Below the pieces are notes generated by a model that saw nothing but the letters and a program-made list of their open reading frames with translations, did not search any database and was not told the origin of the DNA. Position numbers and translations under genes: made by a program. 57,942 bases of DNA from Pseudomonadota bacterium. Its GTDB lineage: Bacteria; Bdellovibrionota; FAC87; UBA2466. Shown piece after piece: positions 1 through 57,942 of the stretch (positions are counted from its first letter, which is position 1; the number at the start of each line of letters is the position of its first letter). The stretch spans positions 1 through 57,942 of the forward strand of contig JAYSWN010000135.1 of NCBI GenBank assembly GCA_043718025.1. Reading direction: 5' to 3'.

Positions 1-1000
<1,000 letters not shown>

Positions 1001-1113
1001 CAAATTTATAGCTTGAGAATCGAAAAGTTTATCCTATGCATTGTCATTAATTTTCCTCTTCCGCGCTTCTGTTTTTGGAGTATTCCATAACAAGAGTCCG
1101 TAGGAGAAACAGT

Positions 1114-1231
<118 letters not shown>

Positions 1232-1235
1232 TTAT

Positions 1236-1271
1236 GGCCCAGGTGACCCCGGTTACCTGGGCCTTTTTTTT
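1236..1271 (+). terminator. Rho-independent terminator of the rRNA operon
   Basis: Hairpin GGCCCAGGTGACC-CC-GGTTACCTGGGCC followed by T8. Confidence 0.9.
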
Positions 1272-1288
1272 AGCGTAGACTAAATCCG

Positions 1289-2047
1289 ATGATGGACGAA
1301 AGCACAGATACGACCCAAACATCTGAGAATACCGCGAGGGAATCGAACTTAGAGCAAGAGCAAGGTAAGAGAGATCTTATAAAGGCTCTCATTGTTTGTT
1401 TTTCTATAGTTGTTTTGGTTCGTTCCTTCCTTTTTGAGCCTTTTAAGATTCCTTCAAGCAGCATGATTCCTACGTTGAAAATTGGGGACCATATTTTCGT
1501 TTCGAAATTCTTGTACGGCCTGACACTTCCCTTTTTGAAAGTGGAGCTAGTGGGTTGGAGTTCTCCGAAGCGAGGAGACGTTATTGTTTTTCTTTTTCCT
1601 CGCGATGAATCGCTTCATTACATAAAGCGGGTGGTGGGCATTCCTGGAGACACCATAGAACTGAATGGAAAAGAACTTGTCATTAACGGTTCCCCGGTTC
1701 GCAAGGAACCCCTGCATGATACCGATCCTGCCGCCGCCGCTATGCAGGGCGCTTATGCGCCTGGTGAACTCTATAAAGAGTATCTTGGGAATACAGTTCA
1801 TCTAGTCAGGTATAAAAATTCAGGCGTTGATTTGAATCGCTTGGTTCCGAAAGAGGTTGTTCCGCCCAATAAGTTTTTCGTTATGGGTGATAACCGAGAT
1901 GACTCTTATGACAGTAGGTCGTGGGGATTTGTTCCTCGTGAAAACATTAAAGGCCGGGCTGAAATGATTTGGCTTTCTCTCGACCAGACAAATAGCTCAG
2001 GAACGCGCGCAGTAAGATGGTCACGCTGTGGCGCGCTAATTCATTAG
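1289..2047 (+). CDS. lepB: Signal peptidase I
   Basis: One TM segment, then PSSSMIPTL (catalytic Ser), YIKRVVG (catalytic Lys) and MGDNRDDSYDSRSWG. Confidence 0.95.
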   Translation: MMDESTDTTQTSENTARESNLEQEQGKRDLIKALIVCFSIVVLVRSFLFEPFKIPSSSMIPTLKIGDHIFVSKFLYGLTLPFLKVELVGWSSPKRGDVIVFLFPRDESLHYIKRVVGIPGDTIELNGKELVINGSPVRKEPLHDTDPAAAAMQGAYAPGELYKEYLGNTVHLVRYKNSGVDLNRLVPKEVVPPNKFFVMGDNRDDSYDSRSWGFVPRENIKGRAEMIWLSLDQTNSSGTRAVRWSRCGALIH

Positions 2048-2946
2048 GCGCGCTCTTGGGAGAGTAACGCGGCTCCGAAGGCACCACTAAACTCATCCAA
2101 CTTACCCAATTCGATTCTTATGTTTTGAGCAATTGAAGGAAAACAGAATGCTTTTACATTCTGCGAGATCTGTTGAAGAACGGGCGCTTCTATTCCTTGA
2201 GCCACGCCGCCCGCGAGGCAAATCATATCAGGATCCAAAATATTGGCGAGACTGGCCAATCCTACACTTAAACGTAAAATATACTCATCGAGAAATTTAA
2301 GAAGAGGAGCACTTTTGGAAACACGATCAAAAAATTCACGCGCCGATAGCCCAGTTTCACGGAGAATCGCCGTGCCCGAACAATAGAGCTCAAAACAGCC
2401 GACGTTGCCACAGCCACATTTGTTTCCTCTAAAGTCCAACGTCATGTGACCAATTTCGGGGGCCGTAGAAGTTGCACCGCGAAAAATACGGCCGTCGACA
2501 ATCAAGCCTCCGCCGATTCCAGTTCCCAGAGTAACCGCGAGCAGAGACCGCGGCCCCTTCGGTGCTATCACCATCCACTCGCCCCAGGCGGCGCAATTAG
2601 CGTCGTTTTCAACGATACACGTAGTACCCGAAGCACCAGTAAGCAGATCCGCCAAAGGAACATCGCGCCACGCAAGAAAATTAGGTGAGGTACGCACGAC
2701 ACCGTTTTGTCTATCAACGGAACCCGCGCAACCAACGCCAACTTGAGAGGCTGTGAACCCTAGTTTGTCTAGTTCAGCAAGAATGCCAGCCGCAACAGCA
2801 ATGACATGCTCATAGCTAATGTCTGCCTGAGACGGCCTTGAGCCTCGGTGGAGAGTCTTTAAATGACGGTCTACCGCTATGAATTTGATATTGGTTCCCC
2901 CAATATCAAGCCCGATAAAGCAGTGGTTAGCGCTATTTAAAGACAT
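2044..2946 (-). CDS. ROK-family sugar kinase (glucokinase-like)
   Basis: GLDIGGT, ENDANCAA, LGTGIGGG, EIGH and the zinc motif CGCGNVGCFE. Confidence 0.92.
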   Translation of the reverse strand: MSLNSANHCFIGLDIGGTNIKFIAVDRHLKTLHRGSRPSQADISYEHVIAVAAGILAELDKLGFTASQVGVGCAGSVDRQNGVVRTSPNFLAWRDVPLADLLTGASGTTCIVENDANCAAWGEWMVIAPKGPRSLLAVTLGTGIGGGLIVDGRIFRGATSTAPEIGHMTLDFRGNKCGCGNVGCFELYCSGTAILRETGLSAREFFDRVSKSAPLLKFLDEYILRLSVGLASLANILDPDMICLAGGVAQGIEAPVLQQISQNVKAFCFPSIAQNIRIELGKLDEFSGAFGAALLSQERA

Positions 2947-2975
2947 AAGATTGATATACTCTTGGCGCAGTTAGA

Positions 2976-3725
2976 GTGAAAGAAGCAGCAATGAATCACC
3001 CCGTTGAAACGCAAGTAACAACTCCTATCGCCCTAGATAAACTCTGTTATTCAGTTGGCAGCAAAGAAATATTGAAGAATATTTCACTACGGCTTGAATC
3101 AGGCAAGACACTTGGACTGTTAGGCTTAAATGGCGCCGGGAAAACCAGCATGATTCAAATCGTGTTAGGGCTTTCGAAACCTAAGTCAGGCAGTGCCTTG
3201 GTTTTCGGCACCCCCACCCTCCATCGGAAGTGTTTTTTACGCCTCGGGTATGCGCCAGAGGAGCCATCGTTTCCCGATTTTTTGACGGTTCAAGAGTACC
3301 TAGAGTTTGTGGCGGCCGTACGTTTAAAGAAAAATCAGCGTAAAGACGCGGTGGCTCAAGAGCTGGCGAATTTCGAGCTTGAAGGAAAAAAAAGGATTCG
3401 TGACCTTTCCAAGGGGATGCGCCGGAAACTCTCTTTGGCTCAAGCGTTTATAGGAAATCCCGAACTGATGATCTTGGATGAACCATTAAACGGTTTGGAC
3501 CCATTAGCCATCGTAAAACTCAGAGAAATTATATTACAGGCGAAGTTACGCGGCATAAGTTTTTTAGTGAGCTCACACATATTGAGCGAGGTCGAAAAAA
3601 TTTGTGACGAAATAGCGGTGGTTCAAAATGGCGAGCTAAAGCTATTCACCTCAATGGCCAAACTTAACGCCGAGTCTAAAACCGTGGAAACGGCATTTAC
3701 CGATATTCACAAGGTTGCCACATGA
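2976..3725 (+). CDS. ABC transporter ATP-binding protein
   Basis: Walker A GLNGAGKT, signature LSKGM, Walker B ILDEP, H-loop SSH. The start may instead be ATG 2991. Confidence 0.93.
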   Translation: MKEAAMNHPVETQVTTPIALDKLCYSVGSKEILKNISLRLESGKTLGLLGLNGAGKTSMIQIVLGLSKPKSGSALVFGTPTLHRKCFLRLGYAPEEPSFPDFLTVQEYLEFVAAVRLKKNQRKDAVAQELANFELEGKKRIRDLSKGMRRKLSLAQAFIGNPELMILDEPLNGLDPLAIVKLREIILQAKLRGISFLVSSHILSEVEKICDEIAVVQNGELKLFTSMAKLNAESKTVETAFTDIHKVAT

Positions 3726-4540
3726 ATCAGGTTTTTGCTCTTACCAAACTGATCTGGTTTCACACCATGCGGTCTCGTTTATTAGTAACCTTGGGGATCG
3801 CCGCCTTTTTTTTACCGTGGGGCTGGTTTGAGCTGGCTCAGACCGTAAATATCAAGCTTCAAGGCAAAGTGCTGAACTTGGATGGCGAGCAGGTTCTCTT
3901 GGGCGGTCTATTTATTACTCTTTTTATCAGCGGGTTTTTAGCCGCCGCCTACGGCATGTGGATTATGCCAAATTTGCATAGCGGGCGTCGCGGTCAGATT
4001 GTTTTTGTTCTGCCCATTCGTAAGTGGCTTTTTCCTCTCTCCTACGCAGCAATCTTGGTGGTGATGTTGGTGGCCCAACAGGCATTGATGTTGGCAGCCC
4101 TGCGCTTTTCTTACGGTACCCAGTTTTGGCTAGAGTCAGGTTTTTTCTTTAATAAATATTTGCCCTGCCTCGTTTTAATTTCTCTGGCTTACGTTGGTTT
4201 GTCTTTTTTCTTTGGATTACTGGCCTTCAACTTTAGTCCGATGACGACCTTTTTTTGGGGGGCCGGCACACTCTTCTTTTTACAAGGCTGGGGAATATTA
4301 TTTGAGATTCATAACACTCTCTCGATGGCGGAATACTTTCCGAGCATCGACAAACTTGCCAGCGTGTATGCTTTTTTACCACCGATGGGTGATTTAATTC
4401 TGGATATTCGCAAGACCGTACGGTTTGGTGGCTGGGGCTACGGTCACTTCAAATCGATGACCATCTGGTTGTTGGTGGTCTGGTCTTTAGTAGCCGTGCG
4501 GCTTTGGTTTCCGCCAAAGAATATGCGGCAAGAAAGCTAG
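3722..4540 (+). CDS. Probable ABC-2-type permease
   Basis: About six hydrophobic segments and an ATGA overlap with the ATPase gene. Confidence 0.7.
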   Translation: MNQVFALTKLIWFHTMRSRLLVTLGIAAFFLPWGWFELAQTVNIKLQGKVLNLDGEQVLLGGLFITLFISGFLAAAYGMWIMPNLHSGRRGQIVFVLPIRKWLFPLSYAAILVVMLVAQQALMLAALRFSYGTQFWLESGFFFNKYLPCLVLISLAYVGLSFFFGLLAFNFSPMTTFFWGAGTLFFLQGWGILFEIHNTLSMAEYFPSIDKLASVYAFLPPMGDLILDIRKTVRFGGWGYGHFKSMTIWLLVVWSLVAVRLWFPPKNMRQES

Positions 4541-5442
4541 TTCGCCAATTTTTGCGGCAATGCGGCTGCTACGTTTGTAGTCATGTCTTGAATAGTGGCA
4601 TTCCACTTAAGACCATAGTCACCAGTTGGGTTCTTATAAGTTTCTAAGAGAGAAACCAACGTGGCCCCCTGAGGGTTGGCTTTATAAGCTGGGGACAAAG
4701 ACAGCTTAAGGGTTAAATTTACGGCCGAACTAAGTAGCGTTTGGCCGAGTCTTACGTCGCCTGTCAAAACCCCGCTAATGTCCGAAGTCTTTGACCCAAT
4801 TTTAAAATTAAGAATTTCGACAGAGCCGTTTTTAACGGCGACTTTAATTTTAACGTCGCCCAAGTTTAGTAGCGGCAAAATAATCCCTTGAAGGTCGAGC
4901 GCCGGGATAGAAATCTTTTCGATATCCAGGTCGATTGATCCAGTAGATTTAGAAAGGTCTCTATTATCGACGCTAATGCTGGCGTCCATGTTGAGTTTTC
5001 CTGGAATAGGCGCTGGCACGCCCGGAATATTAATCTGGGATAAATTCACACCGCTCGCCTCGGCCAGTACCCTGATGGTTTCACCGGAGCGTGCAACGCG
5101 AGTAAAAACGTCACCCCCGCCTTTGAGTCCGGTTAAATTTAGCGAAATGGCAGGAACTGGGGGGAGGAAACCGGCAAGTCGAGCGCGCGTAACTAGCCAC
5201 TTACTGCTCAGAACAATATCGCCGCCGTTAGTAGGAATGGTCACATTGGAATTTGAAAGACTCACGCCAGGCCAACCGAATAGGTTAGGCGACATGCTAT
5301 CGGCCGTTACGATGATTCCCGAGTTTTCATGAATTTTCTTAAAGACGTAACTTCGTAAGTTTTGAAAAGGGAAAGTGAGAACCAGAAAAAACAGAAAGAC
5401 TACAAAGCCGATTAGGATCTGGGATGCGCTCGGCCGTTTCAT
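4537..5442 (-). CDS. gspN: Type II secretion protein N
   Basis: N-terminal TM ending LTFP, a beta-rich periplasmic domain, and last position in the gsp operon. Confidence 0.8.
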   Translation of the reverse strand: MKRPSASQILIGFVVFLFFLVLTFPFQNLRSYVFKKIHENSGIIVTADSMSPNLFGWPGVSLSNSNVTIPTNGGDIVLSSKWLVTRARLAGFLPPVPAISLNLTGLKGGGDVFTRVARSGETIRVLAEASGVNLSQINIPGVPAPIPGKLNMDASISVDNRDLSKSTGSIDLDIEKISIPALDLQGIILPLLNLGDVKIKVAVKNGSVEILNFKIGSKTSDISGVLTGDVRLGQTLLSSAVNLTLKLSLSPAYKANPQGATLVSLLETYKNPTGDYGLKWNATIQDMTTNVAAALPQKLAN

Positions 5443-6092
5443 CCGTTGCCCCCATCGGATGACGAGATAACGTAGGCGACCACTCCAAGTTCGGCCTTCA
5501 TGTATCCACGGAGTTTATCGTCGTTGGTAATCTTAATGGACGAAACACTAAGGCTACCCTGGCCCAGCTCGACCGAAGCAAGAAAAGCCTTGAGCTGATT
5601 TAGGTTAATTCGGTTCAAAATGACCGTGGCTTGCCGCATGCGAATGTCGGCGCTTTTTTCATCTCCCGGCGCTGCATCGGGCTTTTCTTCAATCTCGGCG
5701 AAACGTGGAGAAATTCCAGCTGATTTTGCATTGTCTAGGAGCTGTTGCTTCAACTGGCCGGCCGCCCCCACCGCACTTTTGCTTTGAATTGATTGGATTT
5801 GTGCGTTTTTTTCTCGCATTTGCCTCTGAAAATTTTGCACTTCGTTGATCATCTGATAGGCACGTTCGGATTTTTCAGATCCACCCCAAAGAGAAAGGTA
5901 GGAAAAGAAAAGATATGAGAAGATAATGAGAAATATCCCGCCAACGCTTCCCAAAATGATGGTCTTTTGTTCTCGGGGGTTGAAGCTTGCGAAACGATCA
6001 TACGCCATGCCGACGTATTTATTTTGATAGACCACCGATAACATCGGTGCGTTCTCATTTATCCAGGCTTTTATTTTTGAAGTGAAGTCCAT
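5439..6092 (-). CDS. gspM: Type II secretion protein M
   Basis: NPREQ motif before a single TM, then a coiled coil and a ferredoxin-like C-terminus; lies between gspL and gspN. Confidence 0.8.
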   Translation of the reverse strand: MDFTSKIKAWINENAPMLSVVYQNKYVGMAYDRFASFNPREQKTIILGSVGGIFLIIFSYLFFSYLSLWGGSEKSERAYQMINEVQNFQRQMREKNAQIQSIQSKSAVGAAGQLKQQLLDNAKSAGISPRFAEIEEKPDAAPGDEKSADIRMRQATVILNRINLNQLKAFLASVELGQGSLSVSSIKITNDDKLRGYMKAELGVVAYVISSSDGGNG

Positions 6093-6094
6093 AA

Positions 6095-7699
6095 TTACCT
6101 TCCCAAAACTTGCGCATCCATTTTGAACCGCTGACCGTCTTTGCTGACTTTGAGTTCTTTAATAAATTTCAAATTCCTAATGTTTTCAGTGGCCTTATCC
6201 AAGTTTCCTTGAAAGACCACGCCCTCAACTAGGACTTGCTTGTCATCAATTGAAAGCAAGTTGACGTCCACTTTAGTGTCTTGGGGAAAAGAGTCGCTGA
6301 TCAATTTGATCATAGAGAGCACCGGCTGGCGGGTCTTTTTGAGGATGGTTAACTTTTGATCGATCTCATTCGATTTTTTTCCTAGAAATTGTTTTAGGTC
6401 CTTTGGGTTAGTAGTCAGACTGAGTCTTTGCTTAACAGGGACTTCGGGAAAAGCGCCCTGAAAAACCTTTCTCAAGTCTTCTTGCGCCGACTTCGCCTCT
6501 TTATCGGTAAAGAATCCAGAAACGTTCACGTGAACAAAAAGGATTGCAATCAGTACGGCAATATATTTGCCGAGGCGCAAAACATTCGGATTTTTAAGAA
6601 ACGTGCTGATTTCTGTTATTGAAGTTTCTTTACCCATTTCCTGCTGGCGGAAGTTGAATGACAGCGAGGTTTTACGTGTGAACACCAGCGCTCGGCCGAG
6701 CGGCTCGCCGAAGCGGGCGGTGTCTGCGCGGTTGGCTTCATTTTTTAATGAAAAGACATCGAGAAAGTTAAAACGTGAGGTTGGCGCATCCAGTGCTGAC
6801 TCTATGTAATTATCAAGCCCCCAAACATTGGAAAGTCCTCCGGTAATCAAGCTGCTTGAGATCTGTTTTTTGTAGATAGAACGGTAGGCGAGAAGCGTAT
6901 GATTCACTTCGGCAATAAAATTATTGAATGCCTGACGGGCAGCATTGGCTGCTTCCACGGAGTCAGGATTATCCCCTTTTTCGGTGTTGGCATCGATTTT
7001 TAAGTCGTTAACCAAATAACTTTGAGCCTCTTCGAGGGAAGTATCCATGTTAAGGGAAAGGGATTGGATTACCGAAAAGCCTCCCCACGCGATGGTGCGG
7101 AAATACTCAAGACGATCTTCATCAAAAACCGCGAGGTTAGTTTTTTGATGGCCGAAATCTATCAATAGTGTGGGGCTGGCGGGCAGATTTTCCTTTTTCT
7201 CTGAGTTGCGCAGTGAAAGAAAGAGATTGCACGCTCCCATTCCATCGAAGGTCAACCAGTCCGGATCAACGCCCAGGCTGCGCAGCCAATCCAGATGGGT
7301 GAGGATGTGCTTTTTTGGGGCAACCGCCGCAAACACGAGGCTCCCGGTATCGGTTCCCATTACGTGATGTTCGACGATGGACTCTTCGAGTTTGAACGGA
7401 ATATTATCTTCCAATTCAAAACGGTACATTCGTTCTACTTTTTTTCGCTGTTTAATCGGGATTGGGAGAAAACGTAGAGCTGTAAGCGTGGTAGGAAGGC
7501 TTGTCACAATTTTTTCAGGATTGCTGGGAAGTCGGGCCAGGATCTGTTGGGTGGCTTCAATATAAGCCTTGGTGGGCTCAAGCACTTTCAAAGGTAGGCG
7601 GACTTCGTGAAAGTCTAAAATATCCAATCGCCTGAAGCGAGATTCCATCTCGACGGCTTTAACGCTCCAGGACCCAAATTCGATGCCGAGTATTCTCAA
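6095..7699 (-). CDS. gspL: Type II secretion protein L (PilM-like actin fold plus PilN-like periplasmic part)
   Basis: LGIEFGSWSVK, LIDFGHQKT and ITGG actin-fold motifs, one TM, and operon position. TTG start after AAGGGG. Confidence 0.85.
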   Translation of the reverse strand: MRILGIEFGSWSVKAVEMESRFRRLDILDFHEVRLPLKVLEPTKAYIEATQQILARLPSNPEKIVTSLPTTLTALRFLPIPIKQRKKVERMYRFELEDNIPFKLEESIVEHHVMGTDTGSLVFAAVAPKKHILTHLDWLRSLGVDPDWLTFDGMGACNLFLSLRNSEKKENLPASPTLLIDFGHQKTNLAVFDEDRLEYFRTIAWGGFSVIQSLSLNMDTSLEEAQSYLVNDLKIDANTEKGDNPDSVEAANAARQAFNNFIAEVNHTLLAYRSIYKKQISSSLITGGLSNVWGLDNYIESALDAPTSRFNFLDVFSLKNEANRADTARFGEPLGRALVFTRKTSLSFNFRQQEMGKETSITEISTFLKNPNVLRLGKYIAVLIAILFVHVNVSGFFTDKEAKSAQEDLRKVFQGAFPEVPVKQRLSLTTNPKDLKQFLGKKSNEIDQKLTILKKTRQPVLSMIKLISDSFPQDTKVDVNLLSIDDKQVLVEGVVFQGNLDKATENIRNLKFIKELKVSKDGQRFKMDAQVLGR

Positions 7700-7708
7700 A
7701 GTTTCCCC

Positions 7709-9136
7709 TTACCCTTCTGACCAGAAGAGAATTTTTACTGTATTGGGTTCTACCTTAGGTGCCGGAGCACCCGCTCCGGCGGTGGGCGTGGAGACTTTAT
7801 CGATGCAAGGCTTAAAGATATTTGGAACTAAACAACATTTCTGGGCGCCTTGATCAATAAAGGAACCGCCCAAATTAAGACATTCAGCGTCAGTGGATGG
7901 TTTGGTGATACAGGCGCCCGCACCACCGTTCATCCTGGGATCCCAGACGCGATTGGTAGCTTTGTTACAGGCGGCAAGGTTGGTGAGTGAACTGTCGACG
8001 GAGCCACCTTTTCCGGCGGTGAGTGCCACGCCAATTCGCAAGGTTTTCATGATCTGGCTCTTGCTGCGCTTAATAATACCGGCTGATTCAATGACGAAGC
8101 TTTGGCTAGACACCGTAAAAGGATAGGAGGTTTCGTCGGGAAAATAGGTCTTAAAGCCCGACCTTCCCAGGGTATTGGTGACAAAATCGACGAAACTTTT
8201 TTCATTGGTCCAGCCGCCAATTTTATCTCTTTCTTCGGTAAGTCTTTTCATATCGTCGTCGGTGAAATCTCGGTAAAGGGCCTTTAATACCGTGGTTGAG
8301 GCAGTATTAATATTGATCTTACCGTCGTACGAATAGACGGTCACTAAGGGCTTTAATTTTTGAAAGAGGTGATCGTCGATGCCCTTGACCATTTTAAGCT
8401 CTTCAATAGTGAAAAAACGGGCCCGTTTGGCTTTATACGGCGGCTTCTGTTGTTCGTAAAAAGAGTCTTTATTGCCTCCGGCGAAGCTGTTGCCGCCTGG
8501 GGTTACCCAATCCATAAGGTTAAAAACCAGCTCTTCAGGCTTGAGGTTTGGGTACTCCTCATAGGGGTTTTCAGACTCCTTTATGAAGTTATCGAGCAGC
8601 TGAACTAGTGTTTTTCCAATGTATTCGAAGAGAGACTTGGGCTGGTCGGAGAAGCTAACCCGACCCGAACTGGCTAATGCGGTTGGAACTTGAAGGTAGT
8701 TGAGGTTGATCTTATTGCTCTCGGAAGTAATAACGTGAGTGTATTGGCCTTCTTCAACTTTGGTCTGTTGGAGCACCTTTTCGGCCGCGTCTTTGTCGCC
8801 TTTGCTCAGGGCCTTCACTTTTGCGCCTTCAGGAGGAAAGGGGGGGAGCGGCAGTCGCCAGACCTGCTCAAGGAAAGGTGTGACATCCATACCGCCAGCA
8901 AGATTTTTGAGTGCGGGAGACCCTTTTAGGCGAGCGAATAATACCACCCTAAGTAAACCGACTCGAGCGCCAGCTTTAGCGAGGTAGAGCGCTTGGAGTT
9001 GGTTTAGCTCATTATAAGCAAGTTTTCTTTCCACCATCGCCGAGTATTGAAATTCAAATAGCATGATGGTGATGATCATCATGGCCACGAGAACCGTGAG
9101 TAAAGCGGCTCCCCTTTGCTGCCCTGCCCGGCTCAA
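7709..9136 (-). CDS. gspK: Minor pseudopilin GspK
   Basis: Atypical prepilin site QRG/AALLTVL, KINLN and KININTA motifs, and the HhH-like ELKMVKGI. Confidence 0.92.
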   Translation of the reverse strand: MSRAGQQRGAALLTVLVAMMIITIMLFEFQYSAMVERKLAYNELNQLQALYLAKAGARVGLLRVVLFARLKGSPALKNLAGGMDVTPFLEQVWRLPLPPFPPEGAKVKALSKGDKDAAEKVLQQTKVEEGQYTHVITSESNKINLNYLQVPTALASSGRVSFSDQPKSLFEYIGKTLVQLLDNFIKESENPYEEYPNLKPEELVFNLMDWVTPGGNSFAGGNKDSFYEQQKPPYKAKRARFFTIEELKMVKGIDDHLFQKLKPLVTVYSYDGKININTASTTVLKALYRDFTDDDMKRLTEERDKIGGWTNEKSFVDFVTNTLGRSGFKTYFPDETSYPFTVSSQSFVIESAGIIKRSKSQIMKTLRIGVALTAGKGGSVDSSLTNLAACNKATNRVWDPRMNGGAGACITKPSTDAECLNLGGSFIDQGAQKCCLVPNIFKPCIDKVSTPTAGAGAPAPKVEPNTVKILFWSEG

Positions 9137-9837
9137 AATTGCACCAGGAACTGATCGTTATTGCTAAAAGTAATCTTGATCTGTGTTTCGATCAAAAGGG
9201 GCGCTTGCCCCTCTTTTGAAACCTCCAGTTTCACCTTCACTGACTTTGGAAAGAGGTCGCGATAGGCGCCGCCGTCGGAGTTCCAATCTTGGACCCACCG
9301 TTGGGCTTTATCGTCCCAATATTGAAACTCGAGCGTCTTGACGTCATCAATTAACGTATAAATGGAGCCGCCTTCAAATAAATTTGCGTCGATTAATTCA
9401 CTTTCGCGTTTCATTAAGCTGGGCAGTTTTGCGCCATCTTTTCGTTGGAGAAAATAGGATATTTCAGTTTGATCAGTTTCACGGCGGCCGGTGTAATAAG
9501 TGCGATGACTAAGGGCGGTAAAAATAAGTTCATTTCTGCGACCATCGAAAATGGTGTGGGCCACTTGTTGGTTTTGCAAAACGGATTGTTTAGCCTCGTC
9601 GCCCAAGTCATCGTAAAGCACGTGAAATGCTTGGCCAAGATCTCCGCGCAAAAGAGAGAGGGCGGAACGTACGTCGCTATAGGTGTCTAAATCTTTGAAA
9701 GCCAGGTTCTTAGTGTTTTGGATCTGTTGAAGGTGCCGCACCGTGGCCAAACCGATGACCGTAAAGATGGCTAACGAAAGCAAAAGTTCGATCAACGTAA
9801 AGCCAGACAGGGCTGAAGTTTTGAGCCGCCTAATCAC
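9133..9837 (-). CDS. gspJ: Minor pseudopilin GspJ
   Basis: Prepilin motif G/FTLIELL and operon position. Confidence 0.88.
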   Translation of the reverse strand: MIRRLKTSALSGFTLIELLLSLAIFTVIGLATVRHLQQIQNTKNLAFKDLDTYSDVRSALSLLRGDLGQAFHVLYDDLGDEAKQSVLQNQQVAHTIFDGRRNELIFTALSHRTYYTGRRETDQTEISYFLQRKDGAKLPSLMKRESELIDANLFEGGSIYTLIDDVKTLEFQYWDDKAQRWVQDWNSDGGAYRDLFPKSVKVKLEVSKEGQAPLLIETQIKITFSNNDQFLVQF

Positions 9838-10451
9838 TGGCTACCGCCGGTTCCTGTGCCGCTAGAACCACCGGTTCCACCGCCGCCTAGTCCAGAAAGG
9901 TCCGGCAAGACTACCTGCTGATCGTAACGCACAAAATGCGTGGTAGCGGTTGCGGTTCGTTTGGTTTTACCCTGAAACCAATAAACTTCGGCGTGAATTT
10001 CGCGTAAAGATTTGGTGATGTGGGCGCTGGCTAGATCAAGAATTAATTTTTGGATTAGATTTTCTTGGGCTGCATCACGCTCGTCGGCATTTTCTTGCGC
10101 CATCTTAGAGGCAGTTTGAGAGAGCTTGAGATCAATCTCGTAGCATTCAGTTTTCCAAGTAAATCCCTCGTTGCCGGCGCCCTCGAATTTTCCATCCTTT
10201 TTTTTATCGCACGCCTTTTCAATGCCCTCCGATTCAAGCCGGGTTTCGAGCTGGGTCATGGTGCTCTGCAAAAGCCAGGCGGCGCGGCTGACATCCCGCG
10301 CATCGCGCGTTGCCTTAACGCTACCGTCGGCGATGTTAGACGCAGCTAAAACCGCCATTGTGAAAATGAGCATGGCCACCATCACCTCAATAAAGGTGAA
10401 TCCGTGGCGATGGCGCCGCTGATTCTTTCGACCTTTAGCGGGGAGTTGCAT
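9834..10451 (-). CDS. gspI: Minor pseudopilin GspI
   Basis: Prepilin motif G/FTFIEVMVA and operon position; Gly-rich tail. Confidence 0.85.
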   Translation of the reverse strand: MQLPAKGRKNQRRHRHGFTFIEVMVAMLIFTMAVLAASNIADGSVKATRDARDVSRAAWLLQSTMTQLETRLESEGIEKACDKKKDGKFEGAGNEGFTWKTECYEIDLKLSQTASKMAQENADERDAAQENLIQKLILDLASAHITKSLREIHAEVYWFQGKTKRTATATTHFVRYDQQVVLPDLSGLGGGGTGGSSGTGTGGSQ

Positions 10452-11076
10452 TGAAATCCTTTAGCTTCTCGCGAAACATGTCGACCTTTCCTGATGTAGG
10501 ACGAATCACGAGTGAAGTTGTAGTTTCGGGCGAGCCTTCTCGGGCAATATGGAGAATGGCCGAATCATTGATGCCATTAGGGAAAAAGTGGATGTAAACG
10601 ATACCGTCAATCCGAGTTCCCTCGCGCTCTTTATAGATGCTGGTGAATTCAATTCCGCCCGGCATCACCCGCGGCTCTTTCGAGTATTTTTCGGCGAGAC
10701 CAAAATTCGAAGGAGGAGGCTCTTTGCTGTTTTTTTTTGAAACTTGGCCTTCGGTTGAGTTTTCGGTCAGCAGTCCCCCACGCGTCTGATTCTCAACCCA
10801 ATAGGTTCGTTTTTCTAAATTAATTGCCAGGCGGTGGGTAAGGTTAAGTAGAATGGCGTCATTTCGGATAGTACGGATAAGCCCTACGAATTGTCTGGTT
10901 GTGGCATTTAGGCGATATACGGTGACGCGAGAGATCGCAGGTAGGCCCACCGCCATCACCATAGCGATGATCGCCAGGACTAATAGGACCTCGACGAGAG
11001 TAAAACCAGAGGAGAAAGGGTGCCGTTTATTCGCTCTTAATGTCGTCTTCGGTACCCGGTTCACCGTCGGGTCCAT
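10435..11076 (-). CDS. gspH: Minor pseudopilin GspH
   Basis: G/FTLVEVLLV and IHFFPNG motifs. The start is uncertain (ATG 11076 or GTG 11064, both inside gspG). Confidence 0.85.
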   Translation of the reverse strand: MDPTVNRVPKTTLRANKRHPFSSGFTLVEVLLVLAIIAMVMAVGLPAISRVTVYRLNATTRQFVGLIRTIRNDAILLNLTHRLAINLEKRTYWVENQTRGGLLTENSTEGQVSKKNSKEPPPSNFGLAEKYSKEPRVMPGGIEFTSIYKEREGTRIDGIVYIHFFPNGINDSAILHIAREGSPETTTSLVIRPTSGKVDMFREKLKDFNATPR

Positions 11077-11464
11077 CAGAGGTGATATTGAAATTCTGAT
11101 AGTCTTCGCACTCATACCGGTAAGGGTTGTTCCAAGGATCTTTTACCAACTCTTTTTTTCCAAAATAGCCGCCCTCTGGGTAGTTGTTGGGGGCCTTGCC
11201 CACCGAGGGTTTTCGAATCAAAGCCTCGAGACCTTGAGACGAATGAGGATACATATTGTGAGCTAGGTAGTAGGCCTGCAGCGCTTGCTGATAGGAGGCC
11301 ATTTGAATTTTACCAGCCTGAATTTTGGACTCTTTATACTTGCGGATGACGTTTACGCCCACAAAACTGAATAGCAGGCCAACGATCGCAAGTACGATCA
11401 TGATTTCGATAAGGGTAAAACCCTTTTGACCGGCCCGTTTCCTTAAACTGTTAAAACGCTTCAT
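11027..11464 (-). CDS. gspG: Major pseudopilin GspG
   Basis: G/FTLIEIMIV, QGLEAL, KDPWNNPY and the Ca-binding loop DGPDGEPGTEDD; RBS AGGAG. Confidence 0.96.
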   Translation of the reverse strand: MKRFNSLRKRAGQKGFTLIEIMIVLAIVGLLFSFVGVNVIRKYKESKIQAGKIQMASYQQALQAYYLAHNMYPHSSQGLEALIRKPSVGKAPNNYPEGGYFGKKELVKDPWNNPYRYECEDYQNFNITSDGPDGEPGTEDDIKSE

Positions 11465-11485
11465 GAAAATATCTCCTAAAACTCT

Positions 11486-12709
11486 CTACCCAGGCGTAGT
11501 GCTTAAGTTATTAAGCTCCATCATGGGCATAAAAATCGATAGCGCAACCAACATGATAATACCACCCATGACTAGAATCATAAGGGGCTCAAGTAGCCTT
11601 GTCATTGAATCGATAGCGTTATCGACCTGTTTGTCATAGGAGTCGGAGACTACGTTGAGCATCTGCTCTAGCTCACCCGTTTTTTCGCCAACGGCGATCA
11701 TATGGGTAAGGATGGGTGGAAACTGACCGCTAGCCTTTAACGGCGCCGCAATCGTATGACCTTCTGAAATACTCTCCCTAGACTTGATAAGGGCCTTCCG
11801 GATGACCGCGTTATCCACAACGTCTTTCACAATCTCAATGGCATCCAACAATTGAACGCCGCTGCCTATCATTGTGGCCAGTGTGCGCGAAAAACGTGAC
11901 ACTGCCACCATGCGGCGAAACTTTCCGTAGGCCGGAATTTTAAGGGAAACGGCATCCCACCATTCCCTCCCTTTTCCGGTGCTGGTGTACCACTGAAATA
12001 AAAAGAAAGTGCCCAATAGGCCGATGATGATGGTGAGCCACTGTTTTGACATGAAATCGCTGATGTTAATCATGATCACGGTGAGCAGTGGCAACGCCAT
12101 CTTAGAGCCAGCGAATACTTCGGTGATTTTGGGCACGGCGAAAGCGAATAGGAAAATGGTGATGCCGGTGCCGGCAACCATCATGAAAGCCGGATAGGCC
12201 ATGGCCCCCAGAACTTTGTTGCGCAATTCGTATTGGTTTTCCGCAAAGGCGGCCAATCGGTTGAGAACTAAATCCAGATTTCCCGACGCCTCACCAACCT
12301 GAATCATGGAGATGAAAATCGGAGTGAAAACGCGCGGAAAGGCTTTGCAAGAAACCGCCAGCGACTTGCCTTCGTTGACGCTTTCGCGCACCTGACTCAA
12401 CACACCTTTAAGTTTGGCGTCGTCGGTCTGCTCGACCAAGGCAGCGAGCGCCTCATCGAGTGGAATGCGAGCTTTCACCAGCGTGGCCAGCTGGCGAATC
12501 ATCATCACAAAGTTCTTCATCTTTACGCCACCGCCGAAACCTACGGAGCGTTGCTCTTTCTGCTTCTGACTGTTGCGCTCTTTAATGTCGGTGGTGAGAA
12601 TGCCTTTTTGCTTAAGGCGCAGCCGGGCCGTTTTGGCAGAGTCGGACTCAATTGTCCCTTTCTCTTGCTTTCCGGTGTTGCTGATTCCCTTGTATTCAAA
12701 AAGTGGCAT
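11486..12709 (-). CDS. gspF: Type II secretion inner-membrane platform protein F
   Basis: Two T2SSF repeats (GEASGNL, GEKTGEL), AMAYP and LLEP. Confidence 0.96.
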   Translation of the reverse strand: MPLFEYKGISNTGKQEKGTIESDSAKTARLRLKQKGILTTDIKERNSQKQKEQRSVGFGGGVKMKNFVMMIRQLATLVKARIPLDEALAALVEQTDDAKLKGVLSQVRESVNEGKSLAVSCKAFPRVFTPIFISMIQVGEASGNLDLVLNRLAAFAENQYELRNKVLGAMAYPAFMMVAGTGITIFLFAFAVPKITEVFAGSKMALPLLTVIMINISDFMSKQWLTIIIGLLGTFFLFQWYTSTGKGREWWDAVSLKIPAYGKFRRMVAVSRFSRTLATMIGSGVQLLDAIEIVKDVVDNAVIRKALIKSRESISEGHTIAAPLKASGQFPPILTHMIAVGEKTGELEQMLNVVSDSYDKQVDNAIDSMTRLLEPLMILVMGGIIMLVALSIFMPMMELNNLSTTPG

Positions 12710-12711
12710 TT

Positions 12712-14457
12712 TTAGTCCTGCGTTACGGAGACCAATTCGACGGGAGTGGTCGCCCCCTCGAGCACCTTCTGGATGCCATTCTGCCGTAGCGAAATCATAC
12801 CATTGGCTTGAGCCGCCTTCTTAATAAGACTAGCGTCCGCTTTGCTCATAACGAGATTACGTATGTTATCGTCAATGTGCATCAGCTCGTGCACGACCAT
12901 CCGGCCTTTGTAGCCCGTGCCGCCGCATTCGTGGCAGCCGGGAGCCTTGGCGATTTTGGCTCCGCCAAAAATGTTTCCCTCGAGGCCGATATTTTCAAGC
13001 TCGAGATTGGTCGGAACGTGGTACTCGACACATTTTTTGCAGACCTTGCGGATCAAGCGCTGGGCGAGCACGGCAATCAGTGACGAAGAGACCAAGAATG
13101 GCTCAACGCCCATGTCGATAAGTCGGGTCACGGCCCCGGGGGCATCGTTGGTATGAATCGTCGCGAATACAAAGTGACCAGTAAGCGAAGCTTGAATCGC
13201 AATCTCAGCCGTCTCTTTGTCGCGAATCTCGCCCACCATGATTACGTCAGGATCCTGACGTAGAATGGCGCGGAGGCCCGAGGCAAAAGTGAGTCCAATC
13301 TTTGGGTTTGCCTGAATTTGGCCAATTCCTTTGAGGTCGTATTCAATCGGATCTTCGACGGTAATGATGTTGCGATCGACGGAATTGATACGCGACAACG
13401 CCGCGTATAACGATGTGGTTTTGCCCGATCCCGTAGGGCCGGTAACCAGAAAAATTCCGTGAGTCTTGCGGATGATGATGTTGATGTCGCGAATGGATCT
13501 TTCATCAAAACCAAGGTCTTCTAGATCGAGCCGGACCGCACTCTTATCCAAGATACGAAGCACCAGGCGCTCGCCATGCGCGGTAGGAATTACCGAAAGC
13601 CGAAGATCGACGTCTTTACCGGCAATTTTAATTTTAATGCGACCGTCTTGAGGCAATCGTTTCTCGGCGATGTCGAGCTCACCCATCAACTTAATGCGCG
13701 AGGCCACGCCGGCATGCAGCCCTTTGGGCGGGCGGGCCACTTCGTACAGGTCACCGTCGATGCGCAAACGAACGATCATTTCGCGTTCATAAGGTTCAAT
13801 ATGAATGTCAGAGGCTTTGTCTTTGATTGCGCGGAACATGAGATTATTTACGAAGCGGATGACCGGCGCATCGGACTCGGAGCTTTCTAAAAGATCGATC
13901 GTATCGTCGAGATCGTATTCGAACTCTTCTTCTTCCTCTTCTGACATCTCAGAAGTAAGGTTATTACGAACGCGCTCGTAAACGCGGTTGATGGCGTCGA
14001 GCACGACTTTGCTTTCGCAAAGGACCGGCTTCACCTCTTTTTGAAAGACTACCCGCAAATCGTCGAGCACTTGAAGATTGAAAGGATCAGAGATCGCAAC
14101 GGTAGCGGCGATTTCGTCGATCGCAACGGGTATCACTTCAAATTGGCGTGCATAGCTGATGGGGATGTCCTTCACCCAATCAGGATTGATGTGGTTGACG
14201 TCGAGCTCTTTTAAACAAGGGATGCCGAGTTGCAGGCCAAGGGCGAGAAGAATTTCGTGGGGCTGAAGAAATTTACGTTGGACTAAAATCTCGCCGAGCC
14301 GGCCGCCTTTTTCTTTCTGGATCTGGAGAGCTTCTTTCAGCTGGGCTTCGGTGAGACTGGTTTGAGAGAGCAAGATCTGGCCGATCTTAGCCTCTTGCTT
14401 CATAGCGCGTTGGATCAGACTGACGGCCGGTTTAGTGACGTCGGTGCTGTCAGCCAT
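12712..14457 (-). CDS. gspE: Type II secretion ATPase E with N-terminal MshEN domain
   Basis: ASDIHIEP, RLPQDG, Walker A GPTGSGKT, LRQDPDVIMVGEIRD and the CKKC/CHEC zinc motif. Confidence 0.97.
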   Translation of the reverse strand: MADSTDVTKPAVSLIQRAMKQEAKIGQILLSQTSLTEAQLKEALQIQKEKGGRLGEILVQRKFLQPHEILLALGLQLGIPCLKELDVNHINPDWVKDIPISYARQFEVIPVAIDEIAATVAISDPFNLQVLDDLRVVFQKEVKPVLCESKVVLDAINRVYERVRNNLTSEMSEEEEEEFEYDLDDTIDLLESSESDAPVIRFVNNLMFRAIKDKASDIHIEPYEREMIVRLRIDGDLYEVARPPKGLHAGVASRIKLMGELDIAEKRLPQDGRIKIKIAGKDVDLRLSVIPTAHGERLVLRILDKSAVRLDLEDLGFDERSIRDINIIIRKTHGIFLVTGPTGSGKTTSLYAALSRINSVDRNIITVEDPIEYDLKGIGQIQANPKIGLTFASGLRAILRQDPDVIMVGEIRDKETAEIAIQASLTGHFVFATIHTNDAPGAVTRLIDMGVEPFLVSSSLIAVLAQRLIRKVCKKCVEYHVPTNLELENIGLEGNIFGGAKIAKAPGCHECGGTGYKGRMVVHELMHIDDNIRNLVMSKADASLIKKAAQANGMISLRQNGIQKVLEGATTPVELVSVTQD

Positions 14458-14465
14458 AGGGAACC

Positions 14466-17117
14466 TTAACCTTTCGGGGCTTTTTCTTCGGAGCCATCGG
14501 GAATAAGCGGCGCATCGCCCTCAGGTTTTTCCACGGGCTCAACACTATCAGGTAAGTTAGCTTTGCGGGCTTTTTCTGCCGTTGGTGAATCGAAGCGGGA
14601 TTCTGCCCTAGAACTTGGTTTTTTTTGCGGGCCGTCATCGTCCTGCATTTGGTTTTGGTAATCGAAAGGCCGCTCGCGCTTACCGCGACGAATCTGTTCC
14701 ATAATCTTTTGCTGGTAATCGGCCGCCTGGTTTTCAAACTCGTCATCACCACCTGCGTTGCGGTCGATGAAGTCAGTGCGCTTCTGCAACTTCTCGTCGA
14801 TAAGGCTCGCCGAATCTAAACTGGTGCCAATGATGCGGGGATGCAGAAGAATGATTAAATTAGTTTTCGCCACGGTATACGTGCGGCTCTTAAACAACCA
14901 ACCAAGTACTGGAATGTCGCCGAGCAAGGGCATCTTCTGGACGGACTCATCGACCTTGTCGGACATCAAACCACCGAGCATTACGAAATCGCGATCTTTA
15001 ACTACCACTGAGGTGTTGGTAATGCGTGACGTAGTGGCGCGCTGAATTTGTGCCAACGCCTGCGGCACTTCAGAGTTGGCCTTTACGTTGTCGACCTTTT
15101 GTTCAATTTCTAAACGAATAGTGCGGCTTGCGGCGTTTACGTGCGGCGTAAGCTTGATCTCAATACCAGTTTTCAAACGTTCGATGGTTCCAGTTGCGGT
15201 ACCTGGACTAGCGGTAGTTCCCGCTACAAGCGAGGTTTGTACGGGAGTTTCGTCGAGAACTTTGAATTCGGCTTTTTCATTATCCAGGGCGATGATTTGA
15301 GGCGTTGAGAGCACTGACGTGTTCGAAGTTTTGGTGATCAAGTTTAAAAAGCCCATGAAGGTAGTGACGGTGATGGGCACACTGGTTCCCCCCGCTCCAG
15401 CGAGACTGGCGCCGAAGGCGGGACCGGCCAAGATGGGCAGGGTTGCGCCATCGGGTAGTCCAGTTTTAGTCAGAATTTTTGTAACCGTATCGCTATCGCC
15501 GATGAAACCGCCGCCGAAGCCTTGGTTTGGCACGCCGATGATCGAGTTCACGCCGACTTTGCTCTGGTCTCCGAGTGACACTTCAAGAATCGCGGTTTCC
15601 ACAAAAACCTGGAGACGCGGAATGTCGAGCTTACGGATAACCCGCTTCAAAGTTTGGTAATCGGAAGCGTTGGCAGTGATGACCAGTGAGTTGGTTGCCG
15701 CATCCGAAGTGATTTTGACGCCGCCTTCTAGTTCAGCCGTAACCGGCCCGGCTGGGGCGCCACCTGCGGGCGCGCCGGGTGCGCCGGAAGTTACTTTGGT
15801 ATTTCGGCTACCCGAACGGCCGCCGGATCCACCGGCTCCGCCGCCCGAAAGGGAGGCAAGGGTTGCCGCGAGATCTTCAGCCTTGGCGTATTCGCAATAA
15901 TAGACATGAATTCGACCCGTGTCGGTGACTTTGACGTCGAGCTTTGACACCAGCTGCATTAAGGAAAGAAAGCCTGCCTTGTTCGCCAGTACGACGAGAC
16001 TATTCGTGGCTTCGTCAGGAATGATTTTGCTTATTTGTCCGCCGCCACGGGTCCTTTCTAGGGCGCTTCGCCGGAAGTTACGCGGGCCGCTCGCACTCCC
16101 TTTAGCCTCACCGTAAATCTCGCCCAGCATGTCAGAAATGACTTTGGCTGAAGTGTGGCGGATTTTAAGCACGTGCAAAGTGGTTTCGAAACTCTTGACG
16201 TCGAGGGTACGCAAAATGCCTTCGATGCGATGAATGTTGGAGCCCGTATCCGTAATAATGATTGAGTTGGTGGGCTCGTAAGCAAAAAGTTTGCCCTGAC
16301 GTGTCGTGAGATCGCGGAACTCTCTCTGCACTTCATCCGCGTTGATGTACTTTAATTGAAATATGCGAGTGATGAATTGATCGGTGTTCGGAGCAAAATC
16401 GCCGGAGTAGGTTTCTACCGGAGCGCGGCGAGCCTCGGCCGATTCAATGACGCGAATGAATTTGCCCGACTGAACCGTAGTAAGGCCATTGGCTTCCAAA
16501 GCGGAGAGGAACGCTTGATAAGCTTCCTGCAGCGTCACTTGGCTTGGCCCGATGATGGTAATCTTGCCGCGGACTTTGTTGTCTAAAATGAAGTTTTTGC
16601 CAGTCCATTTACTGATGAGCGTAACGACGTCTTTGATGTCTTTATCGGGAAGGTCGAAGTTCTTCACTTCAAGGCTCTTCACCGAATTATCTAGCTCAAG
16701 GTAGTCGGCAAGTTTTGGCGCTTTTTTGCCAGCTTTTGGGTTGGCCGTTTTCGAAGGGGCGGGCGTCGTTTTCGAAGGGGCTCCGGTTGAGTACTTGGTT
16801 CCCGCTGGCGCTGCCGTGCCCGGATCTTTGGGAACCGCCGGCGTTGGCGAGTTGGCATCAGGAAAAGTGGGTGGTGGAGGATTAGGCGCCGAGCCAAAAC
16901 CAAAATTCTGGGTGGAGTCTACGAAATCGTCTTCTTCTTGGAATTCGCTAGGGGGCGGTGGTGGCGGAATGGCCGAAGGGTTACCCGCTTCACCGCCGCC
17001 AAAAGGGTTGGTCTCTTCCGCCGTTGACGGAAAGGTTAGAAAAGCGGCCACAAAAAACGAGGCGGCGAATATTCGCATGAAGTGGAAGGTCTTAATTTTG
17101 GTTCGCCTTTCCATCAT
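14466..17117 (-). CDS. gspD: Type II secretion secretin D
   Basis: Signal peptide, N0 domain (KNFILDNKVRGKITI), N1-N3 repeats (TNSL) and the secretin motif PLLGDIPVLGWLF. Confidence 0.96.
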   Translation of the reverse strand: MMERRTKIKTFHFMRIFAASFFVAAFLTFPSTAEETNPFGGGEAGNPSAIPPPPPPSEFQEEDDFVDSTQNFGFGSAPNPPPPTFPDANSPTPAVPKDPGTAAPAGTKYSTGAPSKTTPAPSKTANPKAGKKAPKLADYLELDNSVKSLEVKNFDLPDKDIKDVVTLISKWTGKNFILDNKVRGKITIIGPSQVTLQEAYQAFLSALEANGLTTVQSGKFIRVIESAEARRAPVETYSGDFAPNTDQFITRIFQLKYINADEVQREFRDLTTRQGKLFAYEPTNSIIITDTGSNIHRIEGILRTLDVKSFETTLHVLKIRHTSAKVISDMLGEIYGEAKGSASGPRNFRRSALERTRGGGQISKIIPDEATNSLVVLANKAGFLSLMQLVSKLDVKVTDTGRIHVYYCEYAKAEDLAATLASLSGGGAGGSGGRSGSRNTKVTSGAPGAPAGGAPAGPVTAELEGGVKITSDAATNSLVITANASDYQTLKRVIRKLDIPRLQVFVETAILEVSLGDQSKVGVNSIIGVPNQGFGGGFIGDSDTVTKILTKTGLPDGATLPILAGPAFGASLAGAGGTSVPITVTTFMGFLNLITKTSNTSVLSTPQIIALDNEKAEFKVLDETPVQTSLVAGTTASPGTATGTIERLKTGIEIKLTPHVNAASRTIRLEIEQKVDNVKANSEVPQALAQIQRATTSRITNTSVVVKDRDFVMLGGLMSDKVDESVQKMPLLGDIPVLGWLFKSRTYTVAKTNLIILLHPRIIGTSLDSASLIDEKLQKRTDFIDRNAGGDDEFENQAADYQQKIMEQIRRGKRERPFDYQNQMQDDDGPQKKPSSRAESRFDSPTAEKARKANLPDSVEPVEKPEGDAPLIPDGSEEKAPKG

Positions 17118-18169
17118 TTAACATCGTAGTTTAGGGTTTGTTCTGATCCGCCCCGTATAAATTTAAGCGAAATTTTCTGGGAAGCGCGGAGTCGCTGAAA
17201 CGCTTCGAGACCTTTGCCGGCATTATCGAGAACAATATCGTTAACGCCGGTGAGAACATCGCCTTGGCGAATTCCCAGCTGAGAAAATAAAGAACCTTGG
17301 TCGATAGTCTGTACCAGGAAGCCACGGAACTTGCCGGTGGACGGGTCGACGTAGGGAACCGCACGCGCCGTTTGAAGCACTTCGCTTAGGTTAAGCAGGT
17401 TCTTTTGCAGAAAATCATTTTTAATCGTGAATTGGCCTTCACTTACCGGAGTGATGCCGTCAGTGGCGCTGACCATGGACGGAGTGGCGGTGCCTAAGTT
17501 TTCTTCGGGAATCTCGATAAACTCATAATCTTGGGTCGCCTTAACTTGGAAGCAGAGTTTTTTTCGCTCAACTTTGAGCGCCTGGAATTTACCGTCACCG
17601 AAAACGTCGTCTTTTTTTACCGCTAGGCGTATTGAACCTTCATCCTGGAGAAGGGCGACAGAATGTCTCTCGTCATTCATGACGATGGTTCCCAGTAGCG
17701 ATATTCGGGTCGCAGACAATTTGGCCTGACTCATGCAGTCAAGCTGGCCCTGATCGAACGGATCGGGAATTTTGCCTTCCACGTTAAACATGTTGCGCCT
17801 CAGAATGGCGTCGTAGTCTTCCACAGGCGGCTGGTTGGTATTGCGCTGCACAGAAGGACGGGCAGCTAAGGGGGCATAGGACGGCTTCAACCACAAGCCA
17901 ATGAGGCTCGACGTGAGGCTGGCTAATAAGAATAAGGCTAAGATTACTAGGCCCCATTGAATCCCCGTCGAATATTGAGAAACGTTTTTGAGATCAACCT
18001 TACGAAAATCGAAATCGAAGTCTTTTAGCTTTCCAGGAATTTTTTTTCTGAAGTTTGCGGTCACTTCACGCAGCTTCTGCGTTTGCATCGACTGTTGACT
18101 GCGTTGGCCAGCGCCTCGCAACCAATCAATCAGTCGCTTCATAAAATTTGATTTTTGCTTCTCCGACAC
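17114..18169 (-). CDS. gspC: Type II secretion protein C with C-terminal PDZ domain
   Basis: TM segment, HR domain (LLGTIV) and PDZ (LGIRQGDVLTGVN). GTG start at 18169 chosen because GAGGA lies just upstream and it is downstream of the sigma54 site. Confidence 0.9.
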   Translation of the reverse strand: MSEKQKSNFMKRLIDWLRGAGQRSQQSMQTQKLREVTANFRKKIPGKLKDFDFDFRKVDLKNVSQYSTGIQWGLVILALFLLASLTSSLIGLWLKPSYAPLAARPSVQRNTNQPPVEDYDAILRRNMFNVEGKIPDPFDQGQLDCMSQAKLSATRISLLGTIVMNDERHSVALLQDEGSIRLAVKKDDVFGDGKFQALKVERKKLCFQVKATQDYEFIEIPEENLGTATPSMVSATDGITPVSEGQFTIKNDFLQKNLLNLSEVLQTARAVPYVDPSTGKFRGFLVQTIDQGSLFSQLGIRQGDVLTGVNDIVLDNAGKGLEAFQRLRASQKISLKFIRGGSEQTLNYDVK

Positions 18170-18198
18170 ACCTTTTCCTCGTGGCAACTACGAGATAG

Positions 18199-18214
18199 TG
18201 CAAGGCGAGTGCCA
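18199..18214 (-). promoter_or_regulatory. Sigma54 (-24/-12) promoter of the gsp operon
   Basis: The minus strand reads TGGCACTCGCCTTGCA, a match to TGGCAC-N5-TTGCA, 30 nt upstream of gspC. Confidence 0.85.
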
Positions 18215-18347
18215 GGTCACTTCTAGGCGGAGTAGCCCTGTAATATCCGGTTTATGCACCATGTCATGGACGTGTTGTCAAACACAGGACTCCCCGGGGG
18301 CATAAACCGTGACAAACTGTCTTGAGGAGTAGAAAAAGAAAAAAAGC

Positions 18348-18701
18348 ATGGCAAAAGACGATCAGAAATTTGTACAGGCCTGTGTCTATTTTAACGCAGG
18401 GGATTATTTTGAGGCTCATGAAAGTTGGGAAGATCTTTGGAATGAAGCCCATGGCGCGCGTCATGCCTACCTTCAAGGTTTGATTCAAGTCGCCGTTGCC
18501 CTGCATCACGCCGGCAACCAAAATCTGCGGGGAAGTAAGAAGCTGTTCGCCTCAGCCCTGGATTATTTGGAAAAAGGGCGAGAAGAGGCGGATGAAGTGG
18601 ATGTGGATGAGTTGGTGCAGCGCGTTCTAGAGTTTCAAAATGCGGTGGATGACGAAACCCGCGAGACAGAATATCCGTATTTTAAATTACCCATGCGGTA
18701 A
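18348..18701 (+). CDS. DUF309-family protein
   Basis: FNAGDYFEAHESWEDLW and QGLIQVAVALHH motifs. Confidence 0.9.
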   Translation: MAKDDQKFVQACVYFNAGDYFEAHESWEDLWNEAHGARHAYLQGLIQVAVALHHAGNQNLRGSKKLFASALDYLEKGREEADEVDVDELVQRVLEFQNAVDDETRETEYPYFKLPMR

Positions 18702-18799
18702 TTTTTGTTCTCAAACATTCAATAAATTTGGAGCGTTAGGTCACTACTCCCTTGGGGAGCCGTGATAGATTTGGCAGGACCTTAACCAAAAGGAACTCC

Positions 18800-20191
18800 A
18801 TGAAAACCCAACGCCCTCACCCAAAGACCCTACTCTTTGCGGTCTCATTTTGCGTAGTTGCGGCCGCGGTGACTCCCGACCAAAAAAACTTGCCGCGCGG
18901 ACTAGCCCCGTTTGAGTCTGCGGTTCAACTGAGCCGAACCGCAGAGGTAACGGACCCACCCACCGGCCACATACGCTCTCTCGCCGAATGGGAAGATGCC
19001 GAAGCAGTAATGACCTTGTGGCCGAACCCGTCGCTTATCGAAGCCCTTACCGCTCACGGCAACGTACGGATTCTCACCGATGGGGCTCGTGAGCAATCGT
19101 GGTGGGCCAATTGGCTCGCCAGCAACAACCTCTCGAGCGAAAAAATTTCTTATTTCAATGTGCGCACTGACAGCATGTGGGTACGCGACTACGGTCCGTG
19201 GTTTATTTTCGACGGAAACGGAAAAATGGGCATCGTAGACACGATTTACAATCGGCCTCGTCCCAATGACGACCTGGTGCCGCAATTCTTAGGGAAAGAA
19301 CTGAAGCTACCCGTTTACCAACCGGGCTTGGTGCATACGGGCGGAAATTATTATAACGATGGTATCGTCGATGCTTTTTCATCCACCCTGGTTTACTCCG
19401 AAAATGCATCGCTGAAGAAAACCGAAGTGAATGGGCGGATGTTGTCGTATTTAGGCATCGAGAACTACACCACCGCTAACCTTGCCCCCAAAATTACCAT
19501 TCAGCACATCGACACCTTCGGAAAACTGGTAACGCCCGATACCTGGGTGTTTAGTGAGTTTCCGGTAGGGTCGCGCTTTCGTCAGGATTCTGAAAACTAC
19601 GTTGCGTTGCTGAAGAAAATGAATAGCCCGTACGGAACACCGTACAAGATTTTACGAATGAAGATGCACTTGCGCGAAGGGGTAACGAGAGAAAGTCGAG
19701 CCGAAGATTACCGCGCCTACATAAATTCTTTTATCAGCAATCGCGTACTGTATTACCCCTCGTACAATGATGAGATCGATGCCGAAGCTAAGTCGGTCTA
19801 CCAGGAAGCGCTGCCCGGCTATGAAATTGTGGGAGTCAATAACGGTAACACGTCGTGGGGCGATTCGGTTCATTGCCGCAATCGCAATCTACTGCGGACC
19901 GGCTCACTCCACCTTTTTGCATGGATCAAGAACAACGTGCTCTGGGTGGAGGCTTACCCCTCTCCCGATGCCGTGATGGCGGACGTTCCGTTGGTAACTG
20001 TCTCCGGCAGTCTGCGGCAACCCCGGGTAGCCGAAATGACTCGTTCGGGTGACCGACTGTTTCACTTTGACATTGCCGGACGATCTCAAGAAAAATTGCA
20101 GTTTGAGGTCAGCGCCGTGGACAGTCGGGGAATGACTAAAATCATTCCCCAAGGCGCACCTAGGATGAAGATTGATTACGTACTTCCTTAA
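18800..20191 (+). CDS. Agmatine/peptidylarginine deiminase family protein with a predicted signal peptide
   Basis: AEWE, WVRDYGP, GGN, HIDT and catalytic VHC motifs; hydrophobic N-terminus; RBS AAGGA before ATG 18800. Confidence 0.88.
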   Translation: MKTQRPHPKTLLFAVSFCVVAAAVTPDQKNLPRGLAPFESAVQLSRTAEVTDPPTGHIRSLAEWEDAEAVMTLWPNPSLIEALTAHGNVRILTDGAREQSWWANWLASNNLSSEKISYFNVRTDSMWVRDYGPWFIFDGNGKMGIVDTIYNRPRPNDDLVPQFLGKELKLPVYQPGLVHTGGNYYNDGIVDAFSSTLVYSENASLKKTEVNGRMLSYLGIENYTTANLAPKITIQHIDTFGKLVTPDTWVFSEFPVGSRFRQDSENYVALLKKMNSPYGTPYKILRMKMHLREGVTRESRAEDYRAYINSFISNRVLYYPSYNDEIDAEAKSVYQEALPGYEIVGVNNGNTSWGDSVHCRNRNLLRTGSLHLFAWIKNNVLWVEAYPSPDAVMADVPLVTVSGSLRQPRVAEMTRSGDRLFHFDIAGRSQEKLQFEVSAVDSRGMTKIIPQGAPRMKIDYVLP

Positions 20192-20214
20192 TACTCTTTA
20201 AGAACGGAACAACT

Positions 20215-21087
20215 ATGTCGAACGCAACTTTGCCTACCGTTTTGCCCGAACGAAAACGTGTCTTAATGGTGGACCCTAAATACTTCGACGTTAAATATTC
20301 GATCAACCCCTTTATGAAAGACGGTGCTGGGGTGTTGAACAAAGTGGATAAGGTTAAAGCGCGCCAGCAGTGGGAAAATTTGGGTGAGGCTTACCGTAAT
20401 CTTGGCTTCGAAGTGATAGTGCTTCCGGCCCAGCCGGATTTGCCCGATATGGTTTTTTCCGCCAATCAGAGCTTTCCGTTTTGGCTCAAAGACAAAAATA
20501 TGCCGGCGGTGATTTTATCGAGCATGGCTTCCCCATTTCGCAAAGCAGAAGTGCCATTTTTTGCCGAATGGTACGAAGAGAGAGGGTACCAAATTTTCAC
20601 CCTGCCCGATGAGAGTCTGACTTTTGAGGGAAATGGCGATGTGCTCATTCAAAATTCACAACCGGTAATCTGGGCGGCAAATGGACCACGCACAAGCGTA
20701 AAGGTGGCTAAGCACCTTGAAGAAATTACCGACTACCAAGTGAATTCAATTACTCTTCGCCATTCTGATTTTTACCACTTGGATACGTGCTTCTCAGTTT
20801 TGAACGATTCGACCGTGGCCTTGTATCCGAGTGCCTTTGATAGCGATGACTTGCGCACGATTCGAAAAGGTTTTTCAAAAGTGATCGAATTAGATTTCGA
20901 AGAATGCCATTTTGCCTTTGCTGGAAACTGCCATTCGCCCGACGGAAAAAACGTAATTCTGCAACCCGGAGCCGAACGGTTTAAGGCCGAGCTAACCAAC
21001 CGCGGCTTCAATGCGGTGGAGGTGGATACGTCGGAATTTATGAAATCGGGCGGATCGGCATTTTGTATGAAGATGATGGTGTTTTAG
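20215..21087 (+). CDS. Amidinotransferase / dimethylarginine dimethylaminohydrolase-like protein
   Basis: INPFM, LPDMVF, FEGNGD, FYHLDTC and GGSAFCM (catalytic Cys). Confidence 0.88.
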   Translation: MSNATLPTVLPERKRVLMVDPKYFDVKYSINPFMKDGAGVLNKVDKVKARQQWENLGEAYRNLGFEVIVLPAQPDLPDMVFSANQSFPFWLKDKNMPAVILSSMASPFRKAEVPFFAEWYEERGYQIFTLPDESLTFEGNGDVLIQNSQPVIWAANGPRTSVKVAKHLEEITDYQVNSITLRHSDFYHLDTCFSVLNDSTVALYPSAFDSDDLRTIRKGFSKVIELDFEECHFAFAGNCHSPDGKNVILQPGAERFKAELTNRGFNAVEVDTSEFMKSGGSAFCMKMMVF

Positions 21088-22001
21088 GAGCCAAGCTCCG
21101 CGATCGAGTAAATGTTGCCGGCGTTAATCGCCGGGGCGAATTTACCCAGCCCGGTGCCATTTAGGAAGCCACTAGCCACTTTTCGCATCGCTGGTTTCAT
21201 GGGAAACATCTGCACCCAATAATTAAGTGGATAGCTATTGGTGACGCTTCCCGTATCCAACACGCGGAATCCACTCTCATTTAAGAGACGCGGCAGGGTT
21301 TGCTTACTGTAGAGGTAGATATGTTCAACATCGATGATCGGCGATTTTTCGCCGAGCACCTTTGCTTGTAGCGCCTCTACGTTGTGAGTGATGAAATAGA
21401 CCAGCCCACCAGGTTTTAAAACCTCGCGGCAGTGCTGCAAAAATTCTTTTGGATCGGGAATGTGGTCCAACGTCTGGAATGAGCAAATGAGGTCAAATTT
21501 TTCGTCGGCCACTGACTGACGCCCCATGAAAAAGTTGCTGGTGATGCGGCTCTTAACTTCTGGCCGGGCAAGATGCTTAGCTTCCTGGCTAGGCTCAAAT
21601 CCCATGACCTTGTTGACTCCGCGGGCGGTCAGTTCTTCTAAAAAGAAACCACTGCTGCAGCCCACTTCAATGGCCGACCCGCCTTTTAAGCGAAATTGAA
21701 AGCGGTCGAGGGGTCGCCAATAGTCGCGGCGCAGAACGTCCATTTGATCGGTGAAGGTAACCGCGCTCTCGCTGTAGAGTTCTTGAAGATCATTATCCGA
21801 AAGGGTTTCGCGTGAGAAAACTAGTCGGCAGTTTTCGCAGCGGACCATTCGGTAGTGAAAATGCTCGGTAGTACGGCGCGCCGAAAAGACCGCCGGCGTG
21901 AGATCCGAATCTTGAAACGTTTTGGGGTAAAGCTCTTTTAGCTTCTCGTTTTTGTCGCAAAACAAGCAATGCTTAGTGACGTATTTTCGTTGGCTGGCCA
22001 T
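21084..22001 (-). CDS. Class I SAM-dependent methyltransferase with N-terminal zinc ribbon
   Basis: CLFC and CENC pairs, IEVGCSSGFF, LDHIPDP and LKPGG. Confidence 0.9.
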   Translation of the reverse strand: MASQRKYVTKHCLFCDKNEKLKELYPKTFQDSDLTPAVFSARRTTEHFHYRMVRCENCRLVFSRETLSDNDLQELYSESAVTFTDQMDVLRRDYWRPLDRFQFRLKGGSAIEVGCSSGFFLEELTARGVNKVMGFEPSQEAKHLARPEVKSRITSNFFMGRQSVADEKFDLICSFQTLDHIPDPKEFLQHCREVLKPGGLVYFITHNVEALQAKVLGEKSPIIDVEHIYLYSKQTLPRLLNESGFRVLDTGSVTNSYPLNYWVQMFPMKPAMRKVASGFLNGTGLGKFAPAINAGNIYSIAELGS

Positions 22002-22012
22002 CGGCTAATCTC

Positions 22013-24013
22013 CTAAGTCTCCGCCCCTGAAGGGCCCACAACGCTATTTCGCTGTGATAAAAATTTATCCATTGCTCCCGCCGTCTTAAAATGTTGGCTG
22101 GCGAAGCGGATGGAGCGGCGAATGTATTTGGGCCGTTGTTTGGTCTCTTCAAAAATTTTACCCAGGTACTCACCAAGTACCGAGAGCCCCAGCATGTTGA
22201 TGCCGCCGAAGAAAAGGATAAGAACAATAATGGTGCTGATGCCGTGCGGGATAGTGGGATCAATAAACCGCATCACAATCTGAGAAATCAAAGCGAAGAA
22301 GGCTAGTAAGGTAAGCCCCATGCCACCGAACAGCATCAAGCTCATCGGTGCGAAACTGAAGTTGAAAATCGCTTTACGGGCCCACCAAAAATTTTTGAGC
22401 CAGTTGTTGGTGCTAACGCCGAACATGCGCTCGGGGCGGATGTAGTCGACACCAATCTGTTTAAAGCCAACCCACGCCCGCAAGCCCCGAAGAAATTGGT
22501 CGGTCTCGGGTAGTTTTAAAATCTGGTCAATAACTTTGCGATCCATCAACGAAAAATCACCGGCATCTACCGGAATCGGGATGTAGGCCAATTTTCGGAG
22601 AAGTCGATAAAAGATTTTGTAACAGAATTGCAGTACGAGGGTGGTTTCGCGCTTGATCCGGCGGCCGTAAACTACTTCGTAACCTTCCATCCACTTTTGG
22701 AAAAATGCCTCAATCATCTCCGGAGGGTCTTGCAGGTCGCCATCTAAAAGAACTACCGCATCGCCGGTGGAGACCGCCATGCCGTCTAAGAAGGCATTTT
22801 GCGAGCCAAAATTGCGAGAGTGCTCTAAAGCAATTACGTGCGGGTCGCGCTCGCATATTTCTGAAAGCACAGAGTCGGAATCATCGGGGCTAGCATCGTT
22901 CACGAAAATAATTTCGTAATCAACGCTTAGCTTTTGAAAAACCTCAGTTAACCGCTGGTGCATTACGGGAATGGCTTCGCCGTCGCGATAACAAGCCACC
23001 ACGGCGGACAGCCGGGGGGGGGCATCGCTGGCGAGACTTGGCACCATTTTGGGCAAAGGTCCGTTTGCTTCGCGCCACAATCGGGTTTTTGCTAACCCGT
23101 CGCTAAGAGAAGTGACCGCCTTCCATCCCAAGATCTTCTCGGCCGCGGCTGGGTCGGCGTACCAACTGCGAAGATCCCAGGCTCGGTTTGGCATGGTTCC
23201 CCAAATCGGCTCCTGCTCGATTTTAAAGAGAGCGCTGTTTGTCTTTACGATTTCGCGCAGGGTGGTTCGTTTGCCCGTACCAATATTTAGCGAGGCGCCG
23301 GGGGCTTGCTTGACCCCGATGGTGGCGGCTAAGAGCGCAGCGTGAACCACATCGTCTACGTAAATAAAATCGCGCGAGATTTCTGGCTCAACCAAAGTTG
23401 GCAGTGTGCCATTTAATCCGTGCTCAATCAGATTGGGAACCAGACGATCAGACTCTTCCCACGGGCCGTAAGCAGAATAGAGTCTCAAATTGATAGCGGG
23501 AAAGCCTTGCTGCTTACCCAAATACTTTAAAAGGTAAGCGGCCGAAACTTTGGATACGGCGTAATGGCTGTTGGGCTCAAGCTCTGCCTCTTCTTTCGGG
23601 GTTTCGCAATTTAAGCCGTACTCAGAGGAGGAACCGGCGTGTACGAGTGCTGAGATGCCGTGCTTCTTTGAAACTTCGATGATGTTGAGCAGTCCGATTA
23701 GATTCGTTTGATAAATCTTGATCGCGTCAGACTGCCGGGCGTAAGCGCCGTAGGCCGCAAAACAAAAGATGGTGCGGAACGGCAGTCGTTCAAATAATTT
23801 TGCGACGGATTGGGGCCGCGTGATGTCGCACTGGAGAACGTTTTGACGAGGAACGCCGAGAAGGCGCCATGGGGTAAAGGGCTGATGGGTGACCGCGTAC
23901 ACATCGTTTCGTTCGGCAAATACGGAACGAAACAGATTGGTGCCGATAAACCCGCCGGCGCCAAAAATGGCGATGGGCCCATCTAGTTTTTGAATTTCGT
24001 CTTTTAGATTCAT
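22013..24013 (-). CDS. Fused NAD-dependent epimerase/dehydratase and GT2 polyprenol-phosphate glycosyltransferase (GtrB/ArnC-like)
   Basis: N-half has GAGGFIG, SSSEYG and YAVSK. C-half has FVNDASPD, RNFG, DGDLQDPP, GDFSLMDR and two TM helices. Confidence 0.9.
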   Translation of the reverse strand: MNLKDEIQKLDGPIAIFGAGGFIGTNLFRSVFAERNDVYAVTHQPFTPWRLLGVPRQNVLQCDITRPQSVAKLFERLPFRTIFCFAAYGAYARQSDAIKIYQTNLIGLLNIIEVSKKHGISALVHAGSSSEYGLNCETPKEEAELEPNSHYAVSKVSAAYLLKYLGKQQGFPAINLRLYSAYGPWEESDRLVPNLIEHGLNGTLPTLVEPEISRDFIYVDDVVHAALLAATIGVKQAPGASLNIGTGKRTTLREIVKTNSALFKIEQEPIWGTMPNRAWDLRSWYADPAAAEKILGWKAVTSLSDGLAKTRLWREANGPLPKMVPSLASDAPPRLSAVVACYRDGEAIPVMHQRLTEVFQKLSVDYEIIFVNDASPDDSDSVLSEICERDPHVIALEHSRNFGSQNAFLDGMAVSTGDAVVLLDGDLQDPPEMIEAFFQKWMEGYEVVYGRRIKRETTLVLQFCYKIFYRLLRKLAYIPIPVDAGDFSLMDRKVIDQILKLPETDQFLRGLRAWVGFKQIGVDYIRPERMFGVSTNNWLKNFWWARKAIFNFSFAPMSLMLFGGMGLTLLAFFALISQIVMRFIDPTIPHGISTIIVLILFFGGINMLGLSVLGEYLGKIFEETKQRPKYIRRSIRFASQHFKTAGAMDKFLSQRNSVVGPSGAET

Positions 24014-24972
24014 TGCGAAAGTTCCGGGCTAGGCGTGCGTTGTACGAAAGGCATTGGCCGATCTTTTCTGATATTTAAGAAAGCGAGCAGTCGACCTTTG
24101 AGCGGCGCGCCGGCCAAACCATTTTCTTCCCAATGCCAATTCTGCGACCCGTAGCGCCCCGAGGGGTAGCCGTTGGCCGATAGCGGTAAATAATGAATCG
24201 GACTCTGTAAGCGCCCGAGCAGAAGGTGAGAAACCGCCTGCCCTAGCCCTCCCGCGGCGACGTGCTCGTCTAGAGTAATTAGCGAACCGCAGCGTTCGAT
24301 GTGGCGCACGATCTCTCCCGGAATTTCGGTAAGGGGAAATTGCGAAATATCGTAAATGGCAATTGAGTCGGAAGGGAACTCCGGCAGGATTTGAAGTAGA
24401 GCCTTAAGGATTGGTCCGGAGCCAACGGCGACCGCGCGGTTTCCGTTCGCGATCTTTCGCCAGTTTTCAGCGGGCGCCAGCCCCTTGCGTTGGTTTCCCT
24501 GGCCGAGCCGAACGTAAGACGGGCCGTGCGTCTGGTGAGCCAGCGCCAGCACATCGACAACGTCTTCGCTAAAACAGGGCACGCGCACTTTCATGTGGGG
24601 AAGCATTTGCAGGCAGCCCACGTCTTCGAGCGTGTGATGAGTGCTGCCCATGATGCCGTAGCCATACCCGCCACCGTTGCCCACAATTTTTACGTCGAGG
24701 TTATGCAAGCACACGTCGTTGCGCAGCTGTTCGTACGGGCGCAGGGTTACAAAAGGGGCGATGCTGTATAGCCATGGTTGAAAGCCGCGAGCCGCAAGGC
24801 CGGCGGCAACTGAAACCATGTTTTGTTCGGCGACGCCGGCATTAAGAAAACGATTTTTCAATTCATCGCGAAGTGGCTCGAGCGCCATGAATCCTAAATC
24901 ACCCGTAAGAAATAAAATACGTTCATCGCGTCGGGCCAAGTCTAAAAATGCGGCGACGAACTCTTTACGCAT
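24010..24972 (-). CDS. Transketolase, C-terminal (pyrimidine-binding) subunit
   Basis: LTGDLG, NAGVAEQNM, RPYEQLRND, GSTHH and DEH...GGLG. Confidence 0.92.
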   Translation of the reverse strand: MRKEFVAAFLDLARRDERILFLTGDLGFMALEPLRDELKNRFLNAGVAEQNMVSVAAGLAARGFQPWLYSIAPFVTLRPYEQLRNDVCLHNLDVKIVGNGGGYGYGIMGSTHHTLEDVGCLQMLPHMKVRVPCFSEDVVDVLALAHQTHGPSYVRLGQGNQRKGLAPAENWRKIANGNRAVAVGSGPILKALLQILPEFPSDSIAIYDISQFPLTEIPGEIVRHIERCGSLITLDEHVAAGGLGQAVSHLLLGRLQSPIHYLPLSANGYPSGRYGSQNWHWEENGLAGAPLKGRLLAFLNIRKDRPMPFVQRTPSPELSQ

Positions 24973-25813
24973 TAGGTTTGTCCAAACTTTGCATCATTCG
25001 CTCGTACTGCTCAATGGTAAGCGGAAGGTAATGACAGCCCACGGTGTCTTCAGTGTCTCCCATGCCGTGCCCTTTCTTGGTATGGCAAATGAGAACCCGC
25101 GGCTTGGTGTCAGGACCAAGGAGCAAACTCTGTCGCGCTTGTTCAAGCGAAGCGAAGTCGTGGCCATCGGCTTCGGCAACCTTCCAGCCGAACGCTTCGA
25201 GCTTTTGGCGCAGGGGTTCGAGCTGCATGACGTCTTCGGTTTTTCCGAAACCCTGAATGCGGTTTCTATCGATCAGCCAAAAGAGCGAGGTTAATTTGTG
25301 GTGGGCCGCAAACATCGCGGCTTCCCAAATGGTGCCCTCGTTGAGTTCACCATCCGAAGTGACGCAAAAGACCTGGGCATCGGAGCCCTTGAGCTTGTCG
25401 CCGAGACTTAAACCTGCCGCCAGCGAGAGGCCGTGGCCCAGACTTCCCGTAGCGAAACGAATGCCCTTGAGTTTTGCTGGCGGGGGATGCGCCGAGAGCA
25501 AAGTGCCGTCTTGGTAAAAAGTGGCAATCTCTGCTTCAGACAGGGTGCCGTCTTCGGCCAGTAGCGAGTAGAGCACCGCGGCGGCATGCCCCTTTGAGAG
25601 TAAGATCTCGTCGTTTGGCTTCATCCATCCGAAGCGGATGAAGGTTAGTAGTTCAGCGCAAGAGAGCGAGCAACCTACGTGTCCGGCATTGGCGCTTCGG
25701 TACATAGCGAGGAAGCGGCGCTTAATGTTCTGATTGTGGAGCCGTAGGGGCTCGATTTCGAAGGCGGTGGTCATGGGCTTTAGGCTTCGGTTTTCGTGCT
25801 GGTTTTGTATCAT
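24965..25813 (-). CDS. Transketolase, N-terminal (ThDP-binding) subunit
   Basis: GHVG, LSKGHA, TGSLGHGL, SDGELNEG...N and TKKGHG; strong RBS GAGGGGGG. Confidence 0.93.
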   Translation of the reverse strand: MIQNQHENRSLKPMTTAFEIEPLRLHNQNIKRRFLAMYRSANAGHVGCSLSCAELLTFIRFGWMKPNDEILLSKGHAAAVLYSLLAEDGTLSEAEIATFYQDGTLLSAHPPPAKLKGIRFATGSLGHGLSLAAGLSLGDKLKGSDAQVFCVTSDGELNEGTIWEAAMFAAHHKLTSLFWLIDRNRIQGFGKTEDVMQLEPLRQKLEAFGWKVAEADGHDFASLEQARQSLLLGPDTKPRVLICHTKKGHGMGDTEDTVGCHYLPLTIEQYERMMQSLDKPNA

Positions 25814-25888
25814 AGCCCCCCTCAGCGTGCCTACGCAAAGTGCTTTGGAGGCCGCCGCACGGTTAACGATGCTTCGGCCGCGGGCTTC

Positions 25889-26620
25889 TTAATTTTCGAG
25901 GCGAGTTCGGCAGCTGGCACTGGCTTTGACCAGTTCGGCACGCAATTCTTTTTGACTCTCCACGACGAAAGAATTCTCAATCCCGGTTACCGTTAACGGG
26001 CCGGTTTTGAAGGTCACCTGAATTTTATCGCAAAGTTGAACGGGTATCTCTACGACCAAAGACGCCTCCGCGGGTAGTCGGTCGAGGCTGGCCCCTTCGT
26101 CCAGAGAGATATCCCTACCGAAAGTAAGCGGCCCCCAGAATGTGCACCAGCCAGAGCATTGGGTTCCACCCGGTTGAAGCCTAAAAGCATCTCCAACCAG
26201 TATTTGGCCCTCTTCTTCGCCCTTTCGAACGAACGGGATTCTATCTATGGCACTGGCGAAGAAAGCATAATCCAAGGGTTTTCCGTATCTCGCCACGTGG
26301 TCGTGAGATTTAAAACGTGCTGGGCCGTCGATAAAGACTCGGTTTTCTCTGGGCTTTTTGAGCAACTGAATAGTGGCCTTAAGCTTTGACTCACTTGAAT
26401 AATCGCCAGAAACAGTAATTTGGTTGGCATTCGTATCGACGAAATGAAGTCTGATGGTGCCGTATTCGTTCTCTATGGACAGGGGGAGGCCTGGGCGCAC
26501 AGAGATAACCTGCTGGAATTTAGTTCCGACAATGGCAAACTCTTCGCGTTCGGTCGCGGCCTGAAGGACGAAAAGAGGGACGAAAAGGGCGGCAAATACA
26601 AAGCGTTTAATCTTCGACAT
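25889..26620 (-). CDS. Hypothetical secreted protein
   Basis: 243-aa ORF with RBS AGGAGG and a signal peptide (MSKIKRFVFAALFVPLFVLQA); no family recognised. Confidence 0.7.
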   Translation of the reverse strand: MSKIKRFVFAALFVPLFVLQAATEREEFAIVGTKFQQVISVRPGLPLSIENEYGTIRLHFVDTNANQITVSGDYSSESKLKATIQLLKKPRENRVFIDGPARFKSHDHVARYGKPLDYAFFASAIDRIPFVRKGEEEGQILVGDAFRLQPGGTQCSGWCTFWGPLTFGRDISLDEGASLDRLPAEASLVVEIPVQLCDKIQVTFKTGPLTVTGIENSFVVESQKELRAELVKASASCRTRLEN

Positions 26621-26754
26621 AGGGGCCTCCTGCACGTGGAAAGCGGTGTAGCACAGGGGGGTGCCCTGAGGAAGGAAAAGAACCTTTTTACAGGTAAGAA
26701 TTTACAGAGTTGGTCTAATTCAGTTGGGGAGGCCTAGTTTGATGAGTGAAAGGC

Positions 26755-26787
26755 AAAAAAAAGGAGCCAACCCGAGGGTGGCTCCTT
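26755..26787 (-). terminator. Rho-independent terminator after the Gly-rich lipoprotein gene
   Basis: On the minus strand, a stem AAGGAGCCA...TGGCTCCTT runs into a T-tract. Confidence 0.85.
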
Positions 26788-26812
26788 AAGTAAATCTTTG
26801 GAAAATACTGGG

Positions 26813-27196
26813 CTACCAGCCGACGTATCCGCCGCCGTTAGGGCCGCCCCAACTGACACTGCCACCGCCGTACTGACCGCCGCCGTACTGTCCGCCGCCG
26901 TACTGTCCGCCGCCGTACTGTCCGCCGCCGTACTGTCCACCCCAACCAATGTTGCCACCGCCGTACTGTCCACCACCGCCGTACTGTCCACCACCACCGT
27001 ACTGTCCACCACCGCCGAACTGGCCACCACCGCCGAACTGGCCATTGCCATTAGGATTTTGCTGTTGCGGATTAGTAGCAGGAGGCGGAATCGGGGGCGG
27101 GGGTGCCTGAGTCTGTTTTCCGCAGGCAGAAACGAGTAGTAGGATGGCTAGAAACGAAAGTGCTTTTTTGTGGGACTGATTTTTTGAAATCGACAT
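26813..27196 (-). CDS. Gly/Gln/Tyr-repeat lipoprotein
   Basis: Lipobox LVSA-C, a Pro-rich linker and GGG(G)Q[YF] repeats; has its own promoter, RBS and terminator. Confidence 0.85.
   Translation of the reverse strand: MSISKNQSHKKALSFLAILLLVSACGKQTQAPPPPIPPPATNPQQQNPNGNGQFGGGGQFGGGGQYGGGGQYGGGGQYGGGNIGWGGQYGGGQYGGGQYGGGQYGGGQYGGGSVSWGGPNGGGYVGW
26862..27041. repeat. Coding tandem repeats: five 15-bp and about five 18-bp units
   Basis: CCGCCGCCGTACTGT-type units at 26862-26936 and CCACCACCGCCG(T/A)ACTG(T/G)-type units at ~26952-27041. Confidence 0.95.
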
Positions 27197-27228
27197 GCAA
27201 GAACCCCCCTGGCTCGGTGGAGTCTCAG

Positions 27229-27244
27229 TGCAGATCGGATGCCA
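27229..27244 (-). promoter_or_regulatory. Sigma54 promoter of the Gly-rich lipoprotein gene
   Basis: The minus strand reads TGGCATCCGATCTGCA (GG-N10-GC), 33 nt upstream of the ATG. Confidence 0.7.
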
Positions 27245-27400
27245 GGCAAAGTGACTTCAACGGTCACAAACGGTTAGGAAAATGCCGTTTTTCGGCAGCT
27301 AACATTCCGTAGATTGTTCCAAATTCAATTCAAGCAGGAGTTTTGAGGTTTAGAGCCTAGGACGGCACGAAATCAATGCGGTTGGAGTCGCTAAATTACT

Positions 27401-27476
27401 TGGTGCGCCGGCCCGGACTTGAACCGGGGGCCCGCTGATTAAGAGTCAACTGCTCTACCAACTGAGCTACCGGCGC
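27401..27476 (-). tRNA. tRNA-Lys(CTT)
   Basis: GCGCCGGTAGCTCAGTTGGTAGAGCAGTTGACTCTTAATCAGC...GGTTCAAGTCC...GGCGCACCA forms a cloverleaf with anticodon CTT and encoded CCA. Confidence 0.97.
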
Positions 27477-27609
27477 GCGCTCAACAAACGTACTACGCAA
27501 CGTAAGTGGATGAGAAATAACCCAGAGCGTTGATTTTGTCCAGAAATGGCTCGCAGCGACAAGCCAACCAAGAAACTTCAAAACTATCTCTGAAAAGAGG
27601 GTTCGCTAA

Positions 27610-27740
27610 CCGAGAAAAGTGAGGGAGTTCTCACGGGCCCATTTGTTAAAAAATAGGCCCGTGAGAGGAGAGGGAAACCAACGAAAATGGGACCGGGTTC
27701 TCAAAGTAACTAGCGAAGCTTTGAGCACCTTGCCCCACAG
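27610..27740 (-). ncRNA. Candidate small RNA (two hairpins with a CU-rich linker)
   Basis: Hairpins at 27688-27737 and 27629-27666 whose G-U pairs form only on the minus strand, with a promoter-like motif directly upstream. Boundaries are approximate. Confidence 0.45.
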
Positions 27741-27745
27741 TGAGG

Positions 27746-27773
27746 TAACGGTTTACGGGCTTAATTTGTGACA
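27746..27773 (-). promoter_or_regulatory. ECF sigma-type promoter
   Basis: The minus strand reads TGTCACA-N16-CGTTA, close to the ECF41-type TGTCACA-N16-CGTC. Confidence 0.5.
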
Positions 27774-27782
27774 AGGCACCGC

Positions 27783-29273
27783 CTATTTTCTGCAAAGAAA
27801 TAATGCCCAGGGCCGCCAATGTAGGCGAATGAGCCGCTCAATCTCAGTGCCCCCAATCCAGTGAGAAATTTTGGCGTCTAGTGGCTTGCAATGGGGATGG
27901 CTGCGAAGAAAGATGCCTCCTTCTTCAAAGAGGTGAGCCGCCACGAAAAGGTCTTCGCCCCCGGCCTGAATTTTTTTATCGATGTCGAACTGGCTCACTC
28001 CCGTAAACACCTTGAGATCAGCGCGGCGGTAGAAAAAAGAGTTCTTACCGTGGAAGGCGTAGGGATCTTGCTCAAGGGAGTAAAGCCTATTCACTCCGTA
28101 ATTCCAGACTGAGCGAAATAACGGAATCTCCGATTGCGCGGGACTGACGGTGGCGTAGCCTAACGCAAATAGATTGGTGACTAACAGGATTGTGTAAAGA
28201 AAGCGAAGGGCCTGCGCTTGAAACAGTGTCGGTCGCGTTTCCACTAATTTTTGCATGGCGAGCAAAATTGGGATCCACGCGAAGCACGCCAGGGGGGACA
28301 GATCAACGAGCGCGCGTGGTGAGTAGAACAACAGAGAAAGAAAATAAAAAGCCGTGATCCAGGTGAGACTAAGTTTTGGTTTTTGGGTCCACGCCCACAA
28401 GCTTCCGAAAATGAGCGTAAGTCCCCACACCGGCGGCGATTCAGTGATTAGCCAGATAAAATAATTCCACCATGGCGCTGTTTCACCGGCGACGCGCACC
28501 AGAAAAAGGTGCTGATAAAAATAGGGCGCCGCGGGAAAAGCCCAGTGGCCATAACCCCAGCGATTTAAAAGGGCGACAAGTAAAAGGCCTACGACGCTAC
28601 CCGCTTTAAGCCAAGCGTGTGTGCTGATGCGGTTTCGTCCAAAACATAAAAACCAGACCGAGGCCGGAATTATTAGAAATAACGACCAGTAGTGGGCTTC
28701 AAACGCCAGCGCGATCAGCACGCCGCTGGCAAAGGCCGTCCAACGAGACAGACAACGGTCTTGCTGCACTGAGATTATCAGCGGCAAATAGGCCAAAAGA
28801 AAAAGGCTGCGGGAGACGCCTTCGGCAGAAAAACGGGCGCTAAGTAACGGCAGAAACCAGATCAGACTTAACCCAAACAGGACCACTTTTTTAAGCGGTG
28901 ACTCGTCGAACCAACCGTCGGCGGCTCGCATCAACGTGAGGGCGGCAAAGATGGCCAGCAACGCCGCCAGAATTCGTAGGGTGGTAGCGATGCAGAACGG
29001 ATCAAAATCAATGATCACGCTCGTCACTTTGGCGAGCGCCACCACCACGGCCGGGAGCAGCCAAGACTGACTTTTTAGTGCAACGGAATCGGGCAGTGCC
29101 TCTTTCGGAGTCAGTCCTAGTTTATAATTGGCGGTTTCGAGCACCATAAAGTGTTCGGCGGTATCGAGAAAGCCTTGAGAGAAAAAGGCGGCCGAGAGAT
29201 AAGTGAGAAAGAGCAGTAAAACGGCTAGACGGAACTGTTGTCGTGACTTTGATGGCGTGGACGAAGTGAACAT
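27783..29273 (-). CDS. Alg9/PIG-B-like (GT22-like) GT-C membrane glycosyltransferase
   Basis: About 11 TM segments, EHFMVLE in loop 1, SWLLP, RFSAEG, RWGYGHW and PWWNY. Start placed at ATG 29273. Confidence 0.7.
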   Translation of the reverse strand: MFTSSTPSKSRQQFRLAVLLLFLTYLSAAFFSQGFLDTAEHFMVLETANYKLGLTPKEALPDSVALKSQSWLLPAVVVALAKVTSVIIDFDPFCIATTLRILAALLAIFAALTLMRAADGWFDESPLKKVVLFGLSLIWFLPLLSARFSAEGVSRSLFLLAYLPLIISVQQDRCLSRWTAFASGVLIALAFEAHYWSLFLIIPASVWFLCFGRNRISTHAWLKAGSVVGLLLVALLNRWGYGHWAFPAAPYFYQHLFLVRVAGETAPWWNYFIWLITESPPVWGLTLIFGSLWAWTQKPKLSLTWITAFYFLSLLFYSPRALVDLSPLACFAWIPILLAMQKLVETRPTLFQAQALRFLYTILLVTNLFALGYATVSPAQSEIPLFRSVWNYGVNRLYSLEQDPYAFHGKNSFFYRRADLKVFTGVSQFDIDKKIQAGGEDLFVAAHLFEEGGIFLRSHPHCKPLDAKISHWIGGTEIERLIRLHWRPWALFLCRK

Positions 29274-29333
29274 GCCCAAATGATAGCGGGGGGGCCCCTT
29301 TCTCAACAAACGCTTTTCCCTTAAAGTTAGCGA

Positions 29334-29834
29334 ATGCGTGCATATTTAGCAGTTTTATTTTTAGCGGGTGCGTTATCGGCGCTCGGCGATTCGTTAGAGG
29401 GCAAAGCCTCTCGAGTTCTGGCGGGAGATCGATTAATTGTGAACGATGGGAAAACAAAACTCACCGTTCAATTGGTTGGCATTAAAGCGCCGGTGGAAGG
29501 ACAGCTTTTTTTTCACCCCTCGCTAGCTTCACTAAAAAAACTGGTGGGTAAGAAGGTGCTTTTAATCGAATGGGACAAGGTGGAAGACCGTTGCCGTAGG
29601 CGCCCCGACCGCTGCCCTAAGGTGGGCCGAGTGACCGCCGGAAACTTAGATCTTAGTCTAGAACAGGTGAGATTAGGCATGGCCTGGCACGACATCCGCA
29701 AACTGGGCGATCAGACCACCCCGGATCGAACGCTTTATAGCGAGGCTGAAGAGCAGGCGCGGGCCCGCGGCCTGGGTTTGTGGAAGTATAAAAAACCTCT
29801 GGCTCCCTGGAAATTTGCGCCTAAATCAAACTGA
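29334..29834 (+). CDS. Thermonuclease (SNase)-family protein with a degenerate active site
   Basis: Signal peptide, VLAGDRL, LVGIKAP, QVRLGMAW and AEEQARARGLGLW...PW. Confidence 0.85.
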   Translation: MRAYLAVLFLAGALSALGDSLEGKASRVLAGDRLIVNDGKTKLTVQLVGIKAPVEGQLFFHPSLASLKKLVGKKVLLIEWDKVEDRCRRRPDRCPKVGRVTAGNLDLSLEQVRLGMAWHDIRKLGDQTTPDRTLYSEAEEQARARGLGLWKYKKPLAPWKFAPKSN

Positions 29835-30419
29835 CCATTTTTCGCGGTTAGGCAGTTTATCCCCAAGGCGCTCCTTGAAAATTAAAAAGGCACGTGCGGT
29901 CAGCTTTACGTCGCCCAATGAGCGATGCCGCTCACTAGATTTGATCGTAAGGTTGAGGCGCTTACAGATGATGTCGAGGTTGTGGGTACTTTCATCAGGG
30001 TAACATCGTCGCGAAAAATGGATGGTGTCATAGACCTCAAGCTGTTTCTTGAGCTTAAACTGCACCAGGTATTTAGATACGAACGACATGTCGAACTTAG
30101 CGTTCTGCGCAACGAGATAGGCACTGCCGCAGAAATTCAAAAACTCGGGAAATACCTGTTCGATGGTGGGCGCGCTAGCCACCATCTCATTCGTGATGCC
30201 GTTGATTCGAGTGGCCTCGGGCGAGATCAGACGCTTGGGGTTGATCAGGCTATGGAAGATCTTTTCTTCATCGAGCTGATCACCAAAAATCCGCATGGCC
30301 GCCACCTCGATCACCTCATCCCCGCCCCAGGGGGAAAGACCAGTGGTTTCAAAGTCGAAAACTACATATTCATCGAGGGCCAGGCTGAGTTGCATCGTTT
30401 TCTCCGGGGAATCCTTCAT
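29826..30419 (-). CDS. DEDDh 3'-5' exonuclease (DnaQ/PolC exo-like)
   Basis: VVFDFETTG, NAKFD and HRSLGDV. Confidence 0.93.
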   Translation of the reverse strand: MKDSPEKTMQLSLALDEYVVFDFETTGLSPWGGDEVIEVAAMRIFGDQLDEEKIFHSLINPKRLISPEATRINGITNEMVASAPTIEQVFPEFLNFCGSAYLVAQNAKFDMSFVSKYLVQFKLKKQLEVYDTIHFSRRCYPDESTHNLDIICKRLNLTIKSSERHRSLGDVKLTARAFLIFKERLGDKLPNREKWSV

Positions 30420-30506
30420 AAGTAAAAAATCGCAAGGCTTCGGTCAAGCAGGGGCTGTGGGCGCAGTGAGCCAAGTTGGACAAAAAGAGCCTGGATGGGG
30501 TAGTAC

Positions 30507-31340
30507 ATGGCGAGCTTTGGAGAACACATGGTCAACGATATCAATTACCTCGAGCCGCGCTTTCGGCCGAGCGAAATGGAACACAAATACGGCAAGCAAG
30601 TTCACATTTCGAACGACCCCTACCTGTTCACCACCTTAGCCAAACTTTGTGAAGCCCAAACTACCCAACCGCTGATCAATCAGCTGCTCGACAAGCTCTA
30701 TCGTGACCTCGTGAAGACCGTGATGAATATTGAGTTTCGGACGGTGCGAAGTACGGTCGAAACTCGCATGGCGACGTTGCACCCCGAAGGAAAGTTTTTG
30801 GCTACCGTGATCGACCCGCAAACCAAAGTTGTTTGCGTTGACCTGGCGCGGGCCGGAACGGTGCCCTCGCAAATTTGTTTCGACGCCTTTAATTACATGT
30901 TGAATCCAGCCGGGGTGAGGCAGGACCACATTTCAATTAACCGTAAAATTGATGACAATGAAAAGGTGATTGGCACCGACTTAGGTGGAGTAAAAATTGG
31001 CGGTGATATTACCGGCCGCTTCGTGATCATTCCCGACCCGATGGGCGCCACCGGTTCTACCATTGAGTCGGCGATGGCCGTGTATTCGGGCAGAGGAACT
31101 CCCGCTCGTTTTATCGCCATGCACCTTATCGTTACGCCTGAGTATTTAGCCCGCGTTACAAAACGCTACCCCGATTTAAAAATTTATGCGATTCGGCTCG
31201 ATCGCGGCCTAAGCGACTCGGCCGTGCTTAAGACGGTGGCGGGAACTCACTGGGAAAAAGAAAAAGGTTTGAACCCAAAGCATTACATCGTGCCGGGGGC
31301 CGGCGGTTTGGGTGAGGTCATTAACAACTCCTATGTTTAG
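30507..31340 (+). CDS. upp: Uracil phosphoribosyltransferase
   Basis: LARAG, the PRPP loop IIPDPMGATGST and YIVPGAGGLG. The start may be ATG 30528. Confidence 0.85.
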   Translation: MASFGEHMVNDINYLEPRFRPSEMEHKYGKQVHISNDPYLFTTLAKLCEAQTTQPLINQLLDKLYRDLVKTVMNIEFRTVRSTVETRMATLHPEGKFLATVIDPQTKVVCVDLARAGTVPSQICFDAFNYMLNPAGVRQDHISINRKIDDNEKVIGTDLGGVKIGGDITGRFVIIPDPMGATGSTIESAMAVYSGRGTPARFIAMHLIVTPEYLARVTKRYPDLKIYAIRLDRGLSDSAVLKTVAGTHWEKEKGLNPKHYIVPGAGGLGEVINNSYV

Positions 31341-31848
31341 TATTTTCGGCGTCGCGTTTTTTGGAATCGTGCTGGCGATTTTCTTGGCGATTTTTATCAC
31401 CAAGAATCCCGCGCCTGGTGTAGTGACGGCAGTTCCGCCAGAAGAGGATTACGATAGAGATGCGGAGCTTAAGCGTAAGGTAACGCTCGAAGATTTGTAC
31501 CGCCTCGGCGAAGCCTTGCTGAAAGAACACAAGCTTGAGCTGATAGAAAAACGCCAGCAGACCGAGCACGAGGTTTATTGGATTGCTCAGAGCCGGAGCG
31601 AGTTTTTTTACGGCAATTACGTGTTGGGATTTGTTCAAGTTCCCGAGGACCGTCCTTTTTACACTATGAAGGAGCTGCTTGAGTTCAAAGATTTTGTGAA
31701 GAGCTCGACCAGCGCCAAGGGTTTTATGTTTATTACGGGGTATTTCACGCGGGACGCGCACCAGCCGCTGGAAGGACCTAAGGTTACCCTGTATAACAAG
31801 AGGAAAGTGCTAACTGAACTAGCGTCGCGAAAGGCGACAACAGGATAA
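31333..31848 (+). CDS. Membrane-anchored protein with an Mrr-like restriction-endonuclease fold
   Basis: N-terminal TM and a C-terminal KGFMFITGYFTRDA...VTLYN segment typical of Mrr_cat domains. Confidence 0.55.
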   Translation: MFSIFGVAFFGIVLAIFLAIFITKNPAPGVVTAVPPEEDYDRDAELKRKVTLEDLYRLGEALLKEHKLELIEKRQQTEHEVYWIAQSRSEFFYGNYVLGFVQVPEDRPFYTMKELLEFKDFVKSSTSAKGFMFITGYFTRDAHQPLEGPKVTLYNKRKVLTELASRKATTG

Positions 31849-31851
31849 CTA

Positions 31852-32397
31852 ATGCCATTGCTAAAAGTTGCCGTGATGGGCCACCCCGTTTTACGCGAAG
31901 TCGCAAAGCCGGTGCCCGAGGCAGAAATTAAAACCCCGGAGTTTCAGCAGTTCTTACTGGATATGGCTGAAACCATGGATGAGTACGATGGACGCGGACT
32001 AGCCGCCCCCCAGGTTCACATCAGCCGTCAGGTGGTGTGTTTGATTTGGGACTTTGACCCAGATCGCGAGCCCTACCTCACGTATCTCATCAACCCTAAG
32101 ATCGAGGCGCTTACCAAAGACCTAAATTCCTATTGGGAAGGCTGTCTCAGCGTGCCGGGCCTGCGCGGCCGGGTAAGCCGCCCCAACCGCATTTCGGTCG
32201 AGGCGTTCAACGCCAAAGGGGAAAAAACCAGTTTTATTGCCGAAGGCTTTGCCGCTACCGTGGTCCAACACGAATGCGACCACTTGATGGGTAAACTATA
32301 CCTCGACCGAATGTCCGATATGAGGGATTTTGCCTTTTCCAAGGAGTACCAGAAGTACCATGTCGACCCGAATTCAGGAGCCGATCAGGAAGGGTAA
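31852..32397 (+). CDS. def: Peptide deformylase
   Basis: GRGLAAPQV, EGCLSVP and QHECDHL. Confidence 0.97.
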   Translation: MPLLKVAVMGHPVLREVAKPVPEAEIKTPEFQQFLLDMAETMDEYDGRGLAAPQVHISRQVVCLIWDFDPDREPYLTYLINPKIEALTKDLNSYWEGCLSVPGLRGRVSRPNRISVEAFNAKGEKTSFIAEGFAATVVQHECDHLMGKLYLDRMSDMRDFAFSKEYQKYHVDPNSGADQEG

Positions 32398-32440
32398 AGC
32401 CTCCTGGCCTCCCACCTCTCAGAAAGCAGGCGCCACCGAA

Positions 32441-35119
32441 ATGAAACCCCAAAAAATGGGCCAAAAAGGCCAGCCGCTTAATTATGCACTTTTGAATCAC
32501 TTGGCTGACCGGGCCTTTTTCTTGGCGCTAAAGATGATCGACGTCGCCAATTCCCGACCTGGAGTTGAACGGGGAGAGCCAAAGGTTGGCGGGCACCCAG
32601 CGGCGTGCGCTTCCTCCAAACACATTCTTGCCGCGATTCATTTGGTGCTGAAAGAACCCGAAGACTACATGGCGAATAAGCCACACGTTTCGCCGTTGGA
32701 TCACGGCCTTAATTTCTTGCTGCAGAACTTTCGTGAAGCTGATGGCTCACGCATGAGCTTGGAGCGCTCGCGTATCGCTATGCAGCACCTTCGCCATTAC
32801 TCGTCAGAGGGGCTTCCCGTTTTTCAGTCGTACCATGCGGAAGCTGATCCTGATGGGTACCGATTTTTTCCTTCGGGCTCGGTTGGCATTCCTCCGGTGA
32901 ATGCACTTTACACGGCGCTTGGCTACAAGCTTGCCGAAGATCACGGCATAGAAATCGATGAGAAACCCACTTTCTGGTGTTTGATGGGCGACTCCGAATT
33001 TCGCGAAGGGTCGTTGATGGAAGCAATGCCCGACGCTGGTGAACGGTCGCTTGGCCGATTGGTATGGGTCGTAGATTACAATCGTCAGAATTTGGATGGC
33101 ACGCGCGTAATCAACGAAGACGCCATGCGGGGTACCGATGCCGATCGAATCGTAAAAATTGCCGAGGCCAATGGCTGGAACGCCATCAAACTCAAACACG
33201 GTAAAAAACGCGAACGGGCTTTTGCCCTAAAGGGCGGTGACGAATTCCAACGGGTACTCGATGAAGAGACGACCGACTTTGAGTTTCAAGCGTTGCTCGG
33301 ATCCAAAGATGCCAAGGTCATTAGAAAATCGCTGACGGAAAAATCAGAGAAGCTCGGTAAGTTTTTAAAACAGTTTGATGACGAAGAGCTGGTCGACTTA
33401 TTTTTCAACTTGGGCGGCCACGATATGGAGAGCCTTATTGAAGTGCTACGGGCCGGAAAGGCGAGTGAACACCGTCCCACTTTAATTGTGGCCTACACTA
33501 TCAAAGGGCACGGATTGGAATGTGCGGCGTTATCTGGCAATCATTCGATGTTGCCTGAAGAGGAAGAGCTGCGCGCCATTGCCAAGAACTACGAAATGGA
33601 TTTTGACGATCCGTTTCAGCCGGCCGAATCAGGTTCTGAGGCCGAAACCTTTTTGAATCAACGTCGAGCGTATTACGTCGACGGCATCGATCGCGTGATT
33701 CACAACACCGAGACGCGCCGAAGCGAGTGGGCGGCCAAGATGGCAAAGCTCGAATGGCCCGTAGACTTCGATATTACCGCACTGAAGCTCAGTCCAATGG
33801 CCCACACGCAATGGATGTGGGGGCAAATTGCCGCGAAGTTGGACCGCTTGGCCCGTGGGGCGCGCAAGCCAAGTGAAAAAGCAGAAGCCATTATTTCGGA
33901 AAATGATGAGACTTGGAAACAGGTTTCTAAGTTTTTTCTCACCATGGCGCCGGACGTGGGGAGCTCAACCAATACGAGCCCCAATATGAATGGAAAGCTG
34001 TACGGCGACATCGGGCAAGAAGACTTCGAAAAGTCTTATGGCACTAAAGACGATAAGGCCCCCGACGTGGTGCCCCACGCCGACAAACGCTCTGGCCATT
34101 TGCGCTTTGAGATCGCCGAAGGCAATTGCATGTCGGCCGCCGGTTCGTTTGGAAAATTTTGGTACTTCACCGGAGTTCCGTTTTACCCGGCAATGACGAT
34201 TTACGATTTCTTCATCAAACGAGCGCACGATCAGTTCTATTACAACCTGTATTGGCACTCCCACTTTGCCACCATTGGCACACCGAGTGGAATTACGTTG
34301 GCTCCCGAGGGGGCACAGCACTCTTGGAAATCAGACTTTCAGATTCCCAACTGCGTGACGTGGGAACCTTGCTTTGCCAAAGAGCTCGAATGGATGCTGG
34401 CGGATACGTTAAAACGTCATTTCACCGATGACGATATTGCGCGCGAAGCGGTGCTGTTTCGACTGGTGACCAAAGGCATGGCGCAAAAAGACTTTTTGGG
34501 CCGCTTAAAAACCCAAAAGCGTTTCGATGGCCAAACGGAAACCGAAATTCTTTCGGCCATTCGAGAGGATGTTCTGGCCGGCGGTTACGCTTTGGTTCAT
34601 TACCAGGGGGCTGAAGATTATACGCCCGGCGACAATGTGGTGAATCTATTCTCGATGAGTGCCCTGGTAGCCGAGGCTCTGAAGGCCTCCGACGCGTTAC
34701 AAAAACAGGGCATTTTCGCCAATGTTTTTGTGGTCACCAGCCCCGACCTTTTGCTAGGTAATTACGCCGATAAAGACGGTTACGTGCAGCTCAAAGATAA
34801 ATTGGGAGTTAATGGCAACCTGTACCTGAATCGCGGCGGCGAAGTGAGCACTTCGGCCGATTGGGTGTCGGCGCAAGGGGCGCGCATTCCCATTGTTTCG
34901 GTTCACGATGGGGAGCCCGGTCTGCTCGATAACATTGGTTCGATTGTGGGCACTCAGCAGAAGGCGTTGGCGGTAAGAAAGACTTCGAAGTCAGGTACCA
35001 CCGCAGATATCTTCCATCTGCACGGCTTGGACTCAGAAAGTATTCAGCATGCTTGCGTGGCGGCGTTAGAAAGCACGGCGAAAGAGTCTTTCAATTTGAA
35101 TCCTTTGGTCTTGGCTTAA
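32441..35119 (+). CDS. aceE: Pyruvate dehydrogenase E1 component, homodimeric AceE type
   Basis: KVGGH, FQSYH, ThDP motif GDSEFREG...DYNRQNLDG, EIAEGN and TLAPEGAQH. Start is ATG 32441 or 32456. Confidence 0.85.
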   Translation: MKPQKMGQKGQPLNYALLNHLADRAFFLALKMIDVANSRPGVERGEPKVGGHPAACASSKHILAAIHLVLKEPEDYMANKPHVSPLDHGLNFLLQNFREADGSRMSLERSRIAMQHLRHYSSEGLPVFQSYHAEADPDGYRFFPSGSVGIPPVNALYTALGYKLAEDHGIEIDEKPTFWCLMGDSEFREGSLMEAMPDAGERSLGRLVWVVDYNRQNLDGTRVINEDAMRGTDADRIVKIAEANGWNAIKLKHGKKRERAFALKGGDEFQRVLDEETTDFEFQALLGSKDAKVIRKSLTEKSEKLGKFLKQFDDEELVDLFFNLGGHDMESLIEVLRAGKASEHRPTLIVAYTIKGHGLECAALSGNHSMLPEEEELRAIAKNYEMDFDDPFQPAESGSEAETFLNQRRAYYVDGIDRVIHNTETRRSEWAAKMAKLEWPVDFDITALKLSPMAHTQWMWGQIAAKLDRLARGARKPSEKAEAIISENDETWKQVSKFFLTMAPDVGSSTNTSPNMNGKLYGDIGQEDFEKSYGTKDDKAPDVVPHADKRSGHLRFEIAEGNCMSAAGSFGKFWYFTGVPFYPAMTIYDFFIKRAHDQFYYNLYWHSHFATIGTPSGITLAPEGAQHSWKSDFQIPNCVTWEPCFAKELEWMLADTLKRHFTDDDIAREAVLFRLVTKGMAQKDFLGRLKTQKRFDGQTETEILSAIREDVLAGGYALVHYQGAEDYTPGDNVVNLFSMSALVAEALKASDALQKQGIFANVFVVTSPDLLLGNYADKDGYVQLKDKLGVNGNLYLNRGGEVSTSADWVSAQGARIPIVSVHDGEPGLLDNIGSIVGTQQKALAVRKTSKSGTTADIFHLHGLDSESIQHACVAALESTAKESFNLNPLVLA

Positions 35120-35124
35120 GATAC

Positions 35125-36300
35125 TTATTTCAGGCTGGCTAGAGCCGTGGCTGAGAAAAAGTTGATGGGATCCACGGCGCGTCCATTTTCTCGAATTTCA
35201 AAGTAGAGACTCGGCTTTTCGCTGCCGCCGGTGTCGCCCACTAATCCGATTGAATCTCCCTGCATCACCCGGCTACCTTTAACGAGTAGGTTCTTAAAGA
35301 GATGGGCGTTTAGGGTGTAGAGGCCGGCGCCATGGTGAAGGATTACTACGTTACCTAAACCCTTAACCCAACCCTCGTATTCCACAATGCCAGGTAACAC
35401 GGCTTTCACCGGCGTTTGGTAGTCGGTTTCAATTTCGATGCCCTTCCTGAAAACTACCGTTTGAAACGCCCGGTTAATGGATTTTCCAAAATTACCAATG
35501 AGAGCGCCGTTAAGTAGCGGTAATGGCAACTTGCCACGCAGATGCCCAACGCCGTTGGTGAGGCTGATGTCGCTCGCCGCATCGCGTTCAGTTTCTAAGT
35601 CATCAAATAGGCTTGCCACTTGGCGGGAGACCGAGCGGTACTCTTTTACCAGGGACTGATAGCGACCTTGGCGTCTGCCGATGGACTTTAACATCACGTG
35701 TTTTTTATTTAGGAAGCCCGACAAAATGGATTGTTGCTCACCAAGCTCAGTAAGCAGCCGTTGTTGTTCGGTCTTAGCCTGAAGCAGTCTCTTCTCGCTC
35801 TCGGCGAGGCGATTGGTTTTTTCGCTGAATTGGCGGGAGATGATGGTGTGCGACTTTAGCGTTTTCATCAAAATTCGCAGGCGGGCAAAGGCTTGGGTGA
35901 AGCTTTCGCCACGCGACAGAAAGCGGATGAGCCCTTCTTGTTTTAGTTCGTATACCGTTTTTAGCAGACGAAGCAGTTGCTGACGGTACAACACTTCTTG
36001 GGCGCGGTATTTTTCAGTTTCTAGAGAAAGGTTTTCCAGCGCCATGGAGATTTCTTGATGCTCGGACTGAATTTTTTCAACTTTTCCGCGAACGGCATTT
36101 TGGTCGGCATTTAAATGATCAAGCTGCTCCAAAGCATCGCGGCGCTGAGATTCTCGAACGTCAAAATTGGGTCGTTCTCGATCGATGGCGCCGCGAAGTT
36201 CGGCCGCCTTAGTGCGGTCATATTCGGGAATAGAAATATTGGCCTGACTCAAGCAGGAGGCAAGCCCGATTAGTAATGGAGTTACGAACCGGATCTTCAT
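35125..36300 (-). CDS. envC: Murein hydrolase activator EnvC (coiled coil plus degenerate M23 domain)
   Basis: Long coiled coil, KGIEI, GNVVILHH and LYFEIR...VDP; ATGA overlap with ftsX. Confidence 0.88.
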   Translation of the reverse strand: MKIRFVTPLLIGLASCLSQANISIPEYDRTKAAELRGAIDRERPNFDVRESQRRDALEQLDHLNADQNAVRGKVEKIQSEHQEISMALENLSLETEKYRAQEVLYRQQLLRLLKTVYELKQEGLIRFLSRGESFTQAFARLRILMKTLKSHTIISRQFSEKTNRLAESEKRLLQAKTEQQRLLTELGEQQSILSGFLNKKHVMLKSIGRRQGRYQSLVKEYRSVSRQVASLFDDLETERDAASDISLTNGVGHLRGKLPLPLLNGALIGNFGKSINRAFQTVVFRKGIEIETDYQTPVKAVLPGIVEYEGWVKGLGNVVILHHGAGLYTLNAHLFKNLLVKGSRVMQGDSIGLVGDTGGSEKPSLYFEIRENGRAVDPINFFSATALASLK

Positions 36301-37181
36301 CTTTGCGAACCCTGAGCGCGGAAAAAGATTACCGCGGCGCCACTTACGGCCATTAAAACCCCGATGAAATAGACCATGGCGAGCTGCGCTGGGGATAGGA
36401 ATAGCCAGGTTTTGATCCCGAGCAACGAGGTCCATTGCACGCTCAAGATGCCGCCCATCAAAGAGCGGGCAAAGAGCAGCCCACAGAGTGCGCCGGTTGC
36501 GCCGAGCAATCCTTCGACGATGCCTTCCCATAAAAAGGGGGCCAGCACGAAAGTCTCTTTAGCTCCGACGAGGCGAGTGATGTCGACCTCTTCGCGCCGG
36601 GCCTGGTGGCGCATGCCCATGAAGTTGGCGATGATGAAACTGGTGCCCAGCACCACGCTAAAAAGGAGAGCAATGCCTAAGAGGCTCGCAAATTGTTTAA
36701 ATTTTTTGTACTGGGCCAGCCAATCTTCAGAGAAGTCGATCTCTTCGATTTCGGGGTAGGCCTGAATTTCGTTGCGCAGGGCCTTGACTGCGTCGCCCTC
36801 GGTTCCGCGGCTGAATTGAATTTCCATGACGTCAGGAAAGAGTTCGGTGCCCACTACGGGTTCACTGCGATAGCGCGAGAGAAACTCTTTTAGCTCGTTT
36901 GCTACCGAGTCTTTGGACTTATAGGTGGCCGAGTGCACAATCGGTTTTGCCTGCAGCCGATCTTTTAAAGTATCGATTTCGGTTTGAGTGATTCCGGCCT
37001 TTAGGTAAATCGTGCCCGAAATTTCGGCGCCGGGCGCTTCGGCCACGTGTTCTACATTCCGCGAAATTAGAAAGAAGCCGCCGAGTATAAACAGAGCGAT
37101 GGCGAGCGTGCTAATGCTCATCAAATGCACCCATGGGTGACGGTTAAAGTCGCTGGCGATTCTTCTTAGGGAGCGTTTCAT
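36297..37181 (-). CDS. ftsX: Cell division permease FtsX
   Basis: Four TM segments, RREEVDITRLVGA and PFLWEG; follows ftsE. Confidence 0.92.
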   Translation of the reverse strand: MKRSLRRIASDFNRHPWVHLMSISTLAIALFILGGFFLISRNVEHVAEAPGAEISGTIYLKAGITQTEIDTLKDRLQAKPIVHSATYKSKDSVANELKEFLSRYRSEPVVGTELFPDVMEIQFSRGTEGDAVKALRNEIQAYPEIEEIDFSEDWLAQYKKFKQFASLLGIALLFSVVLGTSFIIANFMGMRHQARREEVDITRLVGAKETFVLAPFLWEGIVEGLLGATGALCGLLFARSLMGGILSVQWTSLLGIKTWLFLSPAQLAMVYFIGVLMAVSGAAVIFFRAQGSQR

Positions 37182-37864
37182 TAAACCTCCACCGTTCGGT
37201 CGGCGATTATTTTTCCACGATCTAACTCAATAACTCGGGCCGGGTATTCGGCCATCAAGGCGTCATCGTGCGTGGCGATGAGCACGGTAGTGCCCATTTC
37301 GTGAATTTCGTTGAACAGCGACATGATCTCTCGCGCGGTACGGTTATCTAGATTACCGGTGGGCTCGTCGGCCAAGAGCAGAACGGGCTTGCCAACGATT
37401 GAGCGGGCGATCGCGACACGCTGCTGTTCGCCGCCGCTTAAATTACCCGGATGATCGCTTCCGCGATCGGCCAAGCCAACCAGCTGAAGCGCGCCGCTGA
37501 CCCGGTGTTGAATTTCGGCGGCGGTCATGTCGCGAACTTCGAGCGGTAACCCCACATTTTCGGCGACGGTGAGATCGGGAAGCAGTTTGAAGTCTTGAAA
37601 CACGAAGCCGACTTCGCGCCGAAGCAGCGACACTTTTCCGCGGGGCAGCGCGGTGACCTCACGGTTGTTCACGAGAATGGTACCCGCCGTGGCCTTTTCC
37701 ATCGCAAACAAAACCTTTAAGAGGGTGGTCTTTCCGGCGCCGTTGCTGCCGGTAATGTAGGCGAACTCGCCTCGACCAAGCTCAAAGGTGATGTCATTTA
37801 AGGCGTAGCGGCCGGGAGCGTACTGTTTTTGAACCGCATGGAGGCGGACCATTTTTGCTGACAT
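37181..37864 (-). CDS. ftsE: Cell division ATP-binding protein FtsE
   Basis: [29 protein letters not shown] and ADEPTGNLD. Confidence 0.95.
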
Positions 37865-37986
37865 GGGCAAGGCTCTTTTTGAAAAAGAATCCGAACTTCG
37901 TTGGTAGCGCGAATTGTTGGGGGTTCGGACTCAGTGGTTAGGCTTGAAATCCACTTTCAGTATAGCACAGCGAATGGGATTTCAGA

Positions 37987-38015
37987 TTGCCCGAACGCGG
38001 GGCCGAAAGTATAAG
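37987..38015 (+). promoter_or_regulatory. Sigma70-type promoter of tRNA-Cys
   Basis: TTGCCC-N17-TATAAG, 22 nt upstream of the tRNA. Confidence 0.55.
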
Positions 38016-38037
38016 TATGGGTCCACTCGTTACGTGG

Positions 38038-38108
38038 GGCGGCATAGCCAAGCGGTAAGGCAGAGGTCTGCAAAACCTTTATCCCCGGTTCGATTCCGGG
38101 TGCCGCCT
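38038..38108 (+). tRNA. tRNA-Cys(GCA), CCA not encoded
   Basis: GGCGGCATAGCCAAGCGGTAAGGCAGAGGTCTGCAAAACCTTTATCCCCGGTTCGATTCCGGGTGCCGCCT, with anticodon GCA and a U73 discriminator. Confidence 0.97.
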
Positions 38109-38239
38109 TTTTTATCTGATTCTAGTAACTTAACTCCCCTTCCCCGTCTCCCCTAGCCGCGACAAAAATGGGCAATTGCGGTGATTAGAGCCCTTCTGTT
38201 ATATAACGCGCTGCTCCATAAAAATATTGCGGGTGATTC

Positions 38240-40087
38240 TTGTTCACATTGCCTCGAATTCGAAAGTCGGTTCTTTACCTCCTTTTATTCTGCGTAACGA
38301 CGTCGTCCGTCTCAATTGGTGACCCACCCAAGCCCCAGATTATATCCACACGCAATGCGATCTTTCTGGCCTGTGGGATTGCGTTGTCTAGCCTGGTTGG
38401 TGGGCCGACCACGCCCCTCGCCCCGCCGCACGACAAAGCCGGCACCGCGATTGTTGCTGAACATGAAATTCCGAAGATAGAAGAGATTCGGGCCCAGATG
38501 AATCGGCCGGCTACCAAAGAAGAGCTGGTGGCCAGAGTTAAAGATCTGGAAACGGAAATTAAACTCGGGCGAGTTCAGGGCACCGCCCCGACTCCCTCTA
38601 CCGAAGCCAGTCGCCGAAAAAGCTTTGTCACCGATCTGGTATCGAAAGTTGTCTCCGACAAAAAGTACTTCTACACCGCTCTATCGATGCTGGTGGGGGA
38701 ACTGGTCTTTGTTACGGTGGTCGTGCGTAGAGGCATCGCCAATCGCGCCCAATGGCGACGCCGCATGGTGGTGGGATCAGAGTCCGAGCGCCGCCTTCGT
38801 CGATTTCAAACGGAACTTGATGCCGCAACCCAAGAGCTGCTTGAGGTGCTGCGTATCCAGAGCGAAACCGACCGCCTGAGTCTGCTTAAGGCGATCGATA
38901 AATTTCCGGCCGGAAGCCGAGCAAAAATTGAAGCGGCCCTTAAAAGCCCTAATACTGAGCTGCCTGACGTTACGGCCGAAACGGTTTCATCTGAACCGTC
39001 GTGGGATCGGTTTTTCAACGCCTATCAGAAATGGCAGGAAGCAGTCGAACGAGAGCTTCCCGTTTTGAATGCCGCCGGTCCGAAAGACTGGGTAGCCCCA
39101 GACAAACTTTCTACCCTTACTCAAGAAACCGAAGGTTTGGTTCGACTGGTGACCGGATTAGAATTTAGTTTTCGCACCAACCAGGCCTTTAACGACGCTT
39201 TGAAGCACTTGGATGACGTAGGCAAACGCGAAACCGGTCTGGATCTCACGATCGGACAAAAAGTGCGGCGCCGGTTACGCGACACCCTTTTCTTAATCTC
39301 GGTAGTCGCCATTCCGCTCGTTATCGTGCAGACGATGGATCGCGGCGAAGAGAACGATCGCCGGCGACAGGACATGAATACGGCGGCGCTTGCGGATCGC
39401 CACGACGCTCAGAACTTCATCCCCAGCCTGTTTCGTCCCTTACTGTGGACGGTAGTTGAGGTTTGGAAAACTGAGCCGCGTTTGGCCCAATTTACTTGCC
39501 CTCTCTCGATGAAGCCCGTGGAAGTGGACAACCCCGATCTCACCGTGATTCAAGCGATCGCTTATCAAGTAATTTTAGAGTCGAATGCTCGGGTTGACGT
39601 TACCCAGCCGTTTGAATTTCGCTATGACGAAGACTTCTTTAAACGAGTATTTGATCGGGCGCTCAATTTGAACCCTGCGTTGCAGAAGCTCGATGCGAAG
39701 TCGCGTGCCGTAATCTTGGCCGACATGGCCTTCAAGGCGCGTCGCATTTTTGATGAGCCCAAAGAGCAACTACCATTCTTCAACCCGTTTCAACCTCCGG
39801 TTGGCGCGCTACCTGAAGCGGTGGAACCCGGGCCAAAATTCAATCAGCCGGCAGCCCCGGCGGGCGAAGTGCTGCAGGTAGTTCCGGCCGTGCCGCCACC
39901 TGCGGTGCCTGGCGTGGTACCCGTTACGGAAACACCGGCTGCCAACGGTGAAGTGGCTCCGGCGCCTAAACCAGCTGAAGTGAAACCGCCTGAAGCAGCA
40001 GAGGGAGCAGCAGCAGAAGTGGCTCCACCTGAGGCCGAACCGTCATCCGGACCTCCCGGTCCCGGTCCCGGTCCCGGTCAGTCTTAA
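38240..40087 (+). CDS. Hypothetical membrane protein with a Pro/Ala/Glu-rich C-terminus
   Basis: 615-aa ORF with several hydrophobic segments and helical regions; TTG start uncertain. Confidence 0.75.
   Translation: MFTLPRIRKSVLYLLLFCVTTSSVSIGDPPKPQIISTRNAIFLACGIALSSLVGGPTTPLAPPHDKAGTAIVAEHEIPKIEEIRAQMNRPATKEELVARVKDLETEIKLGRVQGTAPTPSTEASRRKSFVTDLVSKVVSDKKYFYTALSMLVGELVFVTVVVRRGIANRAQWRRRMVVGSESERRLRRFQTELDAATQELLEVLRIQSETDRLSLLKAIDKFPAGSRAKIEAALKSPNTELPDVTAETVSSEPSWDRFFNAYQKWQEAVERELPVLNAAGPKDWVAPDKLSTLTQETEGLVRLVTGLEFSFRTNQAFNDALKHLDDVGKRETGLDLTIGQKVRRRLRDTLFLISVVAIPLVIVQTMDRGEENDRRRQDMNTAALADRHDAQNFIPSLFRPLLWTVVEVWKTEPRLAQFTCPLSMKPVEVDNPDLTVIQAIAYQVILESNARVDVTQPFEFRYDEDFFKRVFDRALNLNPALQKLDAKSRAVILADMAFKARRIFDEPKEQLPFFNPFQPPVGALPEAVEPGPKFNQPAAPAGEVLQVVPAVPPPAVPGVVPVTETPAANGEVAPAPKPAEVKPPEAAEGAAAEVAPPEAEPSSGPPGPGPGPGQS
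40055..40078 (+). repeat. (CCCGGT)4 microsatellite encoding (PG)4
   Basis: Four exact 6-bp units. Confidence 0.9.
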
Positions 40088-41346
40088 CGAATAAACCAGA
40101 AGATTGCGGCCGTTAATATAGTTAACGGCAGTGACAGCGCGAGAAGCCACAGCGGGTTGATACCGCCCTCTTTTTCGAATGGCTCGTGCAGCAGCGAGGC
40201 CGCGATGGGATTGGGTGCATTGGCAATCAGCGTAAGCCCACCCCCAATCAATGCCCCCGAAACCAGAAAATATTTGGTGGCGTCGGATAAGTTCGGCACC
40301 TGTGATCCCAAAAAGGTGAGCGCGGCGTTGTCTAAAAAGGCGGTGAGGCCGATGGCTCCTAAAAAAAGGCTGGCCGATTGAAGGCTCTCAAGCAGCGGTT
40401 GAAGCCACCACGTTTGCAAGCGGCCTAACATTACCAAACCGCCGAGAAAAAAGGCGACGAGCAGACTCTCTTTGTATTTAAGTCCTTCCTGAAAATCTTT
40501 GGTGATGAAACAAAAGCCTAAGAAAAACGGTAGCGCACAGAGCAGCACCTTAGGGTGATGGGCTAAAGCGACCACGAACACAAGCCACGCTACATGAATA
40601 AGGGCTACCCAAATTGGCGCCTTCACCCGGGCGTGTCGTACCAGGGTGGTTTCAGTGTGAGATTTAATTTGTTTTTTAAAGAATAAAAAAACGATCGTCG
40701 TGTTGGCAAAAACTGCCATTAACGAGTGAATGCCGAACAAGGAAAATACCGTCGGGGTATCCCAGCCCCAACGATTAGCCACCATCAGAATGGGCGGGGC
40801 AGAAAAATGAGTCAGGGCTCCGCCGATGGAAACGTTAATCAACAGCAGCGCCAAAAGGGCGTAGCGATAGGACTTTGGCGACGGGCGAGAAAAAAAGTGG
40901 CCAAGCAAAAAAGAGGCGGTAACCGTCATCGCCGCTGGTTCGGTAATTAAACTGCCTACCAAAGGGCCAACGATAAATGCGGCGAAAAATAGAGCGTACT
41001 CACGCGACGCGGGAATTATCGATGCGATGGCTTTAATGGCCCGGTCGGTAAGATTTAAGACCGGGGCGGTGGAAGCGGAGAGCAGCACCACGAAAACAAA
41101 AATGGCTTCGGTAAAATCGGTCTCTTCAATCCACGCCAGGCTAATTTGCGGAGTTGAATAAAAGCAAAGAGTAACCCCCAGCAGCGCCGCCCAGAGTCCA
41201 AACGGCACTTCAATTTCAGATACAAAATAGAGCAAGCGACGGGTAAGCGGACCAGAGCCTCTCCTTTTTTCCCATTTGTCGATGAGGGGGGCCAAGAAGC
41301 CGTGCAGGATGGCGAGCACAAAAAACAGGGTGCCTAATTTTTCCAT
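40084..41346 (-). CDS. Putative Na+/H+ antiporter (DUF1504-like, ion transporter superfamily)
   Basis: EIEVPFGLW, GSLITEPAAMT, NVSIGGALT..APP, DNAALT and GGGLTLIANAPN. Confidence 0.85.
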   Translation of the reverse strand: MEKLGTLFFVLAILHGFLAPLIDKWEKRRGSGPLTRRLLYFVSEIEVPFGLWAALLGVTLCFYSTPQISLAWIEETDFTEAIFVFVVLLSASTAPVLNLTDRAIKAIASIIPASREYALFFAAFIVGPLVGSLITEPAAMTVTASFLLGHFFSRPSPKSYRYALLALLLINVSIGGALTHFSAPPILMVANRWGWDTPTVFSLFGIHSLMAVFANTTIVFLFFKKQIKSHTETTLVRHARVKAPIWVALIHVAWLVFVVALAHHPKVLLCALPFFLGFCFITKDFQEGLKYKESLLVAFFLGGLVMLGRLQTWWLQPLLESLQSASLFLGAIGLTAFLDNAALTFLGSQVPNLSDATKYFLVSGALIGGGLTLIANAPNPIAASLLHEPFEKEGGINPLWLLALSLPLTILTAAIFWFIR

Positions 41347-41354
41347 TTTTATCT

Positions 41355-42713
41355 CTACTCGAGCTTTCCGCTCGCAAATTCTATGATCTTGCTCAAGCCC
41401 TGGGCCCCATTGCTTTGAAAAATATCGAGGGCCACTTGGCCCGGGTTTTTACCTGACTCAAGAATGTCCCAAACCGGCTCCAAAAATTTTTCTTCGCCGT
41501 AACCACGCTCGAGCAACGTGTCTTTAGCGATACCGGCTAACTCATGCGCTAGCGAACGCACTCCGCAAGTGCCAACGATTGCCGGTAGCCCGATAGTTGC
41601 CGAGGCCATCCACACCGCTTCTAAATTGTCGGCGGTGGCCGCCGAACAATGAGCAATGGCTCGTTTGCGCGCTTCGGTGCTGTAAAGAATGCCCACCCAG
41701 AAAGCCACGGCGGCGTAGCGCTCTCGCGGACGCAGTCCGTCGATAGAGCGCACTTCCACGTAACCAGGTTTAATGCGGGCGTCGGTGAATAGTTCGCGCA
41801 AAGAATTTAGGCCGTTGTTTTCATCCGCCACGGCATTGGCAAGCTTGCCGTTGGCAATGTCGATGAGCGAGGCGCCGTTAGCGGCGATGTAGTTTCCGGC
41901 TTTGTCTTGCGCGAACATCAATGGCCGTTTTGCGGCCAGCTCAGCATATTTTTCAAAAGTAAAATCAGGCGCGAAAGCCTCGGGAAGTAACCCACTGCGA
42001 TCAGGATCGGTTTCAAGCCAAATGGTGTGGCGGTAAGAAAGCGTGTCGGCGCTCTTGTTGTGCAACACGGGAGAGTTTCCAAACAAGGCATACGAGACCG
42101 GCGCCGCCGCTAAACCGGCCCTCAGCATTTCAAGCCCTTCGGCCTCGGTGGTGTAATCCAAATTCACCTGCAGCGAACTGGTGAGGCGCATCATGCTGGT
42201 GCCGAGCCGGGCCCGCTTGCCCAAGTAGTCGGTCATGATGTGGTAACGGTGGCTCGGAATCACGTCGATATCTTCGACGCGGCCAAAGGGGTTTACCCCG
42301 AGTCCAATCCAACGCAGGCCCCAGGGGGCGGTGATCGAATCAATTTCATGTTCAAAACGCACCGTGATTTCTACTTGGTTAAGTAAGTCATCGGTGGCGT
42401 GTACCGAAAGCTCTAACTGGCTACCGGGCTCCAACGAAATTTTTCCGAATGGTGTGTTAAACCCAATCGGACGCTGGTCGTCGCCGTAGATGGGCTCCCA
42501 CTGCGGGTGGCGGCTTTTTAACGTGTTGAGTAAAGTCTCGGCGCCGTGCCGTACCTCGCCGTTGGGCCCCTTTTGTTCGCGATAATTTAGCGCTTGGCCG
42601 TCGGGCCAAATGCCGATGCGTTCAATTTCAATGCCGATACGACGATCTTTAGCCCGTCGGGCGGAATTTCTTAGCATCTCGGCAACCGGAATCCAGGGCG
42701 CATTCTTGGGCAT
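41355..42713 (-). CDS. gshA: Glutamate-cysteine ligase (GCS2, plant/alphaproteobacterial type)
   Basis: IGIEIE, SLEPGSQLELS, MMRLTSSLQVNLDY, ALFGNSP and YVEVRSID. Start placed at ATG 42713. Confidence 0.9.
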   Translation of the reverse strand: MPKNAPWIPVAEMLRNSARRAKDRRIGIEIERIGIWPDGQALNYREQKGPNGEVRHGAETLLNTLKSRHPQWEPIYGDDQRPIGFNTPFGKISLEPGSQLELSVHATDDLLNQVEITVRFEHEIDSITAPWGLRWIGLGVNPFGRVEDIDVIPSHRYHIMTDYLGKRARLGTSMMRLTSSLQVNLDYTTEAEGLEMLRAGLAAAPVSYALFGNSPVLHNKSADTLSYRHTIWLETDPDRSGLLPEAFAPDFTFEKYAELAAKRPLMFAQDKAGNYIAANGASLIDIANGKLANAVADENNGLNSLRELFTDARIKPGYVEVRSIDGLRPRERYAAVAFWVGILYSTEARKRAIAHCSAATADNLEAVWMASATIGLPAIVGTCGVRSLAHELAGIAKDTLLERGYGEEKFLEPVWDILESGKNPGQVALDIFQSNGAQGLSKIIEFASGKLE

Positions 42714-42792
42714 TGGGGGAATATAGGGGAATCCCCAGGGACGCGCAAACTTTCGCTTCACGCTGGGGGGGAACTCTGGCAAGTAGGTTTGC

Positions 42793-43770
42793 ATGGCAAA
42801 AAAAGAAAAAATTACACACCTAACGGTCTTGGCGCTGCTCGTTGGCGTGCTTGGGTTGACTTGCTCTACCGTTGCAAACGGAAGCGCGAAGCGGGAGGTT
42901 CCCGACGGCGCCCAGCTGGTTTTGCAAAAAGGCGACGCCCGGGTTGGAACCTATACGTCGAGCACCAAGGGTTTTGAAACGTCTTCGTATTGGTTAGAAG
43001 GGCCGACCGGCCTAATTTTTATCGACACCCAGTTTTTGCTATCCGCCGGTGAAGAGGCGTTGAACTGGGCCGAAAGAGCCACCGGAAAAAAGGTGGAGCT
43101 CGCCATTGTTCTCCACCCCAACCCCGATAAATTTAATGGCACCGGAATTTATCAGAAGCGCGGCATACGGGTGGTGACCTCAGATCAAGTGCGGGAGTTG
43201 ATACCCGCGGTACACAAATTAAGGCACGGTTGGTTTTACGATCGGTATAAACCCGATTATCCAAATGACCTTTCACTTCCAGAAAGTTTTGGCAAGGCGA
43301 CCACCGAACTTTCAGCGGGCGGAATAAAAGTGACGGCGCATGTGTTGGGTAAAGGGTGTAGCAATGCCCACGTGGTGGTTGAATTCGAGGGGCATCTCTT
43401 TCCCGGCGATTTGGTGACGAATTTAAATCACAGTTGGTTGGAACTAGGGCTGGTGGATGAGTGGTTGAAGCGAGTTGCCGAGTTGCAGGAGCTAGAACCT
43501 GATTACGTTCATCCGGGGCGAGGGGTTTCTGGCGGAGCTGAGTTGCTTGATCGGCAGGAGCTGTATTTGAAAACCGTTCAACGACTTGTGAAAAACGCCA
43601 AGCCGCGCCTGCCACCGAATGAAAAAAAGGCCGAGGCGATAGTTGAGAAACTGCAGGAACTCTATCCTGGGTACGGGTTCGTACATTTTATCCACATCGG
43701 CATTCCCGAGGTGATGGCCGAGCAGGCAAAATTGAATAAGCAAACGACGTCCAAGTTGAAGAAAAATTAG
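42793..43770 (+). CDS. Metallo-beta-lactamase-fold protein with variant metal ligands
   Basis: FIDTQF, HPNPDK (in place of HxHxDH), FPGDL and VHPGRG; export signal at the N-terminus. Confidence 0.85.
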   Translation: MAKKEKITHLTVLALLVGVLGLTCSTVANGSAKREVPDGAQLVLQKGDARVGTYTSSTKGFETSSYWLEGPTGLIFIDTQFLLSAGEEALNWAERATGKKVELAIVLHPNPDKFNGTGIYQKRGIRVVTSDQVRELIPAVHKLRHGWFYDRYKPDYPNDLSLPESFGKATTELSAGGIKVTAHVLGKGCSNAHVVVEFEGHLFPGDLVTNLNHSWLELGLVDEWLKRVAELQELEPDYVHPGRGVSGGAELLDRQELYLKTVQRLVKNAKPRLPPNEKKAEAIVEKLQELYPGYGFVHFIHIGIPEVMAEQAKLNKQTTSKLKKN

Positions 43771-45197
43771 GCGGCCATTTTTTTTTGGGTAAGCCAAACG
43801 TAACGTTTTGAATTGCCCGATCCACTGGCCGCAAAATAGCCATCGGCGCTGGCTTGTTTTAAAAAACGGTGAGCCGAGGTTTGTGAAACTCCCAGCCACT
43901 TTTCGACGTCGGCGCGTGAGAATGATTGGGAGTGGCTAAGTTCTCTCACCCTACCCGCCCACACCTGCTCACGAGAGAGAGTGGTGGAGTTTACTTCATG
44001 GCGCAGCACGACCGGACCGCTGGCCACTAATGAGTAGCCATCGTCTTGGTAACCGATCTCAAGCGGCAAATTGGCCTCTTTCACCCATTCACGAAAACGT
44101 TGGATTACCCGGTGAACTCGCATCGGGGACGTGAGGGGATGGAAATTTTCGTCCGGATAGATCGCAGAAAAAATGCCGACCAAGGGAACCGGGCGGTAGT
44201 GGTCTGAAGCGACGGCGTTTAAGAAGCGGTAAACGGCTTGACCCACTTTTACCTTTGCCGCCGCACCACGGCTGTCTGGCTTGGCGGATTCAATTAGCTG
44301 ACCCGTAGCTAAATGGAAAAGCGGGGAATACGAGTGGTCGCCCCCCAGTTTTGCATCAAAGAAGGGGGCCGGAGAATAGCGACCCCCCATTTGGTGAATA
44401 AACCTCTTTCGGTAGGCTTCACACGGCGTCCCAAAAAACACCCGATCGGCCGCAGTGATGTCACCGGCCCAAACGGCCAAAATACGGTCGCAGTCGCGAA
44501 CCGTTTCCCAATGCTTTAAACGTAAGGCCTCCGTCTTCACTTCCTCATTTTGGATGCGACCCGCCGTCGAGTTTTGGTTAATGGCCAGTTCCACTACCAT
44601 TCGCCATTTCTTTAAGATCAACCCCGTGATGCGGTCGGACGCTAAGATTTCTTTCTCGGCGTTCTCCAGCCAACGGAGGGCTCCCTCGTAGTCCACTTTC
44701 GAAATACAGACCTGAGCGCAAAGCTCATGTAGGTGGGTGCATAAAAGTGGGTGCTGGTTTTCGCGCGTAACCTTGATTAGCTCGGCCAGTTTAAGCTCTG
44801 GGTCGGAGAATTGTTCTTCCGCAACGAGGGCCTCACAGAGGTTTACCCGGGCAACGAGTCGTTGGTGGGCAGGTGCCTCTTTCCACGCCAAGTAGTTTTT
44901 AAAATGCGGAATCGAGGCGCCGAAGTCCCCACGGAGGGCGCAATCCCATGCTCGGTAGAGGTCAACCGGCGGATACTCCTTTGAATTGATGTTCTCAAGA
45001 ATTGTAGACGCCTCTTTGCGGCCACCTAGTCGCATGAGACTTAGCGCGTACTCAGCCTGCTGATGCGCCGAGCCTCCTATTTCGGTGATGTGAATTGGGC
45101 GGACGATGGAGTTTAAGCTGCGAACCGCTAGGCTGAATTGGCCAAGCCCTTTGGCCGCGTCTTCCGGGTGGTTTAGGAAATACCTAGCATCATTCAT
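43767..45197 (-). CDS. TPR-like repeat protein with C-terminal winged-helix/HTH domains (putative regulator)
   Basis: Helical-repeat N-terminus, OmpR-like segment RVHRVIQRFR...GYSL and HTH FSRADVEKWLGVSQTSAHRFL. Confidence 0.65.
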   Translation of the reverse strand: MNDARYFLNHPEDAAKGLGQFSLAVRSLNSIVRPIHITEIGGSAHQQAEYALSLMRLGGRKEASTILENINSKEYPPVDLYRAWDCALRGDFGASIPHFKNYLAWKEAPAHQRLVARVNLCEALVAEEQFSDPELKLAELIKVTRENQHPLLCTHLHELCAQVCISKVDYEGALRWLENAEKEILASDRITGLILKKWRMVVELAINQNSTAGRIQNEEVKTEALRLKHWETVRDCDRILAVWAGDITAADRVFFGTPCEAYRKRFIHQMGGRYSPAPFFDAKLGGDHSYSPLFHLATGQLIESAKPDSRGAAAKVKVGQAVYRFLNAVASDHYRPVPLVGIFSAIYPDENFHPLTSPMRVHRVIQRFREWVKEANLPLEIGYQDDGYSLVASGPVVLRHEVNSTTLSREQVWAGRVRELSHSQSFSRADVEKWLGVSQTSAHRFLKQASADGYFAASGSGNSKRYVWLTQKKMAA

Positions 45198-45301
45198 AAG
45201 TTACCGATTTTAAATAGGGTTTAGACCTTAGTCCGCTAACCAATTAAGTCTGACAGTAATGTGTGAAGCAAATATGGGGGCGATTGGACTGCTGACCGCC
45301 T

Positions 45302-45317
45302 TGGCACGGCATTCGCT
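45302..45317 (+). promoter_or_regulatory. Sigma54 promoter
   Basis: TGGCACGGCATTCGCT (GG-N10-GC), 24 nt before the GTG at 45342, which has RBS GAGGT. Confidence 0.7.
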
Positions 45318-45341
45318 ATACGAACGCATTGAGGTTTAGCT

Positions 45342-45635
45342 GTGCGGCTTTTTCTAATTTTGTCATTTTTTGTCACCCTAAATGCGAGTGCTATAGACAC
45401 GGACAAAGCTGCCCACTTAGGGGTAGCTTACATGGCCACTACGATGAGCTACGGAATGTTCAAAGGTTTGGGCATGGAAAACCGTGCGGTGAGCTCTCTC
45501 TTTGCCGCGACTCTAGTCGGTATGGTTTCCACCATGAAAGAGCTCGGGGATAAACGGGCCGATGGGGGCGACATTGCGCACAACGCCTTAGGCATTGGCC
45601 TGAGCGTTGGCACAATCTGGGCCTTTGAATTGTAA
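45342..45635 (+). CDS. Small YfiM/DUF2279-like exported or membrane protein
   Basis: Signal peptide, DKAAH, KELGD and DIAHNALG. Confidence 0.7.
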   Translation: MRLFLILSFFVTLNASAIDTDKAAHLGVAYMATTMSYGMFKGLGMENRAVSSLFAATLVGMVSTMKELGDKRADGGDIAHNALGIGLSVGTIWAFEL

Positions 45636-45661
45636 GGCGCTAAGGTTTAACTGCCGTTGCT

Positions 45662-47143
45662 CTATTGAATAAATCTTTGCACCTGAGCCACCGTTGCCGA
45701 CTGCGGTAATTTCTCGGTGAGAAGGCCGGTAATCCATTTTCCAAGCGCCAAAGTGTTAAACGGAGTCGTAACCTGCTCTCCTACGTTACCGAGCCCGTGC
45801 CTGACTATGAGTGGTACCTGGGTATCATTGAAACCGTGATCTCCCGTAACAAAGACGACGGTACGATTGGCTAGCGGAGACGCATCAAGATGGCTGAAAA
45901 ATGAAGCTATCGTCTGATCAACCAAAGGCATGTTACTGGCGAGGATTTTCTCTTGTATCGCTTCCTTCAATATTTTTCCCTGTACCGCATCGAAGACAAT
46001 CGGATCGTGAGGAAACGGGTAATGGAGCACGATAAAATCTAAGTCGGGATCGGTTGCTATTTGCAGCGATCTTTGTATCTGCTGTTGAACTCGCTTTGGG
46101 TATTCGGCATTTCCGTGATTCCGTGCAAGCCTGATTTCGGAAATAAATTGTTGGATATTAGCCAAAACGTGCCGGCTGTAACTTGGCCTTTCTTCTTCAT
46201 GGAAAGGATATCGCTCACATTGAGAAAGATATCGCCCATAAAGCTGGCAAAAAGGGAGGGTATAGCCGATTACCGCCGAACGGATGCCAGTTTTGTGAAG
46301 ACGTTGGAAGAGATGTGAATCAAAATTAAACTCTTGATCACTTTGCGAACCCTCTAGTCGGTAGAGAAACTTTTTTTCTTTTGTCCAGCGCAGCGCGCCG
46401 GTCACTTTTTGTTCTTGGAAAAGGCTGACGAAGCTATTTATGGTTGAACGGCCAGGCGAATTAACGTTTGTAAAAGCAGTGTTCTTTTTTTCGAACTCTT
46501 GAAAAAAAGGAGATTTGGGTTTTCCGACTATTCGCCAGTACTTGTCTCCGTCACCCAAGCGGTCGAACACCATGAGAATCACTCGCGTTGAGCTGGTTCT
46601 CTGCGCGAGAATGGGAATTCTTTTCTTGCTGTCGACGAGGTTTTGGGAATCGACAGCCCGTACCGCTGCAGTTGCCGATAGAGTTAAAAAGAGAGGGAAA
46701 AACAGGGTTAGCGAAGCGCGCAGCAGATTGCTGGTTGGCAGCCGGAACTTTTTGCAGAACAGAAGAATCGGAAGCATCGCCACCAAAACAAACGCTAAGG
46801 CGACCGGTGCTGAAACATTAAGGTAGTGTCGAGCCGTATTTAGGAGGAAACAAGACAACAATGCGATTAAGGCGTTGCCCACTTGAGGCCCATGCGACGG
46901 AAAACGAGCCGCGAACCGTAAACAGGAAAAAACGACCCCAGCTACGAGTAACACCGTAAGCGGGAGGGCTAGCAACGCCGCCGGAGTTACGTCAAATGAC
47001 TCGAAGGTAAAAAAGGTTTCAACTGCGTACTTCGAGCGTTCAGTAAAATAGCCGCTTAGCAAAGAATGCCACTGTTTAATAAACAGGAGATTCGCCAAAG
47101 AGATCGAACAAATCAGGTCATTAGTTCGTCCCTTGAGTGTCAT
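45662..47143 (-). CDS. Membrane-anchored sulfatase/alkaline-phosphatase superfamily protein (LTA-synthase-like layout)
   Basis: About five N-terminal TM segments, MVFD, a Thr at the nucleophile position (SPGRSTINS), LHYPFPHDP and TGDHG. Confidence 0.75.
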   Translation of the reverse strand: MTLKGRTNDLICSISLANLLFIKQWHSLLSGYFTERSKYAVETFFTFESFDVTPAALLALPLTVLLVAGVVFSCLRFAARFPSHGPQVGNALIALLSCFLLNTARHYLNVSAPVALAFVLVAMLPILLFCKKFRLPTSNLLRASLTLFFPLFLTLSATAAVRAVDSQNLVDSKKRIPILAQRTSSTRVILMVFDRLGDGDKYWRIVGKPKSPFFQEFEKKNTAFTNVNSPGRSTINSFVSLFQEQKVTGALRWTKEKKFLYRLEGSQSDQEFNFDSHLFQRLHKTGIRSAVIGYTLPFCQLYGRYLSQCERYPFHEEERPSYSRHVLANIQQFISEIRLARNHGNAEYPKRVQQQIQRSLQIATDPDLDFIVLHYPFPHDPIVFDAVQGKILKEAIQEKILASNMPLVDQTIASFFSHLDASPLANRTVVFVTGDHGFNDTQVPLIVRHGLGNVGEQVTTPFNTLALGKWITGLLTEKLPQSATVAQVQRFIQ

Positions 47144-47241
47144 ATTTATTTAGAATTTAATTAATGGAAATATATCTCAGGGATGGTAACACTTCCGCTT
47201 TACGTCGACAACTACCTTAGTTTGCAAAGTTTTTCGCAGCA

Positions 47242-49533
47242 CTAAATGGTTTCCGCCAAGTCTGTAGAGTTTAACTTCGGCAACCAACGCAACGCGCGCT
47301 GTAAAATCCATACGTAAGCCTCGGGCACGCAGATTAGGCTCATTAGGCAAAAGATCAGTGTGACCATACTTACGATAAATAGCGCAGCGCGAATTGGATC
47401 TTGGGGAAAATTAATTTCCACCACGTTTTTTCCCGGCTCCAGATCGAAGCCGAGAAAGCCCGGCCCAACCCAGCGTGGAACGCCCTTCTTGCCATTGACC
47501 ATAATATTCCAGCGTGGGTGGTATCCGGTTCTCAGCATTCCCACCGCTCCCGCGGCCGTCTGTTCAAGCTCCGCTTTGTAGTTTCCGCTTTCCACTCTTT
47601 CCCAAGAGTTAACTTGGCCCCATACCCAGCCATGGCGCGGCACGTCGCTGGTTTTTTGCGCGGTAAGTTTTGGCACCGATTCGGGCCAGCGCTTTACCAC
47701 GGCGGCTGGAATGATGGCTGGGTAATGGCCCACTTGAGACTCAGGCCCCAACACCCAAGGAATCACCGCATCGAGGTAGAGTTGATCTTTAGGAACCAAC
47801 AAAACTTTATTCACCCCAACGACGTCAAACATACCCACCGCCGGCGTGGTGAAAACGGCGACCGCTTTATTGGAATAGATTTTTTTAAGAAAGGGCGGTG
47901 GCTGGTCTGAAGTCTTAAGAATTACCGACTGCACATTGAAAAGGCGGTAATGGTACTCACGTTTAAATTTGAACAGATGAGCCACTTCCGATGGGTAGCT
48001 CATATGATGGTGAATTTGGGCAATCTGGGGGTAATCAAAATAATCAGCGATAGTTTCATATCCGATTATTCCTAGATTGATCGCTTTCTCCGGTGCGTAA
48101 AAGTCGGGAGCCTTAAAATCAAGCACGGGCAACCATAGGCTTCCGCGCTTAAGCTCATTGTGCAGGCTTCCAAAAATTTGCGGGTCTAGGGTCTGATTGA
48201 TTTCTGCTTGGGTGCGGATTTTACTATCGGTATTTCTTAAAAATGTTGCTCGCTCGAAGAAAGGGTAACCAACTAAGGCGACGAGTAACAGCAAGGCAAG
48301 GCCGCGAACTAAAACAACTTCGCGGCGGCGTAAAGACCAGTCTGACAAAAACTCAATTCTGCCGCGAGCAAGGCTTAAGAAAAAACTGGCGCCTGTGGCG
48401 GCCAACAATATTAAGGCGATTTGAATCAATGAAGCCGTTCTCACGAGCATGATCTGACCAAAACCAGGAATCCAATCTAAGCGCGAGCCATAGCTAGTGC
48501 GCCCACTAAACAAGAGAACGCCTAGAATTAAAAACATAACGCCTACTCGTCCCGTCCGAAAAGTTCGAGTGGCCCCGGGGGCAAACGCAGAAAAAAAACC
48601 CACGTAGGCCAGTAGAGTGATTGTGTGTATTCGTTGCCAATCAAGGAGAGCTCCGCTGAGCACTAACTCCAGGGCTTTGCCAAAACCGAGCCCATCCCAG
48701 CGCTCACTGCCTTCAAAAGCGCTTTTCGCCAGGACTAATGGGCCGTCTTGAAGGACGCTGAGCAATTGGTAGCTACAGAGCAGAAGAAATAGTGCTGCGG
48801 TTACGACGCCCATTTTAATCAAGTCTCGAACTCGAATCCACTTGAGCACTGCGCCAAAAATTGCCAAAAACCCAAAACTTAAAAGCGCCATGTAGCCGTA
48901 AAAATGGTGCAGCAAAAAACTAAGACTTATCCAAAAACCTAACGGGAGAACTTGGCGAAGGGTGTTAGTTCGCGGATGTTTACCCCATCCCGTGAGCTTC
49001 GCACTCCAGGCCAAGGCCAAAAGGAAGGGACCAAAGGCAAGGGATTGAGTATAAAGACCGAAGCCACCTAAAAGATAGGACTGAAGCTGATGCGACATGT
49101 ACACCGTCGACGACAGCAAGGGGCAAAACCAAGCCACCATCAAGGCGCTATCACGAGAGTACCCCATGAGACGCGCGGCCCGATAGCCGGCGGGGCATTG
49201 CAGGGTTAGAGCTAACATTGTCACCAGGTGAAGGGAGCGAGAAGGATACGGCAGGCCGGCCGCCCAAGTGAATGCGGCCGCAAGGTAGTGGCCAAGATTT
49301 TGGTACGTGCGGAATGCCGAATTGCCTAAGGCGATCCCGTCTTCCCAGCTATCTAACCCCAAGTTGCCGTGTTTAAAGGCGGCGAGAATTCGATAAACCA
49401 TTCGCTCGTGGAGCGCAAAATCATTGTTATTGAAGCCACCGTATTGTCCCCCCTTCCACAGTAGGATTGCCCATAGCAAGGTAACCGCAAGCAGAACAAG
49501 GTGAGCGGGGCGCATATTTACATAGCGACGCAT
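47242..49533 (-). CDS. Large GT-C-like membrane protein (YfhO-like)
   Basis: About 13 TM segments, NDFALH in loop 1, and a YfhO-like C-terminus (GYHPRW...GFLGFDLEPGKNVVEINF). Start is ATG 49533 or 49515. Confidence 0.7.
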   Translation of the reverse strand: MRRYVNMRPAHLVLLAVTLLWAILLWKGGQYGGFNNNDFALHERMVYRILAAFKHGNLGLDSWEDGIALGNSAFRTYQNLGHYLAAAFTWAAGLPYPSRSLHLVTMLALTLQCPAGYRAARLMGYSRDSALMVAWFCPLLSSTVYMSHQLQSYLLGGFGLYTQSLAFGPFLLALAWSAKLTGWGKHPRTNTLRQVLPLGFWISLSFLLHHFYGYMALLSFGFLAIFGAVLKWIRVRDLIKMGVVTAALFLLLCSYQLLSVLQDGPLVLAKSAFEGSERWDGLGFGKALELVLSGALLDWQRIHTITLLAYVGFFSAFAPGATRTFRTGRVGVMFLILGVLLFSGRTSYGSRLDWIPGFGQIMLVRTASLIQIALILLAATGASFFLSLARGRIEFLSDWSLRRREVVLVRGLALLLLVALVGYPFFERATFLRNTDSKIRTQAEINQTLDPQIFGSLHNELKRGSLWLPVLDFKAPDFYAPEKAINLGIIGYETIADYFDYPQIAQIHHHMSYPSEVAHLFKFKREYHYRLFNVQSVILKTSDQPPPFLKKIYSNKAVAVFTTPAVGMFDVVGVNKVLLVPKDQLYLDAVIPWVLGPESQVGHYPAIIPAAVVKRWPESVPKLTAQKTSDVPRHGWVWGQVNSWERVESGNYKAELEQTAAGAVGMLRTGYHPRWNIMVNGKKGVPRWVGPGFLGFDLEPGKNVVEINFPQDPIRAALFIVSMVTLIFCLMSLICVPEAYVWILQRALRWLPKLNSTDLAETI

Positions 49534-49543
49534 AGTCAAAACC

Positions 49544-49588
49544 AAAAAAAAAGGGCCAACGAAATCGTATCCGATTTCGTTGGCCCTT
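49544..49588 (-). terminator. Strong Rho-independent terminator ending the three-secreted-protein operon
   Basis: Perfect 17-bp stem AAGGGCCAACGAAATCG / CGATTTCGTTGGCCCTT with a 4-nt loop and a T-tract on the minus strand. Confidence 0.93.
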
Positions 49589-49607
49589 CCGAATACATTA
49601 TTGCTTC

Positions 49608-50009
49608 TTAATCGCGATCTAAGGCGTCTTGTCGCTCGCTGGTTATCCCATCTTGGGACAATGGCTTAGACTCGCTGGTCGCCCTAACGGCTATGGTTGA
49701 GTACATTACAGAGCTCATTGCCAGAAAGGTTGTATTGTTAGCGGCAATAGCGTCTGGGGTTTTCAAGTCGTAGGCGCCTACTTTCATTTTTTTGTCCGCC
49801 TTTAGGTGTGTACCGGTTACGTTTCCACCATCGACGGCAATGAAGAAGGCAGAGCGCGTGGTGTCGGTGCCATAGGTCTGCTGGCCAGTTTTCATAAAGG
49901 TAGAGTCAGCAGCAAAGGGATCACCGTTATTACTAAAGTACTTCGGTGCAACGGCGCCAAGAGCAATGGTTGTAATAGTAGTAAAGAGAATTAATGGATA
50001 TTTAAGCAT
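49608..50009 (-). CDS. Hypothetical secreted protein, 133 aa, no Cys
   Basis: Signal-peptide-like N-terminus, RBS AGGA, Thr/Ala-rich. Confidence 0.75.
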   Translation of the reverse strand: MLKYPLILFTTITTIALGAVAPKYFSNNGDPFAADSTFMKTGQQTYGTDTTRSAFFIAVDGGNVTGTHLKADKKMKVGAYDLKTPDAIAANNTTFLAMSSVMYSTIAVRATSESKPLSQDGITSERQDALDRD

Positions 50010-50076
50010 GAATTTTCCTGTCTTTTGTAAATTTGTTTTTTTTATTAATTGTGTCCATGATTGCCATTGGCCAAAA

Positions 50077-50547
50077 TCACGGAGCTACGCACTGTTTCCA
50101 GAAGTAAGTGGTCACGCCATTTATTGTTTCGCTACATGTGGTCGTGCCTACTTTCTCCACATTACTGTAGAGCGTTCCAATGTTGTCTGCGGTGCCCTGC
50201 AAATAGACCGTAGCAAAGAACGCACCTATTCGGTCTGCGGAATGCAGGTTGCCCCGCATGTAATAGGTAGCGCTGGTTGAGTAGTTGCTGTCAGCCCCAG
50301 ACCCGCCTTCCACGCTTCCGCATTTGCCCGTACCGGTGGTGACACTCATGGTAGTTGCCTTCGGAACTTCGATGATCTGCTCTGCATTGTTTACATCACC
50401 AGGATAAGCAGCGCTGGCTGAAGCTACTTGAAGTAGTGTGTAGTTATGACCACCGGCGTCGACGCAAGCTGTTCTTGCGGCGAATACCGAAGCTGAGCTG
50501 AGCGTTGCCGCCACGATAAGAAAGTTAAATAATTTGTTTGGTTTCAT
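50077..50547 (-). CDS. Hypothetical secreted protein, 156 aa, 4 Cys (paralog of 50685-51308)
   Basis: Signal peptide ending VFA, RBS AGGA, and motifs shared with its neighbour. Confidence 0.85.
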   Translation of the reverse strand: MKPNKLFNFLIVAATLSSASVFAARTACVDAGGHNYTLLQVASASAAYPGDVNNAEQIIEVPKATTMSVTTGTGKCGSVEGGSGADSNYSTSATYYMRGNLHSADRIGAFFATVYLQGTADNIGTLYSNVEKVGTTTCSETINGVTTYFWKQCVAP

Positions 50548-50600
50548 TTTTTTCCTAAACCTTTTCTCCCAAAAAACTTTTTGTGGATGTTGATATTTAA

Positions 50601-50651
50601 TGAACCGCCCCAGGTTTGATCCGTATTTTTGCGGACTTCCGGGGCGGTTCT
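50601..50651. repeat. 50-bp palindromic intergenic element
   Basis: Perfect 10-bp inverted repeat GAACCGCCCC (50602-50611) / GGGGCGGTTC (50641-50650) around an inner TCCGTA/TGCGGA stem. Confidence 0.85.
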
Positions 50652-50684
50652 AAATTAATGAGGAATAAATTGACCCAGACCGAA

Positions 50685-51308
50685 TCAATCGTCGTTTTCT
50701 TTGCCATCACCGCACATGCGGCAAAAATAGCGATACCCACTGGCCGCATCGGCGTCGGCGATTTTACATACGGTCTTAGAGGTGGCGGATCCAGCCCCAG
50801 CGTCGTTTAAGAAGTAAGCGCGGTTGAATTTTACGCCGTTTCTTTTGAGGTTGGCTTTGATGTAAGCGCTAGGAGCGAAACGAGGAGGCATGACACGGTC
50901 GTTGTTTACCAGCACCTGCGTGTGGCCGTGGTAGGTGGTCGGCCGCCCATCGCGGTTGTTTACCGAAAATTCATCAACATCGGTGTCGCCGTTATCGCGT
51001 TTAGCACATTCGCCCGTTCCAGCCGAGAGATTGAGCGACGCAGTGCCTTGTGGGGGCGCGTCTAGAATATAGACGATGTCATTGGTTTTCGGGGTCGTGG
51101 TGATGAAGCTGCCTTCGTAGGCACGAATCTTGGTGGTTAAAGTCGAGCAATCAGTACCGGTCAGATCACCTTCGCCCCGTACTTCAACCAAAAAGTAGCT
51201 GCGGCTGGTGACGCTGATCGGACAGGCCCTAACCGGCAATGCGGCATTAAGATTTGCGGCGGCTAAAGACAAGCCGGCGAGTAAAATATGAAGTTTACCT
51301 ATTCTCAT
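50685..51308 (-). CDS. Hypothetical secreted protein, 207 aa, 6 Cys
   Basis: ATG 51308 with RBS GGAG, signal peptide ending LNA, and motifs shared with 50077-50547. Confidence 0.85.
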   Translation of the reverse strand: MRIGKLHILLAGLSLAAANLNAALPVRACPISVTSRSYFLVEVRGEGDLTGTDCSTLTTKIRAYEGSFITTTPKTNDIVYILDAPPQGTASLNLSAGTGECAKRDNGDTDVDEFSVNNRDGRPTTYHGHTQVLVNNDRVMPPRFAPSAYIKANLKRNGVKFNRAYFLNDAGAGSATSKTVCKIADADAASGYRYFCRMCGDGKENDD

Positions 51309-51416
51309 TAGTTTCTCCGTAGATGTTATTTGAAAGGGCGTTTCGCAAAACTTCGCAAGGAGAGTAAGACCAACAGAGGGGACGATCGCGACGCCTGCGG
51401 TTTTTATCGAACATAA

Positions 51417-51446
51417 ATTATAGGTGGCTGGGGTTGACCAGCACAA
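51417..51446 (-). promoter_or_regulatory. Sigma70-type promoter of the secreted-protein operon
   Basis: The minus strand reads TTGTGC-N18-TATAAT (perfect -10), about 110 nt upstream of the first ATG. Confidence 0.5.
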
Positions 51447-51479
51447 GACTCGATGCGTAGTACACTTGGGGCTCAGCTA

Positions 51480-53162
51480 TCAGGGAAGTAGCCAGACGGT
51501 ATTGGTTCCATCATCTTTTATTAGTCGGGCGTCGGGGAATCGTAGGTACATAAAAGCATTTTCGGCCAAGCGGCTCGTCCCCGCAAAAATCCAACGCGGA
51601 TCCCTTAGAAAAGGGTCATTTTGAATCAGGTCAAAGGAGTAATATCCGCCATATTCGTTGATGAAACAGATTTGCTTCACGCTTTTTTTAAGACAGGGGC
51701 TCTGCCGCTGATGTTGAGTGATGTAACTATCTACCTGGGCCAAACGGAGCGCACTAATAACGGTGAGGCTTATCAGCACGAGACACGCCACCGCCTTTGA
51801 CCAGGCCGTGTCTTTATTCCTACCCACCATCGCGCCCGCCGCGAGCACCGGCACCACGCCCCAAGCGGAGTGAAAAAAACGAAAGCCCCAACCGTTTTGT
51901 TGGGTAAGTACAACGAACGAATAGCCAACCAAGGTCATTAGGGCGCTGTACAGGAGAAGGCGCAAATAAATTGAGGATCGTGCGTGCTTCATGCCGATCA
52001 ACGCCAGCACCGGAAGCCCCGGCACCGCCCACGTTACCAGTCTCATTAGATCAATTAAACGATTTCCTAAAATTGTTTGGTTAGGTAGAGAGAAAGTGAA
52101 GCTGGTACGGGGAAGTAGATCCGTTAGCGTGCGTCCGACCACTCCATCGACTGAATTAGGCACTACGGAGCCCATTCCCTGACCCCCGAGGCCAATTCGA
52201 AAAAAAAACCAGCCAAAGCCAAGCGTGAGAACCAGCGGGGCGTAGCCTGCAAACAGCAAGGCAAGGTTTTTAAAACGTTCTGGTCGTAGAGCCAGCCAAA
52301 GCACCCAGGGGGTGCCAAATAAAAGGTGCGGAAAGGGGTGATGGAGAACCAACGCCAATGATCCCACCGCGCCCGCCGCAAGTAATCGTTTGTTGGTTGT
52401 TTCAATTAGTAGCGAAGCAAAGAGTAGATTCAAAAATAGATGACCACTCATTGTGAAGTAAGAAAGTGCATTCACCGAAAAAGCGGGCGAGGCCAGGGCA
52501 AAAAGCATGGCCCAGCCGGCCGCGGCTTTATCAGAAAAAATTTTTCGCGCCAGGTATCCGACTAGCACTACAGATCCGGCGCCAAAGAGCGCATTTAAAA
52601 GCCAGGGCAACCCGATCTTCATGAAAGGGGCTAGCAAAAGTGCGAAGCCCGGCCAGTAAAAGGAAACGAACTTACCGCTTACGGGGGAAACTTCAAAAAA
52701 CCAGCCGATGTATAAGGGAGGCAAAAATCGATTGATGAGTTGGGGGGGGAATTGGCCAGTCAGTTTACCTTCGGCAAATATCTTAGCCTGGGTGTAGACC
52801 GAAAACTCGTCTGCCGATAACGGGACGTCGTGATAGACCAGGCGCGCCAGAACGGCCAAAACTAGAAACACGAGCGTTCCTACCGCAACGGGGTGGTCAG
52901 CGATTTTATCCACCCCCTCTTCAATGGCCGCGGCGGGTAAAGTTCTGGCTAGGAATACACAACAAACCAGCGCCATCAATAAACTGATTGCTCCCAATAA
53001 ATCTTGCTGCGAAAACCAAAGCATATCGGCGATGATGTTTTTAAAACCATTGGTTTCGTTAAGGGGCGCCACCTTCCTGGCGGCTAACCAACTGGTGATG
53101 GCGCAGAGCAAAGTAAGGCAAAATGACGGATAGATTAATTTTTCGTAAGTCGTTTTATCCAT
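51480..53162 (-). CDS. GT-C-like (ArnT/PMT-type) membrane glycosyltransferase
   Basis: About 13 TM segments, acidic SADE motif in the extracytoplasmic loop, YWPG and WGFRFF. Confidence 0.7.
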   Translation of the reverse strand: MDKTTYEKLIYPSFCLTLLCAITSWLAARKVAPLNETNGFKNIIADMLWFSQQDLLGAISLLMALVCCVFLARTLPAAAIEEGVDKIADHPVAVGTLVFLVLAVLARLVYHDVPLSADEFSVYTQAKIFAEGKLTGQFPPQLINRFLPPLYIGWFFEVSPVSGKFVSFYWPGFALLLAPFMKIGLPWLLNALFGAGSVVLVGYLARKIFSDKAAAGWAMLFALASPAFSVNALSYFTMSGHLFLNLLFASLLIETTNKRLLAAGAVGSLALVLHHPFPHLLFGTPWVLWLALRPERFKNLALLFAGYAPLVLTLGFGWFFFRIGLGGQGMGSVVPNSVDGVVGRTLTDLLPRTSFTFSLPNQTILGNRLIDLMRLVTWAVPGLPVLALIGMKHARSSIYLRLLLYSALMTLVGYSFVVLTQQNGWGFRFFHSAWGVVPVLAAGAMVGRNKDTAWSKAVACLVLISLTVISALRLAQVDSYITQHQRQSPCLKKSVKQICFINEYGGYYSFDLIQNDPFLRDPRWIFAGTSRLAENAFMYLRFPDARLIKDDGTNTVWLLP

Positions 53163-53278
53163 GAAAAGACCGCGTGATGATAGGTTCGAGAATGCTCGGT
53201 CGAAAAATCAGCGTCAAGGCTTAGGGCGTATAGTTTTTTTAACGGTCGCTTGGTGGGCAAAACACGAATCGCTTGTTT

Positions 53279-53689
53279 TTAGTGCGACTGCCGTCGACAA
53301 GCCCTTCCACAAAACTTAGCGGCGAAGATAACGACGGCTTGCAAAGTAGCGATGGCCAAGAATAGGCGCGTTAGCTGACGAAGCCAGAAGGTCTCAGTTG
53401 AAATGCCGTTCACGAATGTGACAAGGCCCAAAATATTTTTTGGGGTCACCCAGCCGTCGTGGAAAAGATTTCGATCGCCCTTGGTGAGGTAGGTAGACTC
53501 TGGCCCCCCGTGGTGGATTTGGATCACTCGATGGCACAGTACCCTTTGTGATTTTCGAAACGCGATGAGATCTCCCACCCGAATTTCAGCAACGCAATCT
53601 TGAATACCCTCGACCAGGCTACCGTGGGGAATGGTTGGCCATTGGCTGTGGCCGAGGCAAGGTAATACAAATTTTTTGACCGAGCTCAT
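53279..53689 (-). CDS. S24/S26-family peptidase (Ser/His type)
   Basis: GHSQWPTI (GxSMxP-like), GDLIAF, CHRVI and TKGDRN...DG. Confidence 0.85.
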   Translation of the reverse strand: MSSVKKFVLPCLGHSQWPTIPHGSLVEGIQDCVAEIRVGDLIAFRKSQRVLCHRVIQIHHGGPESTYLTKGDRNLFHDGWVTPKNILGLVTFVNGISTETFWLRQLTRLFLAIATLQAVVIFAAKFCGRACRRQSH

Positions 53690-53740
53690 TTTGCCCTATG
53701 CTACCATGTCAGGACGTCTCGTTTTTCAAATCCCCCAGCC

Positions 53741-55126
53741 ATGCAAAATCAGACTGCCCCATCGCCGCGCTTTCGCCTGTCGTTTCTAATCTGCATTTTC
53801 GTTTTGGCTTGTGCACTACGTTTTGGCCTCGCCGCGGTGAATCGCGAGGCCATGGATGACCACTACGGTGACGTGATTAAACCACTACTGGAAGGTAAAG
53901 TTCCCTTCACCACCATTGGCAAATACCACCCAAAGTTTTTCCACATTACGGCGGTAATGGTCATCAAGGTGCTGGGAGTGGATTCTGCAGCGCACCGAAT
54001 TGTGGTGTGCCAGCTCATCAATGCTTTGGTGGGAACGCTTACTTTTGCTCTGCTGCTCTTATTTCTAATGAGATTGAACTTAGATTGGGTTGTGTTGAAA
54101 TGGCTGAGCCTTTTTTTAGCTTTCTCCCCGGGCCTCATTGCGTTCAACGCGATGGGCTCAAATGACACGTTCGTCATTTTCTTTTCTGTGGTTTCTACGC
54201 TTAGTCTTAGTTTTCTATTTTCAGAAAAATCGACGGTTAAAACGTCAATAATTTCTCTGCTTGTGGCCACCGTGGCCGTTTATTTGGCAATCGCAACCAA
54301 GGGAAATGGGTTGGTGATTGGGTTTTGCGCCATTCTCTATTCCGGCGCGTTGGTGGCACTGGCGATTTACCGAAAAAAATCGGTAATTATTCCCTTAGCG
54401 GCGTTCACTTTTTTAGGATTGGCCTCTACCTATTCCGTAGCTCACAATACGGTCTACTTTTATCATCCTGCTTACTACCGCCTTTTGAATTCCGATCGTT
54501 CGGTTATCGGCCCTTACACTGGACTTCCGAAAGGGGTTCGGTCTGATTCGCTCTATGGCAAACGGGCCCTAACCCAGGCCTTTTTTACTTTTCCGCTGAG
54601 CGCGCTTTTAGTGACACCCGTGGCCTCTTACGGTGCTCCCTTTAGTCACATGTATTCGTACTGGGCGCAAGTTTACGGCAATGCGACCTTCAGTCGATTT
54701 GCTTACTGGCCTCCAACTTGGCGTCGGGGCGACCGGTGGCTCCCGTGGATCGGGCGGGCTCAGTATCTTCTCAACGTGGTTCCGGTGTTAATTCTAGTTT
54801 GGGCAACTTTTCATCTGGCCCTTGGGTCGATGGATCTTAGCCAAACCAGCGAGGGTCGGGTGGGCAGGTTTTGTGCCTTCGTAACCTTGGCACACGTAGC
54901 AGCGGGAATGAGGTACTTCACCATTTTTCTCTCGTTCGTGTTCGCAAAATTTATTTACGTAGCCCCGTTTTTGGCGGCGGCCGTGTATTGTTTTGCTTGG
55001 GGGCTTCAGCGCATTGTGCGGCGGCAAGATAGGCGGGCGACGCAATTTTTGGGAGCGGTTTTCAACAGCTTGGCAATTGTGAACCTCGTCGACGTTCTGA
55101 TGCTGATCAGGGATCTAAATACCTGA
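53741..55126 (+). CDS. GT-C-like (ArnT/PMT-type) membrane protein
   Basis: About 11 TM segments, MDDH in loop 1, YHP, SND and ATKG. Confidence 0.65.
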   Translation: MQNQTAPSPRFRLSFLICIFVLACALRFGLAAVNREAMDDHYGDVIKPLLEGKVPFTTIGKYHPKFFHITAVMVIKVLGVDSAAHRIVVCQLINALVGTLTFALLLLFLMRLNLDWVVLKWLSLFLAFSPGLIAFNAMGSNDTFVIFFSVVSTLSLSFLFSEKSTVKTSIISLLVATVAVYLAIATKGNGLVIGFCAILYSGALVALAIYRKKSVIIPLAAFTFLGLASTYSVAHNTVYFYHPAYYRLLNSDRSVIGPYTGLPKGVRSDSLYGKRALTQAFFTFPLSALLVTPVASYGAPFSHMYSYWAQVYGNATFSRFAYWPPTWRRGDRWLPWIGRAQYLLNVVPVLILVWATFHLALGSMDLSQTSEGRVGRFCAFVTLAHVAAGMRYFTIFLSFVFAKFIYVAPFLAAAVYCFAWGLQRIVRRQDRRATQFLGAVFNSLAIVNLVDVLMLIRDLNT

Positions 55127-55894
55127 CGCAGGTAACTTAAGCTTACCCGACAGCGACTCAATTCCGTGCGACCATCCCACCAATATAGTTTCAGCGATAG
55201 TTCGCGGGTGGGCTTTAAACCGCCCGGCTTCGATCTTACCCGACGTATTGGCCGCGTGCATTCGGTAGCGAACCAACGGCACAGAAATCAAAAAAATGGA
55301 AAACAACTTTAGCACCCGAATCAAATAATCAACGTCGTGCGCCACCTTTAGGGTCTCGTCAAATCGCCCCACTTCCTCAAATACGCGTCGCCTAAAAACG
55401 TGCAACCAGAGGGCGCAAAGAAAAACGCCGGGTTGAAAATTAGGGTTGACCAAATCGGTAAAATTAACCGGTCCGGTGGAGGCGGTCACAGGGTGAAATA
55501 CATCTTCAAACCGGCCCAGTACTCGGTTCTCGCCGTCGATAATATCGGCAACTTCTCCCCGTACGACGGAGAATTCTGGGTTTGCTTTCAGGTACCCCAG
55601 GGCACGGCTTAGCCCTTCCGGTACGGCCAGATCATCGTGATCGAGAAAAGCGACAAACTCACCCCGCGCAAGGCTGAGAGCGCGATTGTAGGAGGCCGCG
55701 ATGCCTCGGCTTGTTTCGGAGCGTACCAGGGTAACGGGGAGATCCTTGATGGTTTCGAATGAGCCGTCAGTTGATCCATCGTCAATCACCAAAATTTCGG
55801 TTGAGGGTAAGCATTGGCTCAGCACACTCTGAACGGCCGCCCGCAGAAATTTTGTTCCGTTTTTGGTGGGAATGATAATGGAAAGTTCACACAT
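55115..55894 (-). CDS. GT2-family glycosyltransferase
   Basis: SIIIPTKN, VIDDGSTD, AFLDHDD and FDE...HD; 8-nt overlap with the upstream gene. Confidence 0.93.
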   Translation of the reverse strand: MCELSIIIPTKNGTKFLRAAVQSVLSQCLPSTEILVIDDGSTDGSFETIKDLPVTLVRSETSRGIAASYNRALSLARGEFVAFLDHDDLAVPEGLSRALGYLKANPEFSVVRGEVADIIDGENRVLGRFEDVFHPVTASTGPVNFTDLVNPNFQPGVFLCALWLHVFRRRVFEEVGRFDETLKVAHDVDYLIRVLKLFSIFLISVPLVRYRMHAANTSGKIEAGRFKAHPRTIAETILVGWSHGIESLSGKLKLPASGI

Positions 55895-57236
55895 GCTGAA
55901 GCGACTCCTGCTGCGTAAACTCGTAAAGAAAATTCTCGATTTCCGTAATCATCGGTAAGACTCGATAGACGTCTTGTGGATTTTCGAAAGAGAAATCAAA
56001 AGCCTTTTTTAGATGTCGTGATAGCGCGGTGGTGAGGGGAAGAGTGGCTTGTGACGTCTCTTCGATCAGGGCCCGGTCGGCGCTGACAAGTCGCGAAGTG
56101 AGCATCATGGCATTTGCGCATAGGTCTAGAGTAAATAGGCGGTGATCGTTTAGCGGAGATCCGATGCAGGCCCCACGAATGAGATGAAGGTTGGTCATCA
56201 AAAGCTCTTGAAGGCGATAGAAGTAAACCGCCCTCAGTTTTGTACGATTTTGATTTTCATTCTTCCAAAGCTGTTGCTGCAGCCGCATTGGATGCCAACC
56301 CGAGGTGAGCGCCTCGTACATCGCCGGAGAAACAGGGATTGTTAAGAGAGAGGGGTTGGGTCGATTTCTGTTTTGATGTAGGTTGCGATAGAAGCGGTGC
56401 AATTTCAGTTCTAACTGTGATTTTTCAAGGGGCCAATCGGACCAAATTTTTAAGTTAGGCCAAGGAGCCGTTTGCCGGTTGGTGGCCACGCCGGCATCGA
56501 CCGAAACTATCGTCAGCTGGGGCGAGGGCAAGCGCTCGGCGTTAGCCGCTTGGGCAAGCTCATTCATTTTCAAATAGGCATCAACCAGGGTGGAGCACAG
56601 CGTTCGCCGTTGGTTGCACGGTGTGCAGTCGTGCCACTGAATCTCGGCGACCTTCTTCAAATCGCGTAACGCCGTTCGGTAGTGAAATTGTTCTTTTTCG
56701 CGCGGATCAAACTCAACTAGCGTTGACCAAGCATTACAATAGCGGTCAAAAGCATACGCAAATCGAGCGCCGTAGGAAGCCGGGTACACTCTGTTTTTTG
56801 CCGTGGCGGCCCACCCATTTTCTGTGAACCGTCGCGAGCGTTCAAACCAGTGAAGTGGGCCCGGAATCCGGTGTTTCAAATTCCAAAGGGCCGATGACAC
56901 CACTTGGATTTCGCCGAGGATGGGTACGAGTCTGCGTAAGTTGAGATAGGTTTTACGAAGACCTTTTAAATTTTCGCTGCCTTGATTTAAGACCAGCAGC
57001 AGATCGATATCGGAGACTACGGGTGTCCACTCCCTAATCATTCCCCCCACCAGGTGAACTTCACTTACCTCTGCACAGCGCGCTAATCGATTGGCGCAAT
57101 ATTTGGCTGAGCTATCGTAATAGAACTTAGCCAACTCTAAAAAAGACGGTACTTGGATTAAACGCGAAGCCACGTGGCGAATGGTCGCCGGTATTCGCGG
57201 AGGGGAACTGTTTTGTGGCGTGGAGAAAGTATTCAT
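55887..57236 (-). CDS. Pol-beta-superfamily nucleotidyltransferase-domain protein
   Basis: VHLVGG-x9-SDIDLLLVL matches the hG[GS]...DxD signature, with a third carboxylate candidate in GEIQV. Start is ATG 57236 or GTG 57257. Confidence 0.75.
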   Translation of the reverse strand: MNTFSTPQNSSPPRIPATIRHVASRLIQVPSFLELAKFYYDSSAKYCANRLARCAEVSEVHLVGGMIREWTPVVSDIDLLLVLNQGSENLKGLRKTYLNLRRLVPILGEIQVVSSALWNLKHRIPGPLHWFERSRRFTENGWAATAKNRVYPASYGARFAYAFDRYCNAWSTLVEFDPREKEQFHYRTALRDLKKVAEIQWHDCTPCNQRRTLCSTLVDAYLKMNELAQAANAERLPSPQLTIVSVDAGVATNRQTAPWPNLKIWSDWPLEKSQLELKLHRFYRNLHQNRNRPNPSLLTIPVSPAMYEALTSGWHPMRLQQQLWKNENQNRTKLRAVYFYRLQELLMTNLHLIRGACIGSPLNDHRLFTLDLCANAMMLTSRLVSADRALIEETSQATLPLTTALSRHLKKAFDFSFENPQDVYRVLPMITEIENFLYEFTQQESLQHV

Positions 57237-57314
57237 CGATTCTGGACAGGCTACCACTTTGTGCCTAGACTAAAAGCCGTTTACCGGCAGTTTTGGGTAA
57301 TTTTGGGAGCTAAT

Positions 57315-57713
57315 ATGGAATTGCGCACCGTGACTCTTTCTGACGCCGTGGTTTTTAGAAAAGTGGGTACCGAACTGATTGCAATTCACACTCGGACCGG
57401 AAAGTTTTATTACTTTTCAGAAGAGACCAATTCTTTTTTCTCCTTTTTTCAGCGTGACGCTACGCTAAACGAATTTTTTCAGGCAAACGAACTTACCGGA
57501 AGTTCCCCTGAGTTTTTGTTGGAGCGCGAATACCTTGGGTCATTTCTTGAACAGTTGGTTTCTCTAGGGCTTTTTGAAGCGGGGAAAACTCTGGCCGCGG
57601 AAGTAAAACTGGCCGATGGAGATATTTTAGGATCTAAGTATAAGAAGCCTAAGTATTTGCGTTGCGGAGAGACAAACCTGGACGAAGTGACTTTCGCCTT
57701 TCTTTACCCTTAA
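57315..57713 (+). CDS. PqqD-family (RiPP recognition element) protein with a C-terminal leader-like extension
   Basis: RBS GGAG before ATG 57315. VVFRKVGTELIAIHTRTGKFYYFSE fits the three-strand wing, followed by helices ending FLEQLVSLGLF. Confidence 0.8.
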   Translation: MELRTVTLSDAVVFRKVGTELIAIHTRTGKFYYFSEETNSFFSFFQRDATLNEFFQANELTGSSPEFLLEREYLGSFLEQLVSLGLFEAGKTLAAEVKLADGDILGSKYKKPKYLRCGETNLDEVTFAFLYP

Positions 57714-57942
57714 TTTAATAAAAACGGTACCTACTTACTTCCGGCCAGCAATTAATTCTCGATTAACATCGGCCAAAGGTAAGGGGGGATACCCTTGTCT
57801 TCATGGGTAACTCTGTTCCTTTAGGATCTTTCTACGAGTTTCCTTAGAGGGTGTTTCAAAACCTTATGTAGAGCCGCGTTCCTGTCATTACCGAGCCTGC
57901 GTAGCAGGCGCGGCAACCTTTGGCCTGCTTGGTTTTGTCGAC

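Follow-up and report, generated by a model that had tools for sequence, protein, structure and literature searches.

The window, the whole stretch of 57,942 nucleotides that was analyzed, is contig C41 of a 4.14-Mb genome (G000; 92% complete) whose named relatives are labelled Bdellovibrionota. Near its right-hand end an unbroken plus-strand reading frame (57315-57713) encodes a protein of 132 residues, composed of an RRE domain, a linker and a leader-like tail, with the C-terminus YKKPKYLRCGETNLDEVTFAFLYP directly before the stop codon (Table 1); the codon of Tyr109 begins at 57639. The ATG at 57315, preceded by GGGAG at a spacing of 5 nt, was preferred over an upstream GTG (57174) because of this site and because the alignment with the closest homolog begins at residue 1. 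A sigma-70-like site at 57243-57271 was at chance level (one seen, 0.7 expected from shuffles). The contig stops 229 bp past the stop codon, inside a repeat: these last 229 bases gave 45 BLAST pieces in the genome, and they include a dispersed repeat with many genome copies, frequently at contig ends and at a depth of 140-380 versus 11 (run X2), which accounts for the break of C41. Positions 55000-57748 were matched gap-free by a contig of a run that is possibly the source of the window itself and is not independent support, and a contig from an independent study spanned 57504-57654 gap-free, reaching only 16 bases beyond the start of the tail at a depth of 2, and was not counted.

Table 1. 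Features of the RRE-tail gene and its surroundings in the window.
Feature	Residues	Position	Strand	Basis or remark
RRE/PqqD-type domain, lasso B1-like	1-90	57315..57584	+	profile versus TbiB1, Foldseek, VIA-align, AF2
Variable linker	91-108	57585..57638	+	entropy 3.24 bits, pLDDT 67-69
Leader-like segment Tyr109-Glu124 (YKKPKYLRCGETNLDE)	109-124	57639..57686	+	entropy 1.80 bits, modelled strand 114-118; predicted groove docking
Putative core VTFAFLYP and stop		57687..57713	+	boundary placed from the LPP register
Pol-beta-type nucleotidyltransferase (NTase)-like protein		55887..57257	-	divergent from RRE gene; S-D-x-D invariant in 9/9 homologs
GT2 glycosyltransferase		55115..55894	-	PF00535 E 6.7e-28
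Membrane GT-C type glycosyltransferase (PMT-like)		53741..55126	+	PF02366 E 1.8e-6; TIGR03663 E 5.9e-10, below cut-off
S26 protein, homolog of archaeal-type signal peptidase I; candidate for leader cleavage		53279..53689	-	TIGR02228 E 7e-15, over cut-off
Envelope genes upstream of S26		45662-53162		sulfatase-like and YfhO-like membrane proteins among them
Dispersed repeat, ~105 bp		57838-57942		contig end

The NTase-like protein of the window gave a weak match to PF01909 (E 0.048), its paralog on contig C74 a stronger one (E 7e-4), and the profile of the NTase family retrieved no solved relative by sequence. The S26 gene lies 3.6 kb from the RRE-tail gene, beyond an opposite-strand gene; Ser15, His53 and Asp78 are invariant in 8/8 sequences, and the S26 family profile matched SEC11A (E 8.8e-9). 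We infer that the GT-C gene also belongs to the cassette. Neither an HprK-like kinase nor an ABC pair was found near the RRE-tail gene in the window, where the contig end lies so close downstream, and the best HprK-like kinase match of the genome is on C74. The envelope region upstream of the S26 gene also encodes three small secreted-looking proteins and a 560-aa membrane protein, all without Pfam match.

A second cassette was observed on C74 (28707-36011; L061). It comprises an ABC ATPase, an ABC-2 permease, an S26 protein, the NTase paralog, an unknown protein of 394 aa, a membrane protein and the HprK-like kinase. It also contains a very divergent RRE-like ORF (31924-32376), whose tail keeps K-P, G, D-T and I-A-S at the same spacing (HHalign probability only 4.6%).

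The 132-aa protein gave no Pfam and no NCBIfam match, and a word-indexed search returned the query alone. An exhaustive search with the same query retrieved 49 proteins at E<=0.001, 48 of which were aligned (24-46% identity to the query); P0048, an 839-aa repeat protein with no matched stretch, was left out of all alignments and counts. The best PDB match of the single protein was already TbiB1 (E 0.41), and the profile of the 48 family members matched TbiB1 with E 1.3e-5. The AF2 model from the single sequence (pLDDT 47.5) was useless, whereas with the 48-row alignment mean pLDDT was 86.4 and residues 11-90 exceeded 90. Foldseek of this model returned 5v1v, TbiB1 bound to its leader, as top match (E 8.6e-4), VIA-align likewise placed TbiB1 first (Z 10.1, rmsd 3.3, 87 aligned), and PqqD-named clusters made up 26/30 of the ESM Atlas matches. 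The model is a winged helix, three strands in a sheet and then three helices, that superimposes on known RREs. Residues 1-90 therefore form an RRE fold, although Pfam and NCBIfam miss the domain; PF05402 was not over cut-off in the 132-aa protein, and only 1/48 family members matches it (E 3.2e-5).

Across the 48 proteins the tail is better conserved than the RRE and the linker less, with a mean column entropy of 1.80 bits for residues 109-124, 2.20 for the RRE and 3.24 for the linker, which is 11-24 aa long (mostly 15-18). The tail consensus is YxRPxFLRxGExxLDE; the 4-17 residues after it most often read I-x-F-L-C-P. The spacing from Y to E is fixed in 47/48 rows and length varies freely right after E124 (4-17 aa, 47 rows), which is the leader/core pattern of RiPP precursors. 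The C-terminal piece is very short, as described in the first-pass annotation, with 8 residues in the window protein and, in 21/47 rows, six residues with Pro at position 6. P0002 shares its final 8 residues with the window protein at an overall identity of 46%. Tyr, Pro and Gly stand at the lasso spacing (0, +3, +9), as had been pointed out, and Thr at +17 instead of +15. The column counts were Y 38-39/48, P 47/48, G 30/48, L122 42/47 and T126 12/47; position +15 is E/Q/D in 43/47 rows and a small residue (A/T/S) follows two places later in 36/47. The earlier proposal that this Thr is the -2 residue of a lasso leader with the core AFLYP does not agree with these counts.

The motif alone is weak, since [YW]xxPx[hydrophobic]xxxG occurs no more than 45 aa from the stop in 123/100,308 stop-to-stop frames of the genome. 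Because the first search had been selected with the tail in the query, the search was repeated with a profile of the RRE only (12 loci). All 19 matches (100-132 aa), several of which are the profile's own rows, carried a tail, 16 of them with the strict pattern and 3 diverged, confirming the expectation that homologs would conserve it. The 401 genomes of the phylum gave 13 strong matches (E<1e-19) in 12 genomes, every one within the order of the window (38 genomes); seven weaker short matches that were read are ordinary RREs of 88-102 aa without a tail, and four in 690-aa frames were left out. RRE, linker and tail form one conserved reading frame, a layout seen in 12 genomes and, after removal of redundancy at 80% identity, in 66 proteins. 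The linker of the window gene has no in-frame ATG, GTG or TTG, and no internal start is common to the 13 fusion genes, one of which has a linker GTG with an SD-like site. Two short metagenome contigs with a family gene had no informative neighbours.

In the 66 non-redundant proteins, 38 end in Pro, and the residue before it is Cys in 23, Tyr in 8 and Ser in 5, that is 36/38 versus a background of 13%. The exchange points to a possible modification site at this position, since three unlike residues that replace each other there share a nucleophilic side chain. A quick tree of the 66 proteins, from an alignment in which some linker was left, was poorly resolved (2/63 branches starred) and gave no order of C/Y/S exchanges.

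In the AF2 model the tail forms a strand at 114-118, within a block (111-120) of pLDDT 90 that is flanked by the less certain linker and by an end piece, modelled as a C-terminal helix (122-129), of pLDDT 54-64. Structural alignment to NisB with the NisA leader extended to residue 121 of the model and residue 1020 of the chain (93 and 229 for another NisB entry); NisB itself is 993 aa long, so that chain residue 1020 is likely in the bound leader. Alignment to TigE paired model residues 2-115 with TigE 3-467, so that residue 115 coincides with TigE 467, and the last 7 residues of TigE (to 469) are described as sitting in its own RRE groove (PMC10878394). In the numbering of linear polyphosphorylated peptides (LPP), the model strand 114-118 spans positions -11 to -7, which in the reported LppB-LppA crystal pair with the RRE sheet (PMC13381572). 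The tail is therefore predicted to dock as an extra strand in the cleft between strand 3 and helix 3, in agreement with the docking anticipated from the sequence.

In LPP the RRE presents a YxxP leader to a SpI-like peptidase, which cleaves 16 residues past the Tyr; the leader carries Y-16, P-13, V-11, L-10, F-3 and E-2, with the cut after T-1 (PMC13381572). There, L-10 and the last three residues are described as needed for cutting, and L-10 and F-3/E-2 as dispensable for RRE binding (PMC13381572). In this register the family has Y in 38/48 rows, P in 47/48, F/L/Y at -11 in 48/48, L/I at -10 in 45/48, L/I at -3 in 45/47 and D/E at -2 in 38/47, whereas HQ, I-5, T-1 and Ser3 of the LPP consensus (YxxPxVLxHQxIxFETxxS) are unmatched in the tail. 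The agreement at -10, -3 and -2, together with the length variation after -1, leads us to infer a cut near Glu124. The exact site is uncertain, because -1 is E/Q/D and not the Thr of LPP and a small residue stands two places later.

The 13 fusion loci, the window and L016-L027, come from 12 genomes and several are cut by contig ends. S26 was found in 11 of them, the NTase family in 10, GT2 in 12, an ABC ATPase cluster in 6 and an HprK-like kinase in 4; by Pfam, a SAM methyltransferase is fused to S26 in three loci and adjoins it in two. One of the fuller clusters, G034:C3, combines the core ITFLCP with a kinase, a methyltransferase, a GT4 and ABC genes. The S26 subfamily (E<1e-20) was present in 11/12 genomes with the fusion and in 0/26 without it, counts that refer to kin, not to independent genomes, 8 of the 11 positive ones having supplied rows of the S26 profile. 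G001, G016 and G019 lie outside the profile, yet all have the subfamily. In G019 the lone fusion gene stands beside groEL, with S26 and NTase adjacent to each other on another contig, and G026 has a fusion gene and no S26 match. The NTase family is less specific, with a match in 20/38 genomes, including genomes without the fusion gene. Its members at L104 and L108-L114 adjoin genes of glycosyltransferases or methyltransferases, no RRE was detected there, and the family may act on sugars. In G037 the NTase gene (L016:7823-8976) lies in two frames, a frameshift or an assembly error.

The coincidence of an HprK-like kinase with a Ser/Thr core looked suggestive (L016, L018, L023, L024) but was given no weight, three of these four loci being close kin. 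Radical SAM enzymes occur in 1/13 fusion loci (L019:1693-6326), where a fusion gene with a 14-residue Ser/Thr-rich end, a long core, lies beside a B12-dependent radical SAM gene and a radical SAM/SPASM gene. This suggests that the type of core may go with the enzyme set.

Split layouts were found through two weak S26 matches in fusion-free genomes and through second copies elsewhere. In G002:C3 (same genus as G000) and G011:C91 a small ORF accompanies a discrete PF05402 RRE, a GT2 and an S26-NTase fusion, the small ORFs ending in YKKPTLQSPEKLDCFFMS or YSSPKVSTAIKIQGFYLT (CFFMS or GFYLT); the catalytic residues of the split-type S26 domains were read by eye. The enzyme set of the fusion loci is thus paired here with a free YxxP peptide, which also ends in a few aromatic residues and whose leader is two residues shorter than that of the fusion. 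The peptide gene precedes the RRE gene in split loci, indicating that the fusion did not arise from simple read-through of that order. The split systems L103:7427-9208 and L105:3926-7090 encode S26-NTase fusion proteins and free peptides with only about 5 residues after the leader, and the GT2 of L103 ends in a PqqD-like domain (E 1.8e-4).

A profile of the tail detected no free peptide with the fusion leader in the genome of the window or in the 16 loci scanned. A looser scan recovered free precursors in 5/5 split or LPP-like loci, and in 15 fusion-related regions it found nothing beyond the fusion genes and a scatter of small frames without a shared pattern. LPP-like clusters with longer free peptides are present in G020:C61, G016:C26 and G000:C173. 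The last of these (24237-28281; L118) is conventional, with a PF14907 NTase, S26, an HprK-like kinase, a discrete PqqD protein and a radical SAM-like gene; its free peptide has a YHKPTV leader and two core Cys, and a close peptide is found in G016:C26. Another type of tailed PqqD protein, PF05402 followed by a [FY]xPPx[LF] tail, adjoins an HprK-like kinase and a PF14907 NTase in L028 (9756-10202) and L029 (9630-10292), with a D-P-I-H motif in L029. Self-leadered RREs thus seem to comprise several families, this type being one and the family of the window another, which is a clade of Bdellovibrionota whose core is unusually short.

The first-pass annotation had offered two options, a released short peptide and a self-occupied RRE acting as a scaffold; both stay live, and we lean towards release. 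The protein would then be a self-presenting RiPP precursor that is cut near Glu124 to give VTFAFLYP (typically ITFLCP), probably modified before the last Pro. Judging from the model, YKKP-K-Y-L-R-C-G would bind between strand 3 and helix 3, like lasso and LPP leaders, and by analogy with LPP the occupied RRE would present the segment after the strand to the enzymes of the cluster. The NTase and GT2, and elsewhere a GT4, a methyltransferase or the HprK-like kinase, would likely modify the residue before the terminal Pro (Tyr131) or, alternatively, the Thr/Ser at core position 2. The S26 Ser/His/Asp peptidase would cut after L-D-E, the presumed counterpart of F-E-T in LPP, or perhaps one or two residues later, which would release a peptide of 5-8 residues. 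An ABC-2 exporter, on C74 in this genome, might ship the product, although this is a guess. Each product would use up one RRE, which would fix the ratio of RRE to precursor strictly at 1:1 and keep other cellular YxxP peptides out. The glycosyltransferase setting, as in LPP and paeninodin clusters, suggests a surface or signalling role of the product. Against release, the end piece is short and fairly conserved (I-x-F-L-x-P), which as modelled would also fit a docking helix.

The strongest alternative is an uncut and permanently self-occupied RRE serving as a carrier or docking hub, which we regard as possible though rather unlikely. Its four-stranded sheet and C-terminal helix would recruit the NTase, the glycosyltransferases and the S26-fold protein, and the tail might be modified, for example as a sugar-chain primer, with no free peptide product. 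Such a role would suit the end modelled as a helix, the -1 residue unlike that of LPP, the GT2, GT4, GT-C and ABC-2 neighbours typical of surface glycan loci and the frequent fusion of S26 to a methyltransferase or NTase; on the other hand, the S26 triad is invariant and S26 tracks the fusion across genomes, length is free after position -1, and the split versions use a free peptide. In a more far-reaching reading, the protein would stand for a RiPP class whose precursor, equipped with its own RRE, is a disposable carrier on which the NTase and glycosyltransferases build a nucleotide or sugar decoration at the penultimate Cys, Tyr or Ser before the signal-peptidase-like enzyme clips off a glyco- or nucleotidyl-peptide of 5-8 residues for export. 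We put this forward as a speculation and consider it unlikely.

It is quite improbable that the tail is an autoinhibitory pseudo-leader displaced by the real substrate. The precedent is TigE, for which the authors suggest self-regulation by the groove-bound last 7 residues (PMC10878394). A separate precursor could be missing from a genome that is 92% complete and from a contig that ends so soon after the gene, and C173 of this genome carries the gene of a free YxxP peptide. However, that peptide has its own RRE and S26, no free peptide with the fusion leader was found in the 13 fusion loci or in G000, and the conserved L-D-E and F-L-[C/Y/S]-P, which lie past the groove, would be superfluous in a plug.

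The first-pass annotation had described an RRE with its own lasso-leader-like peptide; the fusion stood, with a conserved tail and modelled docking, whereas the lasso reading is already largely refuted. A fused lasso peptide precursor (B1-A) would agree with the Y/P/G spacing and with a lasso B1 protein as best structural match, but we consider it very improbable. The Thr is unconserved (12/47), PF13471 (B2 peptidase) is absent from the 92% complete genome, PF00733 matches lie on other contigs, and neither a cyclase nor B2 was found among the 76 neighbour proteins scanned. A core of 5-8 residues without Asp or Glu could not close a ring; in the window protein it has at most 8 residues with no Asp/Glu after position 124, as the first-pass annotation had anticipated in calling it too short. 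A chance motif or a frameshift or read-through artefact joining two genes is scarcely credible, for although the motif stands near stops 123 times in the genome, the one-frame layout of 66 non-redundant proteins and 12 genomes, with no internal start in common, rules out the two-gene frameshift.

RREs have been described as discrete proteins or enzyme fusions, with the precursor always separate in the parts of these reports available to us (PMC7470986, PMC12710340), the second of which puts at 21% the share of PF05402 proteins that are larger than a discrete RRE yet have no other domain. An RRE fused to its own precursor was not found described in the literature searched, in which subscription papers were largely outside coverage, and the RRE-Finder data sets of the two reports may list such fusions unremarked. 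In a natural RRE-leader-core chain, precursor finders that seek a small neighbouring ORF will report none. The precursor reading favoured here would offer a one-protein substrate of 6-8 residues for probing what NTases and glycosyltransferases do in LPP- and paeninodin-like clusters, and peptide engineers would gain a naturally occurring example of a substrate that presents itself. If the reading as a disposable, decorated carrier is true, the RRE/S26/NTase cassettes in polysaccharide loci would be tied to protein-primed glycoconjugate synthesis, and their nucleotidyltransferases would have a defined minimal substrate.

We regard the RRE-tail protein as a probable variant of the LPP-like, S26-processed RiPPs. 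With LPP (LppA/K/B/S/D/N, Paenibacillus) it shares a YxxP leader on a lasso-like RRE, an archaeal-type signal peptidase with Ser/His/Asp, the spacing to a hydrophobic -3 and an acidic -2 residue, a nucleotidyltransferase and a transporter, the lack of a lasso cyclase and a setting among glycosyltransferase genes. It differs in being a single chain with a core of 4-17 aa, whereas in LPP the RRE is discrete and the precursor, of 35-200 aa with a long core, is a protein of its own. The HprK kinase is core there, while here it stands near 4/13 fusion loci and is absent at the window; the NTase is PF01909-like and not PF14907 (except in L024), the exporter ABC-2 and not MsbA-like, and the host belongs to Bdellovibrionota and not Bacillota. 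The final product of LPP is left unidentified in the part of the report available (PMC13381572).

TigE, a radical SAM enzyme (8VPO; PMC10878394), likewise holds its own C-terminal tail in the RRE groove, and the modelled tail superimposes on it; as described there, TigE has 469 residues, is plugged by 7 of them and acts on a substrate that is a different molecule, whereas the fusion RRE has no enzyme domain and its tail runs on into a processing-like motif. The lasso B1 proteins (TbiB1 5v1u/5v1v, TfuB1 6jx3) and paeninodin-type systems share the fold, the YxxPx-hydrophobic motif and G at +9, but here B2, the cyclase, a conserved Thr(-2) and a ring-forming core are lacking and the leader is covalently attached. 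Enzyme-precursor fusions such as fungal borosins and plant BURP-domain precursors likewise join the substrate peptide to a component of the machinery in one chain. Their fused component is a catalyst, whereas that of the RRE-tail protein is an adaptor that recognizes but does not catalyze, with the enzymes acting from outside the chain.
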